Shown piece by piece: positions 1-64,000 of a stretch of 64,000 nt of DNA (position 1 is its first letter; every line of letters starts with the position of its first letter). The position numbers were made by a program, and so were the translations under genes. The stretch covers positions 223,127 through 287,126 of the forward strand of contig DATDRP010000001.1 in the NCBI GenBank assembly GCA_035291665.1, read 5' to 3'. Under the pieces are notes generated by a model. It was not told the origin of the DNA. It was given only the letters and a program-made list of their open reading frames with translations, and made no database searches. Origin of the DNA: Patescibacteria group bacterium (lineage in GTDB: Bacteria; Patescibacteriota; Microgenomatia; UBA8517).

Positions 1-1444
1 CAATTTTTTTGGTTAAAGTTGTTACAAGTGTTCGTCTTCCTTTTTTAGTTTCTTTTTTTATCTCTTTAATGACGTCTTTAACCTGATGTCCAACGCTTCT
101 GATTTCGGTTAGAGGATCAGGAATTCCGGTCGGACGGACCAACTGTTGAACAATACTTGTACAATCAATGCTTTGTTTCTTACATCCCCCTGCTTCGTAT
201 GCCTGACTTAATTCCCATTCTGAAGGTGTTGCCGACATAGCTATAAAGCCGTTTATAGATCTTAGAAATTCTTCAAATCGTAATGGTCTGTTATCGAGCG
301 CTGACGGAAGTCTGAAGCCGTAATCAATGAGGGTATTTTTCCTTGCTTGATCACCATTATACATGCCTCTTATTTGAGGGAAAGTCATATGAGATTCATC
401 AATAAATAAAAGCCAGTTATTGCCGTGTTTTTCCTGAAAATAATCCAAAAGTGTATACGGAGCATCCCCGGGATTCCTACCGTCAAAATACCTTGAATAA
501 TTTTCTATCCCTTTTACATATCCGACTTCTTTTATCATACTCATGTCGTAATTGACTCTTTGTGAAATTCTTTGTGCCTCTACGATTTTTCCCTGAGATT
601 CCAAATACTTAATATGCTTTTTAAGGTCTTCGTCTATTTTTTCAAAAGCATTCTCATTCTCGGAAGGATCAGTTATGTAGTGTTTTGCAGGATATAGAAC
701 AAAGTTTGACATATCCTTTTCTATAACTTCGCCGGTTACCGTGTTAATTTGCGAAATATTTTTGATTCGTGTTTCATCGCAATCAAATCTTATCCCTATA
801 TCGGAATATGCCGGGTAAACATCCAGGATATTTCCCCTGACTCTGAAAGTGCCTCTTTTGAAGGAAAAATCGCTTCTTTCGTATTGCAGATCTGTCAACC
901 TGTCAATCATTTGCTTCCTTTGAATCTTCATATTTTTTCCTGTTTCAAAAATAAATTTTCCATATTGTTTCGGCGAACCAATGTTATAGATACATGAAAC
1001 AGATGCAACTACAATCGTGTCGGGACGGGTCAATATATTGGTTGTTGCAGCAAGACGGAGTTTGTCAATGGTTTCATTAATATCAGCATCTTTTTCTATA
1101 TAAGTATCGGTTGAAGGAATATAAGCTTCCGGTTGGTAATAATCATAGTAAGATACAAAATATGAAACTGCATTTTCCGGGAAGAAATCCCGGAATTCCT
1201 GATAAAGCTGTGCCGCGAGAGTCTTGTTATGGGAGATTACCAGTGCGGGCATTGATAATTTGTTAATCACGTTGGCAGCCGTAAAAGTCTTTCCTGAACC
1301 CGTAACACCTAAGAGAACCTGCCGATCAATTTTATTATTAATATTTTGGCATAGTTTATCTATCGCTTTCTGCTGGTCAGGAATTGGTGTGTATGCTGAC
1401 TTTAAAGAAAATTTATTCACAGGCAAACTAAAATTATACCACAT
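1..1444 (-). CDS. uvrB: Excinuclease ABC subunit B (UvrB), N-terminal ~481 aa; C-terminus runs off the window start
   Basis: Minus-strand translation from ATG at 1444..1442 gives MWYNFSLPVNKFSLKSAYTPIPDQQKAIDKLCQNINNKIDRQVLLGVTGSGKTFTAANVINKLSMPALVISHNKTLAAQLYQEFRDFFPENAVSYFVSYYDYYQPEAYIP. This is the classic UvrB N-terminus with a Walker A motif. Not in the ORF track because it is truncated by the window edge. Confidence 0.85.
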   Translation of the reverse strand, partial: MWYNFSLPVNKFSLKSAYTPIPDQQKAIDKLCQNINNKIDRQVLLGVTGSGKTFTAANVINKLSMPALVISHNKTLAAQLYQEFRDFFPENAVSYFVSYYDYYQPEAYIPSTDTYIEKDADINETIDKLRLAATTNILTRPDTIVVASVSCIYNIGSPKQYGKFIFETGKNMKIQRKQMIDRLTDLQYERSDFSFKRGTFRVRGNILDVYPAYSDIGIRFDCDETRIKNISQINTVTGEVIEKDMSNFVLYPAKHYITDPSENENAFEKIDEDLKKHIKYLESQGKIVEAQRISQRVNYDMSMIKEVGYVKGIENYSRYFDGRNPGDAPYTLLDYFQEKHGNNWLLFIDESHMTFPQIRGMYNGDQARKNTLIDYGFRLPSALDNRPLRFEEFLRSINGFIAMSATPSEWELSQAYEAGGCKKQSIDCTSIVQQLVRPTGIPDPLTEIRSVGHQVKDVIKEIKKETKKGRRTLVTTLTKKI

Positions 1445-1451
1445 TCCCCTA

Positions 1452-1480
1452 TTGACATCTTCGGGTAATATTAGTATAAA
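1452..1480 (+). promoter_or_regulatory. Sigma70-type promoter for lexA: TTGACA, 17-bp spacer, TATAAA
   Basis: TTGACA at 1452-1457, 17-bp spacer, TATAAA at 1475-1480, about 80 nt upstream of the lexA ATG. Confidence 0.5.
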
Positions 1481-1482
1481 TT

Positions 1483-1556
1483 AGAGTAGAAGAGCAGGTG
1501 AGCAAGAGAGTAGAAGTTTTTAACTTTTACTCTTACACTCTTTTACTCTTCTACTT
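1483..1556. promoter_or_regulatory. Candidate LexA operator cluster: 27-bp palindrome plus extra AGTAGAAG / CTTCTACT copies
   Basis: Palindrome AGAGTAGAAGTT-ttt-AACTTTTACTCT at 1507-1533 with 11/12 arm complementarity. Direct copy AGAGTAGAAGAG at 1483-1494. Inverted copy ACTCTTCTACT at 1545-1555. All lie between the -10 element and the lexA start codon. Confidence 0.35.
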
Positions 1557-1562
1557 TAATAA

Positions 1563-2186
1563 ATGGCTCCCATAATATATAAAAAACAAAGACAAATTCT
1601 TGATTTCATCAGACAAAAAATTCAATTGGTAGGATCTGCTCCGACTCTTAGGGAAATCGCAGATGCAATAGGCGTATCTTCGCTGGCAACCGTTCACGAA
1701 CATCTGACAACACTTGAAACCAAAGGTCTTATAAAAAGAAAATTCGGTAAAAACAGGGCTATTAAAATATCAGATGAAGAAATGTTTTCACAGGCCGATG
1801 GCGTAGAAGTTCCGATTCTCGGTTATATTGCCGCCGGTGCACCAATTGAACCTTATACCGACCCAAATGCAAGTATGAGCATTCCTCCATCTTTTATGTC
1901 CGGTAAAAAAAGGACATTTCTTCTTCAGGTTAAGGGTGAATCAATGATCGAAGAACAAATTAGAGATGGAGATTATGTTGTGATTGAGCAATCGGAGGGT
2001 GCTAGTAATGGTGATATTGTTGTTGCCCTTCTCGATAACGGAATGGCGACATTAAAAAGATTTTTCAAGGAAGCAACAAGGATCCGACTTGAACCGGCGA
2101 ATGCCGCAATGAGTCCTATTTTTGTCAAAAACGTTAAAATTCAGGGAAAAGTTGTCGGATTAATAAGAAAATATACAAGAAACTAA
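1563..2186 (+). CDS. lexA: LexA repressor (S24 peptidase)
   Basis: N-terminal winged helix-turn-helix. Ala-Gly cleavage site IAAGAP. Ser in GESM and Lys in TLKR form the catalytic dyad. Confidence 0.9.
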   Translation: MAPIIYKKQRQILDFIRQKIQLVGSAPTLREIADAIGVSSLATVHEHLTTLETKGLIKRKFGKNRAIKISDEEMFSQADGVEVPILGYIAAGAPIEPYTDPNASMSIPPSFMSGKKRTFLLQVKGESMIEEQIRDGDYVVIEQSEGASNGDIVVALLDNGMATLKRFFKEATRIRLEPANAAMSPIFVKNVKIQGKVVGLIRKYTRN

Positions 2187-2234
2187 AAATTAAAGATAAA
2201 AAAAGAAGAGTTTTTTTAATCAACCATCAAAGCT

Positions 2235-3503
2235 TCATTTTGATCGGGAAAGTTCGTTTTCTATTGCGAGCAGCCGGTTATATTTTACTACCCGTTCTCC
2301 TCTTGCCGGGGCACCGAATTTTACATAATCTGCACCGACTCCAGTTGCAAAATCGGCTATAAACCAATCGGTTGTTTCACCGGAGCGATGAGAAACAATA
2401 ATTTTCCAATTTGCACCCCTTGCAAGCTTAATAACCTGTAAGGTTTCAGTGACAGTACCAATCTGGTTTGGCTTAACCAAAATGGCATTGCAAGCTTTTT
2501 CTTTTATCGCTTTTTGAACTCTTTCAAAATTTGTTGCAAGAAGATCATCTCCAACCATCAGAATTTGGCCTTGAAATTCATTATAAATTTTCTTCCAGCT
2601 TTCCCAAGCATCTTCCTGGAACATGTCTTCCAATAAAGCAAGGTGGTAGTTTGCATTAATTGATTTATAGTAATCAAGAAGTTCATTGTCTGTCATGGGT
2701 GAAGATTTATCACGGATTGTATAAACGCCGTTTTTATAAAAAACCGATGCAGCTACATCAAGGCCCAAAAAGACATCCTTACCCAAAGAATAATCTGATT
2801 CGTTTATGGATTCGACCATTATTTCCAAAGCATCGGCATTTGTGAATAAATTCGGCGCATATCCTCCCTCATCGCCAACTGAATGTATGGCACCTCTTCT
2901 TTTTAGGTTGCCACCGATCTTCATGTAAATCTCAACTCCCATCCGCAAGCCATCAGAAAATTTCTTTGAGGTTGCAGGTATAACATGGAATTCCTGAAAA
3001 TCCAAGTTTCCGGCTCCATGAAGACCTCCGTTGATCATATTGAAAAGCGGTGTAGAGGCATGAGGACTTGCTGTTATTCCCATATTGGATGCAAGATTAT
3101 AGTAATGTTTGTAAAGTGGGATCCCTTGTGCAATAGCTGCTGTTTTTGAAATTACAACCGATGCTGCAAGTATTGCATTACCTCCGTACTTTGATTTATT
3201 TTTTGTTCCGTCGAGAGAAATCAATTTATTGTCTACTCCGAATTGGTCCGTAATTTCCATGCCAACTAAGGCAGGTCCCAGTATCGTATTTACATTATTT
3301 ACCGCTTTTAAGACTCCTTTCCCCAAATATCTGGGTGAGTCGGTGTCGCGTAGTTCAAGTGCTTCATATGTCCCGGTGGAAGCTCCTGACGGAACAGATG
3401 CGACTCCAACGTGGCCTGTGTCTGTAACACAGACTGCCTCAACCGTAGGTGTTCCGCGGGAATCCAGTATTTCTCTTGCAAAAATATTTTTTACTTTAGC
3501 CAT
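2235..3503 (-). CDS. eno: Enolase (phosphopyruvate hydratase)
   Basis: Begins MAKVKNIFAREILDSRGTPTVEAVCVT and has the full-length enolase signature. 422 aa. Confidence 0.95.
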   Translation of the reverse strand: MAKVKNIFAREILDSRGTPTVEAVCVTDTGHVGVASVPSGASTGTYEALELRDTDSPRYLGKGVLKAVNNVNTILGPALVGMEITDQFGVDNKLISLDGTKNKSKYGGNAILAASVVISKTAAIAQGIPLYKHYYNLASNMGITASPHASTPLFNMINGGLHGAGNLDFQEFHVIPATSKKFSDGLRMGVEIYMKIGGNLKRRGAIHSVGDEGGYAPNLFTNADALEIMVESINESDYSLGKDVFLGLDVAASVFYKNGVYTIRDKSSPMTDNELLDYYKSINANYHLALLEDMFQEDAWESWKKIYNEFQGQILMVGDDLLATNFERVQKAIKEKACNAILVKPNQIGTVTETLQVIKLARGANWKIIVSHRSGETTDWFIADFATGVGADYVKFGAPARGERVVKYNRLLAIENELSRSK

Positions 3504-5782
3504 TATTTTTTAGATTTTGTTACCAGATCCTTCTCTGCTTCATGAATTACATTTCTAACTCTTGTTACAGCATCTGGGTTAACAGATATACTTGTAACTC
3601 CGTAATTAATTAATTTTCTAACAAAATCTTCATAAACGGAAGGGGCTTGTCCGCAAATTGATGTCGTGACCCTTCTTTTGGCACAATGTTTTATCACCCG
3701 CCGTAAGCTCCACATGACGGCAGGAGAACGTTCATTGAATGATTCAGCTACTTCCGCATTGTCTCTGTCGGTACCAGTCACAAGCATCGTTAAGTCATTC
3801 GAACCTATTGAAACTCCATCAATTCCAACATCGATGAATTTATCAATCAGAATAACGTTTATAGGTATTTCTACCATCATCCAAAATTTGAATGTCGGAT
3901 CGTCGAAAAGCCCTTCGGATGCAACCAAGCGCCTGACTTTTTTGAGTTCTTCGGGAGATCTGACAAAAGGAATCATCATCCAAAGATTTTTGTATCTCTT
4001 CCTGACATTTTTAATCGCTTGAAGTTCTAATCCAAAAACATCCGGATTTGTGATATATCTGAAAGCTCCTCTGAATCCGAGCATTGGGTTTGCTTCCTCC
4101 GGTTCCCATGCTTTCCCACCGGGAAGCGATCGGTATTCGTTAGTCTTGAAATCTGTAGCACGATAAACTACAGGCCTCGGACTGAAGTTCTTCGCAAATG
4201 TTTCCATATCTTTACTTAATTTTTCGATAAAGACATTTTGTTTTTTATTTTTAATCGCTTCTTTGGGATGGATTCCGATGTTTGCGATCATAAATTCGGC
4301 ACGTAGGAGTCCAACACCCTGGACGTCCATTTTCGAAACTTCTTTTGCTCTTTCAGGCTCTGCCAAATTAACATAAAGGCGCGTTGCTGTTTTTAAGCCT
4401 TCCTTATATACGTTTACAACAGCTGCGTTTTCCAGATTTGCTTTAACTTTACCGCCTAAAAAGATAAGACCTTTAGAACCGTCTACGGTTACTACAGTAT
4501 TTTCCCTAAGATCGTGTGTTGCTGTTTTGGATCCGACTACGCAAGGAATCCCCAATTCTCTTGAAACAATAGCGGCATGAGATGTTAGACCGCCTTCGTC
4601 AGTTACAATTGCGGACGCTTTTTTCATTGCAGGTACATAATCCGGCGAAGTCATTTTGGCAACCAAAATATCACCGGATCTTACTTTTGATATTTCTTTC
4701 GGTCCGGATAATACTTTTACAGGTCCCGATCCGATTCCCGGACTTGCAGGAGTACCTTGAAGTACAGGTGTCTGGCCGATCAAATCTATTTCATCCTTTT
4801 TCTTGTCCTCTATAGTTGTAATTGTTGTGACAGGCCTGGTCTGAACTATATATATTTTACCTTTTTCGTATGCCCATTCAGAATCCTGAGGGAAATAATA
4901 ATGTTTCTGAAGACTTTCTGAAAGTTTTGCCAATTTTACAATATCTTCATCACTGATCTTCTGGAGCTCGCGTTTGTTTTTCGGTACTTCTTTTTCAATA
5001 TTTTTATCACCTTTTTTTACCAGCATAACCGACTGATCGGAGATCTCTTTTGATAAAAGAGCATGGGTCTCTTTTTGGACCAAATATTTATCGGGTACAA
5101 CTGATCCCTGGACTATCATCTCGCCAAGTCCCCATACAGCCTCGATAATTATCATATCTTTATTATTTGTGACCGGATCAATTGAAAACATTACTCCGGA
5201 AACTTCGGACTGGACCATTTTTTGAATAATTACCGATATTTTGACTTTTGAATGTGCAATTTTATTTTGTTCACGGTAGAAAATAGCTCTTGCAGTGAAA
5301 AGCGATGCCCAACATTCACGAACTGAAACCAAAATGTTATTGAATCCTTGTATGTTCAAAAATGTTGCCTGCTGTCCTGCAAATGAGGCACCGGGTAAAT
5401 CTTCTGCTGTTGCTGATGATCGTACCGCAACCTGAGCTTTTGATAATGGACCTGACAATTTTTTGTATGCAGTTATTATATCTTTCTGGACATCTTCCGG
5501 AATTTCGCTTTTATTGACTATTTTTTGAATTTTTTGCGAAGCTTCATCCAGCTGCCCCGGATCATCAACATCAACTTGTTTCAGATAGTCATTAATCGTA
5601 TTAAAAATTTTATTATGTTCAATAAATTTTTCGTAGGCAGCAACCGTGACTGCGTAACCGTTGGGAACGGGAAAACCAGCCTGAGTCATTTCACCTAGGT
5701 TTGCTCCTTTTCCACCTACCCTGGGTATATCATTTTTATCTATATCTTTGAAAAAGAGTATGTAATCGCCTTGGGCAGTCAT
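3503..5782 (-). CDS. ppsA: PEP synthase / pyruvate phosphate dikinase-family enzyme
   Basis: N-terminal PEP/pyruvate-binding domain. Mobile phospho-His domain GGLTSHAAIVSRELGIPCVVG. C-terminal PEP-utilising TIM barrel. 759 aa, closer to PpsA length than to PPDK. Confidence 0.8.
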   Translation of the reverse strand: MTAQGDYILFFKDIDKNDIPRVGGKGANLGEMTQAGFPVPNGYAVTVAAYEKFIEHNKIFNTINDYLKQVDVDDPGQLDEASQKIQKIVNKSEIPEDVQKDIITAYKKLSGPLSKAQVAVRSSATAEDLPGASFAGQQATFLNIQGFNNILVSVRECWASLFTARAIFYREQNKIAHSKVKISVIIQKMVQSEVSGVMFSIDPVTNNKDMIIIEAVWGLGEMIVQGSVVPDKYLVQKETHALLSKEISDQSVMLVKKGDKNIEKEVPKNKRELQKISDEDIVKLAKLSESLQKHYYFPQDSEWAYEKGKIYIVQTRPVTTITTIEDKKKDEIDLIGQTPVLQGTPASPGIGSGPVKVLSGPKEISKVRSGDILVAKMTSPDYVPAMKKASAIVTDEGGLTSHAAIVSRELGIPCVVGSKTATHDLRENTVVTVDGSKGLIFLGGKVKANLENAAVVNVYKEGLKTATRLYVNLAEPERAKEVSKMDVQGVGLLRAEFMIANIGIHPKEAIKNKKQNVFIEKLSKDMETFAKNFSPRPVVYRATDFKTNEYRSLPGGKAWEPEEANPMLGFRGAFRYITNPDVFGLELQAIKNVRKRYKNLWMMIPFVRSPEELKKVRRLVASEGLFDDPTFKFWMMVEIPINVILIDKFIDVGIDGVSIGSNDLTMLVTGTDRDNAEVAESFNERSPAVMWSLRRVIKHCAKRRVTTSICGQAPSVYEDFVRKLINYGVTSISVNPDAVTRVRNVIHEAEKDLVTKSKK

Positions 5783-5909
5783 ATAATTTCTAATAGCAAA
5801 TAGTGAAAAGTGAAAAGATAAGTTTATCTCTCATGAAAAACCCTTCACTAATCATATTGGCAGAGTTATAAATAATTTTCAATGGCATTTTCCCTACCAA
5901 TTTATACAA

Positions 5910-6992
5910 TCATTTTCCCAAAGGTTGGCCTAATTGAACTTTGAAGTAATCCACCCAGGGAATAGGCGTCGGGTCCTGTTCATACTGCATGGAGAGATAA
6001 AAGTCTAAATAAGCTCCGAATTGAATTACTTCAAATGCCTGCGAAAGAAAATTAGCTGATTTTGGTTTAAAAACTTGGAATTCGATATCGTTTTTACGAA
6101 CAACATTTTGAGTAATACTCATTCTTTTTTGTATACGCTCAGGATACAAATCCGATTCGAAAAATATAAATACTACATTTTCTGCGTTTCCAAATGGGTG
6201 AACAAGTCCTTCCATCAAATGGTGGTTAAGCTCAGGGACAGATACATCAAAACATAAATTTTTTGAATTTTCATTTTGCTGGTTATTAACAACGTGGCTT
6301 GCTCCGACAAGATGCTTCGCGGAAACGAATATGACAATTTTATCCTTAATTTTATTGGAAAGTTCAATTGAAGCATTTGAAATCACTACTTCTTTATTAT
6401 TTACCCTTTTCACTTCTTCCATCGCATTGGTAACACTTTTCAAGTCATCATTCGTAAGATCAATTAAACCCGATTTATATGCAAGTACCATTTGACCAAT
6501 CACCGAATAACCAATCGCCATTCTTGGCTGCTGCGAAGTGTTAAATTTGGGATCAATTTGATAATAAGGAACATGATGCTCCTTCGCCATATCAATTAAT
6601 TTACCTCCCTTGGCAACGACCATCCATTTTGCATTTTTCTGAATCGCTTCCCCGGCATTTTGTATTGTTTCTTCGGTTTCACCTGAATAACTTGAGCAAA
6701 TAACCAGAGAGTTTTCGCTGCAGTATGGAGGGAGATTGTAGTCATTGACCCGAACCAATGGACATTTCAATTTATCAAAATATACTGACTCAATTACCCG
6801 GGCGCCGAGTCCCGACCCGCCCATTCCGCACATAATAATATTTTTTATATCTTTATACGATTCAGGGACCTCTACCTTTCCAGCATCTTCCCAGGCATGT
6901 TCAACTTGTTTGGAAAGATCCTCAACCGATGCATATAGATTTTTGGGGTCATTTTTTTTAATCTTTTCGGATAAGTCCATATTGATTGACAT
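5910..6992 (-). CDS. Bifunctional phosphoglucose/phosphomannose isomerase (SIS domain, archaeal-type PGI/PMI)
   Basis: Motifs MCGMGGSGLG and SYSGETEET. 360 aa. Confidence 0.7.
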   Translation of the reverse strand: MSINMDLSEKIKKNDPKNLYASVEDLSKQVEHAWEDAGKVEVPESYKDIKNIIMCGMGGSGLGARVIESVYFDKLKCPLVRVNDYNLPPYCSENSLVICSSYSGETEETIQNAGEAIQKNAKWMVVAKGGKLIDMAKEHHVPYYQIDPKFNTSQQPRMAIGYSVIGQMVLAYKSGLIDLTNDDLKSVTNAMEEVKRVNNKEVVISNASIELSNKIKDKIVIFVSAKHLVGASHVVNNQQNENSKNLCFDVSVPELNHHLMEGLVHPFGNAENVVFIFFESDLYPERIQKRMSITQNVVRKNDIEFQVFKPKSANFLSQAFEVIQFGAYLDFYLSMQYEQDPTPIPWVDYFKVQLGQPLGK

Positions 6993-7004
6993 TTATTATT
7001 AAAA

Positions 7005-8432
7005 TTAGATTTTAAGGAGATCCTGACTTACTCCAAAATCCCAATTCACATCCTTGTAGCCGCTTATTTTTTCTGCCAAATAAATTCTAAGTTTTTCGTA
7101 CTCTTCAGATGTAATAGCTTCTATTTTGACGGTTATATAAGGACCATTCTGGGAGTACCTGACAACGAACATAGAATTACCGGTTTCAAACCTTACACCG
7201 TCGCCGATATTTTCCCCATCCATGACAATTGCATTCGGATAATCGTTTTTTATTTTACCTGCAAGATCCTTTATCATTTCTGCTTTTTTATCATCCGGGT
7301 AGCCTATTTTTATTTCAGGACTCGAGACATATTTTGGAAGCATTTCTATTAATTCTGAAAGCTTTTTACCGGAACGAGCCATATAGCTTATCAGTCTCAA
7401 AGAAGAATATATTCCGTCATCATGATTATAAAAATCCGCAGAGAAAAAGAAATGACCTGACAGCTCACCGATAAATGCTGCTTTAACTTCCTGATTCTTT
7501 TTCTTAAGAAAAGAATGACCGGTTCTCCACATATATGGAATTCCTCCGTATTTCTCGATAGTTTGGGTTACGGCCAGCGAGCAAAGAGAATTAAACATGA
7601 TCTTGCTTCCTGGATGTTTTTCCAAAATATCAAGAACAAATATTGCCAAAAGCATGTCGTTCCAAATTATTTGCCCTTTTTCATCAACTATTCCTATCCT
7701 GTCTCCATCAGAATCATAACTAAAACCCACATCAGCACCCGCCTCCAAAGTTTCTTTGGATACCCTTTCAGCAAGTTTTGTTGCTGTTGGATCCGGTGCT
7801 CCAAGAGGAAAATTACTGTCAACTTCGGTATGAATCTTTATAACATCCAACCCAAATGCTTCAAAGACATCAGGTACGATTGCGCCTCCTGTAGAATAAC
7901 TTGTATCAACCAATACCCTGAGTTTTTTATCTATATTTATCCTATTTTTAAGATCTGCTATATAATCATTTTTGATATCGCGTTCCTCAATTTTACCTTC
8001 AAAATCACCTTTTTCATAATCCTCATTTTCAACCATCTCCTTCATAATATTCATTTGCTCAGTCACCATCGTTTCCGAGAAATCTACGGATAATTTGGCT
8101 CCGTTATATTCCTTTGGGTTATGAGATGCTGTGATATAAATTCCACCCTTATGCTGAAGGAAATACTGCGACCAATAAAAATTTCCGACAAATGTGAGAC
8201 CAATATTAATCACATTAATTCCGGCCCATGAAAGGCCTCTCATTAAAGCATCGGAGTATTCAATACTGGTCGGGCGTGCATCTCTGCCGACGATTGCAGT
8301 GTCGTCAATCTTATTTCTTTTTAAATACGTCCCATAAGCTTTCCCTAAATGCTCAAAAAACTCTGAAGATAAATCGGTTCCCGATACTCCCCGAAGGTCG
8401 TATGCCCTGAATATTTGGGGGTTCACTTTCAT
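7005..8432 (-). CDS. Phosphoglucomutase/phosphomannomutase
   Basis: Active-site Ser loop TASHNPKEYNG, metal-binding DSDGDR, four-domain length. 475 aa. Confidence 0.85.
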   Translation of the reverse strand: MKVNPQIFRAYDLRGVSGTDLSSEFFEHLGKAYGTYLKRNKIDDTAIVGRDARPTSIEYSDALMRGLSWAGINVINIGLTFVGNFYWSQYFLQHKGGIYITASHNPKEYNGAKLSVDFSETMVTEQMNIMKEMVENEDYEKGDFEGKIEERDIKNDYIADLKNRINIDKKLRVLVDTSYSTGGAIVPDVFEAFGLDVIKIHTEVDSNFPLGAPDPTATKLAERVSKETLEAGADVGFSYDSDGDRIGIVDEKGQIIWNDMLLAIFVLDILEKHPGSKIMFNSLCSLAVTQTIEKYGGIPYMWRTGHSFLKKKNQEVKAAFIGELSGHFFFSADFYNHDDGIYSSLRLISYMARSGKKLSELIEMLPKYVSSPEIKIGYPDDKKAEMIKDLAGKIKNDYPNAIVMDGENIGDGVRFETGNSMFVVRYSQNGPYITVKIEAITSEEYEKLRIYLAEKISGYKDVNWDFGVSQDLLKI

Positions 8433-8439
8433 AGATTGT

Positions 8440-9117
8440 TCATTCTAAGTGTTTTATCAGGAGTAAATCAATAGACTCCTTGAGATTGGCACGGGAGGTT
8501 TTTACTTTGATATCAATCTCGGACATTTCTTCGATAATTTTTTCAACTTCATTTTTATCAAATTTCTTTGCCTGAGAAGAAATTTTTCCGATCCTCCAAG
8601 GTGGATACGGAATGGTTGAACCCTGAAAACTCACCCAATACAAATCCCGGAATAATTTCGCCATGAGTGAAAAAACAAATTCAGGAGCAGTTACCGCTGC
8701 CAGGTCATTAAAAAGTTTTAATGAGTATTTTAAATTTCCGGGATATATTGAATCCAAAAATTTCCAAAGAAGAACCGGAAGATCATATTTTTCAATTTTA
8801 ACAGACTTCGGAAGTGATTTTATTTTTACAGCTGAGAGTAATCCTTCGTTAAAAAATAAAACTGTTGCATCAAGTTTTTTTTCATATGATTTCAAAAATG
8901 CAAGATCTTTTTCCGTCAGATCGCTAAATTTATCAACATATATCAATCTGTCGGCAGAAAATAATAAAGGATTAGTAACGGCATTTTTAAAACCTGTTCC
9001 GTTTTTTGAGACGCTCACAATATCCCATCCCCGTTTTTTGGCAGCTGAGATCATCACATTTTTTCTATGATAGCTTTTTTCAATGTCATCTCCGTGTATT
9101 AAGATGGTATTAATCAT
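8440..9117 (-). CDS. Hypothetical protein, possibly a short DNA polymerase III delta subunit (HolA-like)
   Basis: N-terminus ILIHGDD...ISAAKKRG resembles the HolA N-terminal domain. 225 aa. Weak similarity, inference only. Confidence 0.4.
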   Translation of the reverse strand: MINTILIHGDDIEKSYHRKNVMISAAKKRGWDIVSVSKNGTGFKNAVTNPLLFSADRLIYVDKFSDLTEKDLAFLKSYEKKLDATVLFFNEGLLSAVKIKSLPKSVKIEKYDLPVLLWKFLDSIYPGNLKYSLKLFNDLAAVTAPEFVFSLMAKLFRDLYWVSFQGSTIPYPPWRIGKISSQAKKFDKNEVEKIIEEMSEIDIKVKTSRANLKESIDLLLIKHLE

Positions 9118-9134
9118 GAATCCCTATCTCCTGT

Positions 9135-9593
9135 TCATTCAGAATATTTTTCAATCAATCCGATCACCCGGTCATGGAAATTGCGTTTACCCCGTTTTCT
9201 GATATGTGGAAGAAGTCCTCCTGAAAAATTCTTTGGGATATGAGCCAGTTCATGGAGTATCACCCTATCTTTCTCATAACTTTCCAGCTTATCAAAATGC
9301 TGTGATAAAACCTCGATTATATAGCTGGGTTTTACTTTTAAAGCCATTTGCCAAAGCCGGGATAGACCCCAAATTCTTGCATAGGCTCGTGATTTTGAAT
9401 AATAGGAGCGGTAGTAATAGATATTAGTTGAATCAATGTCGGAATTCAGTTTTTTCAATATAACTTTAACTTTTTTTTCCACATCGTAAGCTTTTTCCCA
9501 CACAACAGGAGATGAAGTTTTCCTGCGTTTTTTTGGAGTCTTTCTTTTATGAGACCTTATAAACCTCAGCACCTTCTTTAACCTCCTTTTCAA
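9135..9593 (-). CDS. Putative zinc metallopeptidase-like protein (HExxH) with a very basic N-terminus
   Basis: HELAH motif followed by a conserved His (LPHIRKR). The N-terminal ~30 aa are Lys/Arg-rich (KRKTPKKRRK). 152 aa. Overlaps the upstream gene by 47 nt. Confidence 0.35.
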   Translation of the reverse strand: MKRRLKKVLRFIRSHKRKTPKKRRKTSSPVVWEKAYDVEKKVKVILKKLNSDIDSTNIYYYRSYYSKSRAYARIWGLSRLWQMALKVKPSYIIEVLSQHFDKLESYEKDRVILHELAHIPKNFSGGLLPHIRKRGKRNFHDRVIGLIEKYSE

Positions 9594-9801
9594 CCTTTAA
9601 TCCTACCATATCACCCTCTTTTGCACTTTCAACATTTGCATGTTCAACCTGCATCGAATCTACCGTTTGCTCAAAAAGGTCCTCTCCGCCTCGTACAAAT
9701 TTTATTTTATCTCCGACTTTCAAATCTGTGAGAATACTCAATATTGCAACCCCGATTTTATCGAAATAATGGTCAACGGTAGCTATTTTCAGATCAGCCA
9801 T
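9547..9801 (-). CDS. Small beta-barrel protein, EF-Tu domain-2-like (hypothetical)
   Basis: 84 aa. The VGDKIKF...EGDMVGLKV pattern is typical of translation-factor domain-2 barrels. Confidence 0.4.
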   Translation of the reverse strand: MADLKIATVDHYFDKIGVAILSILTDLKVGDKIKFVRGGEDLFEQTVDSMQVEHANVESAKEGDMVGLKVEKEVKEGAEVYKVS

Positions 9802-9917
9802 AAAATTCTCACCTCCGTCTAAGAGTCTCCAAATTTACCGGAGAACTCATGTTATATCTAAGACTAATAATCAACTAATCAATTTTAATCTCATCAACTT
9901 CAATTGGATTTGTTATT

Positions 9918-10415
9918 TTATATTTTACTACTTTTCCAAAGATGGCAAAGAGCAACGGCAAGAGCATCAGCACTGTTATCAAAATGGGTTTTTTTATGTT
10001 TTCTGCTTCTGATCTTCGGTCCGAAAATTTCACGCAGACTTTTCTGCATTTCTTTTTTATTTGACCTTCCCGAACCGCTGACAATTTTTTTAATCGTACC
10101 TGGAGCGTATTCTGCAATATCCAATTTCAGCTTGCTAGCACAGTAGATCATTACACCCAACGCCTGCCCAACGGCTATAGCTGTTTTTGCGTTTGTTGCA
10201 AAAAATATCTTCTCGATTGCCATAATGTCGGGTTTATAAGATATAATAATTTTTCGAAGCTCAGTATGGATAACGTTTAACCTCGCACCGGTAAGGCTGT
10301 TTTTATCGGTTTCAATTAATCCAAAGCCTATCACCTCAAATGAATTTTCGGACTGCGTATCGATTATTCCATAACCTGTTGTTGCGGTTCCTGGATCTAT
10401 TCCTAATACCCTCAT
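9918..10415 (-). CDS. ruvC: Holliday junction resolvase RuvC
   Basis: MRVLGIDPGTATTGYGI... with catalytic acidic residues and the C-terminal DALAVALCH motif. 165 aa. Confidence 0.9.
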   Translation of the reverse strand: MRVLGIDPGTATTGYGIIDTQSENSFEVIGFGLIETDKNSLTGARLNVIHTELRKIIISYKPDIMAIEKIFFATNAKTAIAVGQALGVMIYCASKLKLDIAEYAPGTIKKIVSGSGRSNKKEMQKSLREIFGPKIRSRKHKKTHFDNSADALAVALCHLWKSSKI

Positions 10416-10416
10416 A

Positions 10417-10737
10417 TTATCTTTTTGAAGGCCTTTTCCTGAGTACTTTTTTCTTTTCCGAAGATTCGGGAAGAATTGACATCTTTGAAAAAAATTTAAG
10501 ATATATTAACTCTAAAACTCCTAACGTGTTGAAAATCAATAGCGCGACAAACCAATATTTTTGGCTGTTTCTTGCCGATTTCCAAAGAGCGAATCCTTTC
10601 AGAACCAATGCGATTAGCGATAAAACGATAATTAGGTATTGATGACTGCTTATAAAGGCGGTCAAGGCAGTTGAAACATTGTTCATATTTTTCTCAGATA
10701 TTCTACAGTAGCTGCGTCTCTCTTTTCCTGGATCCAA
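10417..10737 (-). CDS. Small membrane protein (hypothetical)
   Basis: Two predicted transmembrane helices. The true start may be the internal Met (MNNVSTALTAF). Confidence 0.35.
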   Translation of the reverse strand: MDPGKERRSYCRISEKNMNNVSTALTAFISSHQYLIIVLSLIALVLKGFALWKSARNSQKYWFVALLIFNTLGVLELIYLKFFSKMSILPESSEKKKVLRKRPSKR

Positions 10738-11384
10738 GCCCTGTATGTTGATGTTAATTTTTCCTGAAATATCTGCAGTCTGATGTTTTCTCTTGCTGCA
10801 TTCAAATCGTCATCTTTTGTGTAAAAATCTTTGTTTTCATCAAGTTTAGCCTGTATTTCTTCATCTGTAACTACAATTTCGTTAGTTAATATTTTTTCAA
10901 GCAATTTTTGAATTTTTACATTCTCAAGTAAATCTTCATTTGTTAATCCCTGAAGTGCCAATAGCTCATCCAAAGTATTACCCTGTTTCTCAACTTCGCT
11001 TCGGAGTTTTTGTATTTCATCGTTGACTTCAGCTTCTGTTACATTGACTCCCTGTTTTTCAGCCTCCTGATAAATTATCTTTTTAGTAATTAAGTCTTCG
11101 AGGATATTTTTTCCTTCTTTCTTCTCCAATTCCCGATAAAATTCTATTTGATTTATGAATTGACCGTTTACGCGGACAACAAAGAAGCGTTTATATAAAT
11201 TAAATGTTAAAAATGTGATAAAAATCACTAAAAAAGAAAGTACTAGTATCTTGAAAAAATGTCCTTCAGAAATCTTTGCAAACCTGAATTTTGTTTTTGA
11301 AATTTTATCAGATGAAACCGATATAGGAGCGGTCTTGGTTTTCTTAACTGCTTTTTTTGTTGTCTTTCGTTTCTTAGCTGGCAT
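10683..11384 (-). CDS. Membrane-anchored SurA N-terminal-domain-like chaperone (lacks the PPIase domain)
   Basis: Lys-rich N-terminus, one transmembrane helix, then a SurA_N-like helical domain (FINQIEFYRELEKKEG...). Confidence 0.5.
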   Translation of the reverse strand: MPAKKRKTTKKAVKKTKTAPISVSSDKISKTKFRFAKISEGHFFKILVLSFLVIFITFLTFNLYKRFFVVRVNGQFINQIEFYRELEKKEGKNILEDLITKKIIYQEAEKQGVNVTEAEVNDEIQKLRSEVEKQGNTLDELLALQGLTNEDLLENVKIQKLLEKILTNEIVVTDEEIQAKLDENKDFYTKDDDLNAARENIRLQIFQEKLTSTYRAWIQEKRDAATVEYLRKI

Positions 11385-11403
11385 ATTTTTTGATTCTGAA
11401 AGT

Positions 11404-11649
11404 TTAAACTTTAAATATTATTTTTGCAAGTATAAATAAAACAATAGCCAAGAAAAATGAACTTCCGAATGGAATATATATTTTATTTGATCCTTTGATT
11501 GAATAAATATCACCGGGAAGAACAAGCGGATTTCCCGGACGCGACGCAACAAAATACATTATTCCAACAGCTATTGCCCAAAGAATAAAGAATAATTTCG
11601 GTCCTGTTATCTTCTGAATTTTTTCAGTATTCTCCATGAAGTTTTCCAT
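11404..11649 (-). CDS. Small membrane protein (hypothetical)
   Basis: 81 aa with two hydrophobic helices. Confidence 0.35.
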   Translation of the reverse strand: MENFMENTEKIQKITGPKLFFILWAIAVGIMYFVASRPGNPLVLPGDIYSIKGSNKIYIPFGSSFFLAIVLFILAKIIFKV

Positions 11650-11871
11650 ATGCTTTTAAATATAAATAAATCCGGATATGTTTACAAGGTGGAAATAGTC
11701 ACAACACAACGGGAAGTTTATTTTAATCTTTTTTGGATTTTTATATTTTTAATTCAGGAGTTAAGATTAAGAAAGATGGAAGCTTTTTCAAAACTCGGCT
11801 TAGAGCATCGTTTTGAGCGACTTCGTCGAGCTTACATTAACTTTTTTGAAACCAGTTGATAAAATTAAAAT

Positions 11872-12666
11872 ATGCAGGAAAGCCGTAATTTACGAAATGA
11901 AAATAGAATATCAAAAAGTTTTTTTAGGATATTAATAATTGCCGGATTAATTTTTGTATATGTATTTAGTAAAAACAGTAATGTAAAAATATCCGATACA
12001 TCACTTGCTCCTACACCCACGTTAATCTCCGAAGAAAATTCTGACATTATAAATATCAACGGCTATAATTTCTATCTTACAGAATTGGAATACTCGTCGG
12101 TAAAGTTAATTTATAACCTTAACTCAAAAGCTCATTCAACCGACCGGGAAGATCTTGAGGACTGCAAATATATATCCAGCACTTTTTTCTATGATAAAAA
12201 TAACCGCGCTCTCGGACTGATTAAAATCGGTAAAAATCAATTGTCTCCAGACCGAAAAAACAATGTTTTGAACGCATATATCAAAACAACAGATCAAAAT
12301 CTTTTTATTGATGATGGGAATGAGTTTACGAATAATCCAGATATTGTTTTCCAATCCGGTCCTTTGGTCAAGCTTAAGGGAGTCTATCAGAATATAAATA
12401 ATGTTTTGGATGAGAATGCCAGACGCGTTCTGATTGCAAAATCAAATGAAAAATCCTTCCTCATACTTCTGGTCGATCCAAATAATCTTTTTTCAGGACC
12501 GAAATTTTCAGAATTAAAGGATGTCTTAAAGTCTTTCGAGAAGATGGAAAATATTACGTTTGACAGTATTGCCAACCTCGACGGAGGATCAGCGTCTGTT
12601 TACAAAAATCAAGAAAATTACTTTACAGAATACTCAACAGTCGGAGGATTTTTGTGTTTTGAGTAA
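11872..12666 (+). CDS. Phosphodiester glycosidase family protein (DUF2233-like)
   Basis: N-terminal membrane anchor. The C-terminal NLDGGSAS motif is characteristic of the uncovering-enzyme-like phosphodiester glycosidase family. Confidence 0.45.
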   Translation: MQESRNLRNENRISKSFFRILIIAGLIFVYVFSKNSNVKISDTSLAPTPTLISEENSDIININGYNFYLTELEYSSVKLIYNLNSKAHSTDREDLEDCKYISSTFFYDKNNRALGLIKIGKNQLSPDRKNNVLNAYIKTTDQNLFIDDGNEFTNNPDIVFQSGPLVKLKGVYQNINNVLDENARRVLIAKSNEKSFLILLVDPNNLFSGPKFSELKDVLKSFEKMENITFDSIANLDGGSASVYKNQENYFTEYSTVGGFLCFE

Positions 12667-12673
12667 GACCCCA

Positions 12674-13021
12674 TCAATCAACGGGTATCAGCTTATAAAT
12701 CACTCTGTTGTCGGTAAATAATATTGATACGACCAAAATCCTAAACAATTCCGTTTTTACTTTTTTTTCTTTTACATACCAAAAGATACTTTTCCTGATG
12801 TGTTCGAGTTTTTTCTTGGTAACGGCTTCTTCAGGGTAACCTTTTTCAAGATTCCATCTGGCTTTCACCTCGACAAAATATAAAATACGTTTTTTATTGC
12901 AAATTATATCGATTTCCCCTGATTTACAACGATAATTTCGCTTGAGAATTTTATATCCATTTTCCACTAATATTTTTATAGCCGTATTTTCGCCAACATT
13001 CCCTCGTTTGACGCTAGTCAT
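12674..13021 (-). CDS. yraN: YraN-family (UPF0102) endonuclease
   Basis: GENTAIKILVENGYKIL...GEIDIIC...VEVK is the restriction-endonuclease-like fold signature. Confidence 0.8.
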   Translation of the reverse strand: MTSVKRGNVGENTAIKILVENGYKILKRNYRCKSGEIDIICNKKRILYFVEVKARWNLEKGYPEEAVTKKKLEHIRKSIFWYVKEKKVKTELFRILVVSILFTDNRVIYKLIPVD

Positions 13022-13098
13022 TAATAAATATTACCTTAAACTAGGAGTGGATATAATCCAATTCTGGGAAACAGTTATTTCTAATTCTTTGAATGACT

Positions 13099-13443
13099 TT
13101 ATTTTCTAAGCTTTTGTCTGGAGTAAATTTTATCAATCTCTCTTTTGGATTTCTTTCGCGTGTAGTAAAGTTTTGCACTTTTCGTTCCTTTGACCCCCTG
13201 CTTGGTAACTTCGATATCGGTAAGTGTTGGTGATTTGGTTGAAAATATTTTTTCGATACCGATATTTTGTTCGCCAACTCTACGGACACTGAATGTCCTA
13301 TTTTTTTCATCGCCTTTTATGGTCAAAACCATACCTGCGAATACCTGTTTCCTGCTCTTCCCGGATTCCATAATTCTTTGGTAAACTTTTACTTTATCGC
13401 CAACTCCTATAATTGTGTCTTTAAATGTAAATGTATTTGACAT
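13099..13443 (-). CDS. rplS: 50S ribosomal protein L19
   Basis: GDKVKVY...FAGMVLTIKG...TFSVRRVG...AKLYYTR. Confidence 0.9.
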   Translation of the reverse strand: MSNTFTFKDTIIGVGDKVKVYQRIMESGKSRKQVFAGMVLTIKGDEKNRTFSVRRVGEQNIGIEKIFSTKSPTLTDIEVTKQGVKGTKSAKLYYTRKKSKREIDKIYSRQKLRK

Positions 13444-13488
13444 ATTTTTTGAAACGAAATGTATTTTACAACAAAACAGTGTATTTAC

Positions 13489-16400
13489 TCAAGAGATACG
13501 TTCATCGCTTCCCAAGACATCGTTTATAAGGCCTGCAATCTGATTATTCCATTTTATCTTAACCGGTAGATCATATCTTTTTGAATTACCTTCAAATAAT
13601 AAACTGACATTCTGATTACCTTTTATTGAATGTAAGAATTTATTTAATTTATTAAGTGTATCGCGTGAACAACTCTTGGGGATTCGAATATAAAGCCGGT
13701 CGCCGGGATTGCCATTTGCTATCTCTTCGGTTTCCATCTTATCCACGATTATCGAATATTCATCGTCTCTTGAATCCAGTTTACCGGTTATGACAAACGG
13801 TTTATTTTCGGCCAGAACATCTTTAAATGACTCATAAACATTTGGAAATATCACAAGTCCGATATCTCCTGTTTCATCAATAGCTTTTGCAAACGCCATT
13901 TCTTTACCCGACTTTTTTGTAATAATTATCCGGATTTCGGATAACACACCCGCAATTTTAATATCAGAAACCAAATCGGGCATTTCGGTCAGTTCTTCAA
14001 CTTTATGCGTGGCGAAAGTTGAAATAGATGCTATTATTTCCTGCAGCGGTTTTGCGGACAATGAAAAGCCCAAAAGCTGCCTTTCAATGCTTTGAATTTC
14101 TTCTTCCGAAAACTCTTCGCTCGAATCCAAAATCTGCTTTGAATTTTGACTTGAACTCATTGAGTCTTCCTGATCCTGAGAGAAAAGTCCCTGCTGGTTC
14201 TTATTGCCTTCTTTCCTGGTGAGTTTTGCCCGCAGCTCTTCCATTGATGCCAGAAGCGTTGCACGATTTCCGAAGAGCTGCATAGCGCCGACCTTAATCA
14301 AACTTTCCAACACTTTTTTGTTAACTTTCCTGCCATCCACCCTAATCAATAAATCGGAAAAATTGTCGAATTTTTTCTCATTCCGGGCCAGCAGAATTGC
14401 TTCTATTGCTGCAGCTCCGACATTTTTTATTGCGTCCAAACCAAAGCGAATAGCAGAGCCGTCAAGCGACTTTGAATCCTTTTCAATAGTGAATCCAATT
14501 CCGCTTTTATTTATGTCAGGCGGAAAAACTTTTATTCCCATTTTCTTTGCTTCTCCTACAGCCATAGAGACTTTTTCCGTATCTTTGCTTTCAGCAGTAA
14601 GAAGAGCACACATATATTCAACTGGGAAGTTCGCCTTCATATAAGCCGTCTGATAAGCAACCATCCCATATGATGCAGCATGGGCTTTATTAAACCCATA
14701 AGATTGAAAAGGTTCAAAAAGTTTCCAAAGATTTTCAGCAAAATTTTTTGTCTGACCATTAGCAACAACTCCTTCAATAAATTTCTGTTTTTGTGCTGCC
14801 ATTTCTTCCGGAATCTTTTTCCCGACAGCCTTTCTGAATTTATCCGCTTCCTCCCAGGAGTATCCGGCTAAATCGAGAGCGCAGAACAATAAATCATCCT
14901 GATAAACAATAAGCCCATAAGAAGCACCCAAAAACTTCTCCATCCTTTTATCAAGGTATGTTACTAGCGAGGGATCCTTTTTCCTTCTTATGTATTCAGG
15001 GATCACAGCTATGGGACCCGGCCGGTATAAAGCTACCATTGCCATCAAATCCTCTACTCTTTCTGGTTTCAAATCGATCAGATATTTTGTCATCCCCGAG
15101 CTTGAAAGTTGGAAAACACCCATGGTTGATCCGTTACCCAGCATTATAAAAGTTTTTTCATCATCAAGAGGTATACTCTTCAAATTAATATCTATACCTC
15201 GATTTTCTTTAACGATCATTACGGCCGCTCCTAAGATTGACAAATTCCTTATTCCCAAAACATCAAATTTTATTAGTCCCACGTCTTCTGCTGCATGCAT
15301 TTCATATTGAGTGATAATTTTTTCTCCTGACGGTTCTTTTTGAACAGGTGTAAAGTTTGTTATTTCGGTAGGTGATATAACAACACCGGCAGCATGTACG
15401 GAAATATGTCTTGCATTGCCTTCAATCTGAATCGCCAAATCAAGGATCTTCTTCGCATCTGCATCAGTATCATAAACATTTTTCAGTTCATCAACAGTGG
15501 CGAGTGCTCTTGGAATTGTTATCGGAAAACCTTGTTTTGGCGGCGGAATTAATTTTGATATCCGGTCTCCCGTCTCGTAAGGGTAGCCTAAAACACGGGC
15601 AACATCCCGAACCGATTGTCGTGAAAGCATTCTTCCGAAGGTACAGATCTGGGCAACTTTATCATGGCCGTATTTCTCCGAAATATAATTTAGAAGTTCC
15701 TCCCTCCTGTCGTCAGCGATGTCCAAATCTATATCGGGTGGACTCGGCCTATAAGGATTTAAAAATCTTTCGAAAGGAAGGTAGTATTTCAGCGGATTAA
15801 CTGTTGTAATTCCGAGAATGAAAGATATTATAGATCCGGCTGCTGAGCCACGGGTATTTGTGATAATCCCTTTTGAGTCGCACCACTGAACCATGTCCAT
15901 GACAATGACAAAATATTCCGAATAGCCTTTATTGGCTATAATTTCCAATTCGTGCTCAATTCTATCTTTTACTACCTTACTAATATTCCCTAACTTGGCT
16001 TTGGCATTTTTTTCAACAAGATCCCTCAAATGTTGGTTTGCATCTTTATTCTTTGGAAGACTTATCTTCGGAAAGAACCATTTCCCCAATGTCGTGATAT
16101 TTAAGTTGCACTTTTCGGAAATCTTTATGGTATTTTGGATTGCATCGGGAAACTCGCGATAAGCATCCGCCATTTCATCCGGAGTTTTGACATAGTAATC
16201 CGGAAAGTCAATAAAGCGGAGTCTTTTGATATCATTTACAGTTTTGCCCGTAGATATGCAAACAGCGGCATCCTGTGCGGTCGCATCGCTTTTTTTTGTG
16301 TAATGAGAGTCGTTGGTGGCAACAAGAGGAATTCCCAAATCTCTGCTTAATTTTATTAAAAGAGGGTTAACCTTTTCTTTAAAATCGTTCATCTTTATAA

Positions 16401-16980
16401 GTTCTGCGCGGATTTGTTCATCTTTTGTTTTTTTGATGACTTCCGCATAATCCCGAAGCTGGAGTTCAATATAAAAATCTTCACCGAAAAGGTCAAGATA
16501 TTTTTGAGTAATTATTTTTGCTTTTTCATAACTTTCTTCAAATAGAGATGCCGGAATTTCTCCCATGCCGCAGGCACTTGTACAAATGAGGTTTTTTGAA
16601 TACTTTTTTAGAAGTTCAAAATCCATTCTTGGACGATAGTAGTAGCCTTCAAGATGTGCTATGGATGTCAATTTCATAAGATTTTTATATCCATCCTCAT
16701 TTTTCGCCAGAAGCAGAAGGTGATAATTTCGGTTGCTGGACCTATCGCGTGATTTCAAATCATTTGAAATATATCCTTCCATCCCAATAATCGGTTTGAT
16801 ATTCATTTCTTTAGCTTTTTTGAAAAACTCAATCACGCCATACATCACTCCGTGATCTGTTACTGCAATTGAATCCATACCGTTGTCTTTCGTGAAATTT
16901 AATAAATCTTTGATTCGGCTTAGACCATCCAGGAGTGAATACTCCGTATGAACATGAAGGTGTACAAATTTATCACTCAT
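13489..16980 (-). CDS. dnaE: DNA polymerase III alpha subunit
   Basis: PHP domain HLHVHTEYSLLDG, polymerase core, and an OB-fold region. 1163 aa. Its start overlaps the gatB stop. Confidence 0.95.
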   Translation of the reverse strand: MSDKFVHLHVHTEYSLLDGLSRIKDLLNFTKDNGMDSIAVTDHGVMYGVIEFFKKAKEMNIKPIIGMEGYISNDLKSRDRSSNRNYHLLLLAKNEDGYKNLMKLTSIAHLEGYYYRPRMDFELLKKYSKNLICTSACGMGEIPASLFEESYEKAKIITQKYLDLFGEDFYIELQLRDYAEVIKKTKDEQIRAELIKMNDFKEKVNPLLIKLSRDLGIPLVATNDSHYTKKSDATAQDAAVCISTGKTVNDIKRLRFIDFPDYYVKTPDEMADAYREFPDAIQNTIKISEKCNLNITTLGKWFFPKISLPKNKDANQHLRDLVEKNAKAKLGNISKVVKDRIEHELEIIANKGYSEYFVIVMDMVQWCDSKGIITNTRGSAAGSIISFILGITTVNPLKYYLPFERFLNPYRPSPPDIDLDIADDRREELLNYISEKYGHDKVAQICTFGRMLSRQSVRDVARVLGYPYETGDRISKLIPPPKQGFPITIPRALATVDELKNVYDTDADAKKILDLAIQIEGNARHISVHAAGVVISPTEITNFTPVQKEPSGEKIITQYEMHAAEDVGLIKFDVLGIRNLSILGAAVMIVKENRGIDINLKSIPLDDEKTFIMLGNGSTMGVFQLSSSGMTKYLIDLKPERVEDLMAMVALYRPGPIAVIPEYIRRKKDPSLVTYLDKRMEKFLGASYGLIVYQDDLLFCALDLAGYSWEEADKFRKAVGKKIPEEMAAQKQKFIEGVVANGQTKNFAENLWKLFEPFQSYGFNKAHAASYGMVAYQTAYMKANFPVEYMCALLTAESKDTEKVSMAVGEAKKMGIKVFPPDINKSGIGFTIEKDSKSLDGSAIRFGLDAIKNVGAAAIEAILLARNEKKFDNFSDLLIRVDGRKVNKKVLESLIKVGAMQLFGNRATLLASMEELRAKLTRKEGNKNQQGLFSQDQEDSMSSSQNSKQILDSSEEFSEEEIQSIERQLLGFSLSAKPLQEIIASISTFATHKVEELTEMPDLVSDIKIAGVLSEIRIIITKKSGKEMAFAKAIDETGDIGLVIFPNVYESFKDVLAENKPFVITGKLDSRDDEYSIIVDKMETEEIANGNPGDRLYIRIPKSCSRDTLNKLNKFLHSIKGNQNVSLLFEGNSKRYDLPVKIKWNNQIAGLINDVLGSDERIS

Positions 16981-18313
16981 GATTATTAAGCTTTGAAATT
17001 ACAAGATCAGAGATAACTTTAACATCTCCTTTGCCGTGTAGTTTTTTCTGAACCATTCCAATCAAATATCCAACTACTGCCGTCTTTCCATTATTATAGT
17101 CTGTCACCGCTTTAACTTCCTCAGCTAATACTTTTTTTACTGCAAGCTCAGTATCCTCGGCTGGTGTAAAATCTTTTTTAATTATTTCTAATAACTTCTT
17201 TATCAGCATTTCCGGTTCCGGATAATTCTTTAGCGCTTTTTTATTTACAATCATATCAGCTACAGTTTTTATTCCTACATTGTATTTTTGGGATAACTTC
17301 ACGGCTTTTTCGAAATAAGAGATTCTGTTTTTATCGGATGCAAGATAATCAGTAAAATCCTGCGAAAGTTCATAATTTTTCTTTAAGCGGGATCTTATTT
17401 GACCCGGAAGTTCGGGTAACTTCAAACTAAGCTTTCTGAGGTGTTCGTCGGTGAATGTGAGTGGAGGTAAATCAGGTTCGGGAAAATATCTGTAATCTTT
17501 TGCTTCCTCTTTACTTCTTTGCGAGTAAGTAGTTTGGGATTTTTCGTTGTAACCTCTGGTTTCCTGAAGAATCTTTTTGGAGTTTTCAAGAAGCTCCTTT
17601 TGACGTTTCAATTCATATTCGATCGCTTCAACTAAAAATTTAAACGAGTTGATATTTTTAAGCTCAATCTTATAATCCGGCAGGTCATATTTACCATCGA
17701 CTGTTTCCGCAAGCGAAATATTTGCCTCCAGCCTCATTGACCCTTTCTGCATTTCTGCATCAGAAATGCCTAGATATCTGACTATGAGCTGGACATCTTT
17801 GAGAAAGTTATTTACAGACGCTGCATCGTGGAAATCCGGTTCTGTCACCATCTCCATCAAAGGCACTCCGCTGCGATTGAAGTCTATGAGACTTGCTGCT
17901 TTACCGTTTACTTTTTCATGGACAAGTTTTGCCGTATCTTCTTCAAGATGAACTCTTCGAATACCTACTCTTCCTCCGTCAGGTGATTCCCAATAACCAT
18001 TGTATGTAAAAGGTAAATCATATTGGCTTGTCTGGAACGCCTTTGGAAGATCGGGATAAAAGTAATGCTTGCGGTCAAATTTCGAAAAAGATCTGATTTT
18101 GCATCCGAATGCAGTACCCATAAGAATTACATATTCAATTGCTTTTTCATTTGCATAAGGAAGGGCTCCGGGCAGACCCAAACACACAGGACAAGTCTGA
18201 GTATTGGGTTTTTTTGCAAAATGATCTGCACTGCATCCGCAAAACATCTTGCTTTCGGTTTTGAGTTCTACATGGACTTCTAAACCGATTATAGGTATAT
18301 AATTTTTATTCAT
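16973..18313 (-). CDS. gatB: Asp/Glu-tRNA amidotransferase subunit B
   Basis: IIGLEVHVELKTESKMFCGC... with the GatB/YqeY C-terminal domain. Confidence 0.95.
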   Translation of the reverse strand: MNKNYIPIIGLEVHVELKTESKMFCGCSADHFAKKPNTQTCPVCLGLPGALPYANEKAIEYVILMGTAFGCKIRSFSKFDRKHYFYPDLPKAFQTSQYDLPFTYNGYWESPDGGRVGIRRVHLEEDTAKLVHEKVNGKAASLIDFNRSGVPLMEMVTEPDFHDAASVNNFLKDVQLIVRYLGISDAEMQKGSMRLEANISLAETVDGKYDLPDYKIELKNINSFKFLVEAIEYELKRQKELLENSKKILQETRGYNEKSQTTYSQRSKEEAKDYRYFPEPDLPPLTFTDEHLRKLSLKLPELPGQIRSRLKKNYELSQDFTDYLASDKNRISYFEKAVKLSQKYNVGIKTVADMIVNKKALKNYPEPEMLIKKLLEIIKKDFTPAEDTELAVKKVLAEEVKAVTDYNNGKTAVVGYLIGMVQKKLHGKGDVKVISDLVISKLNNHE

Positions 18314-18317
18314 ATTT

Positions 18318-19559
18318 TTAAGAGATTAACAATTTAATATCGGACTTTTTTGAGAAATAAAAAATTGCCCAACAATAAGAGGCAATAATGATCAAAAGCA
18401 GCCTCACTCCGAATAACTCCACTAGTGCACCCGAAAAAACAATCGGCAATACCTGCGTAATTGTAATCAAAAACCACATATTGCCGAATATTCTCCCTCG
18501 CAATCCTTCCGGAGTTACTTCCTGCAAGAAAGTCTGAGTAGGAATAATAAGTGCTATAAAAAAAACTCCTACGAACATAATCATAATGAACGATACGATA
18601 ATTCTTATCATAGGAGGTAAATATCCAAGAAAAAGAGAATAGACTGTAAATAATATTCCAAGAGTCATAGAACCGATTTCGATCAGGTTTCTCTTTCTCC
18701 AGCCAATTTTCAGGAATTTCGGAAAGTATGCGGCTCCGATTACAGCTCCTATACCGGCAGGCACTACCAATAACACACCTGAAAGATTAGTATCTACCTT
18801 CAGAATATCTCGGGCTATTATCGGAACACAAACAATTACAACCGCAAAACATGCCTGTATCCCCAGCAAAAGAAAAAAGGGTATATAAATAAACTTTTTA
18901 TTTTTCAAATAACTATAGCCTTCAAAAAGAGTCTTAAAAAATTGAATAAATGAGTTTTCAAAGCTTTCTCTTCCTACATCCTTATTCTTTTCATCAGGAA
19001 TAAATAAAACCGAAATGGTTGCAAAAAACAAAAGCGATCCGCATAACATTAATGAAATATTAAAGCCAAATAAACCATTAATAATGCCTGCGACTGCGAA
19101 GCCCAAAATCAAAGACAGCTGCTGGGTTATAAAAAATAAACTATTGGCGTTCGGCAACTGGGATTTGTCGACGAGTTTTGGAACCATCGCACTTTCGGAT
19201 GGTCCATAAAATTGATTCAAAAGACTGTAAAAAAATGTAACTCCATAAAGTAAGAAAACATTATTACGGACAATAAATGAAGAAAAAGCGATTACCAGAA
19301 ACTGACCAAGATTGGTTAGGATTAAAACTTTCCTTTTGTCAACGATGTCCACCATCGCGGATGCAATCGGTCCCACTAGGATTGTCGGTAATGCATAGGA
19401 AATCCACAAAAAAGATACAGCGAGTGTTGAACCCGTGTGATTGAAAAGCCTGATGAGAATCAAAAAATTCATCATATTTATTGCCACTTGCGAGAAGATT
19501 TGCGACATCCACAAATACTTAAATTTAGTTTTTGTTAGGAGTCTTGTTATTTCTGACAT
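18318..19559 (-). CDS. MFS transporter
   Basis: About 12 transmembrane helices and an MFS-like loop motif. 413 aa. Inserted between gatA and gatB. Confidence 0.7.
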   Translation of the reverse strand: MSEITRLLTKTKFKYLWMSQIFSQVAINMMNFLILIRLFNHTGSTLAVSFLWISYALPTILVGPIASAMVDIVDKRKVLILTNLGQFLVIAFSSFIVRNNVFLLYGVTFFYSLLNQFYGPSESAMVPKLVDKSQLPNANSLFFITQQLSLILGFAVAGIINGLFGFNISLMLCGSLLFFATISVLFIPDEKNKDVGRESFENSFIQFFKTLFEGYSYLKNKKFIYIPFFLLLGIQACFAVVIVCVPIIARDILKVDTNLSGVLLVVPAGIGAVIGAAYFPKFLKIGWRKRNLIEIGSMTLGILFTVYSLFLGYLPPMIRIIVSFIMIMFVGVFFIALIIPTQTFLQEVTPEGLRGRIFGNMWFLITITQVLPIVFSGALVELFGVRLLLIIIASYCWAIFYFSKKSDIKLLIS

Positions 19560-19579
19560 GGATCTTTTTATTACTTTTA

Positions 19580-20989
19580 TTACTTTAAAGATGCGAACTT
19601 TGGTTCATACCCGCTTTCCTTTTCAAATTTTTCTCCCAAATTAAATAGCATTTCTTCACTAAACCGAGGTCCCATTAGCTGGAAACCCAAAGGAAGGCTT
19701 TCTTTTGAAAAACCAAAGGGAATTGCCAGAGACGGTATACCAGCCAGGTTTGCGGTGGCTGCGTAAATATCCGTAAGGTACATTTTCAAAGGATCGTTAA
19801 TTTTTTCTCCTAATTTAAAAGGCGGCGTGGGTGCAACGGGAGCGATAATCGCATCTACTTTTTTCAAAACATCGTCTACTTCGGATTTTATGATCGTACG
19901 TACTTTCATTGCTTTCAAATAATAAGCATCATAATATCCCGAAGACAATACAAACGATCCCAATATGATTCTTCTTTTGGCTTCACTACCAAATGAATCC
20001 CTTGAATTTCCATAGCGAATGCCATCGTATCTGCCAAGATTTGATGATACTTCGGCGGGCTGGATGATGTAGTAAACCGATAAACCGTATTTTGTATGGG
20101 GAAGGCTAATCTCAACCGTTTCCACTCCCAGATCTTTAAAAATTAAAATTGCTTTTTTAATATTATCTTCAACCGATTTATCAATACCCTTGACAAAAAA
20201 TTCCTTTGGTATTCCGATTCTTAATTTTTTATTTTTATCAAATATATAATCTGAAGTTTTCAGTGTAGAATCGTATCCATCCGGTCCTTTGGTTACGTTG
20301 AAAACTCTTCTTGCATCCTCAACAGTATTCGTGAGATGTCCGATAGAGTCCAGTGAAGATGCCATAGCCACAATCCCATATCTTGAAACCGAACCATAAG
20401 TCGGTTTGAATCCGACTTTATAGCAATAGTTAGCAGGCAAACGGATTGACCCGCAAGTATCAGTACCTGTTGTTACCTGACAAAATTGTGCTGCTAGTGA
20501 AGCACCCGACCCACTTGAGGATCCGCCGGGTGTGTAATCAAAATTCCAGGGATTTTTTGTGCTCCCGAAATCTGAATTCTCACCGCTCGAACCGTGCGCC
20601 CAGGCATCACAGTTCAACTTTCCTATCGTGATACAACCCGCTTTTTCCAGTCTTTCTACAACGGTTGCATTATAAGCCGGTATGTAGTTGTCAAGTACTT
20701 TTGATGCAGCAGTCGTTCGGACTCCTTTCGTTAAAAATAAATCTTTAAACGCGATAACTGTCCCTAAAAGTGGATACTCCTTTTCCGGATCCTTTGTACC
20801 TTCCGAAATTAACTTATCGATCCATCTCGCCTTCTCATAGGCGGCATTTTCGGTAATAGTAATAAAGGAATTAATATTATTATCAAACTTATTAATTCGA
20901 TCCAAAAAGTAATCCACCAAATTAACGGCTTTATAATTTCCTGATTTTAAATTATTGAGATTGTCTTTGATGCTTACAGAAGGAATCAT
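19580..20989 (-). CDS. gatA: Asp/Glu-tRNA amidotransferase subunit A (amidase signature)
   Basis: GGSSSGSGA amidase signature. 469 aa. Confidence 0.95.
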   Translation of the reverse strand: MIPSVSIKDNLNNLKSGNYKAVNLVDYFLDRINKFDNNINSFITITENAAYEKARWIDKLISEGTKDPEKEYPLLGTVIAFKDLFLTKGVRTTAASKVLDNYIPAYNATVVERLEKAGCITIGKLNCDAWAHGSSGENSDFGSTKNPWNFDYTPGGSSSGSGASLAAQFCQVTTGTDTCGSIRLPANYCYKVGFKPTYGSVSRYGIVAMASSLDSIGHLTNTVEDARRVFNVTKGPDGYDSTLKTSDYIFDKNKKLRIGIPKEFFVKGIDKSVEDNIKKAILIFKDLGVETVEISLPHTKYGLSVYYIIQPAEVSSNLGRYDGIRYGNSRDSFGSEAKRRIILGSFVLSSGYYDAYYLKAMKVRTIIKSEVDDVLKKVDAIIAPVAPTPPFKLGEKINDPLKMYLTDIYAATANLAGIPSLAIPFGFSKESLPLGFQLMGPRFSEEMLFNLGEKFEKESGYEPKFASLK

Positions 20990-20994
20990 ATTTA

Positions 20995-21321
20995 TTACAT
21001 TTCTTTATTTTCCAAAATCATTCCGACCTTGAAGTATCCGTTATAAACATTTCCCGATTGTGAAATAGCGTCATTTTGTGTGAGGGAAGGTCTTCGAATG
21101 TCTTTCCTTTTTTTATTAATTAGCCCTGTTGTTTGACTCGTGGGTTCAACCGATTCAGTATCAATTTCTGCAAGCTCATTTATATAGTTAATAACTTCAC
21201 CCAACTGTTTTGTAAAAATCTTAATTTCGCTTGCGTTCAAATTCAGCTTTGACAGCTTTGCAACATGTTCAATATTAATATTTTCGGATTTACTTGATTT
21301 CATCGCAGTCATAAAAACCAA
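20995..21321 (-). CDS. gatC: Asp/Glu-tRNA amidotransferase subunit C
   Basis: HVAKLSKLNL...FTKQLGEVINYINEL. 108 aa, immediately upstream of gatA. Confidence 0.8.
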   Translation of the reverse strand: MVFMTAMKSSKSENINIEHVAKLSKLNLNASEIKIFTKQLGEVINYINELAEIDTESVEPTSQTTGLINKKRKDIRRPSLTQNDAISQSGNVYNGYFKVGMILENKEM

Positions 21322-21492
21322 ACAAATATAACCATATATTAAACCGATAATGAGGTTTGCACAACGTCAGGAAGCACGTTATCTTTTTTTGACCATTTTG
21401 TTGGCGAAGTACAGTATGAGAATGGCGCCAAATAGGCTGACCCCGATCACAACTATACCCAGAGTGTATACCATCTTTTAAAGATAAACTAA

Positions 21493-22467
21493 TTACGCCA
21501 TTGATTCAAGTGCTTTTATCCGATCTTCTATCGGAGGGTGCGTGTTGAAAAGCCCCGAGAACCAGGATACCGCTCCTTTAATGTTACCTCTAAAAGGATT
21601 AACGATGTACAAATGGGCTGTTGCTTTATTGGCCGCCTCTAGAGGTTCGGTATCGCTCTCGAGTTTTTTTAGAGCGGAGATCATCGAATTAGGCTGTCTT
21701 GTTATTTCGACTGACCCTGCATCGGCCATAAATTCTCTTCTTCTTGAAATTGCCAATCTGATAAGCTGGGCAATAATCGGTGAAACGACTGCAAATATAA
21801 TCCCCAGAATCAATATTATTGCTCCGATTGATCCTTCATTGTCTGAATTTTTCCTTCCTCCGCCAAAATATCTTACCCTCAAAAGCCAATCTGCCATTAA
21901 AGCAATAATTCCTACCATTACGGATACGATAGACATCAAACGCATATCATAATTTTTAATATGTGATAATTCGTGAGCAAGAACTGCTTCCAGTTCGGAT
22001 CTGGTCATTTTATCCAAAAGTCCGGAGGTGGCACATATTACCGCATGGTCATAATCTCTTCCGGTGGCAAACGCATTAGGCGCAGAATCGTCGATTACAT
22101 ATATCTTGGGTTTCGGTAAACCCTGTGAGATGGCAAGGTTTTCGGTAACTGTGTAAAAATCGAAGTATTCTTTTCTATCAGCTTCTTTTGCTCCTGAAAT
22201 AGACAAAACTATTTTATCGCTGTAATAGTAGCTGACAAAGGTTGAAATACCTGAAAATGTTAAAGCGATTCCAAGGTATCCGAAACCACCGGGCTGATAC
22301 CCCATATAGATTCCAAAGGTTTGAGTCAGGATGTAAATAACAAAAGCAGCAAATAAGAAAAACCCAGCAATAACAATAAAACTTTTTATCTCATTAGACT
22401 GTCTAACCTCATAAATATTTTTCATATGTAGGCGTGCAAGAGTGGAAGAGCATAAGAAAATACCCAT
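21493..22467 (-). CDS. htpX: Membrane zinc metalloprotease HtpX (M48)
   Basis: HELSHIKNYD, with four transmembrane helices. Confidence 0.9.
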   Translation of the reverse strand: MGIFLCSSTLARLHMKNIYEVRQSNEIKSFIVIAGFFLFAAFVIYILTQTFGIYMGYQPGGFGYLGIALTFSGISTFVSYYYSDKIVLSISGAKEADRKEYFDFYTVTENLAISQGLPKPKIYVIDDSAPNAFATGRDYDHAVICATSGLLDKMTRSELEAVLAHELSHIKNYDMRLMSIVSVMVGIIALMADWLLRVRYFGGGRKNSDNEGSIGAIILILGIIFAVVSPIIAQLIRLAISRRREFMADAGSVEITRQPNSMISALKKLESDTEPLEAANKATAHLYIVNPFRGNIKGAVSWFSGLFNTHPPIEDRIKALESMA

Positions 22468-22507
22468 AAAAATAAAAAAACTAATGCCCCCCCTTTGTCC
22501 TTCTGAT

Positions 22508-23092
22508 TTACTCTAAATTTACTTTCGGTGTTTTTGTAGACTCGCGGGTAACTTTTGTTGCTTCACCTGCCTCGTCCATTTTCAATCCTTCTACTTCCGA
22601 AAAACCGAACATATTAGCGATTACATTAGATGGAAAAGTCGCCCTTTTAACGTTAAAGTCGGCACTCAAATCGATCAAAAGTCTCCGGGCGTACATCACT
22701 TTATCTGATGTGTCGCGAAGCTCATTCATAAGATTTTGAACGACTTCCGAGCCTTTAATTTCAGGATTGCTTTCGACGACTACTTTAATATCAGGAAGCA
22801 TTCCTGCAAGCTTCGCTCCTGCATCCGCCATTTTCTGGAGATCGCCTGATTCGACGGCTCTATTGATTGCCTTTCTGGCGTCAGCCAACTTTTCAAATAT
22901 TCCTTTTTCGTGTTTAAGATATCCTTTTGCTGACGATTCCAAATTCGGAATCAATTCAGATTGACGCTTTAGTTGGTTTCCAATTTCTTGAATTGAAGCC
23001 TTGATCCTGGCTTTACTCGAAACAAAAAAGTTGTAAACCGAAACTGCATAAAAGAATAATAATGCGAGTGGAATTACAAGTATCCAAATCAT
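22508..23092 (-). CDS. lemA: LemA family protein
   Basis: N-terminal transmembrane helix plus the LemA domain. Conserved pairing with htpX. Confidence 0.85.
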   Translation of the reverse strand: MIWILVIPLALLFFYAVSVYNFFVSSKARIKASIQEIGNQLKRQSELIPNLESSAKGYLKHEKGIFEKLADARKAINRAVESGDLQKMADAGAKLAGMLPDIKVVVESNPEIKGSEVVQNLMNELRDTSDKVMYARRLLIDLSADFNVKRATFPSNVIANMFGFSEVEGLKMDEAGEATKVTRESTKTPKVNLE

Positions 23093-23105
23093 AAATTAAT
23101 CACCT

Positions 23106-23157
23106 CTCTCCGAGCCGGAGGCTCTCCGAGCCGGAGGCCTTTAAATGAAATAGGCCT
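23106..23157. repeat. Tandem 2x16-bp palindromic repeat (CTCTCCGAGCCGGAGG) plus a flanking AGGCCT-stem hairpin
   Basis: Units at 23106-23121 and 23122-23137, each a CTCCG-agc-CGGAG hairpin. The AGGCCT(n11)AGGCCT stem is at 23135-23157. These are GC-rich islands in AT-rich DNA, 14 nt upstream of the lemA start and overlapping its SD region (GAGAGGTGA on the minus strand). Confidence 0.5.
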
Positions 23158-23171
23158 TCTTGCTTCAGATA

Positions 23172-23420
23172 TTATTGAACCTCAAGCGATTTAATGAAAT
23201 TATACTTTTTATCACTATGGTTTTTCAATTGGTACTCAAACCATCGCGCGTTATTACGGGTTTCAAATGTTTTAAACCCAATCAATTTCAACGGTATTCT
23301 GTTTTTCGTAGAAATCACTTTTCCTTTATTGTGCAGCATTAGTCTTTTATTAATATTTTCTGTTTGACCTATGTAATATTTGTTATCCTTCAAACTTTTT
23401 AATAAATATACATAAAACAT
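23172..23420 (-). CDS. GIY-YIG nuclease superfamily protein (YhbQ/UPF0213-like)
   Basis: FYVYLLKS..DNKYYIGQTENINKRLMLHNKGK. 82 aa. Confidence 0.8.
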   Translation of the reverse strand: MFYVYLLKSLKDNKYYIGQTENINKRLMLHNKGKVISTKNRIPLKLIGFKTFETRNNARWFEYQLKNHSDKKYNFIKSLEVQ

Positions 23421-23436
23421 TTTAATTTGTGAATTT

Positions 23437-25248
23437 TTATTTTAATAGCAAATTTTTTATTTCCTCTAAACTTTTTGCAGTAATAATATTTTTCTTTTCT
23501 GCCCAACCGCGCCTGGCAACGTAGACTGCATACTTCATATTATCCATGTGGTCAGCGTGATGAGCATCAGTACCTGTTGTTAGTAGAATTCCCATTTTCA
23601 CCGCTTCATGAATAAGATAGTCGGGCAAATCCAACCTCATCGGATCAGCATTAATCTCCAGATACTTATGATTTTTAAGACAGAATTTGAATATTAATTC
23701 CCAATCAACGTCTATTCCCTCGCGTTCATTCAACTTCCTTCCTGTCGGATGAGCGAATATTTTAACTTTCGGGTGCGATAAAGCACCGATGACCCTTTTG
23801 GTTGCTTCTTTTTTGGTTTGTTTAAAGCTTGAATGAATTGATACAAGTGCAAAATCCAAAATATCCAAACAAGATTCTGTTATGGGAATATTCCCATCGG
23901 ATAAAATATCTATTTCGAGGCTATTGAATACATATTTTACGCTTTGTTTTTCATCTAATGAGTAATTAACTTTATCAATTATTTCTTTACGTTTTTGAAG
24001 AAGACTCCTTATCTGAGAACTATTATGGCTGCCCATCGAAGGGTTGTGATCAGTTAATGCCAGATATTCGTATCCAAGAAGATTCGCTTTTTTAACTAGT
24101 TCTGTCATAGATGACAACCCCAAATCATGACTAGTTTGAGTATCGAAGTCACTATGAATCTGAAGATCGCCTTTGATGTCGGATAAATTAATGAGGTCTG
24201 GAAGCTTTCCATCAAGCGCAGCTTTTATTTCCCCACTGTCCTCCCTCAACTCTGGCGGAATCCAATCAAGTCCCAGATAATTATAAAAGCCTTCCTCATT
24301 TTCGAATTCTTTCACTTTTTCGCTATTAACTATTTTTATTCCGTATTCGCTTAAACTTAGGCTTGGTTTTAGGCTTCTTGCATATTCACGTAAAGCGATG
24401 TTATGGTGTTTGCTGCCCGTAAAGTGCTGAAGAACCGATCCATATTGACCAGGAGGACAAACCATTAAGTCAACTTGTATGTTCCCCGGAATAATAATTG
24501 AGGCTGTTTTATCCCCTTTTTCCAAAATTCTGGATTTATTTTTATAATTACAGAAATGTCCGATTGTTATTGACGGTTTTGTCGTCGCACAGGCAATGTC
24601 AATGTCTCCCACTGTAGATGCTTTCCTGCGAAGACTACCAAGTGCATCGACTTCCCGAACATTCAAATCTTCTTTCATCCACGAAATAATATTCGAGGCT
24701 ATTTCTTCAGCGTAGTTGAGAAGGTGCCGTTTTTCCCTTGATGAGTACTCTTTGATTGATTTGATGATGCTTTCCTGGGAATCGGCTCCGAATCCCTCAA
24801 GTATTTCGATCTTCCCTTTTTCTGCGGCTTTTAAGAGTTTCGAAACTGCATTGGGGGATTTTATTTCAAGTAAGGTCACAAGTTGATATGCCGTCTTCGG
24901 ACCCACGCCTTCAATCGGTAAAAGTTCAAATACCGCATCGGGTATTCCTTTGAAAAGTTCATCAAAATGTTTTGACTTTCCTGTAGAAAATATTTCTTTA
25001 AGATGTCCGGCAATTGATTTTCCAACTCCCGGAATTTCATCAAGTTTTCCGTCATCATATAAATCCTTTGCTTCAGAGCTCAAATGTTCAACAGCTGTTG
25101 CTGCTCGGTCATATGCAATGATTTGGAACTTGTACTTATTTTTATCCTTAATCTGATATGCAGCCGAAACATCTTCCAATAGATTTGAAAGATCAATATT
25201 GTTAATGTTTTTTGAGATTTTTACCATAATCATATTGTATATCAGCAT
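23437..25248 (-). CDS. polX: Family X DNA polymerase with PHP domain (PolX)
   Basis: HhH motifs and a Pol-beta-like nucleotidyltransferase core (GSLRR..TVGDIDI). C-terminal PHP phosphoesterase (HAHP...TDHN). Confidence 0.85.
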   Translation of the reverse strand: MLIYNMIMVKISKNINNIDLSNLLEDVSAAYQIKDKNKYKFQIIAYDRAATAVEHLSSEAKDLYDDGKLDEIPGVGKSIAGHLKEIFSTGKSKHFDELFKGIPDAVFELLPIEGVGPKTAYQLVTLLEIKSPNAVSKLLKAAEKGKIEILEGFGADSQESIIKSIKEYSSREKRHLLNYAEEIASNIISWMKEDLNVREVDALGSLRRKASTVGDIDIACATTKPSITIGHFCNYKNKSRILEKGDKTASIIIPGNIQVDLMVCPPGQYGSVLQHFTGSKHHNIALREYARSLKPSLSLSEYGIKIVNSEKVKEFENEEGFYNYLGLDWIPPELREDSGEIKAALDGKLPDLINLSDIKGDLQIHSDFDTQTSHDLGLSSMTELVKKANLLGYEYLALTDHNPSMGSHNSSQIRSLLQKRKEIIDKVNYSLDEKQSVKYVFNSLEIDILSDGNIPITESCLDILDFALVSIHSSFKQTKKEATKRVIGALSHPKVKIFAHPTGRKLNEREGIDVDWELIFKFCLKNHKYLEINADPMRLDLPDYLIHEAVKMGILLTTGTDAHHADHMDNMKYAVYVARRGWAEKKNIITAKSLEEIKNLLLK

Positions 25249-25303
25249 TCAAAATTTTCTTCTTATTGCTTATTACTTGAATATGTTCTAAATTTATTTT
25301 TTA

Positions 25304-25654
25304 ATGGCAGCACGTCCGGAGAATGATCAATATTCAACTACAATAAATTGGAAAAGCAACAAACAGGAAATATTGGGTCGAAAAGGTCCGGCAAACGATA
25401 GTGAATTTGGTGGTATAGTGATAAACCCGGGAAATGATTTGCAAATAAGAATTGAGGCTGACACTTTGATTTTAACCTCAAATCGAACAACCATATTCTT
25501 AAATTTTCCGGAATCTGTACAAAACACTCTTCAGAAAATGACCCCCACACCAAAATCATTGCTCAAGGTTCAGGGATATTTCATGCAATCAGACCTTCCG
25601 GAAGAAATTAAAAATGCTGTCATTGAGATGTTCAACGTCTTTGATAATATTTGA
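25304..25654 (+). CDS. Hypothetical protein
   Basis: 116-aa ORF with no recognisable motif. Confidence 0.3.
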   Translation: MAARPENDQYSTTINWKSNKQEILGRKGPANDSEFGGIVINPGNDLQIRIEADTLILTSNRTTIFLNFPESVQNTLQKMTPTPKSLLKVQGYFMQSDLPEEIKNAVIEMFNVFDNI

Positions 25655-25735
25655 GAGTTTTCGAGTCTCGAAACAGAAAAAATTTATTCCCGAAGTTATC
25701 TTGACCAAGGGGGCTTCATATAGTTAAATTAGCAC

Positions 25736-26056
25736 ATGGCACTTACAAAGACAGATATAGACAGGATAGATAAAAGATTTAATAGACGCTTGAAAAAACA
25801 AAAAGTAGAAATTCTTACTAAACTGGATTCGCAAAAAGAAGATATTCTGTTACGTATGGATTCACAAAAAGAAGATATTCTTGAAGAGATGGATAACAAA
25901 CTACAACACCTCAAAGGCGACTTTTTTGAGAGAATCGACCCGATACTTAAAGAAGTAATGACAGCAAGAGAAGAAAGACCTTTAATTGAAAATCGGCTTG
26001 AAATTTTAGAAAAAATTCATCCCAAAGGAAAACACATTTTATCATCCCAAACTTAA
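25736..26056 (+). CDS. Hypothetical coiled-coil protein with an internal tandem repeat
   Basis: 106 aa. The L(D/M)DSQKEDIL repeat is encoded by the 33-bp DNA tandem repeat. Confidence 0.35.
   Translation: MALTKTDIDRIDKRFNRRLKKQKVEILTKLDSQKEDILLRMDSQKEDILEEMDNKLQHLKGDFFERIDPILKEVMTAREERPLIENRLEILEKIHPKGKHILSSQT
25825..25890 (+). repeat. 33-bp tandem repeat (2 units) within a CDS
   Basis: GGATTCGCAAAAAGAAGATATTCTGTTACGTAT / GGATTCACAAAAAGAAGATATTCTTGAAGAGAT. Confidence 0.6.
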
Positions 26057-26066
26057 GCATATTAAG

Positions 26067-26100
26067 CTGAGTTTACGGATTCGACAATCCGATAGGTTGA
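26067..26100. repeat. Direct repeat copy A (degenerate tRNA-Asp 3'-end-like, att-like)
   Basis: ACGGATTCGACAATCCGATAGGTTGAATCG. About 30 nt shared with copy B at 27085-27117. Confidence 0.5.
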
Positions 26101-26226
26101 ATCGGAATACCAGAGGAACTGCGAACATACTGGACAGGCATTAGTATTCGAACTTCGAACTTTGTGGCATAAAATAAGTACTTTTGAGATTGGGAAAATC
26201 CAACAATTCCTCAATCCACAGTCTGC

Positions 26227-26967
26227 TTATTCTTTATCAGCTATTTGACTACTTTTCTTGTATCGAAGCCAAACACTACCTTTTGCCATTCGTTTTACAT
26301 CAGTCAAAAAGTAATCAGTAACATCTAGCGGTTCTTCAACTTTTCGTTCAAATAATGAAGGGGCGTTGCTTCTGTTTACAACTTTAGGAGTCATGAGGAG
26401 GCTGATTTCATCAATCATGTCAGCAGCCATGACTGATCCGTTTAGAAGTCCACCTCCTTCAAGCAGAAGAGTTTCCACATTCATTTTCTCTCTCATTGAA
26501 GCAAATAGTTTTGGAAAATCAATGTCTTCTTCTCCCGCAACCAAATAAGATATTTCCTTATCTTGCAAAGACTGGAGATATTCTTTTGGTGTAGCTTCTG
26601 TGACAACTATTACTAAGTGTAAAGGGTCGGCAACGTTTGAGAGTTTTATTGAGTTTTTTTCCCAGCGAAGCAATCCCTTTGTGTCGACCCCAAACATATA
26701 CAAGTTACCTTCGTGTTGAGCAATGAAGTCGGATGTGTCAATTTGTTGAGATGCAGTGGATAAGGGTTGTGCTTCACTACTTGCAAACATTTGCATTGTA
26801 ACTCTGCCACACATCCAAGCGGTATGGGAAGGAAGCATGTCTTCGGTTTCTGTGTATAGCCCAAAAAACTCATCGCTCATGATATCTACACCGTTTCCAC
26901 CAGTTATCTTTCCATCAATGGTGCTCATCATGTGACAAATGATATACGGTCTTTCTGCATTAGCCAT
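26227..26967 (-). CDS. Dihydrofolate reductase-family protein (RibD C-terminal domain)
   Basis: N-terminal IICHMMSTIDGKITG and C-terminal LLLEGGGLLNGSVMAADMIDEISLLMTPKV are RibD_C/DHFR-like. 246 aa. Confidence 0.65.
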   Translation of the reverse strand: MANAERPYIICHMMSTIDGKITGGNGVDIMSDEFFGLYTETEDMLPSHTAWMCGRVTMQMFASSEAQPLSTASQQIDTSDFIAQHEGNLYMFGVDTKGLLRWEKNSIKLSNVADPLHLVIVVTEATPKEYLQSLQDKEISYLVAGEEDIDFPKLFASMREKMNVETLLLEGGGLLNGSVMAADMIDEISLLMTPKVVNRSNAPSLFERKVEEPLDVTDYFLTDVKRMAKGSVWLRYKKSSQIADKE

Positions 26968-27075
26968 ATTGGAATTATATCAAGAAATAGCCGTTAAAGT
27001 CTCGTCCAAGTCTTTGGTTTATGAAGACAAAATGATGAGTGTTGATGCAGAGTTCAATGATGGCTAAACTAAGGT

Positions 27076-27117
27076 TTGCAGGGCTGACGGGATTCGACAA
27101 TCCGATAGGTTGAATCG
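27076..27117. repeat. Direct repeat copy B: 17-nt exact match to the tRNA-Asp 3' end plus a 30-nt match to copy A
   Basis: GGGCTGACGGGATTCGA at 27080-27096 is identical to tRNA-Asp positions 29270-29286. The following CAATCCGATAGGTTGAATCG is shared with copy A. Confidence 0.6.
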
Positions 27118-27223
27118 AAAGGCCGGCATGGAAGAACTGTAAAAGTATTAAGAGGGTTTGGAATATAAAATACGGAGCATCCCTTCAATAAAGTCAAAAG
27201 ATAACTAAGTCTCTTTCGGCACA

Positions 27224-27739
27224 CTACTCACCACCCACTTCTGTGATAATAGTCTTGAGCTTATTTCGTACGTCCTGATTGTATTTACCTGCTCTGCCAT
27301 CCTTGTTTATCTCAATTTCTAGCCCGGGAATGTTAAGTTTTTCAAGATGTTCGACAATAGTTATCTGGTCATTATCCCTGAAACCGGCTACAATTTCAGT
27401 GCTCAAAAGTTTGCCATATTCACGATAAAAGTATTCATTTGGATAATACTCCATCAAATTTCCTGAGTCCTTTCGTCCGTGGATATCGAAAACTACCTTA
27501 ATATTCTCTTTTTTTAGAATGCTATCGATTTTTTTACGAAACGGGGAATCTGTATACCAATTGGGGTCCTTCTGAATCTTTGTTGATACTAAAGCCCAAC
27601 ACTTTGTGGATTTAGCGAGCTTTCTTGCAATTTGACCTGTTCCAATATCACCTAGTTTTAAATTACCAGATCTTATTTGGGAATAAGCATGAGATGCAAT
27701 TAACAATACGGGTGTAGTACCTTTAATTAAATCCCACAT
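27224..27739 (-). CDS. Hypothetical protein, possibly N-formylglutamate amidohydrolase / succinylglutamate desuccinylase-like fold
   Basis: 171 aa. LLIASHAYSQ...GDIGTG...VFDIHGRK resembles the metal-site motifs of that fold. Weak. Confidence 0.4.
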   Translation of the reverse strand: MWDLIKGTTPVLLIASHAYSQIRSGNLKLGDIGTGQIARKLAKSTKCWALVSTKIQKDPNWYTDSPFRKKIDSILKKENIKVVFDIHGRKDSGNLMEYYPNEYFYREYGKLLSTEIVAGFRDNDQITIVEHLEKLNIPGLEIEINKDGRAGKYNQDVRNKLKTIITEVGGE

Positions 27740-27859
27740 TATATTGAGTATATCAATAATTCCGGTTATTTCAGGTAATAAACTAACCTAACATCAAATA
27801 CAGTAACTTTTATTCGTAAAATTATTTACAAAATCATCTTTGAGTGGGAAAATACTTTC

Positions 27860-28396
27860 GTGGTGGAACAAAAAACGAAAACAACAGATCCGCAAGGAGA
27901 GCTACTCACGCAGGTTAATGAGTATAATCAGGTAATAGGAAGTATAAGTAGGGGTGAAGCTCACGAAAAAAAAGGAGTTTTTTACCGGACAATTTATGTT
28001 TTGGTAAAAAACGATCAAGATCAAGTTCTTATTCAAAAAAGAAGTTCAACTAAAGATTTGTATCCAGACTGTTGGGACTTATCGGTTGGGGGGCATGTAA
28101 ATTTTGGTCAAAGCTACGAAGCAACGGCAGTAAGAGAACTAGAAGAAGAATTAGGCTTACATGTTTCAGAAGAAGACCTAATAACAAAAGGTAAGGTTTT
28201 AGTTAGACTTCCAAGTTCGGGTGAATACTTCAATGTTTTTGAATACAACCTAAAACCGAACGAGACTATCGCTGCTTCCGAAGAAGAAATTGGAGATACA
28301 AAATGGTTGACAATTGAAGAAATTAAGAACTCGATGAAAGATAAACCAATGAAATGGTATCCAAGACCGGAACAGACCATTGCTGCTTTATATTAA
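27860..28396 (+). CDS. NUDIX hydrolase
   Basis: Nudix box GGHVNFGQSYEATAVRELEEELGL. Confidence 0.8.
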   Translation: MVEQKTKTTDPQGELLTQVNEYNQVIGSISRGEAHEKKGVFYRTIYVLVKNDQDQVLIQKRSSTKDLYPDCWDLSVGGHVNFGQSYEATAVRELEEELGLHVSEEDLITKGKVLVRLPSSGEYFNVFEYNLKPNETIAASEEEIGDTKWLTIEEIKNSMKDKPMKWYPRPEQTIAALY

Positions 28397-28556
28397 ATTC
28401 CACCATTGACCCTAAAATCGTATTCAGAAGATCTAGTCTCGTTAAGTGTAAATAGTTTTTCGAAGCTAAAATTTTCTACCGGCTCTGGTTAACTATCTCC
28501 GGAACTTATATTTAACCTATCCATAACCGATTTATGTATAATCGAATTGATATTTT

Positions 28557-29000
28557 ATGGATATTGTAACAGAAACAATTAAACTTGGTTTCCCACTTGG
28601 TAGTTATGTAGTAATAGGAAGTGGTCATATTGTTGCTTTAGGACTTAAAGATGGACACGACATAGACATATTGGTTAAGAAAACGTTATTTGATAAATGT
28701 AAAAATGAGGGGTGGGAAGTTAAGAAGTGGACATACCCAGAAATGTTAGGCAAAATTTATTTAAGAAAAGGAATTTATGAACTCTATTTGGAGGCGAAAA
28801 TTGACGATTTCAAACCCACTACGGATGATTTAATTCAAAGAGCAGTGTTAATCGGTGGTGTCCCATTTGCTTCTCTCGAAGACATTCTTAAACTAAAAAG
28901 AGGTTATTTGAAGAATAATCCTAAACACTTAAAAGATATTGAGATAATTGAAAGATATTTGGCCTCAAAGAGTTCTACATCCCGTAAAGACTATGTTTAA
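28557..29000 (+). CDS. Hypothetical protein, possible minimal nucleotidyltransferase fold
   Basis: GSYVVIGSG...DGHDIDILV resembles the Pol-beta-superfamily GS...D.D motif. Weak. Confidence 0.35.
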   Translation: MDIVTETIKLGFPLGSYVVIGSGHIVALGLKDGHDIDILVKKTLFDKCKNEGWEVKKWTYPEMLGKIYLRKGIYELYLEAKIDDFKPTTDDLIQRAVLIGGVPFASLEDILKLKRGYLKNNPKHLKDIEIIERYLASKSSTSRKDYV

Positions 29001-29232
29001 GCATTGCTTTTAATCTCCTCCACCCCGCTGTTGTCTTGAAATACTTTTCACACTCAACAGCATCCTTTTTGGACTTAAAAGAGGAATAATAAATTAATTC
29101 ATACGGAATATGAAGCTTAGTTGCTTTATTTTCACCTTTGTTATGACTGATAATTCTTTTCTTTAAATCGGGCGTATAACCCAAATATAGTTTTTTATCT
29201 TTTAGGCTTTGAAGAATGTAGAAGTAAAACAT
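28975..29232 (-). CDS. GIY-YIG nuclease superfamily protein (YhbQ/UPF0213-like), second paralog
   Basis: FYFYILQS..DKKLYLGYTPDLKKRIISHNKGE. 85 aa, immediately downstream of tRNA-Asp. Confidence 0.8.
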   Translation of the reverse strand: MFYFYILQSLKDKKLYLGYTPDLKKRIISHNKGENKATKLHIPYELIYYSSFKSKKDAVECEKYFKTTAGWRRLKAMLKHSLYGM

Positions 29233-29266
29233 CTAGGCGGGCTACGTTCAGTTTACATGAACGTAG

Positions 29267-29340
29267 CGGGGCTGACGGGATTCGAACCCGCGACCTCTTC
29301 CGTGACAGGGAAGCACTCTGGCCAGTTGAGCTACAGCCCC
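29267..29340 (-). tRNA. tRNA-Asp (anticodon GTC)
   Basis: Folded manually: acceptor GGGGCUG/CAGCCCC, anticodon stem CUUCC/GGAAG with loop CUGUCAC, T-loop TTCGAAT. 74 nt, CCA not encoded. A 10-bp stem hairpin at 29241-29267 abuts the 3' end. Confidence 0.85.
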
Positions 29341-29470
29341 AAACTTAAATCGCAGAAGAATTATAGCTGATCTATGAAATCTGGACAATAGACGATGTGT
29401 TTCAGATGTTTTACAAATCTCATTTTCAAATTTTATTGATTTTAAATACTCACTATGCCAGTATTAAATA

Positions 29471-30010
29471 TTGGGAAGTATTAATAGAACGGGGGTGATC
29501 TATTTGAAAAATATATTTATTGTTTCGGCAGTATTGGTATTTTTTGCTCTTCTTGCCCTATCTTTGAGACCAACTACAAAAGTTGCCGGAGTCTCGGATT
29601 CAAATGGTATGCCTCTGTATGTGATTATTGAAGTTAACTGGGACGGAACAGGCATGGGTGACTGGAAAGTTTGGGGTCCCAAAAATGAACCGGTTGTCGG
29701 TACAGGTACAGTTTTGTCCGAATGTACGGAATGTCTTGAGATGAACTATAATTTTGAATTCAAGGGAAAGACGGTTCAGTTTAATGAAACTTATGTTTCT
29801 ACTGTTGACGGAAAACCTCAATCCCATAAAGTTGTCTTGACAGACACAGACGGTGATGGATCTTATACAGGATCATTACCAGCAGCCAGATATAATTTAC
29901 AGGAAGGATATATCTATTTGGACAGGATTGATTATGAGGCTGAATTTGGTAATGGAAAAGTGTCATCATTCAGATATTTTGAGTACGAGCATAAGAAATT
30001 ACTTAAGTAG
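29471..30010 (+). CDS. Secreted or membrane-anchored hypothetical protein
   Basis: N-terminal signal/anchor IFIVSAVLVFFALLALS. 179 aa. Confidence 0.45.
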   Translation: MGSINRTGVIYLKNIFIVSAVLVFFALLALSLRPTTKVAGVSDSNGMPLYVIIEVNWDGTGMGDWKVWGPKNEPVVGTGTVLSECTECLEMNYNFEFKGKTVQFNETYVSTVDGKPQSHKVVLTDTDGDGSYTGSLPAARYNLQEGYIYLDRIDYEAEFGNGKVSSFRYFEYEHKKLLK

Positions 30011-30114
30011 TCACGCTATACCTTAATTTTCAGCGAATTTAAATTCGGTATAACGAATCAATCCTCTGGATAATCGGATAGAGTAAGTGTCTAATGGAGA
30101 AGTGGAAATAATAT

Positions 30115-30714
30115 TTAGTCCTCTTGTGTGTAAATGACGCTTTTACAATATTGAACACCCTTTTCCCACCAACCTCGAATCAATACTCCCACGACCTTAC
30201 CCTCTTTAGTAAGCAACGGAGAACCCGAACAGCCAGGATAAGCTGTCTGTATTTCTTCAGATCCTATATGGTCTACTGTATTTTCATAGCTCCTGTTTAT
30301 TGTTTTTCGTGGATGTGTTTCCAAAGAAAGGCAACCCACATGTGTAGGTTTAACTTCGACTCGGGCACGCTCCCAACCGTTATAAGTTGAATAAATTATT
30401 TCTAAATTTTCACCACTTAAAAGATCATTATCTGATCCATGTTCAAGACCGTCACGATTTATTTCCGGGAGTTCAGATTCAGCAATGTCCTTCCATCCTT
30501 TTTTTTGAAATTGAAGGTTTACAATTGTGCTTGATCCATCATGGGCTTTTGCTTTAAGATTTCTTTGATCAGTGCCTTCAAAAGCAACATGAGCCGCAGT
30601 CGTTAAAACTGTTCTTCCATTTCGTTTGACCCTAAAACCGTTACCTAAAAATCTCTCATTACCATCTTCTCCGACATCATAAAGTTCAAATAAATGTTGT
30701 TCTAACTCTGACAT
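30115..30714 (-). CDS. Trypsin-like serine peptidase (S1 family), no signal peptide
   Basis: His motif LTTAAHV. Ser motif GCSGSPLL, the GDSGGP equivalent. 199 aa. Apparently cytoplasmic. Confidence 0.6.
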   Translation of the reverse strand: MSELEQHLFELYDVGEDGNERFLGNGFRVKRNGRTVLTTAAHVAFEGTDQRNLKAKAHDGSSTIVNLQFQKKGWKDIAESELPEINRDGLEHGSDNDLLSGENLEIIYSTYNGWERARVEVKPTHVGCLSLETHPRKTINRSYENTVDHIGSEEIQTAYPGCSGSPLLTKEGKVVGVLIRGWWEKGVQYCKSVIYTQED

Positions 30715-30780
30715 AATATAGATATTATATTACTATTATAGGTTAAATTCAAAAATGAACAGAGGCATATTCCGTCAGTT

Positions 30781-31221
30781 TTAATAATTCATTACCGATT
30801 TATAATCAGGATTAAGTCTTGGCCAGTATTTTTGAGGCAGATCGATTGTCTCAAAACCCTTTTTTCTTGCAATTCTTTCAATTCTTTTGCTGGGTACAAA
30901 CTTCAAGCAATGAACACCAGCCAGTGCTTGCATTGTCAATGAGCTGATCACCGTATCACATTGTTCACAAGACAAGGGTAAATATAAGCTATCGTTTTCT
31001 ACAATTCTACCTGAACAGGCTGATTTTGGATTTCCTCTTTGAAATACAGTGAATCCACTACTCAAATCTTCATGTTTAAAAGGTCTTATATCAAAATTTA
31101 TCCCGCTTGCCGCTTCTCCCATGAATTCATTGTGCGTAAGAGTGCAGCTGCCATCATTCTTACAATACTGACAATATGGAAAATATCCTCCTTTAATCTC
31201 ATTGCTCTTTTCAACGTTCAT
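30781..31221 (-). CDS. Cys-rich hypothetical protein
   Basis: CQYCKNDGSC near the N-terminus plus a CEQC pair. 146 aa. Its N-terminus is paralogous to the divergent neighbour. Confidence 0.4.
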   Translation of the reverse strand: MNVEKSNEIKGGYFPYCQYCKNDGSCTLTHNEFMGEAASGINFDIRPFKHEDLSSGFTVFQRGNPKSACSGRIVENDSLYLPLSCEQCDTVISSLTMQALAGVHCLKFVPSKRIERIARKKGFETIDLPQKYWPRLNPDYKSVMNY

Positions 31222-31418
31222 AGAAATTAAAACGAATTATATATCTAATTTTAAATGAGTATAAAGTTTTTTACTTTAAGTTTAGTATTTTTGCGGATTG
31301 TACTTGGTAAATTACGATGGTAATCTTGTGAAAGACACAATCAACAATAAGTGATTCGATTCCGACATCTCTCTTAACTTTCCACCCGTACGATTAGTCA
31401 ATTTTTTTATAGATCGAA

Positions 31419-31736
31419 ATGGCCAATGTAGAGAAACAAAGATGTGCTTTTAGTAAAAATGGTGATTGTCTGGCTGAATCAGCAAAACAATATATCAAAA
31501 AAATAGATGAAACTTTTCTCATATCCGGGATCGATCCTGTCAAATCCGGTGTTGAGCCAGAAATATTGGAAAAATACGAACCGGTTTTCAGGAGCCTGTA
31601 TTACGATACTACAGTTGCTACCGGTTTTAAGATAAGAGTTTACTTTTGTGAAGGCTGTGATAATTTCCCGAGCGATGGGAATGATTACTTCTCAAAAATC
31701 AAAAATTCGGGTGAAGCTCCAAGAGACTCCAAATGA
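31419..31736 (+). CDS. Cys-motif hypothetical protein, N-terminal paralog of 30781..31221
   Basis: MANVEKQRCAFSKNGDC versus MNVEKSNE..CQYCKNDGSC. Also CEGC. The 3' end overlaps the convergent FNR-like gene, so the true stop or length is uncertain. Confidence 0.35.
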   Translation: MANVEKQRCAFSKNGDCLAESAKQYIKKIDETFLISGIDPVKSGVEPEILEKYEPVFRSLYYDTTVATGFKIRVYFCEGCDNFPSDGNDYFSKIKNSGEAPRDSK

Positions 31737-32359
31737 CCTCTAATTTCTTTTACAAAGGGTTTCGGACCGCAGACATAAAAATGTTTCGAATAATCGTTGA
31801 TATGTTTTGATAAGAAATTACTGTCAATTCTTCCGTTTTCATAGTTTTCACGCTTTTCTCTTGTTAAAGTCAGGATCAAATTCTGAGGACTTTTTTTGAA
31901 CACATCTTTCCATTCATCTTCAAGAATCACATCGGATGAAGTCTTATTTGAAAAAATAAGTTTGTTATTCCCCAGAAGTCCCCTGCTTCGAAGCATCCGG
32001 AGAATTGCGATAAATGGGGTTACTCCCGCACCACCTGCAATAAACACTCCTTCTCCATCATAATGAATTGCTCCAAACGGTTTTGTGATTAACAATTCCG
32101 AACCGTTATCCAAAGCATGTATCCTTTTTGTGATACCTTGATGGTCATCATATCTTTTTATTGTAAATTCAAGGTCCTCGGCGCTTTCCAAACTTGTAAA
32201 AGTAAAGGGTCTGGTTTCGTCTTTGAGGTCTGGGGTATTAATAGACATGTCTATTGCTTGTCCTGGTGTGTAAGTGAAGCTGGAAGGTTTTTCAATAATA
32301 AATCTCTTTACGTCATGGGTTAACTGAACTGAATCGATAAGCTTTACTTTATAGCTCAT
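31685..32359 (-). CDS. Ferredoxin-NADP reductase-like FAD/NAD(P)-binding oxidoreductase
   Basis: FAD-binding RPFTFTS (RxYS-type) and NAD-binding GGAGVTP. 224 aa. Confidence 0.7.
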   Translation of the reverse strand: MSYKVKLIDSVQLTHDVKRFIIEKPSSFTYTPGQAIDMSINTPDLKDETRPFTFTSLESAEDLEFTIKRYDDHQGITKRIHALDNGSELLITKPFGAIHYDGEGVFIAGGAGVTPFIAILRMLRSRGLLGNNKLIFSNKTSSDVILEDEWKDVFKKSPQNLILTLTREKRENYENGRIDSNFLSKHINDYSKHFYVCGPKPFVKEIRGHLESLGASPEFLIFEK

Positions 32360-32439
32360 TATTCATATATTACATTTATAATCGAATTTGTGTCAAAAAG
32401 AAGTGAAAGTTTTTTATAGACCGAATCACTATTGACAAA

Positions 32440-32458
32440 TTTATACTCATAGTATAAA
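32440..32458. promoter_or_regulatory. Perfect 8-bp inverted repeat TTTATACT-cat-AGTATAAA overlapping the putative promoter of the LysM gene
   Basis: TTGACA at 32432-32437. The palindrome arms overlap the -10 TATAAA at 32453-32458. Confidence 0.35.
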
Positions 32459-32495
32459 TTTGCACTCAACAAATGGTCTTGCCCGAAATTAATCA

Positions 32496-33128
32496 ATGGA
32501 CCTGAAAAAGCTTCTCAAAACAATTAAGTTGAACGAATCCAGCATAAGCATGATATTGGGTGTAATTGTAATTGTTATCACGGGATATTTTTTGGTAAAT
32601 CTTTTCAAGAAAAATGAAGGTGAAACAATTCCTCCCGTAGGTATTGAAGAAGAGAAAGTCGCAACTGGTGGAACCCATATTGTTAAAAAAGGGGAAGATC
32701 TTTGGAAAATTGCTGAGAATTATTACCAGGACGGTTACAAATGGGTTGACATTGCCGAAGCAAATAAACTGGAAAGCCCATACCTCATAACCGAAGGACA
32801 AGAACTAAAAATTCCTGACCTTAATAAGCTTGCAGCAGTAACCACAACACCAACAGTCACAGGAACTATTGTCGCAACACCCGCACAAGCAATAACCGCA
32901 ACCGAAAAAATCTCACCCGCTATTGCTGCTCAGCCTGAATCAAAAGGCGGAGTCACATCGAGTACCGGTGCCGGAAAGACGTATGTTGTACAGCACGGCG
33001 ACTCGCTTTGGAAAATCGCCGAAGCACAATATAACGATCCCTACCGATGGGTCGACATCGCAAAAGCCAACAGCTTGAAAAACCCCAGCATCATCCACGC
33101 TGGAAATACATTTGTCATCCCCGAATAA
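32496..33128 (+). CDS. LysM domain protein (2 LysM repeats), membrane-anchored
   Basis: N-terminal transmembrane helix and two LysM repeats (..GEDLWKIAENYY..., ..GDSLWKIAEAQY...). Confidence 0.8.
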   Translation: MDLKKLLKTIKLNESSISMILGVIVIVITGYFLVNLFKKNEGETIPPVGIEEEKVATGGTHIVKKGEDLWKIAENYYQDGYKWVDIAEANKLESPYLITEGQELKIPDLNKLAAVTTTPTVTGTIVATPAQAITATEKISPAIAAQPESKGGVTSSTGAGKTYVVQHGDSLWKIAEAQYNDPYRWVDIAKANSLKNPSIIHAGNTFVIPE

Positions 33129-33205
33129 TCCACAAATATAAGCCCGTTTCATTTTGAATTTGAAAGCCTTTCCACTATAATTTCAGGTATATCTGTACCT
33201 ATTAT

Positions 33206-33276
33206 GCGGGATTAGTTAAGCGGCCTAACGCTACCTTCCCAAGGTAGAGAAACGGGTTCAACTCCCGTATCCCGCT
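33206..33276 (+). tRNA. tRNA-Gly (anticodon CCC)
   Basis: Folded manually: acceptor GCGGGAT/ATCCCGC, D-stem GTTA/TAAC, anticodon stem CTACC/GGTAG with loop TTCCCAA, T-arm ACGGG-TTCAACT-CCCGT. 71 nt. Confidence 0.7.
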
Positions 33277-33360
33277 CTCGTTGCACTCGATCGGGGTACT
33301 TACGTTTATGATGCAATTTAAAGTCTTGCAGGTTATGCTTACAACTCCCGTATCCCGCTC
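33258..33360 (+). repeat. Duplicated tRNA-Gly 3' end (19 bp, CAACTCCCGTATCCCGCTC), second copy 66 bp downstream
   Basis: Exact copies at 33258-33276 and 33342-33360. Confidence 0.7.
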
Positions 33361-33998
33361 CAATCAACAGTTTTCTACATAAATGTACAGAAAGTTACTA
33401 GAAACTACCTAAAAACGATCATAAAATGAGTTATAATTGAATTATGCAAATACTTGTTTTTCTTGGATTTCTTATGCTCATAGTTCTTTCTTTGAAAGGT
33501 AAACTATGGGCTTATATTGCCACCATTGTTTTAGGTTCATTGTATTTTCCTGCCAGTGTCGGTTTTCAGTTGAATATTAAAACTTGTGAGGTATTTTTCG
33601 ACCTGCCGCTTGCGATATATTCTTTGACTAATTATAAGCACATCATATTGTTTGCTATATTTTTTCTAATGACAAGAAGGCAAGTCAAGAAGAGTGGTTG
33701 GGTAAGTTTTGGCTGGGGAGCTTTAGGAACACTACTATTTGCTCTAATAATAGAACTTTTACAGGGGTGGACCGGAGATGGTCATTGTCGCATGAGAGAT
33801 CTTGTTCCAGACTTCGCTGGCGTTCTACTGGGACAAATGACGTATAGTTTATGGACGACCATTAAACGTACAAAACAGCGAAGGATTTAATACCCATATG
33901 TTCTTTAAGAAAACTAAGCTAGAGTTCCAAACTAGGCTCTATAAGAGGTCTTAGGTTCGAGCAAAGCATGGTGACCAGTTCTCGTTGCACTCGATCGG
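33277..33998 (+). repeat. 20-bp direct repeats (TCTCGTTGCACTCGATCGGG) bracketing the VanZ-like gene
   Basis: Copy 1 abuts the tRNA-Gly 3' end at 33277-33296. Copy 2 is at 33979-33998. Confidence 0.7.
33444..33890 (+). CDS. VanZ-like family membrane protein
   Basis: Four transmembrane helices. IELLQGWTGDGHCRMRDLVPDFAGVLLG is the VanZ-like signature. Confidence 0.6.
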   Translation: MQILVFLGFLMLIVLSLKGKLWAYIATIVLGSLYFPASVGFQLNIKTCEVFFDLPLAIYSLTNYKHIILFAIFFLMTRRQVKKSGWVSFGWGALGTLLFALIIELLQGWTGDGHCRMRDLVPDFAGVLLGQMTYSLWTTIKRTKQRRI

Positions 33999-34062
33999 GT
34001 TATTATCATTGAAAGTACAATTAAACTTGACATTAGTAGTAGAACTTTTCTAATATAGATAT

Positions 34063-34311
34063 ATGCAAATGTTTAATCTTCATAAAAGTAAAATTTATTT
34101 AGTAGTTTTTATCGTAACTGCTTCAATACTCGCCTGGGGTGTTTGGAACAATTACAGGCCTCAAATGGTGTATGCAAGCTGTGCGGACATTGCAGAAAAG
34201 ACTTCAAACTTAAGATCCCGGAAAGATTTTCTTAAAACCGATACTTCGAAGGATTTTGAAGAAGTCTTCAACGAATGCCTTTCAGATGCCGGTTATTTTG
34301 AAGTTAAGTAA
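34063..34311 (+). CDS. Small membrane-anchored hypothetical protein
   Basis: 82 aa with one N-terminal transmembrane helix. A TTGACA promoter-like hexamer sits about 30 nt upstream. Confidence 0.35.
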   Translation: MQMFNLHKSKIYLVVFIVTASILAWGVWNNYRPQMVYASCADIAEKTSNLRSRKDFLKTDTSKDFEEVFNECLSDAGYFEVK

Positions 34312-34390
34312 ATTCTCCTTTTCCAAAAATCCGATCAGATTCCTTGGTATCTCACATTTTGCTATAATCAACCAAAGAAGGACGTTATAA

Positions 34391-34463
34391 GCCTACGTAG
34401 CTCAGTTGGTAGAGCAACGGTATCGTAAACCGTGGGTCGTCGGTTCAATTCCGACCGTAGGCT
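34391..34463 (+). tRNA. tRNA-Thr (anticodon CGT)
   Basis: Folded manually: acceptor GCCTACG/CGTAGGC, D-arm TAGCTCAGTTGGTAGAGC, anticodon loop ATCGTAA, T-loop TTCAATT. 73 nt. Confidence 0.85.
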
Positions 34464-34485
34464 CAAGATACTATTAAAAATTAAT

Positions 34486-35202
34486 ATGCCAAATTATTAC
34501 TCCCGCAGAAGCAAAGTCCAGGATAAAAAAAATAAATCGAGCGCTTTCATCCTATTTTCTCTGACAATTGTAATTTTAATTCTTGTTTTTTTCTACGGAA
34601 TACCTGCGATGATTAAATTTGCCGTTTTTATTGCCGATCTTAAGAAAACTTCGCAGGTTGATGAATCTTCTGACACTCTCGCCCCTTCAACGCCGAGGAT
34701 TGATTCGATTTCTGAATTCACCAATAACGCCGACCTGGAAATCGTCGGTTATACGGAATCGGGGGCAATTGTCACCATCTATTACAATAATAAAAATGAA
34801 GAAACCGTTGCCAATAATGAAGGCGGTTTCAGGTTCAAAATTAGCTTAAAAGAAGGATTAAATACTTTTTCATTTATCTCAAAAGATTCTTCCGGAAATG
34901 AGAGTCCGCGGTCAAAAACACAAACCGTTACATATGACAAAACTCCGCCTTCATTAGACATCAAATCCCCCCCCGACAATGGAAACGTATATGGGGATAT
35001 TAACAAAAATCTTGAAATTACAGGTACAACTGACCCCGAAATCAAAATCTATGCTAACGACAGATTGACAAGCTCGGATGAAAATGGAAACTTTAAAATC
35101 CGAGTATATTTATCGGAAGGAGCAAACAGCATTACGCTGAAAGCTGTTGACAATGCGCAAAACGAAACAGAAAAGTCTCTAACTATCAATTTTTATCCTT
35201 AA
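34486..35202 (+). CDS. Membrane-anchored protein with bacterial Ig-like repeats
   Basis: Start moved to ATG 34486, because the tracked ORF start at 34432 overlaps tRNA-Thr. N-terminal transmembrane helix and two Ig-like beta-sandwich repeats. The C-terminus overlaps the convergent gene. Confidence 0.5.
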   Translation: MPNYYSRRSKVQDKKNKSSAFILFSLTIVILILVFFYGIPAMIKFAVFIADLKKTSQVDESSDTLAPSTPRIDSISEFTNNADLEIVGYTESGAIVTIYYNNKNEETVANNEGGFRFKISLKEGLNTFSFISKDSSGNESPRSKTQTVTYDKTPPSLDIKSPPDNGNVYGDINKNLEITGTTDPEIKIYANDRLTSSDENGNFKIRVYLSEGANSITLKAVDNAQNETEKSLTINFYP

Positions 35203-36352
35203 CTCTTACGGACAGAGCTCCCAATATCAGTACTAGTGGAACGGCAACATACGGGTAAAACAAAGTATTGTTAAAGAAAGAATGAACAAAGAGTGAGGCA
35301 AATAATGGCTTTACCAAAATTAAATCGCTTTTATAAATCTTCCCATAGATCTTTTGCCCCAAATCAATAAAAAGCAAAAGTCCTATTACACCGGTTGTAG
35401 AAAGAATATATAACATACTCGAATCGCTTCCGGCGCAGGAACGGGATTGTGTCTGAAACTCGCCCCGATAAGCGCAAAGATTGTTGTAACCAATTCCAAA
35501 AAGCGGATTTTGATAAATTATATTTGAAAATTCTTTATAATTTCTTATCCTGGTGAATACACTGTGAAGCCTTTCAAGTTTAACTCCCTCGCTTTGGTAT
35601 CTGGGAAGAAAAAGAATAAAAAAAACAGAAAATAGGAAAATCAGGAAATACTTCCAATGAAGTTTTTGTCTTAAAAATGCCACTGCTAAAAGTATAAATA
35701 GTCCAAGGTATGTTGCTCTTGAGTAGGTAAAAAGTATTGATATCACCAGAAAGATTATTGTAAGTAAATACTTTCGGTTTTTTGACCGGACAAAAAAATA
35801 GTTGGCAATGGAAATTCCGATCAAGAATAGCGCACCCAAATAGTTCGGATCCAACATTGTGGAAGTCATTCTATAAAGGTGGTCATCCCAGCCCAAAAAC
35901 TTAAGTTCGGTAAGGTTGGGAAAGATAAAATACTGAATCCATCCGAATACACTTAGTACTAAAACGGAGATTAGTAGATACAATAATAACTTATGTTTTT
36001 CAAACTGTTTTGAAATGCTTTCCCTGACAACAATAAACAAGCAAAAGTAAATTATCAAGCGAACGAAATAAAAACTCCCGATAAAGACTTGAGATGGATT
36101 GAATTTCAGAAGCGAAAGAAAATTGATAAAAACTATATAAACAATGATAGAACCAAAAAGTAATTTAAATTTTTTATAATAAGGCTTTATAAATATTACA
36201 GAAAGCAATGCTACCGCATCTATTGCCAGAAGGTTAAGGTGGTTGAACCCGAATAGGTTGTCAATTCTTACCAATTGCCCAAGAGGCAACACCGTTAGAA
36301 TCAAAACAAGGACTATAATTTTCAGATTAACTTTCATGCTTTTTGGTATCAA
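35186..36352 (-). CDS. O-antigen ligase / Wzy_C-family polytopic membrane protein
   Basis: About 10 transmembrane helices and a periplasmic loop with YSRATYLG (O-antigen ligase-like). 388 aa. Confidence 0.55.
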   Translation of the reverse strand: MIPKSMKVNLKIIVLVLILTVLPLGQLVRIDNLFGFNHLNLLAIDAVALLSVIFIKPYYKKFKLLFGSIIVYIVFINFLSLLKFNPSQVFIGSFYFVRLIIYFCLFIVVRESISKQFEKHKLLLYLLISVLVLSVFGWIQYFIFPNLTELKFLGWDDHLYRMTSTMLDPNYLGALFLIGISIANYFFVRSKNRKYLLTIIFLVISILFTYSRATYLGLFILLAVAFLRQKLHWKYFLIFLFSVFFILFLPRYQSEGVKLERLHSVFTRIRNYKEFSNIIYQNPLFGIGYNNLCAYRGEFQTQSRSCAGSDSSMLYILSTTGVIGLLLFIDLGQKIYGKIYKSDLILVKPLFASLFVHSFFNNTLFYPYVAVPLVLILGALSVRVKDKN

Positions 36353-37076
36353 GAAAATACTGCGACCAGGATAAAAATGAATGAAGAGACATGATAGCCG
36401 CGATCACAAATCCATGTATGCCATCCAAAAATCCAAATTTAAAAAAATAATTATCAATGAATTTTAAACCGGGATACAATAATACTTTTATAAAGCCGGG
36501 GTTCTTACCTTCCTTCTGATTGTCAATTGCATGCATCCGGGAATATTCATTAATTTTTGATATAAAGTCAAAAAGGTTTTTGTTTGAATCGTGGTAGAGT
36601 GGAAATGTTGCCTCTGTAACCGCGCCTTCCACATCCCAGTACTCATGAACGCTCCTTTTCCAGGTGCCGGTTCCCTTTTTAGCCATGCGGACAAGCCTGA
36701 CTATAGCGTTTTCACCATGGTAAATATATTTACCCAGAAATTTATCAATTCTTTGAAATTTTACCCCATTAATATCGGAACTTTTTATTAGTTCCCGAAT
36801 AACTTGCTTCAATTTAACCGATACACGCTCATCAGCATCAAGAAATAGTATCCACTCACCGCTTGCCTTTCCCAGTGCATAGTTTCTCTGGTCGGAAAAA
36901 CTTTTGAATTGCCGGGAAATTACAACAACATCCAGAGATTTCGCCAAATCAACCGTCTTATCGGTTGACCCGCCATCGCAAACTATTATCTCATCACAAA
37001 AATCCAAATTATGAATTGCAGATCTTATATTCTCCTCTTCGTCCTTTGTGATAATTATTCCCGTCAGCTTTGTCAT
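36327..37076 (-). CDS. Glycosyltransferase family 2
   Basis: GIIITKDEEENI...CDGGSTDKT...LDADERV motif set (DxD). 249 aa. Confidence 0.8.
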   Translation of the reverse strand: MTKLTGIIITKDEEENIRSAIHNLDFCDEIIVCDGGSTDKTVDLAKSLDVVVISRQFKSFSDQRNYALGKASGEWILFLDADERVSVKLKQVIRELIKSSDINGVKFQRIDKFLGKYIYHGENAIVRLVRMAKKGTGTWKRSVHEYWDVEGAVTEATFPLYHDSNKNLFDFISKINEYSRMHAIDNQKEGKNPGFIKVLLYPGLKFIDNYFFKFGFLDGIHGFVIAAIMSLHSFLSWSQYFLDTKKHES

Positions 37077-37082
37077 TTTTAC

Positions 37083-37820
37083 TCAGAATATTTTATAATT
37101 TACGATTTTACCCTTTGTTAATAAATATTTAAGGCAAACTTGAAGGGTTTTTACTCCGTAGATCACGGAATTTTTCAATGATATGGATGATGCGTCATCA
37201 AAATATCTGACGGGGATCGAAATTTCACCGATCCGAAAACCGTTGTAGACCGCAGAGAAAAGAAATTCCTGGTCAAAAACGAAGTCATCGGAAAATTTGG
37301 TGTAAGGAAGCTCTTTCAGTGTATTGGCTTTGTATGCCCGGAAACCCGTATGGAATTCTCCCAAATTTGTACCCAATATGATATTTTCAATTGCAGTTAA
37401 AATCCTATTTGAAATATACTTATAAAACGGCATTCCGTTCTCCAACGCTTCGCGTCTTGTGCGAATTCTATTCCCAAGCATAATATCCACCCACCCGTCC
37501 ATAAGCGGCCGGATCAGCTCTTCTGTCATTGAGCTGTCATATTGGTAATCTGGGTGGATCATCACAACAATATCTGCATGACTTTTTAAAGCTTGGTCAT
37601 AACAAGTCTTTTGGTTGCCGCCGTAGCCGGTATTTATTCCATGTACGACAACATTAATCCCCAGCTTCTTCGCAACCTCAACTGTTTTATCGGCACTTAC
37701 ATCATCAACCAAAATAATATTTTTCGGTATCCGTAATGATTTCGGAATGTCGTTAAAGGTTTTAATTAATGTTTTTTCGGCATTGTATGCCGGCATAACA
37801 ATCACGACTTTTTTATTCAT
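37083..37820 (-). CDS. GT2 polyprenol-phosphate sugar synthase-like (DPM1/Ppm1-like)
   Basis: VVIVMPAYNAEKTL...VDDVSADKT...IHPDYQYD. About 245 aa, soluble, typical DPM1 architecture. Confidence 0.75.
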   Translation of the reverse strand: MNKKVVIVMPAYNAEKTLIKTFNDIPKSLRIPKNIILVDDVSADKTVEVAKKLGINVVVHGINTGYGGNQKTCYDQALKSHADIVVMIHPDYQYDSSMTEELIRPLMDGWVDIMLGNRIRTRREALENGMPFYKYISNRILTAIENIILGTNLGEFHTGFRAYKANTLKELPYTKFSDDFVFDQEFLFSAVYNGFRIGEISIPVRYFDDASSISLKNSVIYGVKTLQVCLKYLLTKGKIVNYKIF

Positions 37821-37958
37821 AAAAATGTAAGATATCCTGATTTTATCACCACCTTGCTTAAAACCACGTATTCATGCCGTCGATGTATCAAGTTTTCGCG
37901 ATTAACGAAGTTAATCACTGGTGTCAAACTTCCACAATCTTTAGACTGTGGAAGTTTA

Positions 37959-40226
37959 TCAGATTCTTGACCTGAGAAGACTTTTGTACACTTTTACTCC
38001 CCCTTCCGTAAATATAAGATCCTGATTCGGAAGTTCAAACTCTCCCTCAACGATTGTGTAGGTCAATATGGCGTCTGAATTGCCTCTTATCCTTACTTCT
38101 CCTACCTTCACCGGTTCATTCCCTAAATACCAAAGAAGATATTGATAATTTTCAGCAAAATCTCCTCCGAATTGGTCATCTTTTCCCATCCGTTTCAGGT
38201 TATACGGTAAGCTTCCTGCATCTTTGATAATCCCATCGGACAGCTTTTTTTGTAATAAATACGGTACGCTTCCGTTGTCAATATGAGATCCACTCATGAA
38301 AAGCCAATATATCGAAAAAGACCATTTCAGTGATGAGAAAACTGCAAACAATAAAACGGTTATCAATAAGAATCGTATTTTATTGGAAGATAGTTCCAAA
38401 AAAAGTCCGATAATTAAAATAGGTATAAAAAATACAGGCAAATAGTAATGTAGAGGAGGTTTGCCATGAACAAATATTGATAAATAACCCAGTAATAAAA
38501 ATAGATAAAAAAGTTTTATTAATTTTTTATTTCTTGCATTCAAATTCGCTGACCGAAAATAAAAAAAACCGGATATAACTAAAATGAAGATTATCAATCC
38601 GAGTTCCTGGTTTTGAACTGTAAAAATGCTGGCTATGAAGTCATATAAAGACTTAATATTTGAAGATATTACATCTGACGTAGCGTTATTTTTCGGATAA
38701 AAACCCAAAAATCCGGCGATCCTGTATGGAATCCAAAGAAAAATATTTTTTGTCATTTGGAAGCCATTCTTGGCATCGTACACCAAAGAAGGAAGAACCG
38801 GGATCAACATTCCCCACGTAAAATATTTCCAAAATACCTTCGACTTCAAATATCCCAAAACCAAATAACAAAAAAACATTGGCGGAATAAGAATGAGGAC
38901 GCTAAGATGAAAATTCAACATTAGTCCGAATATCAAAAATACAGCGAAGAGGTACTTCTTTTTGGTCAATGATTTCATGAAAAAATGGAAAAACGGGAAA
39001 AATAAAACCAAAACCAGCGAAAAAAACATGCTTGCTTGCGATAGTTGAATGAAGGGGGCGGACACAGAAACTATCAAACTGGTGAGTAGTGCAGAGCCTT
39101 TTGTCATCCATTTCGAAACATATATATAATTCAAAAGAATTACCAAAGACGACATGGATGCCATGAATAAAGCCGGTGTGAACGGATTAAATTTTGAATA
39201 TTTGAAAATCGGAATCATTAGCCAATAATATAAAGGTCCGAATCTCATCCAGGGGTGTGAAGTTTGAGGACCAACCAAAGGAAGAATTCCTCGTACCATA
39301 TAGTTTTTTAATTCAACGTAAACATGTCCCAGCTCACCATGAAGTGTAAAATTTTCTTCCAGCCGGAAAAACCTTAAAAATATTCCTAACGCAAAAACGA
39401 GGAGAAACATTACATCAAATTTTGAGAACCGGCAAAAGCCTTCAACCAAGAGAGCCGGAAGTAGTCCAAAGTATTTCTTGAAATAATAAAAACGGCTGTT
39501 TTGGAATATTTTGTCGGGGGTTTTTGATTCGGAGGAATTTTCCTGATGATATGCAACCGATTCATTAACGACGTGTTCAGAATATCCCAGTTTTTTCAAG
39601 CGTTTACCAAGATCATATTCTTCAAAATATAAAAACATCTTCTCATCGAATCCACCGGCTTCCAAAAATAATTCCTTATTTACCATAACCACAGATCCCT
39701 GAACAGCATCTACTTTTATTCCTCGCGAGCTATTCTGTAAAGGTCTGTAAAATTGTTGCGCAACTTTATTATTCGGAAACACCTTGTTGATAAAACTCAG
39801 TGCAAATATACCCTTGAGAGGGGTAAGTTCTGAATACCCATGGACGGTCGGGGTTTCAAGTTCTTCATCTGAAAAAAGTCTCGGGGCGGCAACGGCCGAT
39901 TTCTTATTTTTCAACATAAAAGCCAGAAGTTTATCTGCATTTTCCCGGTCAATTCTAGCGTCAGGATTAAGAATAAGGACAAATTTTCCATTTGAGTTTT
40001 TTATACCCAAATTGTTCCCTCCCCCATAACCAGTATTTTTTACGTTTCGAATATATTTGATGTCGGGAGATATTTTCCGAAGTCCTTTTTTGAGATTCTT
40101 GGACTTCCCGTTATCAACCACCACAACTTCAACACCCTTCAGGTTGCCAAAATAAGATAGGCATCCAAGAGTTTCCCGATTACTTTTATACGAAACTATA
40201 ACAATTGAATATCCCCTTTGCTTCAT
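37959..40226 (-). CDS. Fusion: N-terminal GT2 domain plus C-terminal ~12-TM GT-C-like membrane domain
   Basis: N-terminus SIVIVSYKS...VVDNGKS...NPDARID (GT2). From residue ~250 a polytopic membrane region with a C-terminal periplasmic domain. 755 aa. Confidence 0.7.
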   Translation of the reverse strand: MKQRGYSIVIVSYKSNRETLGCLSYFGNLKGVEVVVVDNGKSKNLKKGLRKISPDIKYIRNVKNTGYGGGNNLGIKNSNGKFVLILNPDARIDRENADKLLAFMLKNKKSAVAAPRLFSDEELETPTVHGYSELTPLKGIFALSFINKVFPNNKVAQQFYRPLQNSSRGIKVDAVQGSVVMVNKELFLEAGGFDEKMFLYFEEYDLGKRLKKLGYSEHVVNESVAYHQENSSESKTPDKIFQNSRFYYFKKYFGLLPALLVEGFCRFSKFDVMFLLVFALGIFLRFFRLEENFTLHGELGHVYVELKNYMVRGILPLVGPQTSHPWMRFGPLYYWLMIPIFKYSKFNPFTPALFMASMSSLVILLNYIYVSKWMTKGSALLTSLIVSVSAPFIQLSQASMFFSLVLVLFFPFFHFFMKSLTKKKYLFAVFLIFGLMLNFHLSVLILIPPMFFCYLVLGYLKSKVFWKYFTWGMLIPVLPSLVYDAKNGFQMTKNIFLWIPYRIAGFLGFYPKNNATSDVISSNIKSLYDFIASIFTVQNQELGLIIFILVISGFFYFRSANLNARNKKLIKLFYLFLLLGYLSIFVHGKPPLHYYLPVFFIPILIIGLFLELSSNKIRFLLITVLLFAVFSSLKWSFSIYWLFMSGSHIDNGSVPYLLQKKLSDGIIKDAGSLPYNLKRMGKDDQFGGDFAENYQYLLWYLGNEPVKVGEVRIRGNSDAILTYTIVEGEFELPNQDLIFTEGGVKVYKSLLRSRI

Positions 40227-40307
40227 ATCTGTTTAAAATCGCTCATATCGCTTCATCTTTGCAAATAATATTTTGGATATCTATAATACTTCTAACCAAA
40301 AGTTGAA

Positions 40308-42194
40308 TTAATTGTGCGCTATTACATGTCCATTTACTGAAGTGGTTGGTATAACAGTCATCAATGCACCAGGTTGATTGTCATAAACTATATTATTGTT
40401 ATCCGTATCTCTGATCTGGATACGTATACCACCCCCATCAATACCGATTACGAAGAAAGTGTAATTACCCAAACCGTTAATTGTACCTGTTCCGGTAAGA
40501 GTTGCCATGTTGTTTGATATAACCAATGAAGAAAGAGTCGTTGCATTGAATTCCAAGTTTGCTGCTGGAAAGGTCATGGTAAATTGTCGGTTTTCTACAG
40601 GTATTGTACCTTGATATTTATAAGCCAAACCGAATCTGACTATCCCAGTAAGATTTTGGTCTTGCGGATAGGCACCGGAGGGTGAGCTATAATTCTGACC
40701 TGCGGTGAAGAGACCTTGGCTGGTAGGATTAAAAACAGACACAAATTGATAGGTTGATGAATTGCTAGTACTCGCGCTGTCAGTAACTGTAAGTACAACT
40801 GTATAAACCCCCGCAGAAGAATATGTGTGAGTATCAGTAATTGTACCAAATCCGTTTTCTTCTGTAACAGTCCCGTTTGTTGAAATACCATCTCCCCAAT
40901 CCCATACGGCAGTATGATCATCACCTGCGTTTGAGTCAGAGAAATATGTTGAGGCGACCATCTCTGTATTTACTTGAATAGGATTTGAAAACACATTGAT
41001 TGACCCGACACTTGGTGCTACATTTTTAAAAAGATATCCCATGCTGAAATCCTCATAAACTGTCTGAGCAGTGTGACCACCCCTCCTAAGTCCTCCAAAA
41101 CCAACTTCAGTAAGTGATGTATCAGTAGCATATATAACTTGAGATCCATCAACGTACCCTCTAATTTGATTCCCATTGACTTCAATCCGTAAAGTATGGA
41201 ATATATCAGAGGACAGGGGCAGGAGTTCGCCATCAAGTGCTGACCAAGCGCCATTTATTTTTTTATACAAATGAACTTGATCCTTCCCGATTTGGAGTAG
41301 ATAGAAGTTATTAACATCAACAAATCGTGCTAGAACTGCAGTGAAGTCATTAGTATTACTTTTTGTATCTACTTGAACATAATAATCTGCTAATTTTGGT
41401 GTAATACTATTATGGATAATGGATTCATCTTGAGTTTGAGAAGGAATCACTAATTGATTGGAATTTATAGCCCAATCACTACTATCCTCCACCCAACCGT
41501 TGCCCAAATCCGTCGAATCAGGATCGTCAAAACCATCACTAAAAAAACTATTAGAGGGGATAGGCGTGGGTGTTGGTGCGGGAGTAGATAATTCTCCAAC
41601 TTCGTAGTTATTGAAATTGAGTACACCTATTTCACCACCCCGTCTAAGACCTCCATATCCAGAGTTCGTAATTGAGCCGTCATTTGCACTAGCTACTAAA
41701 ACATTATCAATAAATCCACTAATTTGACTCCCAACAACTTCAATTCTGTAGGAATTAAAAGTGTTTGCTTGACGATCAAAAGGTCCACTGTAAAGAATAG
41801 TCCAACCTCCGTTAACTCTTTTCCATAATTGAGCAAACCCTTTTCCCGATTGGAATAAATAAAAATTGTTCGTATCGGTAAAACGAGCTAAAACCGCAAT
41901 AAAATCTACTTTTTCACTTGCAGATTCGTCAACTTGAACATAATAATCTGGAGATGAAGGAGTATTCGTATTGTGAACAATAGCTTCAACCTGAACTGGC
42001 GGAACAAGAATATTATTATTTATTGTCCAATCTCCCAAATCTTCCACCCATCCATCTCCCAAAATTGACGTATCGGCGCGATCAAAGTTATCGCTAACAA
42101 TAATTGCAGCAGAAATAGATTCTGCAGAAAATAATCCAAGAATACTAATAAACGAGAGAATTACTAAATCTTTAAAGAAGATTTTTATGTTCAT
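40308..42194 (-). CDS. Secreted protein: 2x LamG/DUF1080-like repeats, a PKD domain and a conserved C-terminal module
   Basis: Signal peptide. Repeated SD(N/G)FD..D...LG(D/N)GWVED..DW.IN.N.LV domains. PKD signature WDWGDG..HTY..GVYTVVLTVTD. The C-terminal ~150 aa are homologous to the C-terminus of 47683..49887. Confidence 0.6.
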   Translation of the reverse strand: MNIKIFFKDLVILSFISILGLFSAESISAAIIVSDNFDRADTSILGDGWVEDLGDWTINNNILVPPVQVEAIVHNTNTPSSPDYYVQVDESASEKVDFIAVLARFTDTNNFYLFQSGKGFAQLWKRVNGGWTILYSGPFDRQANTFNSYRIEVVGSQISGFIDNVLVASANDGSITNSGYGGLRRGGEIGVLNFNNYEVGELSTPAPTPTPIPSNSFFSDGFDDPDSTDLGNGWVEDSSDWAINSNQLVIPSQTQDESIIHNSITPKLADYYVQVDTKSNTNDFTAVLARFVDVNNFYLLQIGKDQVHLYKKINGAWSALDGELLPLSSDIFHTLRIEVNGNQIRGYVDGSQVIYATDTSLTEVGFGGLRRGGHTAQTVYEDFSMGYLFKNVAPSVGSINVFSNPIQVNTEMVASTYFSDSNAGDDHTAVWDWGDGISTNGTVTEENGFGTITDTHTYSSAGVYTVVLTVTDSASTSNSSTYQFVSVFNPTSQGLFTAGQNYSSPSGAYPQDQNLTGIVRFGLAYKYQGTIPVENRQFTMTFPAANLEFNATTLSSLVISNNMATLTGTGTINGLGNYTFFVIGIDGGGIRIQIRDTDNNNIVYDNQPGALMTVIPTTSVNGHVIAHN

Positions 42195-42287
42195 TAAATA
42201 TTATTAAAAGTAGTACAATTAATATACTATATTTATAACTTGTCGATAGACTTGTCAAGAAGTATAGAAAACCCAACTAAGTATATT

Positions 42288-43415
42288 TTATTCTAAAACT
42301 AATTTATCAAAATACCTCTCCAAATTAATAATATATTTTTCCCAAGTAAAATGTTGTTCAACATGTTTTCCAGCCATATCACCCAATGTATCTCTAACTT
42401 TTAAATTGGAAAATAAGAACTCTATTTTTGATGCTAATGCTTTTGGTGATCTCGGTAACAAAAATCCAGTTTTTTTATCTAAAATAGTTTCTTTATATCC
42501 ACCTTCAGAAACTGCGATTACAGGAGTAGAACAAGCCATGGCTTCCAGCGCAGTTAATCCAAAAGGTTCATTTCTCGAAAGACACAACAGACATAAAGCG
42601 TTAGAATATATTTTTGCCAAATCCTTATCACTTTCTATTATTTTTTGCCCCCGATCAAAACCCAATTCAATCCAACTTAATTTTTTCGAGTCTTTCAGCA
42701 AACTCTTAACCTTTAAATACGTATCGTATCCCTTCTCCATATTTCTTTTACCAATATAAAGAACGTATTTATTATTATTATTCTCAGAATTTTTGAAAAT
42801 ATCAGTATCCGCACCCAGATGAATAACTGTCGCACTTTTTTTGTAGAAAGTTTTAACCTGGTTTGCTATATATTTTGAACTCGTAATTATCTTCTGGGCA
42901 GATCTCGCGTTTACCAAATCAACATTTTTTCGTAATTTTCTGGTCAAATATTCATATAATTTTTTATGTAATGGTAAATTCATATCAATTTTCAAATAGT
43001 CTTCATATGCAATACGAAGCAGTTCATGACAATGATAAACATTTTTTGTTTTAAGGTATCGCAAAATAAATGGAGATTCTGTCCAACGATCTGAGTGAAC
43101 TAAAACTAAATCATATCTCTTTTCATCAATATCTCTTGCAATTCTTTTGTGAACCTTTCTCAAACTTATAAAATTCATAAAATCTACGGTTACTCTTTTT
43201 TTAAAACCATGTTTCTCATCAGGAACATTAAAAGCATATATATAAATTTTATTTAAAAAGCTCTTCATATCCTTATAATTAATGTTATTAAAACAATACA
43301 TATCGAGTTTATGATTTTCAGATAACCCTTTCACTTGTTCGTATACAGTTCTCATTGCTCCCCCATCTGGCAAATTTTGAAATATCGCAATTTTCATATC
43401 TACTTTATAGCCCAA
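42288..43415 (-). CDS. Glycosyltransferase family 4 (GT-B)
   Basis: EPFGLTALEAMACSTPVIAVSEGG (E-x7-E). 375 aa. Confidence 0.8.
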   Translation of the reverse strand: MGYKVDMKIAIFQNLPDGGAMRTVYEQVKGLSENHKLDMYCFNNINYKDMKSFLNKIYIYAFNVPDEKHGFKKRVTVDFMNFISLRKVHKRIARDIDEKRYDLVLVHSDRWTESPFILRYLKTKNVYHCHELLRIAYEDYLKIDMNLPLHKKLYEYLTRKLRKNVDLVNARSAQKIITSSKYIANQVKTFYKKSATVIHLGADTDIFKNSENNNNKYVLYIGKRNMEKGYDTYLKVKSLLKDSKKLSWIELGFDRGQKIIESDKDLAKIYSNALCLLCLSRNEPFGLTALEAMACSTPVIAVSEGGYKETILDKKTGFLLPRSPKALASKIEFLFSNLKVRDTLGDMAGKHVEQHFTWEKYIINLERYFDKLVLE

Positions 43416-44224
43416 ATAAAAAGCCAGTTTCCTGGTGAATCGTATGATTTCTTATAAACATGCAATAATGTTTCATAAATGAAAGTGGATATCAATTTTT
43501 TAGGAAACAACTTCCCATAGGGTGAATCTTTAAGATATGACCACAGTTCTCTTTTATAAACTCTTAAAGTTGTCATCCTGAATAAAATCCACCACGTTCG
43601 CATCCAATCATCAGGGTCGTAAGTCTTTGTATAAACTTTCGAAAAACCAACATCTTTCAATATCTTCACCCAATCGTCTTCACTCTTATAGTGATAATGA
43701 TTTACTCGTTTGTTATATCTTTTTAATTTGTCTTCCTTTAAATCCAATTTAAACATCGTTTTCAGAAAACGATCATTTGTGGTTGTTAATATAAACGATC
43801 CACCCTTTTTCAGTACTCGAGATGCTTCTTTGACAGATTCCAAATCATTTTTTATATGTTCGAATGTGCTGTTACTGACTATAGTAGAAAAATACTCGTC
43901 TTCAAAAGGTATTTTATCGGCCGATGTCAGAATTGTTTTTTTATATAAACCGGATTTTCTGGCTAATTTGATCAATCTTCTGTCATTGTCCAAGGCTACA
44001 TCAATATTTTTACCTTCAAATAAATACCTATCCATTCGTCCATCAGAACAGCCAATGTTAAGGGTAGGTTTCACAAATTTAATATTTTTCCAAATTGCTA
44101 TTTCAGGGGCTCTTAAAAAAGCATCACAAGGAGCAAACCAAAAATTTACAAGTAACGAAAATAAATAATCGGATTTTAAATTTTTTTTCTTAAATATTTC
44201 AGCAAGCTTTTTTGAGTATTGCAT
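43400..44224 (-). CDS. Class I SAM-dependent methyltransferase
   Basis: LNIGCSDG (motif I) and VLKKGGSFILTT (motif III). 274 aa. Confidence 0.7.
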   Translation of the reverse strand: MQYSKKLAEIFKKKNLKSDYLFSLLVNFWFAPCDAFLRAPEIAIWKNIKFVKPTLNIGCSDGRMDRYLFEGKNIDVALDNDRRLIKLARKSGLYKKTILTSADKIPFEDEYFSTIVSNSTFEHIKNDLESVKEASRVLKKGGSFILTTTNDRFLKTMFKLDLKEDKLKRYNKRVNHYHYKSEDDWVKILKDVGFSKVYTKTYDPDDWMRTWWILFRMTTLRVYKRELWSYLKDSPYGKLFPKKLISTFIYETLLHVYKKSYDSPGNWLFIWAIK

Positions 44225-45038
44225 AAAAATCGTTTCCCCAAAATACGTTAAAAGGAAAATATTTACTTAATGGTGACAAATATAACATAAAATTATAAAC
44301 AGCATCTTTCCAAGATAACACCGTGTTATTTACAGTTACATTCGTTGAATGAATTTTGCCTTTAAAATTGGTTTGTTTGAATAAATTCCATAGTGAAATA
44401 TAATCAGGCTCATTGATATGCATTATCTTATGGTAATGAGTTCTAAACAATTTCGGATGAATTAATCTGGGATATTCCTTATTGAAGACAAATTTGTATA
44501 CAACAGATATAAATAAACTCACAGGATAACACCAATACTTGTATATATAGATATTAAACCATTTATTGGGTGCAGTATGAATAAATAACAATCCATCTTT
44601 TTTCAACAAGTTATTAATTTTCCCGAATACGACGATTTGCTCATCTGGATATAAATGTTCCAATACTTCCGTCATAACGACAAGGTCATATTTTTGGATT
44701 GTTTTTAACTTTTTAATATCTAAGTGCTTGAAAGCGACTCTTCGTTGTACACTTTTTGGCCATCTTCTTTTCGCATCAACAGCCAGTTTAATAGCATCTT
44801 CAGAATAATCGATTCCTAAAACTTTGCCTCCAGTAAGTTTCGACATCCACAAAGCGAGTTCACCTCTTCCACAACCGATATCCAAAATTCTCTGATCTAC
44901 TTTCAAAGGAATTAAATCAAGTATTTTTTTCAGACGTACATCAATTACTTTACCAAAAGTTTTTCCAAATATTTCATACCCCGACGCATCATTAAGGTAA
45001 TATTCTTTTGTATAAAGATTGGGTTCGACTCTTTTCAT
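44199..45038 (-). CDS. Class I SAM-dependent methyltransferase
   Basis: ILDIGCGRGELAL, VLGIDYSEDAI, LLKKDGLLFIHT. 279 aa. Confidence 0.75.
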   Translation of the reverse strand: MKRVEPNLYTKEYYLNDASGYEIFGKTFGKVIDVRLKKILDLIPLKVDQRILDIGCGRGELALWMSKLTGGKVLGIDYSEDAIKLAVDAKRRWPKSVQRRVAFKHLDIKKLKTIQKYDLVVMTEVLEHLYPDEQIVVFGKINNLLKKDGLLFIHTAPNKWFNIYIYKYWCYPVSLFISVVYKFVFNKEYPRLIHPKLFRTHYHKIMHINEPDYISLWNLFKQTNFKGKIHSTNVTVNNTVLSWKDAVYNFMLYLSPLSKYFPFNVFWGNDFYAILKKAC

Positions 45039-46258
45039 TAAGATCTGAAAATCCTAAATATATTAAAAATGTTTAATAGAAGTGAAGCCACTGTTCCAAG
45101 CAAAACTGAATACACTGTTCCGTTTAATCCATAATTAATAGTTAGCGGATAAATTGTACTCGCCATTACAAATAATGCCGTAAAAGTGTAAAGAGTTACA
45201 TATTTTTGAAGTTTCAAAGAGTGGAATAAGGGATTACACGCGATAACAATTGATCTTAATACTCCAAATACAGCCAACGATTTCAGTATTGGAATTACAC
45301 CATACCACATGTCTCCAAGTAAAATCTTTACAATCATTTCAGGAAAAAAGTAGATTATTAATCCAACCGGAAATATTAACATTATTGTTACAATTAAAGT
45401 TTTTGAAAAGGCTTTCAATAACCTATTACGATCTTCAGATATTTTTACAAATATGGGAAAAGATACCGTATTCATTACATTTGTTACTTCAGTCAAAGGA
45501 AGTGTGGATATTTTATAAGCAACCTGATAAATTCCCAAACTGCTTTTTTCCATCAACTTTCCGACTAATGCATCATCACCATCCGTAAATAAAAAGTTAA
45601 ATATGGAACTGAGGGTAACCCATTTACCTCGATTAGTTATACTTTTGAGATTATACTTATTAAAACTTAATGTCGGTTTGAGCGACAGCATTAAAAAAGA
45701 CAATACAACTTCCGTAATGGCTCCGAATATTAGTCCGTAAACTAAACTGATTGGGTTTTTCAGTATGATCGTAAAAAACAGTGTGAATGTTAAGTCCACT
45801 ATTAAAACAATCGAACTGATAATAAATTCACCTTTAAACTTTAAATCTTTTATGAGAGTCGATCTTGCTGGATTAATAAATCCACGTATTAATGCAACCA
45901 GAGCAATTAGTCTTATTAAGATTACCGATTCTTCTGAGTTGAAAAAGGTTGAAACAAGCGAGGCGGATAAAAAAATTATAAAAAAGATTAAAACGCCTCG
46001 TAAAATTGAAATTAACCATGCTGTGTCAATATATTTTTCTAAATTTTCTTTCTCCTGAATAATAACTACTCCTATTCCTGTTTCCGTTATTGTCTCCAAA
46101 AAGGATAGCGTCAAAGTTGCAATTCCCAAAACACCAAACTGAAACGGAGTAAGTAATCTTGCTAAAATAATAATTCTCAAAAAAGCAAGTATTCTACTAA
46201 AAAGCCGGAAACTACCCATCCAACCAATTCCCGCTAACCCTGTTTTTGTGTATCCCAT
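45038..46258 (-). CDS. Wzx-type polysaccharide flippase (MOP superfamily)
   Basis: 12-14 transmembrane helices with the polysaccharide-biosynthesis-protein N/C pattern. 406 aa. Confidence 0.7.
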   Translation of the reverse strand: MGYTKTGLAGIGWMGSFRLFSRILAFLRIIILARLLTPFQFGVLGIATLTLSFLETITETGIGVVIIQEKENLEKYIDTAWLISILRGVLIFFIIFLSASLVSTFFNSEESVILIRLIALVALIRGFINPARSTLIKDLKFKGEFIISSIVLIVDLTFTLFFTIILKNPISLVYGLIFGAITEVVLSFLMLSLKPTLSFNKYNLKSITNRGKWVTLSSIFNFLFTDGDDALVGKLMEKSSLGIYQVAYKISTLPLTEVTNVMNTVSFPIFVKISEDRNRLLKAFSKTLIVTIMLIFPVGLIIYFFPEMIVKILLGDMWYGVIPILKSLAVFGVLRSIVIACNPLFHSLKLQKYVTLYTFTALFVMASTIYPLTINYGLNGTVYSVLLGTVASLLLNIFNIFRIFRS

Positions 46259-46419
46259 GTTTTTATATTCCTATATAGTTCAATTGTATTATACCCAGAA
46301 TGAAATTACCGTGAATTCAACTATCAAAAAAAATATAAAATATTGACACAATGTAATTTAAAGAGTAAAAAAGGAAGTATGTTATTTAAGAATTACTATA
46401 GTACTTAAATAACGGTATA

Positions 46420-46443
46420 GACCGCTTTTCGGCGGTCTTTTTT
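46420..46443 (+). terminator. Terminator-like hairpin plus T-run inside the 5' leader of the 46506 gene
   Basis: GACCGC-ttttcg-GCGGTC at 46420-46437, followed by TTTTTT at 46438-46443. Confidence 0.4.
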
Positions 46444-46505
46444 ATTGCTTTCGCACTGACGCCACAAAGTGCATAAAGATAGGCGTTAGAAGGAGGTGAT
46501 ATCAA

Positions 46506-46781
46506 ATGAATATTAAAAAGTTCGTAATTAGTGCTTCTACCGCAGCAGTTGCACTTAGTATTATGGCAATTCCAGTATTAGCTGTAGTGCCGGGGGCAGC
46601 AGTCAAAAATGACAATGCTAACCCGAATGCTTGTTGGGGAATGGATAGGGCATTCTATGCTAGTGAGGGATTTTTCCCGGAAAACATGGATATTAAGCAG
46701 TCTTTCCCAGGTAGTGATCTTAGTACTCAACTTCAGGATTGGGTAGCAACATATTGTGTAGCACACGGTCCTGTATTGTAA
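46506..46781 (+). CDS. Small secreted protein (signal peptide), hypothetical
   Basis: Strong SD AGGAGGTGA 7 nt upstream. N-terminal signal KKFVISASTAAVALSIMAIPVLA. 91 aa. Confidence 0.55.
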   Translation: MNIKKFVISASTAAVALSIMAIPVLAVVPGAAVKNDNANPNACWGMDRAFYASEGFFPENMDIKQSFPGSDLSTQLQDWVATYCVAHGPVL

Positions 46782-46808
46782 TAAATGTAGTAAGTATAAA
46801 ATTAAATT

Positions 46809-46840
46809 GCAGGGGAGAGAAAGCAACCCCTGCTTTTTTT
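46809..46840 (+). terminator. Rho-independent terminator
   Basis: GCAGGGG-loop-CCCCTGC stem followed by TTTTTTT, 28 nt after the stop of the 46506 gene. Confidence 0.7.
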
Positions 46841-46856
46841 GAAATCAAGTAGAATT

Positions 46857-47522
46857 TTATTCTGTTGTTATAACTATCGTAGGAGTCACTTTATCAGACA
46901 AATCGCTTTCGATTGGAGGTGTAATTATTAAAGTAGGAATCACTTCGACTTCTTCAGGTAATAGTTCTAAATTCGTAGCCTCTGTTATCAACAATGTTCT
47001 TGTTTCTTCATGATACTTTCCTGTTGCAAAAATACGTCTTCCAATAAATTCACTCAGATCAATATTTTCAGGAACTTCGAGGTTAATAGCTTCTGATGAA
47101 CTTGTAGTTAAATAATAACGATTTGACAAAAACGCTCGACGTAAAATACCAGTAAATGCAGTATTCCGATAACCAGAAGAATCAGATAATGGCTCCTTGA
47201 CTTCTTCAGAAGTATAAACAAAAAACGGTACTTTGAATGGTAATACAAATTTTCCTATACCCAAAGTGACAGTAAGAATTATTATAGAGATTGCGATCGC
47301 TGTTATTGGTCGAACCCTTACCCTCAGATCAATTCCTTCATTACCAACAATTTTAGCCCACCAGCTTTTTATATATGTGATAGGGTTAGTAATTTTTACA
47401 TCAACTAGCGGTGGTTCTTTTTTGCGTAAATCAGGTTTGATTTGTTTAGCTGTTACAACACCCTCCATATAAACCTTTTCAATTTTCTCTTCGAGTTCCT
47501 TTTTTACAACCTTTACAACCAT
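46857..47522 (-). CDS. Membrane-anchored hypothetical protein
   Basis: 221 aa with one central transmembrane helix (AIAISIIILTVTLGI). Confidence 0.4.
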   Translation of the reverse strand: MVVKVVKKELEEKIEKVYMEGVVTAKQIKPDLRKKEPPLVDVKITNPITYIKSWWAKIVGNEGIDLRVRVRPITAIAISIIILTVTLGIGKFVLPFKVPFFVYTSEEVKEPLSDSSGYRNTAFTGILRRAFLSNRYYLTTSSSEAINLEVPENIDLSEFIGRRIFATGKYHEETRTLLITEATNLELLPEEVEVIPTLIITPPIESDLSDKVTPTIVITTE

Positions 47523-47682
47523 TGATTAAATGTAATACGAATATTTTATTGTTGCAATAATAATATCTGAATTGAAAACTGGATTTTAAGCGCTTATTAT
47601 TCCGAAAAAGAAGCCAGATATAAATAAGGCATTTGATATTACGAGATATTACATCTTGTAATTAAAAACTATACGTGATATT

Positions 47683-49887
47683 TTGAGTTACTTAGTTCTA
47701 CGTATGCGGAGTTTTGTCTTGAAGTTAATCAAATCTCTCCTCCTTTTATTTTCATTTTCAATTTTTACAACTCCAACAATTATTAAAGCCCAGGATTTTA
47801 TTTGGCTGCCAACAAGTTTGGTTGGTGCACCAACGCCAAGAAGAGCTTACGGAACAGTTTGGACAGGTTCAGAAATGTTGGTATGGGGAGGATTTCCGGA
47901 AGGATGGGTTTGCTCGTTTAAAACAGGAGGCAGGTACAACCCAATTACAGACACTTGGAGACCGATTTCAACAATTAATGCGCCATCTCCCCGTAGGCAT
48001 TTTCAGGCTGTTTGGTCCGGGACGGAAATGTTGGTATGGACCGGAGCAAATGAATCTTTTTGTCCTGATGGAGCACAATTCCCCGCAGACGGAGGACGCT
48101 ACAATCCTGTCACTGACACTTGGACACCTATTTCAACGGTAAATGCCCCAAGTCCTAGGTGGACAACCGGAGCTGTTTGGACCGGAACGGAAATGATAGT
48201 TTGGGGAGGAAGGGGTTCAACATTGTCAGAACCTTTGTTGAATAGAGGAGCCCGTTATAATCCTATCACTGATACCTGGACTACAATGTCAAACGTTGGA
48301 GCCCCCTCTCCCAGGTCTACGGAATACCAAATGTTCTGGACTGGTAGTGAACTAATTGTATGGGGCGGCGGGCCAAGTTCCTCTCCAGAACCAGACGGAG
48401 CCATTTATAATCCTGCAACTGACTCTTGGAGACCAATGAATTCAGGTGATCCCAATGCGGGCTTTACAAATTATTCAGGCGCTTGGACAGGTTCGGAATT
48501 GGTAACATGGAGCGGATGGAACAAATACAATGTATTGGTACAAACGGGTCAAATTTATAACCCCGTAACAGATACATGGCGGCCAATGACCACTCTTAAT
48601 TCCCCAGCTGCCAGAGGGTTAATACCCACATGGACAGGAACTGAGTTATTTATTTGGGGCGGCGTTGTCGGGGCGAATTGGATGGATAATGGTGGTTTAT
48701 ATAATCCTACAACCGATACCTGGAGACCCACATCGGATCTAAATAACCTCTCTGCCCGCGGAGATACATTTCCGATATGGACCGGAAATGAAGTTATCGT
48801 TTGGGGTGGAGCTCTCACAACATATAATCCTTGGCATGAATATATTTACAATACAGGCGCAAGATTCAAGATCCACTATAACTCACCGCCAACTGTATCA
48901 TCGGGAGGTCCATATTCCGTTAACGAAGGAGACTCAGTTGATCTCACTGCAAATGGATCCGATCCGGATAACGATACATTATCTTACACTTGGGATCTCG
49001 ATAACAACGGCACCTTTGAAACCTCAGGACAAACTGTTTCATTCTCAGCTGTAAATTTGGATGGCCCCGGTATATCAAATGTCGCAGTCAAAGTTACCGA
49101 TGGTGGCGGTCTGACTGCTACAGATCAAACGAGTATCGATATTTTAAATGTTCAACCTACGGTTATCTCAATAAATGCACCACTAGACCCGGTCCTGATT
49201 AATACCGCTATTAACACTAGTGGAACGTTTACGGATCCATCATATTCTGATCTGCATACTGCCATATGGGATTGGGGAGATGGTTTTTCTTCTGAAGGAA
49301 ATGTTGATGAGTTGTATAATTCAGTTGCAGCTTCGCATACTTATCTAACTCCCGGAGTCTATGAAATCAAATTAACAGCAACCGACGACGATTCCGGATC
49401 GGGTAATTTAATTTATCAATATGTTGTAGTATACGATTCCAATGTAAACGGAGGTTTTGTAACTGGTGCAGGAACTATCATTTCCCCGCTCGGAGCTTAT
49501 ACTTCCGATTATTCAATGACCGGTATTGCGAGATTTGGATTTATATCAAAATACCAACCGGGCGCATCATCCCCGACCGGAACTACTCAGTTTCGATTCC
49601 AGACAGCGAAATTTGATTTTGCAAGTAAAGATTATCAATGGTTGGTTGTTGCAGGAGCTCAAGCAAAATTTAAGGGTACCGGAACAGTTAATGGTTCCGG
49701 CAATTATGGTTTTCAGATTTCAGCAACGGATGGTTTGATACAGGGTGGTGGCGATATCGATAAATTCAGAATAAAAATATGGGATCTGAACAACAATAAT
49801 TTTGTTGTATACGATAACCAATTAGGATCAAACGACAATACAAACCCTACAACTGAACTATTGGGTGGAAATATCGTAATTCACTAA
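47683..49887 (+). CDS. Secreted Kelch-type beta-propeller protein with PKD domains and the shared C-terminal module
   Basis: Signal peptide; the likely start is the internal Met at about 47704. Nine or more repeats of YNP.TDTW(R/T)P...AP.PR......WTG.E...WGG. PKD signature WDWGDG...HTY..GVYEIKLTATD. The C-terminal ~150 aa match 40308..42194. Confidence 0.7.
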   Translation: MSYLVLRMRSFVLKLIKSLLLLFSFSIFTTPTIIKAQDFIWLPTSLVGAPTPRRAYGTVWTGSEMLVWGGFPEGWVCSFKTGGRYNPITDTWRPISTINAPSPRRHFQAVWSGTEMLVWTGANESFCPDGAQFPADGGRYNPVTDTWTPISTVNAPSPRWTTGAVWTGTEMIVWGGRGSTLSEPLLNRGARYNPITDTWTTMSNVGAPSPRSTEYQMFWTGSELIVWGGGPSSSPEPDGAIYNPATDSWRPMNSGDPNAGFTNYSGAWTGSELVTWSGWNKYNVLVQTGQIYNPVTDTWRPMTTLNSPAARGLIPTWTGTELFIWGGVVGANWMDNGGLYNPTTDTWRPTSDLNNLSARGDTFPIWTGNEVIVWGGALTTYNPWHEYIYNTGARFKIHYNSPPTVSSGGPYSVNEGDSVDLTANGSDPDNDTLSYTWDLDNNGTFETSGQTVSFSAVNLDGPGISNVAVKVTDGGGLTATDQTSIDILNVQPTVISINAPLDPVLINTAINTSGTFTDPSYSDLHTAIWDWGDGFSSEGNVDELYNSVAASHTYLTPGVYEIKLTATDDDSGSGNLIYQYVVVYDSNVNGGFVTGAGTIISPLGAYTSDYSMTGIARFGFISKYQPGASSPTGTTQFRFQTAKFDFASKDYQWLVVAGAQAKFKGTGTVNGSGNYGFQISATDGLIQGGGDIDKFRIKIWDLNNNNFVVYDNQLGSNDNTNPTTELLGGNIVIH

Positions 49888-49914
49888 TAATTTAAAAAAT
49901 CAGCTTCCAAAATT

Positions 49915-50871
49915 TTAAACACTTATTATTCCGGAGAAGAAGCCGGCCATAACTGCGATATCCGAAGCAAATTGAAGTCCGATTCCGCAAAGCCCTGCTT
50001 TTGCGTCATGCGTTTCAAAATAAACCTTTCTGAACGCCCAGAAGCAGTAAAAAACAAATAAAAGAACAAATGGAAATTCCAAAACCTGCCAGATAATTGT
50101 TGCAAGAAGCAAATACAAACCAACTATATAACGAAGAAACACCAATGAGACTTTTATATTGTGGGTAGAAAGTTTTTTTACAGGATGCCACCAAATCCCC
50201 GACATGGCATCTCCTTTTGCATATAAATAGATTTTCTTGATGGCTTCAGAAAATGAAGTCGGAAGTTTCCAGTAAACTATTGCGTTTTTTACACGTACAA
50301 TTTTTGCCCCCGTTTTTATTATCTTGTAATTAAAAAGGGTATCCTCTGCCGTATCTTTTATGTCTTCCGGAAATCCGCCGACTTTCTGCCAAAGAGTTTT
50401 TCTGAAAGCTAAAGATCGGGCTGAAGCAACGAAAGAAGAACTGAATTTTGAAGGCGGAATTCCCAAGAATACAGATAGGGCTTTCCGGAAAGAGCTTTTT
50501 CCGCCTATCATTTCGTAAAATCCAGCCACCAAATCCACGCTTGCATCATCGAATGGTTTGGTGATCCTTTTATACCAGTTTTTATCGGCTATGCAGCCAG
50601 CATCGGTCGTAACGATGACATCTCCACCCGATGCGCGAATACCAATATTTCTTGCCTGCGAGCGGGAAGTGTTGAACTCAAAGAGTTTTATGTTTTTGCT
50701 GATCGATTGATACCTTTTTATAATATCAACCGTTTTGTCATCCGATCCCCCATCAACAAATATCATCTCGTAAGGTTTTTCCGTTTGCGTCAGAAGTGAT
50801 TCCAATAGAGCTGCTACAGAAGGTTCTTCGTTTAATACCGTGATCACCAATGAAGCTCTCATTAATGGCAA
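49915..50871 (-). CDS. Glycosyltransferase family 2, membrane-anchored at the C-terminus
   Basis: SLVITVLNEE...FVDGGSDDKT...TDAGC. 318 aa. Confidence 0.8.
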   Translation of the reverse strand: MPLMRASLVITVLNEEPSVAALLESLLTQTEKPYEMIFVDGGSDDKTVDIIKRYQSISKNIKLFEFNTSRSQARNIGIRASGGDVIVTTDAGCIADKNWYKRITKPFDDASVDLVAGFYEMIGGKSSFRKALSVFLGIPPSKFSSSFVASARSLAFRKTLWQKVGGFPEDIKDTAEDTLFNYKIIKTGAKIVRVKNAIVYWKLPTSFSEAIKKIYLYAKGDAMSGIWWHPVKKLSTHNIKVSLVFLRYIVGLYLLLATIIWQVLEFPFVLLFVFYCFWAFRKVYFETHDAKAGLCGIGLQFASDIAVMAGFFSGIISV

Positions 50872-50913
50872 TTATAAGGCTAATTTAAGCTTTTGCAAAG
50901 GCTGTTCCCAAAT

Positions 50914-53568
50914 TTATTTACTAATCTCTTCCGAATAGGATTTTATAAGTTCAATCAGTCTTGCGTCGCCAAGATCAATTGGTGATATACCAAAATTGTC
51001 ATCCGACGAAAGCGACCAGTTCCACAGCAAGATCCCATCGACTTCTTTTGCTTTTGCCTGTTTCAAAAGTGATTCATACAGTGTGTATCGATCAATTCCC
51101 CCATTATCTTCAGGCTTTTTGGAAAAACCGACTTCTTCGATAAGAAGCGGTATTGATGCTGAATCAGAAAAATTATCCCACCTGGCGACCACCTCATGAT
51201 CAATCAAGGAACGCTCGGATTTTACATTATCAAGATAATAATGCGCTGTCATTACTGAAATTTCTGCTAAATTATCCAGATCATCAATCATCGGACCCGT
51301 TGCATATGGCATAAGTTCATTATCCGTCAGAAAGCCTTCTGACCCGGTAAGAATCAAATGCGACGGGTCGATCGATCTCACAAATTTCGACATCTCATCA
51401 ATCCAGCCGACAACTTTATCGGAAGCGGCTACGCTCGAGCTTCTGGGTTCGTTCATAAGCTCCCATGCAAAGACTACCGGGTCGTCCTTGTAGGCAACGG
51501 CGCTTAACGAATTCGATCTTGTGAGTATCTTAAAAACAAAATTTTTATAGATATTTTTTGATTTTTGAGAATCAAAAAACTTATCTTTATCAATAGCTTC
51601 AACTGATTTGATGCCATCCCATTCCAAATATTTATCAACTCCCCCATAAGCCTCCCAATAATTGGCAAAAACGGGAATAACTTTCATATCCAAACGGTCG
51701 GCAACTGCGAAAATATAGTCAATTGCAGCAAGCCTGTCCTCATTATAAACACCCGGTTCCGGTTGGATAGCGCCTTCAAAACCCTCTCCGAAGATCCAAA
51801 AACGAACAACTTTTATACCGTTGTCCTTCGCAGAGGATAAAGTTGCAGATATATCAGCCGGGGATTTGTATATAAGGTCATATGAATTTACGCCTATGAA
51901 TTTAAATTTTTTATCGTTCAGCCAAAGTTCGCCATTCTTCGCATAGATTGTGTCCCTGGGGTGTTCTTTTCTTTTGTAAATTATTAGGTCGTCAAATTCT
52001 TTGACCTCATCAAAAGTTCGCAAAAACTTTGAGTTGCCGTCTTTGACCAACTTAATATACATCGGATTGTACTCGTTGCCTTTTGGCAGTATGAGCCACG
52101 TTGCATAAATACTCGGATCGATAATTGACGTTTCCCAGTACCTGCCTGTTCCTTCATGGATATATCTTTTCAGGGGGAAACCCATATCAAAGGCTAAGGA
52201 ACTGTTAACCATTGATAACATAATCAGCTCATCATTATTATTCATATTCACTTTTGCCCAATCGGACACAACCCGGGTATTCGAAGCGCTCGAACCGATT
52301 AATCCGTCTTTCAGAGTAATTACGTAATTTTCTTTAATTAACATAATCGGCTGAATGATGATAAGAAGTACCGTGAAATATTTCATAAATTTGCTTTTCG
52401 AAATAAGATATGATATATAAACCGAAATTGCCGGTAACATCATCAAACCGTAGCGGACGTTGAAAATACCCGCGGTAGTCCCCAAGTACGGATCCAGAAC
52501 TAATTCTGGAACATTTATCGTTGAATAACCCTGGTACAAAGAAACAATATTAAAAATCATCGGTGTCATTAAAACTAAAAGCGATAAATTATTTACAAAA
52601 TCTTTCTTTCGTAAATAAATATAAAACCCAAATATCGTAAATAACGTGAAGAAAAAACCGAAATTGTCAACCAATGACCATCCATAAGTTAAAACAGCCA
52701 TAACCAAATCTTTTTTGGCATATAAACCGCCTGCTTTCTCAATTAATTCCTGTTGAGCATGCGCAGAGTATTGACCCAACGCAAAATAAAAAGGGTCTTT
52801 AAAAATAAAAGCATTCCAGACTATCCAAAGGGCAATCCCCAATCCGGAAAGAGTCATAAATAGGGAAAGTTTTCCAATCGTATTAGAAACAAAATTTTTT
52901 AATTCAATAGTTTTAACATTCCCCAAGCGTCTTGACAGGTAGGTTTTGACTTCAATCAGAAATAATATTAATCCCGTAAAAGCAAATTGGAACCAGCCGT
53001 CATATCTTGTTAAAATCGCGAAAAATAAATATAAAGACATTAACAAGATATCGTTTAAATGTTTTTCTTTTTCCCACTTGAGTAAGTGATATGCCGATGC
53101 CAAGGAAAAAAACATTAGGGGAACCTCTGTCATCGGTGTTGTCTGCATATATAGTACATTTAAGTTTGTGGCAAATATCAGAAATCCTAAGAAAGCAATA
53201 ATTTTATTTTTGAAAATATAATTAATCAAACCATAAACATATAAAGAAGCTAAGATATATGCGATCATTGAAAAGACGGCACCGGCTAGCCCTGTTTGCC
53301 AAAGCCAATCATTCCATACCAGCGTCATAGTTAAAACATGCGTCAGAGGAAGCCAAACCGAACCGAGTTGCGCCAAACCGGGTTTTAAATTATCTGTAAC
53401 CAAGCGGGCAATATTCATATGCGCTCTTGCATCGCTATAGGCAAGGATTATGTTGTACTTGAATGAAATAAAAAGAGAAATCAAGCTCAACACGATTGAG
53501 ATAGAAAAAATCAGCTTCCAAGTGGGTTTAAATTTAAATATTTTGAAATCGATTGTTTTACTTTTCAT
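50914..53568 (-). CDS. Fusion: N-terminal polytopic GT-C/ArnT-PMT-like membrane domain plus C-terminal GH5 glycoside hydrolase
   Basis: N-terminal ~480 aa has 10+ transmembrane helices, with the first loop AYSDARAHMNIAR resembling the ArnT/PMT DE-loop. C-terminal GH5: VRFWIFGEG, acid/base ELMNEPR, nucleophile region LLIEEVGFS. 884 aa. Confidence 0.65.
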   Translation of the reverse strand: MKSKTIDFKIFKFKPTWKLIFSISIVLSLISLFISFKYNIILAYSDARAHMNIARLVTDNLKPGLAQLGSVWLPLTHVLTMTLVWNDWLWQTGLAGAVFSMIAYILASLYVYGLINYIFKNKIIAFLGFLIFATNLNVLYMQTTPMTEVPLMFFSLASAYHLLKWEKEKHLNDILLMSLYLFFAILTRYDGWFQFAFTGLILFLIEVKTYLSRRLGNVKTIELKNFVSNTIGKLSLFMTLSGLGIALWIVWNAFIFKDPFYFALGQYSAHAQQELIEKAGGLYAKKDLVMAVLTYGWSLVDNFGFFFTLFTIFGFYIYLRKKDFVNNLSLLVLMTPMIFNIVSLYQGYSTINVPELVLDPYLGTTAGIFNVRYGLMMLPAISVYISYLISKSKFMKYFTVLLIIIQPIMLIKENYVITLKDGLIGSSASNTRVVSDWAKVNMNNNDELIMLSMVNSSLAFDMGFPLKRYIHEGTGRYWETSIIDPSIYATWLILPKGNEYNPMYIKLVKDGNSKFLRTFDEVKEFDDLIIYKRKEHPRDTIYAKNGELWLNDKKFKFIGVNSYDLIYKSPADISATLSSAKDNGIKVVRFWIFGEGFEGAIQPEPGVYNEDRLAAIDYIFAVADRLDMKVIPVFANYWEAYGGVDKYLEWDGIKSVEAIDKDKFFDSQKSKNIYKNFVFKILTRSNSLSAVAYKDDPVVFAWELMNEPRSSSVAASDKVVGWIDEMSKFVRSIDPSHLILTGSEGFLTDNELMPYATGPMIDDLDNLAEISVMTAHYYLDNVKSERSLIDHEVVARWDNFSDSASIPLLIEEVGFSKKPEDNGGIDRYTLYESLLKQAKAKEVDGILLWNWSLSSDDNFGISPIDLGDARLIELIKSYSEEISK

Positions 53569-55111
53569 AATTATTTTTTAAGTCTTTTGTTAATATTATT
53601 AACGTCGGTAGTGACAATACTAAAACAATTAAAGCAACGAGTGCTATATAAAAGGTTCTTGCATCAGTATATGATTTCAAATAATTCTGAAATACAAACG
53701 ATTTTGATTTTCCTTCAAAGATTAATAGAATGTTCCTATCAAAAGAATACAACTCAGTTCTACCCGTCACCAATTGAAGACCGATTGCTTCATATTTAGG
53801 AGGATTTTTACTTGATGATATGGCTCCGGCAGTATTAACTGCTACCGAATAAATAAGAGCTAAATAAAATACTGCAAACAAGAATTTGTTTTTATTTTCA
53901 GATAAAAATGTTGAAAGAAGAATTGACAGCATCGCATAGGAAGGTACCAAGTAGCGGGACCCGAAAGACCATCCGCCTATTCCGAAAGATGAATATAGTG
54001 AAATATTGGTGATTGTAACTGACAATAACAAATAAGTAAAAGCTTTATTTTTCTTTCTCAAATTATTGATGCCTAAAAGTCCGAAAATAAGTACCGGAGT
54101 GAAAAAAAGTAATCCCCTGTCAACACTTAAAAGGTGCTCATATGCCCCCTGCGGTATATAGCTTAAATTAAATAATCCGCTGATTGATTTTCCGTCTGAA
54201 CTTTCCGATTCTTCTTCGCTTAACTCCTCAAACTTTTTTAATTGCGTGACTGATCCTGATAATTTGAACGGATTGCCATAGGAGTATTTATTAAATAACA
54301 GTAACGCCGATAAAGGTATAAGGATCGCAATTATTGGCAGTATCTGTTTTAAAGATAGAGTAAATCTAATTCTGTCTTCAGTTGCGGCGACATTGAATAA
54401 CCGGACTACTCCCAAAATTCCAACCGGCAATAACATAAAGAAATTGGGGAAATCAATAATAATTGATAACGAGCAAATGAAAAAAACAAAGATTATTCCT
54501 AAGAATCTTTTTGAAGTTAACAGAATATAACATGCCAAAAGCAATAAAAATGTTGACACATGATGCTGGAATAACGACACCGCATATGTAAAGGCTGGTG
54601 TTGCAAAAATAAAAATACCTGAACTAATCAATGAAACCGCCTTATTTGATGTCAACCTGAGGCAGATTTTATAAATTACAATTGTATTAAGAAATGCAAA
54701 TAAAGTAATAACCAAATAACCCCCAAGTTGTGTTGCATTAAATAACTTACCCAAATAAAATCCGGGAATTAATAAATATGAGATACCGGGAACAAACAAT
54801 GATACAAATTTTCCATTCACATAACCTAAATCCGGTAAAGAAAATTTCGCCAGCTCGTTATCCAGGAAAATTGATTTATTCTCTAAAATCGAATACGTCA
54901 GGGCAAAACGCGCCCGTTCAGGCGAAAGTTCAAAAGGACCGCTATCGGACCATTCTTTCAAATTTAATTCAGTTTCATTCGGGACTCCCGGTAGTCCGCG
55001 AACACTAAGCAAAAGAATTAATAAAATAAAAAAGAAAAAAACAGCAGTTATCAATCGTTCAATTAGTTTCATATTTTCATTTAGTTGTTGCGACAATTTC
55101 CCATATTCCAC
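53558..55111 (-). CDS. GT-C-like polytopic membrane glycosyltransferase (GT39/ArnT-like)
   Basis: 517 aa with about 12 transmembrane helices and the typical large first periplasmic loop. Confidence 0.5.
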   Translation of the reverse strand: MEYGKLSQQLNENMKLIERLITAVFFFFILLILLLSVRGLPGVPNETELNLKEWSDSGPFELSPERARFALTYSILENKSIFLDNELAKFSLPDLGYVNGKFVSLFVPGISYLLIPGFYLGKLFNATQLGGYLVITLFAFLNTIVIYKICLRLTSNKAVSLISSGIFIFATPAFTYAVSLFQHHVSTFLLLLACYILLTSKRFLGIIFVFFICSLSIIIDFPNFFMLLPVGILGVVRLFNVAATEDRIRFTLSLKQILPIIAILIPLSALLLFNKYSYGNPFKLSGSVTQLKKFEELSEEESESSDGKSISGLFNLSYIPQGAYEHLLSVDRGLLFFTPVLIFGLLGINNLRKKNKAFTYLLLSVTITNISLYSSFGIGGWSFGSRYLVPSYAMLSILLSTFLSENKNKFLFAVFYLALIYSVAVNTAGAISSSKNPPKYEAIGLQLVTGRTELYSFDRNILLIFEGKSKSFVFQNYLKSYTDARTFYIALVALIVLVLSLPTLIILTKDLKNNYEK

Positions 55112-55973
55112 GATTAATTTTTGATCGTTTTTTTGTCAGATCGGAATATTTATTAACAAGAAAAATATATACCGCCAATAGAGGGTGTTTTAAAAATTCT
55201 TCAATTCCATACCGCAGATACATCGATTTCGGTATTGAAAGTTCCCGGTCAACCAGATTTTTAGGGAAGATATCATATAGCTGTTCTTTGCTTAACTTGA
55301 ATCTGCGTGCCTGCTTGATATGGTCCTTTAATGAAGATGGCAGATTGTAATAAACAACCGCCTCCGGCACAAATCGATATACAAAACTTTCTTGAATGCA
55401 TTTCAGGTAAATATATCTGTCGTTACATACTACATTTCCGGGAATCGATGCTATGTTTTTGATGAATTCCCGTCTGAATGCAAGCATTGGTCCGGTTGCA
55501 GAAAAGATGTTGTTTCCACCCCGGAGAGTTCTTTTTATTTTTCGATAGATATTTACCGATAACAGATTCGCTCTCGCAATAAGCGATGTGCTTTCTACTG
55601 GAACAATATCACCCCCGCACATTGAAATACGTTCATCTGAACGCATTACCCTTACAACGCTTTCGATTGTGTGTTCAGAAAACACTACATCAGCATCCGT
55701 TTGTATCAAAATATCACTATCAAACTTTTTATATAACTCCCGCAGCCTCGTCATCTGACCAAGGTTGTCTTTGTTGTCAACAATTTCTATCTTCGGATTT
55801 TTAAGATTTTGGACAATTTCAACAGTTTTGTCGGTGGACCCATCAGAAATAATTAATACCTTATTGAGCTTGAAGTTTCGGCCTTTCTGCCTCACAACAG
55901 AGTTGATAAACTTGAGAATATTTCTTTGCTCATTAAAGGCGCTCAAACCCACTGTTACGGATAGCGTTTTCAT
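55077..55973 (-). CDS. Glycosyltransferase family 2
   Basis: LSVTVGLSAFNEQ...IISDGSTDKT...QTDADV. 298 aa. Confidence 0.8.
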   Translation of the reverse strand: MKTLSVTVGLSAFNEQRNILKFINSVVRQKGRNFKLNKVLIISDGSTDKTVEIVQNLKNPKIEIVDNKDNLGQMTRLRELYKKFDSDILIQTDADVVFSEHTIESVVRVMRSDERISMCGGDIVPVESTSLIARANLLSVNIYRKIKRTLRGGNNIFSATGPMLAFRREFIKNIASIPGNVVCNDRYIYLKCIQESFVYRFVPEAVVYYNLPSSLKDHIKQARRFKLSKEQLYDIFPKNLVDRELSIPKSMYLRYGIEEFLKHPLLAVYIFLVNKYSDLTKKRSKINRGIWEIVATTK

Positions 55974-55975
55974 AT

Positions 55976-56890
55976 TCAGATTTTCTTGGAACTTAAAGAA
56001 AAATCCCAGATTGAATATCTCCTATTGGAGTATTTTTTGTTAAAAAAATTATATATATAAATTAATATATAACCTAAAAATAAAGGATGTGTAATAATAT
56101 TTTTCAGGAATGCATAAACCCATATTAATACCGGTACCTTATATTCTTTTTCAATGAGATTTTTATTGTATATTTTTAGAAGTTTTTTCTTTCCCTCATA
56201 ATATCTATCACTTTGTTTTTTATAATCCTGGAAAACGGATGGAGATCTGAATATTATTTTCGGTTTTTTAATAAACTTAAAAAGAAAGCCCTTTTTCAAA
56301 CATTTCAAATATGAATATGCATCTTCAGGGTATTTATCATCCCAAACAAAATTTTTATAAAATCTTCTAAAAAATAGTCTTCCCCTACCGTGACACATAT
56401 AAATATTGTTGCCTTGTTTCCAGGTTTTATATGCAAATTTCTTAAATTCCCGTCCATCGACTATTACCCTTTCAAAAAATGATTTCGGGGTGGCGCTGAC
56501 TGTTTCAACACTGACTATCCCGACATTATCTTTATCGAATAATTTAATCTCACTTATTAAATTTTCTAAAAAATATTTATCAGGAAGTAATACATCCGCG
56601 TTCAATAAGAGTAAAAGATCGGAATTCGATTTCTTTATTATTTCGTTTTGAACGTTTGGCTGACCACTCCTTTTATTCATAATCATGTATTCAAACTTAG
56701 TGTGTTTAATGGTTTTTAATATGGTGTTGGTATTGTCAGTCGAAGAATCTGAAACAACTAAAATTTTTTGGAGTTCAAAGTTATACTCCTTTTGTAAAAA
56801 CAGGCTTTTTATAATCTTTTCAATATTACCCTCCTCATTATAAGCGGGAATTCCTATTGTTAATGTTGGTTTGTTATTTCTATTTACCAT
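55976..56890 (-). CDS. Glycosyltransferase family 2
   Basis: LTIGIPAYNEEGNI...VVSDSSTDNT...LNADVLL. 304 aa. Confidence 0.75.
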   Translation of the reverse strand: MVNRNNKPTLTIGIPAYNEEGNIEKIIKSLFLQKEYNFELQKILVVSDSSTDNTNTILKTIKHTKFEYMIMNKRSGQPNVQNEIIKKSNSDLLLLLNADVLLPDKYFLENLISEIKLFDKDNVGIVSVETVSATPKSFFERVIVDGREFKKFAYKTWKQGNNIYMCHGRGRLFFRRFYKNFVWDDKYPEDAYSYLKCLKKGFLFKFIKKPKIIFRSPSVFQDYKKQSDRYYEGKKKLLKIYNKNLIEKEYKVPVLIWVYAFLKNIITHPLFLGYILIYIYNFFNKKYSNRRYSIWDFSLSSKKI

Positions 56891-58496
56891 TGGTCGAAAT
56901 TATTTTTTTTATATACAAAAATGTAGGTGAAATTTTTAATTTGAATAAATCTTCACCGTCATTGTGTTTTACATTAATTCTTTGAATTTTAAATCGGTTG
57001 TCTTTTAATTTTGAATAATAATTATTTTCTGTTGTAAACGCTGCTTTAAATTTATTTACCTTTAATAATTTAACCATATTTTCATTGTGTTGTCCGTGAG
57101 GATAAGCAAAATATTTAGTTTTTATTCCAATATATTTTGACAGTAACATTTTTGACAAAATAATATCAACCGAAGCTTCTTCCGGGCTTATTTGGGTCAT
57201 ATCCCGGTGAGTATGGTTATGGGATCCGATCGTCCACCCTTCGGCTTTAAGGCGTTTCAAATCGAGTACATTCAAATATACTTTACCTTGTTTCTTATTC
57301 ATCAAATTATTGCTATTTATAAACACAGTTGGTTTGATAGCCAATTTATTTAGTTCTTCAACAATAGACAAAACACTCTTCAATCCGTCATCAAATGTAA
57401 GCATATAATTTCCTTTGAACTTATTTGCGAAGCTGAAAAATCTGTCAGGAAGAACGAATCGATATATATTGTTAATATAATTAATCTGACGAATAAAAGT
57501 GTTCTTGTCTACCGTATAGTCATCGTCATGATTTCCTATTTCATGATAATTAATTACTAATAAATCAATCTTTCTGACAAGAAATTTATCGCTCAAGGCA
57601 AATATTAATACGCTGAATTTAATACTAAACTTAACAAGTGTATCGATTGTTTTTTGGTTCTTTTGATATATCATTCCAACAATAAAGGCAATCAATTCAA
57701 TAAGTTTGACAAAACAATAACCAAAAAATACAAACGGTTCTTTGTAAATGTTCTCAACGTTTTTGAAAATATTCTTGATACTTCTGTCATACAAATTTAT
57801 TCTTTTTATCCCTTCAGTTCCTTTTGAGGCCACCCTGATGGAATAAAATCCCATCCAAAATTTTTTAATCATACTTTGGATCAATGTAAAATGGTCAAAA
57901 GATATATGAATTGGATTTTTTAAACGGCTAATTTTTAAGTTTTTCTTGTTTAAATTAATCCAAAATCCCCATTCATCAGATTGGCCGTAAAATTTGTTAA
58001 AAGGAAGCTGATGCTCAGAAAAAAGAGATCTTTTGAAAATCCTGGGAGTTTCTGAGTTCTGGTCTTTTACATAGAGACCCTTTTCGAACGTATAAATTCT
58101 GGACAAAACATTTTTATTGATAATCCCTTTTTCGGTTATATAATAAGCATCGGCAATCATTCGTAAACTCAAAATTTCATCTACCAGCTCTTTTGTCAAA
58201 ATCATATCGTGATCAATATATAAAATATATTTTCCCGATGAGTTCAGGAAACCTTTATTTCTTGCATCATTTTTTTCACCCTGGAAAGTTATAAATTTCA
58301 AATTATGAAGTTTGTAGCTTTTAATCAGATCGGCAACTTCTCCTCCGGCGACAATCACCAATTCCACCAAATTGCTTTTAATTTCTGAAAGAGCTTTTAA
58401 GCACTCTTTCAACTGCATCGGATTACCTTTTATACAAAGATTTATAGATATTTTACGATTTTGAAGAGTTTTCATATTATTCTTTCTCCGTTGCAA
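56880..58496 (-). CDS. Fusion: GT2-like N-terminal domain plus C-terminal polysaccharide deacetylase (CE4/NodB)
   Basis: N-terminus VIVAGGE...YIDHDM (GT2-like). Membrane segment. C-terminal NodB motifs LTFDDGLKS...HNHTHRD. 538 aa. Confidence 0.7.
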   Translation of the reverse strand: MQRRKNNMKTLQNRKISINLCIKGNPMQLKECLKALSEIKSNLVELVIVAGGEVADLIKSYKLHNLKFITFQGEKNDARNKGFLNSSGKYILYIDHDMILTKELVDEILSLRMIADAYYITEKGIINKNVLSRIYTFEKGLYVKDQNSETPRIFKRSLFSEHQLPFNKFYGQSDEWGFWINLNKKNLKISRLKNPIHISFDHFTLIQSMIKKFWMGFYSIRVASKGTEGIKRINLYDRSIKNIFKNVENIYKEPFVFFGYCFVKLIELIAFIVGMIYQKNQKTIDTLVKFSIKFSVLIFALSDKFLVRKIDLLVINYHEIGNHDDDYTVDKNTFIRQINYINNIYRFVLPDRFFSFANKFKGNYMLTFDDGLKSVLSIVEELNKLAIKPTVFINSNNLMNKKQGKVYLNVLDLKRLKAEGWTIGSHNHTHRDMTQISPEEASVDIILSKMLLSKYIGIKTKYFAYPHGQHNENMVKLLKVNKFKAAFTTENNYYSKLKDNRFKIQRINVKHNDGEDLFKLKISPTFLYIKKIISTNGK

Positions 58497-61400
58497 ATGC
58501 AGGTGCAGCTTGGGTTATTTTATGTTCATGAATATTCATAAGAATATTCAAAAACCTTTCTGACTGTACTACCCAAGAATAATTTCTGGACCATTCATAG
58601 GCGTTTTTTGAAAGGATCTTCCTGTATCCGTCCATTGTTGTCAGTCCGACAATCGCTTTAGCTAAGATATCAGAATTTTCCAAAGGCACCAAAAGGCCCG
58701 TTAAGCCGTCGGCAACGGAATCCCGAAGCCCGTTTGTGTCTGAAGCGATCACCGGTGTTCCCGACGCATTTGCTTCAACAACAGTAATTCCCCACCCTTC
58801 AAAAGATGAAGGCTGGATCATTGCCCAGGAACGGGCAAGGATTTCTCTTTTTTCCTTTTCACTCACAAAACCTTTAAATTCAATATTTTCCTGCAAACCA
58901 AGCTTCTCGGTTAACAATTTGAGCTTTTCTTCCGATTCTCCCCGTCCGGCAACTATAAATTTCGCATTGGGTATATCTTTTACAACATCTCTGAAAGCTT
59001 TAATTGCAATGTCAACATTTTTATAATCCATCACACGACCCAAATATGAATATGTTGGTACTTCATATTTTTTCATTCTTGAAAAATCTCTCAAATTAAT
59101 TCCCGGATTAATGACATTGATGTTTTCACCGAGAGTCATATTTTCCTTGAGAATATCGTTTTTACTGGACTCCGATACGGTAACAACTTCAACATTTCTA
59201 TACACATTGGGCATCAGTTTCCCTTCAAGAAAACTTGCAAAATACGAAAACGGAAAAATGAGGTGTTTCCTGAAAATTGCCTGATGAACATGATGAATCA
59301 GAAGAACTTTTGGTAAATTTGAAAACAATGGTGAATAAAAAGGAATCCCATTTTCACAATCGACGACAAAGTCAAATTTTCCTCTCATTTTCAGAATATA
59401 ATATATCGGTACCCAAGCATATAAAGTAAAAAACCCGCCTCTTCGTATAATATTAACTCCTTTCAATTTTTCGTCGAATTTGTTTTTACCGTCATTGCCG
59501 CAGAATATTGTTACTCCGTAGCCCTTTTTGACCCACTTTTTTGCAAGCTCGTTAACATATACTTCAGCACCACCTGCCCATCTGTGCTTTATGTCTCTCC
59601 AGTTAAGGATAAGAATATTCAGTCTATTATCTGAATGTGAAACATTTAAAGGCTTTAGCAAATACAATAAAGACACCAGGTTAATCCTCAATGACGTCAT
59701 TTTTACAGTCAGAATATGAAGTGCAAATGTTGAGACAAAATACGATAGCGATGCTGCATAGATAGAACTGACAATTTGTCCAATAGTATCGTGGTTTTGA
59801 ATGATGTATAAAACCTCAAATGCGCTGATCAAAAAACCCAAAAGAGAAAAAGAGTACTGCTTTTTGACTTGGTGATAGGAAACAATTGTCGTTGCCAGAG
59901 TAAACGCAGCAATCGCAAGCGCATAATGCGGTAGATATTCAATAATCTGATAAGCTTTATTTCCAAATAGAAATGGCGCAGAAAGGGTTGAAAATACACC
60001 CAATCCGATATACGAAATTACGATAACTCCGAAGGTTAACCCAAAGATAGCATAAAATGTTTTTAAGCTATCTTTACCTTCACCAATTTTCCTGGCAACC
60101 ACAGGTGTAACAAAACTCGGGAAGAGACTTCCCAAAAAGAAGATCATTTTTCCGCAAAGGGAAAGTATTGCATATTTCCCGGCACTTTCCGGATCCAGAA
60201 GAAAAGTTGCCAATACAACATCAGCGCTCAAAAAGAATGCGACTGTAAACCTATTCAAAAGAGTTGTCAAATAAAATTTGAAGGGAAAATCCGCTTTTAC
60301 TTTAACCCCCCTGCGAATTTTGTTTTCGGGTATTTTCGAAACAATAAACCAGCCAATCAGGAGCGACATAAATAATGAAAACGGCTGATTGTAATAAATG
60401 AGATTAACATTACCAAGAGTTACGGACACAAACGCACCCAGCAGTTTGATAATCGGTACAATAATAGTAATCGCAGCCAGCATGTTGAACTTATGGTTAC
60501 CGCTTAAAAATCCCTGATCAACTGCGGTAATTGCAGAAATAATCAAAGTCGGTGCAACAACGAACAAGGCTAAATCGTTATCATACAAACCCTTTTCTGA
60601 TAAGAATAGCGAACCTATTGCCCAAATAATTCCTACCGGAAGTAATATCAAAAAAGCATATTTTCTGTATTTTGACCAATAATCTTTCCTAATGCCTCCG
60701 CGCCTACCCAATAAATATGCAGCTTTGTAAGAAACTGTGATCAACAGCGTTGCCGTTACGACACTTATAATAAGGTATGCATTAGTCATCAGGCTGGCTG
60801 ATCCGAATTCGGAATAAGTCAAAACCCTACCCAAATAGGCGTTATAAATGTAATTAAGGATGTTGGCGATAATATTCGAAACAATTAAAAGTCCTCCCCC
60901 GAATAGCAAAGTATTAACTTTTCCGAAGATATTGATCGGACTCAAGCGGTTTTTTACTGCAGAATAGCTTGTAAACTCGTGAGAGTCGGATTTCGAATCA
61001 TAGAGAATTTTTTCGGTTGGTTTTTTATTAAAAGTTAATACATTAACGTTGGGAATTAAATTTTTAAGATATGCAAAAGAAATATTAATTTTCGGAAATT
61101 CAAACGTTGGAATAATTGTAATTTCAGGAATAAATGCAACTTTAACTTTGTTCTCGGCTTGTAAATGCAAACCATGTTTGGTTTTCTCCCAATAGTATGG
61201 TTTTGCGATTAATTGATAAAAAGCAATAAAGGCAGCCACGAATGAAAGCATCCAATAAAAAGGAATAAAAAATACATACTGTATTAAGTTCCAATAATTG
61301 CGTTTAGCAAGTCCAATCATATTGGAATAAAAATATGTAAAATTTCCGAAAACCATTGTAAAGACTGCGATATAGAAAATATAAGGCGGATACAAAGCTT

Positions 61401-63288
61401 GAATTTGCGGACCCACAAATCGGTAGAGTGTAAAATAAGCAAGCGTCATCAGCCATAAAAACGGATTAATCAGAATAAATACCATTCTCATTGCTATGAT
61501 CAACTGAAAAAGAACAGCATGCAGTTTAAATTCCCTGAAAAACTCTACAGGTTTACGCATATGAACAAAATATGTTTGCATGTATCCTTTGATCCAACGG
61601 GAGCGTTGTCTTATCCAGCTTTTTATTTTACTATTGGCTTCTTCGAAAGTTACGGAATCAATAATCGCACTTTTATACCCTTTTTTAAATAGCCTTGTTC
61701 CCAAATCACAATCTTCCGTAACATTAAATGCATCCCAGCCGTTTAAAGATTTCAAAACCTCTGTTTTAAAATGATTGCTGGTTCCCCCAAGAGGAATGAA
61801 GGTATCAAAAGACTGAAGACCGGGAAGAGCAATATCAAACCAGAATGAATACTCGGAAGTGAACAATTTGGTCAACAAATTCTGATCCTGATTATAGTAA
61901 TTAAGTTTTGATTGAAGACAAATTGTATTCCTGTCTACCTGCCTGAAAGCAAGAAATGCTTTTTTGAGCTGCAATGGATCGGGTTTATCCTCTGCATCAT
62001 AAATAACAAGATAATCACCTGTTGCTTGATTCAGACCGAAATTACAGGCTTTGGGTTTAGTCTTTGGAAGTGAGGCCGGTACAATTAATATTTTATAATA
62101 AGGAGGAAGCTTCAGATCATACGCTTTATTAATAGTAACCGTGTCATCTTCCTCCAAAAGTAGCAACACTTCAAGTTTGTCTTTCGGCCAATCTATTGAT
62201 TCAATTCCTGATACAAATTGTTTTATAACTTCAGCCTCTTTGTATAAAGGACATAAAATAGTGTAGACGGGTAATTTACTGTCATCTATGTCTGCAATCT
62301 GTGATGGCGAAATTGAGATTTCTTTTGATTTCTTCAAAGATCGGAAAATAGTCACGCCTGTAAACAAAAAATCCGATAAATAGATATACGACAATATTCC
62401 TATCAACAACGTAAGTGTTACTTTAGTAAAAAATATAAGTCCGATGACAAACGTAAATCCAAAAAAAGTCAAAACCAGTTTTTGAATCGGTGTAAAGGTT
62501 TTAACTGCCGATAGTTCAGGATCAAGAGCGGAGTGTGTAATATATTTCTTTCCATTGAAAAAATATCCTTGACCGTCGATACTATCAAACTTATATGCTT
62601 TATTCCCCCTGAGCTTAAGTTTTATCGATTCCCCAGCAATTTGTTTGCCCGCTTTTATAAAATCTATTTTTGAAATACCGGCTTTACGCGGTGAAAAACT
62701 AATTTTTATTGTATCAATTTTGTATCCACTTGCCAGGCACGCTTTAAGGATCGGCATGTCGATTGTCCATTCTTTCACATCGTTTTCACTCAGAAGATCG
62801 ATAACTTCGTGCCTGAAAGCCTTAAGTCCCGATTGAGTATCGCAATCAAATCCGTGAAGTAACTTCTCAAAAATGAGCTTATTCATTGCACTACCCAAGC
62901 GTCTTAGGATTGAGGTCTTTTTACCTGATCTATTCGCGACAACTACTCCAGTATTCTCATCCTCGAGCTTCTGAAGCATTTCAGGAATGGCTTCAGGAGG
63001 ATATTGAAGGTCTCCATCGATCATAACCAGCATCTTTCTGTCTGAAACACTTGAGGCTTCCAAAATGCTGTAAGCTTTTCCCTGACGACCTTTTTTCGTT
63101 AAAAGAATAATTGGGTAAAACTGCTTCAATGCCGAAACCATTGATGCCGTGTTATCCTCGGAAAGGTCGTCCACAAATATAATCCTATATTCATATTTAC
63201 TAGCCAAACTAACATGAATGCGTTTGACCAGTTCAAATATATTTTGTGCTTCATTTTTTACCGGAACAATTACATCAACCTTATTCAT
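58477..63288 (-). CDS. Giant multidomain synthase: GT2, processive GT2 (D, DxD, TED, QxxRW), about 14 transmembrane helices, GT4
   Basis: 1603 aa. Domain 1: VIVPVKNEAQNI...FVDDLSEDNT...IDGDLQYP. Domain 2: ILCPLYKEAEV, YDAEDKPDP, VTEDCDLG, QRSRWIKG, which is the cellulose/chitin/PNAG-synthase motif set. Long polytopic region. C-terminus EGWGITVVEANASGTPVIASDTNG (GT4 E-x7-E). Confidence 0.75.
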   Translation of the reverse strand: MNKVDVIVPVKNEAQNIFELVKRIHVSLASKYEYRIIFVDDLSEDNTASMVSALKQFYPIILLTKKGRQGKAYSILEASSVSDRKMLVMIDGDLQYPPEAIPEMLQKLEDENTGVVVANRSGKKTSILRRLGSAMNKLIFEKLLHGFDCDTQSGLKAFRHEVIDLLSENDVKEWTIDMPILKACLASGYKIDTIKISFSPRKAGISKIDFIKAGKQIAGESIKLKLRGNKAYKFDSIDGQGYFFNGKKYITHSALDPELSAVKTFTPIQKLVLTFFGFTFVIGLIFFTKVTLTLLIGILSYIYLSDFLFTGVTIFRSLKKSKEISISPSQIADIDDSKLPVYTILCPLYKEAEVIKQFVSGIESIDWPKDKLEVLLLLEEDDTVTINKAYDLKLPPYYKILIVPASLPKTKPKACNFGLNQATGDYLVIYDAEDKPDPLQLKKAFLAFRQVDRNTICLQSKLNYYNQDQNLLTKLFTSEYSFWFDIALPGLQSFDTFIPLGGTSNHFKTEVLKSLNGWDAFNVTEDCDLGTRLFKKGYKSAIIDSVTFEEANSKIKSWIRQRSRWIKGYMQTYFVHMRKPVEFFREFKLHAVLFQLIIAMRMVFILINPFLWLMTLAYFTLYRFVGPQIQALYPPYIFYIAVFTMVFGNFTYFYSNMIGLAKRNYWNLIQYVFFIPFYWMLSFVAAFIAFYQLIAKPYYWEKTKHGLHLQAENKVKVAFIPEITIIPTFEFPKINISFAYLKNLIPNVNVLTFNKKPTEKILYDSKSDSHEFTSYSAVKNRLSPINIFGKVNTLLFGGGLLIVSNIIANILNYIYNAYLGRVLTYSEFGSASLMTNAYLIISVVTATLLITVSYKAAYLLGRRGGIRKDYWSKYRKYAFLILLPVGIIWAIGSLFLSEKGLYDNDLALFVVAPTLIISAITAVDQGFLSGNHKFNMLAAITIIVPIIKLLGAFVSVTLGNVNLIYYNQPFSLFMSLLIGWFIVSKIPENKIRRGVKVKADFPFKFYLTTLLNRFTVAFFLSADVVLATFLLDPESAGKYAILSLCGKMIFFLGSLFPSFVTPVVARKIGEGKDSLKTFYAIFGLTFGVIVISYIGLGVFSTLSAPFLFGNKAYQIIEYLPHYALAIAAFTLATTIVSYHQVKKQYSFSLLGFLISAFEVLYIIQNHDTIGQIVSSIYAASLSYFVSTFALHILTVKMTSLRINLVSLLYLLKPLNVSHSDNRLNILILNWRDIKHRWAGGAEVYVNELAKKWVKKGYGVTIFCGNDGKNKFDEKLKGVNIIRRGGFFTLYAWVPIYYILKMRGKFDFVVDCENGIPFYSPLFSNLPKVLLIHHVHQAIFRKHLIFPFSYFASFLEGKLMPNVYRNVEVVTVSESSKNDILKENMTLGENINVINPGINLRDFSRMKKYEVPTYSYLGRVMDYKNVDIAIKAFRDVVKDIPNAKFIVAGRGESEEKLKLLTEKLGLQENIEFKGFVSEKEKREILARSWAMIQPSSFEGWGITVVEANASGTPVIASDTNGLRDSVADGLTGLLVPLENSDILAKAIVGLTTMDGYRKILSKNAYEWSRNYSWVVQSERFLNILMNIHEHKITQAAPAFATEKE

Positions 63289-63608
63289 AGAAAAAAAAAT
63301 AGCCTCAACGGCTATTAAATAATTATAGGATATTATACTTAATTAAGTCTTCAAAATCAAGCTAAAAGGTCAATATGTTGACAATATTTACTCATATTAA
63401 ATTGCTGGCAGGATGTTTCTATACTTTATGGGTTAATAACCGTTTAGAATAACCCCGTTATAACCTGCGAAAACAGTATATCAATTCCGTGTCTATAATC
63501 AAGAAACATTAAATAAAATCCTACGAAGGTATTAGAAAATAAAGTTTTTTATTTGAGAAAATGGAAGCTTTCAAACTGTGAATCACACTCAAACTTTGGC
63601 CATGAACT

Positions 63609-64000
63609 TTATGATTTGTTGCTTTTTATTTTATCGGCCATATAATTATTAACCTTAAGGAGCGATTCAAACGTTCCCGCATCTTCCCACAAACCATCAA
63701 TTATATTCACTTTCAGATTACCTTTCTTCAGATAAATATTATTTATATCAGTAATTTCCAACTCACCGCGTTTTGATGGTTTTAAATTTTTTGAATAACT
63801 GACAACTTTTGAATCATAAACATATAACCCGGTAACTGCAAAATTACTTTTGGGTTTATTCGGTTTTTCCTCAATACTTACTGCTTTCATTTGCGAATCA
63901 AACTCGACTACGCCAAACCTATCCGGATCCGGAACTTTTTTGGCAAATATCATACCGCCACTCCGGAATTTCTCAATATCCGATTCAAAATTATCATCAA
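63609..64000 (-). CDS. rmlA: Glucose-1-phosphate thymidylyltransferase-like sugar nucleotidyltransferase (C-terminal part; N-terminus beyond the window end)
   Basis: In-frame upstream translation continues to the window edge (DDNFESDIEKFRSGGMIFAKKVPDPDRFGVVEFD...), matching the RmlA core and C-terminus. Confidence 0.7.
   Translation of the reverse strand, partial: DDNFESDIEKFRSGGMIFAKKVPDPDRFGVVEFDSQMKAVSIEEKPNKPKSNFAVTGLYVYDSKVVSYSKNLKPSKRGELEITDINNIYLKKGNLKVNIIDGLWEDAGTFESLLKVNNYMADKIKSNKS

What the first reader, a model, noticed from the sequence alone, without database searches (positions are those of the whole stretch)
58477..63288. 1603-aa single-polypeptide synthase: GT2 + processive GT2 (QRSRW/TED) + ~14 TM helices + GT4
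The second domain carries the complete motif set of processive beta-glycan synthases such as BcsA, PgaC, NodC or HasA: D in LLLEEDD, DAED, VTEDCDLG, QRSRW. It is followed by a long polytopic region that could form the translocation channel. It is flanked by a non-processive GT2 at the N-terminus and a GT4 (E-x7-E) at the C-terminus. Such a four-module fusion would prime, polymerise, export and decorate within one protein, and is far larger than canonical synthases.
Basis: partly seen in the sequence, partly recalled or inferred. Interest (0 to 1): 0.75.

Follow-up and report, generated by a model that had tools for sequence, protein, structure and literature searches.

The report
Four-enzyme glycan assembly fusion protein
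A real, conserved 1603-residue membrane protein of an uncultured Patescibacteria (CPR) bacterium joins a cellulose-synthase-like polymerase, a separate lipid-sugar flippase and two further sugar transferases in one chain, which matters because synthase-type and flippase-type glycan export are normally separate routes.

Summary
At least 116 full-length four-module homologues at 43-58% identity rule out an assembly artefact. The exact protein is in NCBI as a generic 'glycosyltransferase' of a Patescibacteria MAG.

The same modules occur as separate adjacent genes or in other fusion combinations in other CPR genomes, so this is a fused operon. The synthase core extends to Bacillota, Actinomycetota and Chloroflexota, where it carries MshEN domains. 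In 58 of 80 loci it lies within 8 kb of a GT-C gene.

Beta-mannanase (GH5, GH113) and ManC-like neighbours point, tentatively, to a beta-mannan backbone decorated outside the cell from flipped lipid-linked sugars. No paper describing the fusion was found in seven searches. I rate it a new variant of known kinds, interest about 0.62.

The parts
62569..63288 (-). Module 1 (aa 1-240): GT-A glycosyltransferase of the polyprenyl-phosphate sugar synthase type (ArnC/DPMS/GtrB-like)
   Evidence: PF00535, 109 bits. Seven of the nine PDB sequence hits (max E 0.001), and the best seven, are ArnC (9hwj, E 6.7e-17), P. furiosus Dol-P-Man synthase (5mlz, 1.2e-14) and GtrB (5ekp, 3e-7). NCBIfam matches to ArnC, AglJ and PgfS are all sub-threshold. 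D41, D91-x-D93 and D150-x-QSG are invariant wherever the module is present.
61144..62526 (-). Module 2 (aa 255-715): self-contained membrane GT2 synthase. Two N-terminal TM helices (aa ~267-319), GT-A domain with EEDD/DAED/TED/QRSRW, interface helices, four C-terminal TM helices (aa ~589-695), invariant W700-E-K-T-x-H-G706
   Evidence: AF2 pLDDT 88.8, pTM 0.86. Foldseek: BcsA 1.4e-16, Xenopus HAS1 9e-15, Chlorella virus HAS 5e-14, Chs1 1e-9, over 455-530 columns. Motif-by-motif alignment to BcsA. Profile against PDB: BcsA 1.6e-22. Motifs invariant in 61 sequences. This is the most conserved part of the protein (58% mean identity).
60922..61143 (-). Linker (aa 716-789): variable, predicted disordered, presumably cytoplasmic
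   Evidence: pLDDT below 50 at the ends of both models. Only 10-20% column identity, the lowest in the protein.
59653..60921 (-). Module 3 (aa 790-1212): 12-TM MOP-superfamily transporter, Wzx/PST-like (putative lipid-linked sugar flippase)
58477..59616 (-). Module 4 (aa 1225-1603): GT4 (GT-B fold, retaining) glycosyltransferase
   Evidence: PF00534 137.7 bits and PF13439 46.5 bits. PDB sequence hits PimA 1.6e-16, MshA-like 6.7e-15, TarM 2.9e-13. E1497-x7-E1505 invariant.
56880..58496 (-). Downstream gene, overlapping the big ORF by 20 nt: GT2 + CE4 polysaccharide deacetylase (538 aa)
   Evidence: PF00535 and PF01522. NCBIfam PdaB/PgdA/IcaB/PgaB-type hits, all sub-threshold. CE4 deacetylase genes in 12 and PIG-L deacetylase genes in about 17 related CPR loci.
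55077..56890 (-). Two GT2 genes (304 and 298 aa)
   Evidence: PF00535. Homologous to the GT2 runs downstream of the fusion in L001 and L003.
53558..55111 (-). 517-aa polytopic protein, putative GT-C-type glycosyltransferase (LA_3751/LA_3752 family)
   Evidence: NF047440 E 5.6e-16, sub-threshold. Homologues downstream of the fusion in L003 (38% identity, E 1e-110) and L001 (32%) and in most CPR loci. No Pfam or PDB sequence hit.
50914..53568 (-). 884-aa protein: N-terminal PMT_2-like GT-C membrane domain + C-terminal GH5 beta-1,4-mannanase-like domain
   Evidence: PMT_2 25.4 bits (just below the cut-off of 26.1), PF00150 E 1.1e-16. The GH5 part gives 16 PDB hits to beta-mannanases/mannosidases, best 2.5e-43, and no cellulase. 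The same fusion is present in L084, L045, L004 and L068.
49915..50871 (-). GT2 gene (318 aa), last gene of the syntenic block
   Evidence: PF00535 E 1.2e-25. In the same position as the 315-aa GT2 of L084.
63609..64000 (-). Upstream gene cut by the window end: RmlA-like sugar-1-phosphate nucleotidyltransferase
   Evidence: PF00483 E 3.9e-28, profile positions 135-243 only. The frame stays open to base 64000. rmlA-D-like genes flank the fusion in L001 and L084.
63298..63360 (-). Promoter-like site (63360-63332) and hairpin with T-run (63316-63298) in the 320-nt spacer upstream of the start codon
   Evidence: Consensus scan only. The promoter-like count is no higher than in shuffles. One terminator-like site was found against 0.2 expected.

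Best explanation
The ORF is a genuine four-module inner-membrane enzyme, produced by fusing neighbouring genes of a cell-envelope glycan operon.

Module identities:
- Module 2 is a self-sufficient BcsA/hyaluronan-synthase-type GT2. It polymerises a beta-linked glycan on the cytoplasmic face and threads it out through a pore made by its own six TM helices.
- Module 1 (ArnC/DPMS/GtrB type) loads a sugar onto polyprenyl phosphate.
- Module 4 (GT4) makes or extends a lipid-linked sugar.
- Module 3 is a separate 12-TM MOP (Wzx-like) flippase that moves such lipid-linked sugars to the outer face.

Proposed pathway: outside the cell, the GT-C enzymes encoded just downstream (the 517-aa protein and the 884-aa GT-C+GH5 protein) use the flipped donors to decorate, and the GH5 domain to trim, the exported polymer. 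One polypeptide would thus couple a synthase-dependent backbone route to a flippase-dependent lipid-linked decoration route. The backbone is tentatively a beta-1,4-mannan.

Shown: the ORF, the four module identities at family or fold level, conservation of the catalytic motifs, that the fusion is widespread and also occurs split, and the co-occurrence with GT-C, mannanase and deacetylase genes.

Inferred: that all soluble domains are cytoplasmic (from even TM counts), processivity, which lipid-linked species is flipped, coupling to the GT-C enzymes, and the identity of the polymer.

My probabilities: module identities about 0.9; coupled synthase-plus-flippase pathway about 0.45; beta-mannan about 0.3.
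For: Modules:
- Pfam, NCBIfam and PDB sequence hits.
- Confident AF2 models of modules 2 and 3.
- Clean fold matches to BcsA/HAS/Chs and to MOP transporters.
- Catalytic motifs of all three GT modules, and polar TM residues of the MOP block, invariant or nearly so in 61 sequences.

Fusion of an operon:
- L031 has syn, MOP, GT2 and GT4 as separate adjacent genes.
- L032, L038, L041 and L053 have syn (or GT2+syn) followed by a MOP+GT4 protein.
- L006, L014, L022 and L026 lack the MOP block. L004 is syn+GT4. L013, L019 and L020 lack module 1.
- This MOP subfamily is most often stand-alone or MOP+GT4.

Coupling to GT-C and polyprenyl-phosphate sugar:
- A GT-C gene lies within 8 kb in 58 of 80 synthase loci, across phyla.
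- In Ktedonobacteraceae the synthase is fused to a PMT_2 domain.
- Full-length PgfS/ArnC-type GT2 genes adjoin the synthase in Paenibacillus and Clostridium.

A true exopolysaccharide-type synthase: non-CPR orthologues at 45-49% identity carry 1-6 MshEN domains (Pfam). MshEN is a published c-di-GMP receptor domain found fused to glycosyltransferases, and the c-di-GMP-controlled synthase NfrB carries one (PMC5013675, PMC8669469).

Mannan lead:
- The GH5 domain on the conserved GT-C partner hits only beta-mannanases and mannosidases, and the fusion recurs in four other loci.
- GH113 genes lie next to the synthase+PMT_2 gene in four Chloroflexota loci.
- ManC-like genes lie next to the MshEN-synthase in seven Bacillota loci.
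- The archaeal mannosyltransferase PcManGT is among the sequence hits.
Against: - Nothing here tests any activity.
- The module 2 scores against curated models are far below their cut-offs: PgaC 111.6 bits against 422.3, CelA 56.8 against 699.1. Product and processivity cannot therefore be read from membership.
- QxxRW-bearing GT2 enzymes are not always processive (my background knowledge). PcManGT, with a minimal cellulose-synthase-like fold, is also a hit.
- The query's own PF01943 match is sub-threshold. The family's MOP profile does not detect the window's stand-alone PF13440 flippase.
- The CPR loci carry dTDP-rhamnose genes and CE4/PIG-L deacetylases rather than ManC. That fits rhamnose- and GlcNAc/GlcN-containing glycans at least as well as mannan.
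- My 'N_GT2' HMM also hits ordinary PF00535 GT2 genes. ArnC-type neighbours are verified only in L060 and L069.
- No model of the whole protein was made, so contacts between modules are unknown.
Confidence: 0.6

Rival explanations
1. One flippase-dependent assembly line with no polymer-extruding synthase. Module 1 primes on polyprenyl phosphate. Module 2 (a non-processive enzyme with a minimal cellulose-synthase-like fold, as in PcManGT) and module 4 each add sugars to the lipid-linked intermediate. Module 3 flips the finished unit. The downstream GT-C-like proteins polymerise it or transfer it to the wall.
For: - PcManGT (6yv7) is a significant sequence and fold hit for module 2.
- This MOP subfamily is habitually fused to cytoplasmic GTs: MOP+GT4, MOP+GT2, MOP+GT4+GT2.
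- Module 1 is of the polyprenyl-phosphate GT type.
- GT-C-like genes follow the fusion.
Against: - The best relatives of module 2 by sequence and fold are channel-forming processive synthases, matched over the TM helices as well.
- D/DxD/TED/QRSRW and the C-terminal WEKTxHG motif are invariant.
- Orthologues outside CPR are MshEN-fused and often have only a GT-C and an ArnC-type GT2 as partners, with no member of this MOP or GT4 subfamily nearby.
- A polymer-degrading GH (GH5 mannanase, GH113) accompanies the locus, as cognate hydrolases do for known synthases such as BcsZ and PgaB (the comparison is from my background knowledge).
Confidence: 0.25
2. The MOP block is not a lipid-linked sugar flippase. 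It is either a MATE-like ion-coupled exporter of a small molecule or soluble oligosaccharide, or a non-transporting scaffold that tethers the GT4 to the synthase.
Against: - No PF01554 (MatE) hit was reported, while PF01943 is found in the query and, above threshold, in relative P0160.
- The block is always embedded in glycan loci and fused to glycosyltransferases.
- Polar intramembrane residues are conserved.
- Where the fused block is degenerate (L025, L039), an intact stand-alone copy lies next door. This argues the transport function is needed.
Confidence: 0.1
3. One reading: the roughly 14-TM region after the QRSRW domain is an enlarged BcsA-like translocation channel sitting over the GT2 active site.
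For: Its position directly after the synthase domain. No direct structural test of the whole protein was possible.
Against: - A poorly conserved, disordered linker of about 75 residues separates it from the synthase.
- It is absent from many otherwise complete orthologues and encoded as a separate gene in others.
- The synthase module has its own six TM helices, which match those of BcsA and HAS.
Confidence: 0.03
4. Assembly artefact, frameshift fusion or pseudogene.
For: None found.
Against: 116 colinear four-module homologues on independent contigs and closed genomes. The exact sequence is found on 4 contigs. All catalytic motifs are intact.
Confidence: 0.01

Closest known systems
Membrane-integrated processive GT2 synthases (BcsA, hyaluronan synthases, chitin synthases, PgaC, NodC)
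   Same: Module 2 has the D, DxD, TED and QxxRW motifs at aligned positions. It has a GT-A domain flanked by TM helices. Its best sequence and fold matches are to these enzymes.
   Different: It has no PilZ domain and no BcsB or PgaD partner was seen. Scores are far below the curated PgaC and CelA cut-offs. It forms its own subfamily, defined by KPKACN[YF]G, PLGGTSNHF and a C-terminal WEKTxHG. Here it is fused to three other modules.
E. coli NfrB (c-di-GMP-activated, MshEN-containing exopolysaccharide GT2; PMC8669469)
   Same: A distant full-length similarity covering DAED, TED, RQ(R/K)SRW and the C-terminal W(E/D)KTxH. Non-CPR orthologues of module 2 also carry MshEN domains.
   Different: Only 19% identity, and the profile score is no better than to PgaC. 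MshEN is N-terminal in the orthologues but C-terminal in NfrB, and it is absent from the CPR protein.
Three-component extracytoplasmic glycosylation systems (GtrA/GtrB/GtrC; streptococcal GacI/GacK/GacL; CsbB/GtcA/YfhO) and the ArnC/ArnD/ArnEF/ArnT pathway
   Same: A GtrB/ArnC-type GT2, a flippase and GT-C enzymes are encoded together, here alongside a deacetylase as in Arn. Streptococcal GacK is, from my recollection, also a Wzx-family flippase.
   Different: Here the GT2 and the flippase are covalently fused to a polymer synthase and a GT4. The acceptor polymer would be made by the same polypeptide. None of these roles has been tested.
Wzx/PST flippases of the MOP superfamily (WzxE, MurJ, TacF)
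   Same: 12-TM MOP fold. Weak PF01943 similarity in the query, above threshold in relative P0160. Glycan-locus context.
   Different: It is a small separate subfamily: 123 clusters at E <= 1e-30 among 1.84 billion representatives. It is habitually fused to glycosyltransferases. A profile of it does not detect the window's own canonical flippase.
GPI-anchor and mycobacterial PIM/LM/LAM assembly (PIG-A or PimA GT4, PIG-L deacetylase, a flip, DPM1/Ppm1, then GT-C mannosyltransferases)
   Same: The same enzyme classes occur together: GT4, PIG-L or CE4 deacetylase, DPM1-like GT2, flippase and GT-C. The pathway comparison itself comes from my background knowledge.
   Different: This is an analogy of logic only. 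No orthology was shown, the lipid acceptor is unknown, and those pathways have no BcsA-like synthase.
Plant CSLA beta-mannan synthases (GT2)
   Same: Possibly the same product class, if the mannanase and ManC associations reflect the polymer.
   Different: No specific sequence relationship was tested. No paper describing a bacterial beta-mannan synthase turned up in the library search.

Membership tests
Processive membrane GT2 synthase superfamily (BcsA/HAS/CHS/PgaC/NodC) | GT-A domain with D, DxD, TED and QxxRW at the catalytic positions | tested here: met
   Alignment to E. coli BcsA pairs LEEDD with LDDG, DAED with DCDH, TED with TED, and QRSRW with QRIRW. All are invariant in 61 sequences.
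Processive membrane GT2 synthase superfamily (BcsA/HAS/CHS/PgaC/NodC) | TM helices on both sides of the GT domain, plus interface helices, forming the glycan channel | tested here: inconclusive
   The AF2 model has 2+4 TM helices and interface helices. Foldseek aligns 455-530 columns to BcsA and HAS. Coordinates could not be inspected, so an open channel was not seen.
Processive membrane GT2 synthase superfamily (BcsA/HAS/CHS/PgaC/NodC) | Processive polymerisation coupled to translocation | not testable with these tools
   Needs in vitro synthesis in proteoliposomes.
Cellulose synthase BcsA proper | C-terminal PilZ domain, BcsB partner, and a CelA model score above its cut-off | tested here: not met
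   No PilZ in Pfam. TIGR03030 scores 56.8 bits against a cut-off of 699.1. No BcsB-like neighbour among the annotated genes.
PNAG synthase PgaC/IcaA | TIGR03937 above its cut-off; a small partner subunit (PgaD/IcaD) | tested here: not met
   111.6 bits against a cut-off of 422.3. The core profile scores only 25.7 bits on E. coli PgaC. A CE4 deacetylase is adjacent, but it is not PgaB (26 bits against 322).
NfrB-type MshEN-GT2 | An MshEN domain on the same chain and close similarity to NfrB | tested here: not met
   No MshEN in the query. 19% identity to NfrB. MshEN is present only in non-CPR orthologues.
MOP superfamily transporter | MOP fold: two 6-TM bundles around a central cavity | tested here: met
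PST/Wzx family (Pfam PF01943 Polysacc_synt) | A match to the family model at the gathering score | tested here: inconclusive
   The query scores 20.9 bits against a cut-off of 28.2, but over profile positions 4-246 of 274. Relative P0160 scores 32.0 bits. PF01943 is precomputed for about a fifth of the listed homologues.
PST/Wzx family (Pfam PF01943 Polysacc_synt) | Translocation of a polyprenyl-linked saccharide | not testable with these tools
   Needs a flipping assay or genetics.
Polyprenyl-phosphate glycosyltransferases (GtrB/ArnC/DPMS) | GT-A with DxD, closest by sequence to this subgroup | tested here: met
   The best seven of nine PDB hits are ArnC, PfDPMS and GtrB. D91-x-D93 is invariant. 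NCBIfam matches to ArnC, AglJ and PgfS are all below their equivalog cut-offs.
Polyprenyl-phosphate glycosyltransferases (GtrB/ArnC/DPMS) | Juxtamembrane helices and a C-terminal TM anchor of its own | tested here: inconclusive
   A TM hairpin follows at aa ~267-319. It is modelled as the N-terminal pair of the synthase module, and module 1 itself was not modelled.
GT4 retaining glycosyltransferases | GT-B fold domains PF13439 + PF00534 and the E-x7-E motif | tested here: met
   137.7 and 46.5 bits, both above their cut-offs. E1497 and E1505 are invariant. PimA, MshA and TarM are the top PDB hits.
Three-component (GtrB-type GT2 + flippase + GT-C) glycosylation system | All three components encoded together | tested here: met
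   Modules 1 and 3 together with the 517-aa (NF047440) and 884-aa (PMT_2-like) proteins. A GT-C gene lies nearby in 58 of 80 loci. The GT-C assignments rest on sub-threshold or borderline scores, and the flippase is MOP-type, not GtrA-type.

The most novel reading that the evidence does not exclude
The protein is the most condensed form of an unrecognised envelope-glycan system found in Patescibacteria, Bacillota, Actinomycetota and Chloroflexota. In it, a BcsA/HAS-like synthase makes and exports a beta-mannan-type backbone. A dedicated lipid-linked branch (polyprenyl-phosphate sugar synthase, MOP flippase, GT-C enzymes, a cognate mannanase) modifies that backbone outside the cell. Microgenomates would then have physically fused a synthase-dependent route and a flippase-dependent route, and module 2 would be the first bacterial beta-mannan synthase.
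Probability: 0.25. Interest if true: 0.85.

Novelty: new variant of a known kind. Interest (0 to 1): 0.62.

Why it matters
Bacterial surface polysaccharides are conventionally assigned to separate export routes: synthase-dependent, Wzx/Wzy-dependent or ABC-transporter-dependent. A conserved protein that joins a complete synthase to a complete MOP flippase, a polyprenyl-phosphate sugar synthase and a GT4 argues that the two logics cooperate on one product.

The many split and re-fused versions act as a natural Rosetta stone for which components work together.

The fusion also marks a large uncharacterised synthase subfamily. At least 599 loci were found among GTDB species representatives. Outside CPR the subfamily carries MshEN domains, which suggests c-di-GMP control, and it has cultivable members (Paenibacillus, Clostridium drakei, Nocardioides) in which the chemistry could be worked out.

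For CPR bacteria, whose envelopes are almost unstudied and which live attached to hosts, this is probably a major surface-glycan machine.

Tried and rejected
- Sequence search of the polytopic block against the PDB found nothing, even at E 10. Its identity came only from the structure model.
- A profile of the family's MOP block did not detect the window's stand-alone PF13440 flippase. I therefore claim superfamily membership firmly and Wzx/PST membership only tentatively.
- I considered PgaC/PNAG identity because of the adjacent CE4 deacetylase. I rejected membership on the scores.
- I considered NfrB membership. I rejected it because similarity is only distant.
- The 517-aa protein has no PDB or Pfam hit. 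Its GT-C assignment rests on one sub-threshold NCBIfam model and on synteny.
- Seven literature searches found no description of this fusion, nor of a bacterial beta-mannan synthase. The one candidate paper (PMC12419801) is unrelated.
- My 'N_GT2' HMM proved unspecific: it also hits ordinary GT2 genes. I count only the two neighbours verified with NCBIfam as ArnC/PgfS-type.
Whether the modules touch was therefore not tested.

Full report
**1. The observation**

The ORF listing returns a single ORF at 58477..63288 on the minus strand: 1603 aa, ATG start, no internal stop.

Pfam places three glycosyltransferase modules:
- PF00535 (GT2) at aa 6-126.
- PF13641/PF13632 (GT2) at aa 342-620.
- PF13439 + PF00534 (GT4) at aa 1239-1566.

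- EEDD at 379-382, DAED at 431-434, TED at 524-526 and QRSRW at 561-565.
- The GT4 E-x7-E at E1497/E1505.

The only correction is the number of TM helices. The hydropathy scan and the two structure models give six helices in the synthase module and twelve in the following block, about 18 in all.

The ORF is not an assembly product.
- A search of 5.8 billion proteins returns more than 120 homologues of 1376-1604 aa at 43-58% identity, from Woese-, Roizman-, Ames- and Gottesmanbacteria and unnamed Microgenomates.
- 116 of the 120 contain all four modules in the same order.
- Some lie on closed genomes of about 1 Mb.
- The exact sequence is NCBI HLE48717.1, 'glycosyltransferase [Patescibacteria group bacterium]', on a 519-kb contig.

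**2. What each module is**

*Module 2 (aa 255-715).*
- phmmer against the PDB finds E. coli BcsA (7lby, E 2.3e-10). The alignment pairs LEEDD with LDDG, DAED with DCDH, TED with TED and QRSRW with QRIRW.
- A profile of 14 stand-alone cores raises this to 1.6e-22. It also finds Rhodobacter BcsA, PcManGT and Xenopus HAS1.
- An AF2 model of aa 255-745 is confident (pLDDT 88.8, pTM 0.86). It shows two N-terminal TM helices, a GT-A domain, interface helices and four C-terminal TM helices.
- Its best Foldseek matches are BcsA, hyaluronan synthases and chitin synthases, over 455-530 alignment columns, so the membrane part matches too.
- The module is not a member of the curated PgaC or CelA families: 111.6 bits against a cut-off of 422.3, and 56.8 against 699.1.
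- It is about equally distant from E. coli PgaC and NfrB. With NfrB it shares a C-terminal W(E/D)KTxH motif, which is invariant in the family. That this motif could be the counterpart of the gating-loop motif of hyaluronan and chitin synthases is my speculation.

*Module 3 (aa 790-1212).*
- This block has no sequence match in the PDB. Scanned alone, it gives a sub-threshold but nearly full-length match to PF01943 Polysacc_synt (E 2.6e-4, profile positions 4-246 of 274).
- The AF2 model of aa 760-1235 is confident (pLDDT 86.5, pTM 0.84).
- All 50 listed Foldseek hits are MOP-superfamily transporters.
- The block is separated from the synthase by the least conserved, disordered stretch of the protein (aa ~716-789).
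- It is therefore an independent 12-TM MOP module, not a BcsA-type channel.
- Several polar residues inside its helices are invariant or nearly so: N809, N812, N816, R821, K948, D1023, K1047, H1139 and Q1140.

*Module 1 (aa 1-240).*
- The seven best of its nine PDB sequence hits are ArnC, the P. furiosus dolichyl-phosphate-mannose synthase and GtrB.
- NCBIfam's best matches are ArnC, AglJ and PgfS, all sub-threshold.
- These are all enzymes that load a sugar onto a polyprenyl phosphate.

*Module 4 (aa 1225-1603).* It is an ordinary GT4, closest to PimA, MshA and TarM.

*Topology.* Both membrane modules have an even number of TM helices, so all four soluble domains can sit in the cytoplasm. This is an inference.

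**3. A fused operon**

A scan of one genome per GTDB species with two conserved peptides of module 2 (PLGGTSNHF and KPKACN[YF]G) found at least 599 loci. I reconstructed the ORF at 80 of them and scored the modules. In CPR genomes the core occurs in these forms:

| Architecture | Size (aa) | Example loci |
|---|---|---|
| synthase alone | ~480-535 | L030, L031, L037, L040 |
| GT2 + synthase | ~720-815 | L007, L027, L034 |
| GT2 + synthase + GT4 | ~1160-1200 | L006, L014, L022, L026 |
| synthase + GT4 | 993 | L004 |
| synthase + MOP + GT4 | ~1240-1500 | L013, L019, L020, L023, L024 |
| all four modules | ~1530-1620 | L005, L009, L010, L012, L015, L018, L021 |

Split versions keep the gene order.
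- L031 has synthase, MOP, GT2 and GT4 as four separate genes.
- L032, L038, L041 and L053 have the synthase followed by a MOP+GT4 protein.
- Where the fused MOP block is degenerate (L025, L039), an intact stand-alone copy follows.

An exhaustive search with the MOP block finds a small subfamily: 123 clusters at E <= 1e-30 among 1.84 billion representatives. Its members are mostly stand-alone (~405-470 aa) or MOP+GT4 (~800-835 aa). Others are MOP+GT2, MOP+GT4+GT2, MOP+GT4+GNAT or MOP+kinase-like. One MOP+GT2 member passes the PF01943 gathering score.

The 1603-aa protein is thus the union of a 'GT2 + synthase' unit and a 'MOP + GT4' unit.

**4. Conserved partners**

In the window, the fusion is followed on the same strand by:
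- a GT2 + CE4 deacetylase gene, overlapping the fusion by 20 nt;
- two GT2 genes;
- a 517-aa polytopic protein (LA_3751/LA_3752 putative glycosyltransferase family);
- an 884-aa protein with a PMT_2-like GT-C domain and a GH5 domain;
- another GT2 gene.

An RmlA-like gene lies upstream and is cut by the window end.

The same set recurs next to homologues.
- L001, L003 and L084 show the same set, with rmlA-D-like genes in L001 and L084, and PIG-L deacetylases fused to GT2 or GT4 in L003 and L084.
- Across the 80 loci, a member of one of the two GT-C families lies within 8 kb in 58: 35 of 45 CPR-type loci and 23 of 35 others. Several of the exceptions are short contigs.

Outside CPR, the 45-49%-identical synthase core differs in its extensions and neighbours.
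- It carries one to six N-terminal MshEN domains in Paenibacillus, Clostridium drakei, Nocardioides, Paraconexibacter and Chloroflexota. MshEN is a published c-di-GMP receptor domain (PMC5013675) and is also present in the c-di-GMP-controlled synthase NfrB (PMC8669469).
- In Ktedonobacteraceae the core is fused to a C-terminal PMT_2 domain.
- In Paenibacillus and C. drakei the adjacent GT2 is a full-length PgfS/ArnC-type enzyme (252 and 105 bits to PgfS).

In one lineage or another, then, the synthase is fused to each component of a 'polyprenyl-phosphate sugar synthase + flippase + GT-C' system. This is the main argument that these components act on the synthase's product.

**5. A lead on the polymer**

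- The GH5 domain of the 884-aa protein hits only beta-1,4-mannanases and mannosidases in the PDB: best E 2.5e-43, 16 such hits, no cellulase.
- The GT-C+GH5 fusion recurs in L084, L045, L004 and L068.
- All four Chloroflexota loci with a synthase+PMT_2 fusion have an adjacent GH113, a beta-mannanase family.
- Seven Bacillota loci have a gene whose best match is mannose-1-phosphate guanylyltransferase next to the MshEN-synthase.
- Known synthase systems carry a hydrolase for their own polymer, such as BcsZ and PgaB (my background knowledge). An inverting GT2 using GDP-alpha-mannose would make beta-mannosidic bonds.
- A beta-mannan backbone is therefore a reasonable hypothesis, at about 0.3.
- Against it: the CPR loci carry rhamnose-pathway and deacetylase genes rather than ManC, and nothing was measured.
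- The co-occurrence of GT4, PIG-L or CE4 deacetylase, flippase, DPM1-like GT2 and GT-C also recalls the logic of GPI and mycobacterial PIM/LM/LAM assembly. This is an analogy only.

**6. Mechanism, rivals and novelty**

*Best explanation (module identities about 0.9; pathway about 0.45).* The protein is a hub in which a self-contained synthase polymerises and exports a beta-glycan. Modules 1, 4 and 3 make and flip lipid-linked sugars, which the neighbouring GT-C enzymes then use outside the cell.

*Main rival (0.25).* Module 2 is non-processive, like PcManGT, and the whole protein is a flippase-dependent assembly line.

*Minor rivals.*
- A non-flippase role for the MOP block (0.1).
- An artefact (0.01).

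*Novelty.* No paper in the held library describes the fusion, nor the MshEN-synthase/GT-C system beyond NfrB. Every module belongs to a known superfamily and the sequences are already in public databases under generic names. I therefore rate it a new variant of known kinds rather than categorically new.

*Interest: 0.62.* A specialist would find a covalent synthase-flippase fusion surprising, and would be interested in the wide, cultivable family it points to. All functional statements remain inferences.

Noticed in passing
window 50914-53568 (-): An 884-aa protein fuses a PMT_2-like GT-C membrane domain to a GH5 domain. The GH5 domain's PDB hits are all beta-1,4-mannanases or mannosidases (best E 2.5e-43). 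The same fusion is found in L084, L045, L004 and L068.
   Followed up: yes
window 56880-58496 (-): A GT2 + CE4 (PF01522) deacetylase fusion overlaps the 3' end of the 1603-aa ORF by 20 nt. This stretch has the lowest GC of the window (28% at 56-58 kb). Related CPR loci carry a CE4 and/or a PIG-L deacetylase, sometimes fused to GT2 or GT4.
   Followed up: partly
window 35186-46258 (-): A second, classical Wzx/Wzy-type glycan locus: a Wzy_C protein, three GT2 genes (one of 755 aa), a GT4, two methyltransferases, a PKD / 3-keto-disaccharide-hydrolase-like protein and a stand-alone PF13440 flippase (E 9e-65). A profile of the fused MOP block does not detect this flippase.
   Followed up: partly
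window 47683-49887 (+): A 734-aa Kelch/PKD/Ig-like repeat protein lies on the opposite strand, in a patch of higher GC (43% against 30-36% on either side). It interrupts the minus-strand glycan gene array.
   Followed up: no
window 63298-63360 (-): A 7-bp hairpin followed by a T-run ends 10 nt before the ATG of the big ORF, downstream of a promoter-like TTGATT-17-TATAAT. It could be the terminator of the upstream rmlA-like gene or a leader element. There is no clear Shine-Dalgarno sequence at normal spacing.
   Followed up: no
L057 5259-9398; also L066, L069, L060, L080, L054: Non-CPR orthologues of the synthase core carry N-terminal MshEN domains. L057 (Chloroflexi) has six copies, with an MshEN E-value of 3.7e-90. 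Paenibacillus macquariensis (L069) has two tandem sets, each of a ManC-like gene, an MshEN-synthase and a PgfS-like GT2.
   Followed up: partly
L048-L050, L052 (Ktedonobacteraceae and other Chloroflexota): Synthase core fused to a C-terminal PMT_2 GT-C domain (970-1002 aa), each with an adjacent GH113 gene.
   Followed up: partly
P0150, P0134, P0154, P0160, P0180, P0241: The same MOP subfamily is fused to other cytoplasmic domains: an APH-like phosphotransferase, APH+GrpB, GT4+GNAT acetyltransferase, GT2, GT4+GT2 and GT2+GT4.
   Followed up: partly
L006-L011, L013, L021, L024, L029, L034, L036, L038, L040-L042, L044, L051, L053, L059 (record titles): Contigs with CPR-type fusions (50-62% identity to the query core) are titled 'uncultured Gammaproteobacteria', 'Bdellovibrionales' or 'Pseudomonadales'. 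These are probably mislabelled bins. One contig is 1.0 Mb, a typical CPR genome size.
   Followed up: no
P0001, P0002, P0006, P0013; L084: The four closest relatives of the query in modules 2-4 (53-58% identity) lack the N-terminal GT2 and have a short unrelated N-terminus instead. L084 is otherwise syntenic with the window: rml genes, GT4+PIG-L, a 512-aa protein, GT-C+GH5 and a GT2.
   Followed up: partly
window 29266-34464: Three tRNA genes: Asp-GTC (29266-29340, -), Gly-CCC (33206-33277, +) and Thr-CGT (34391-34464, +). No other Rfam family reaches its gathering score in the window.
   Followed up: no
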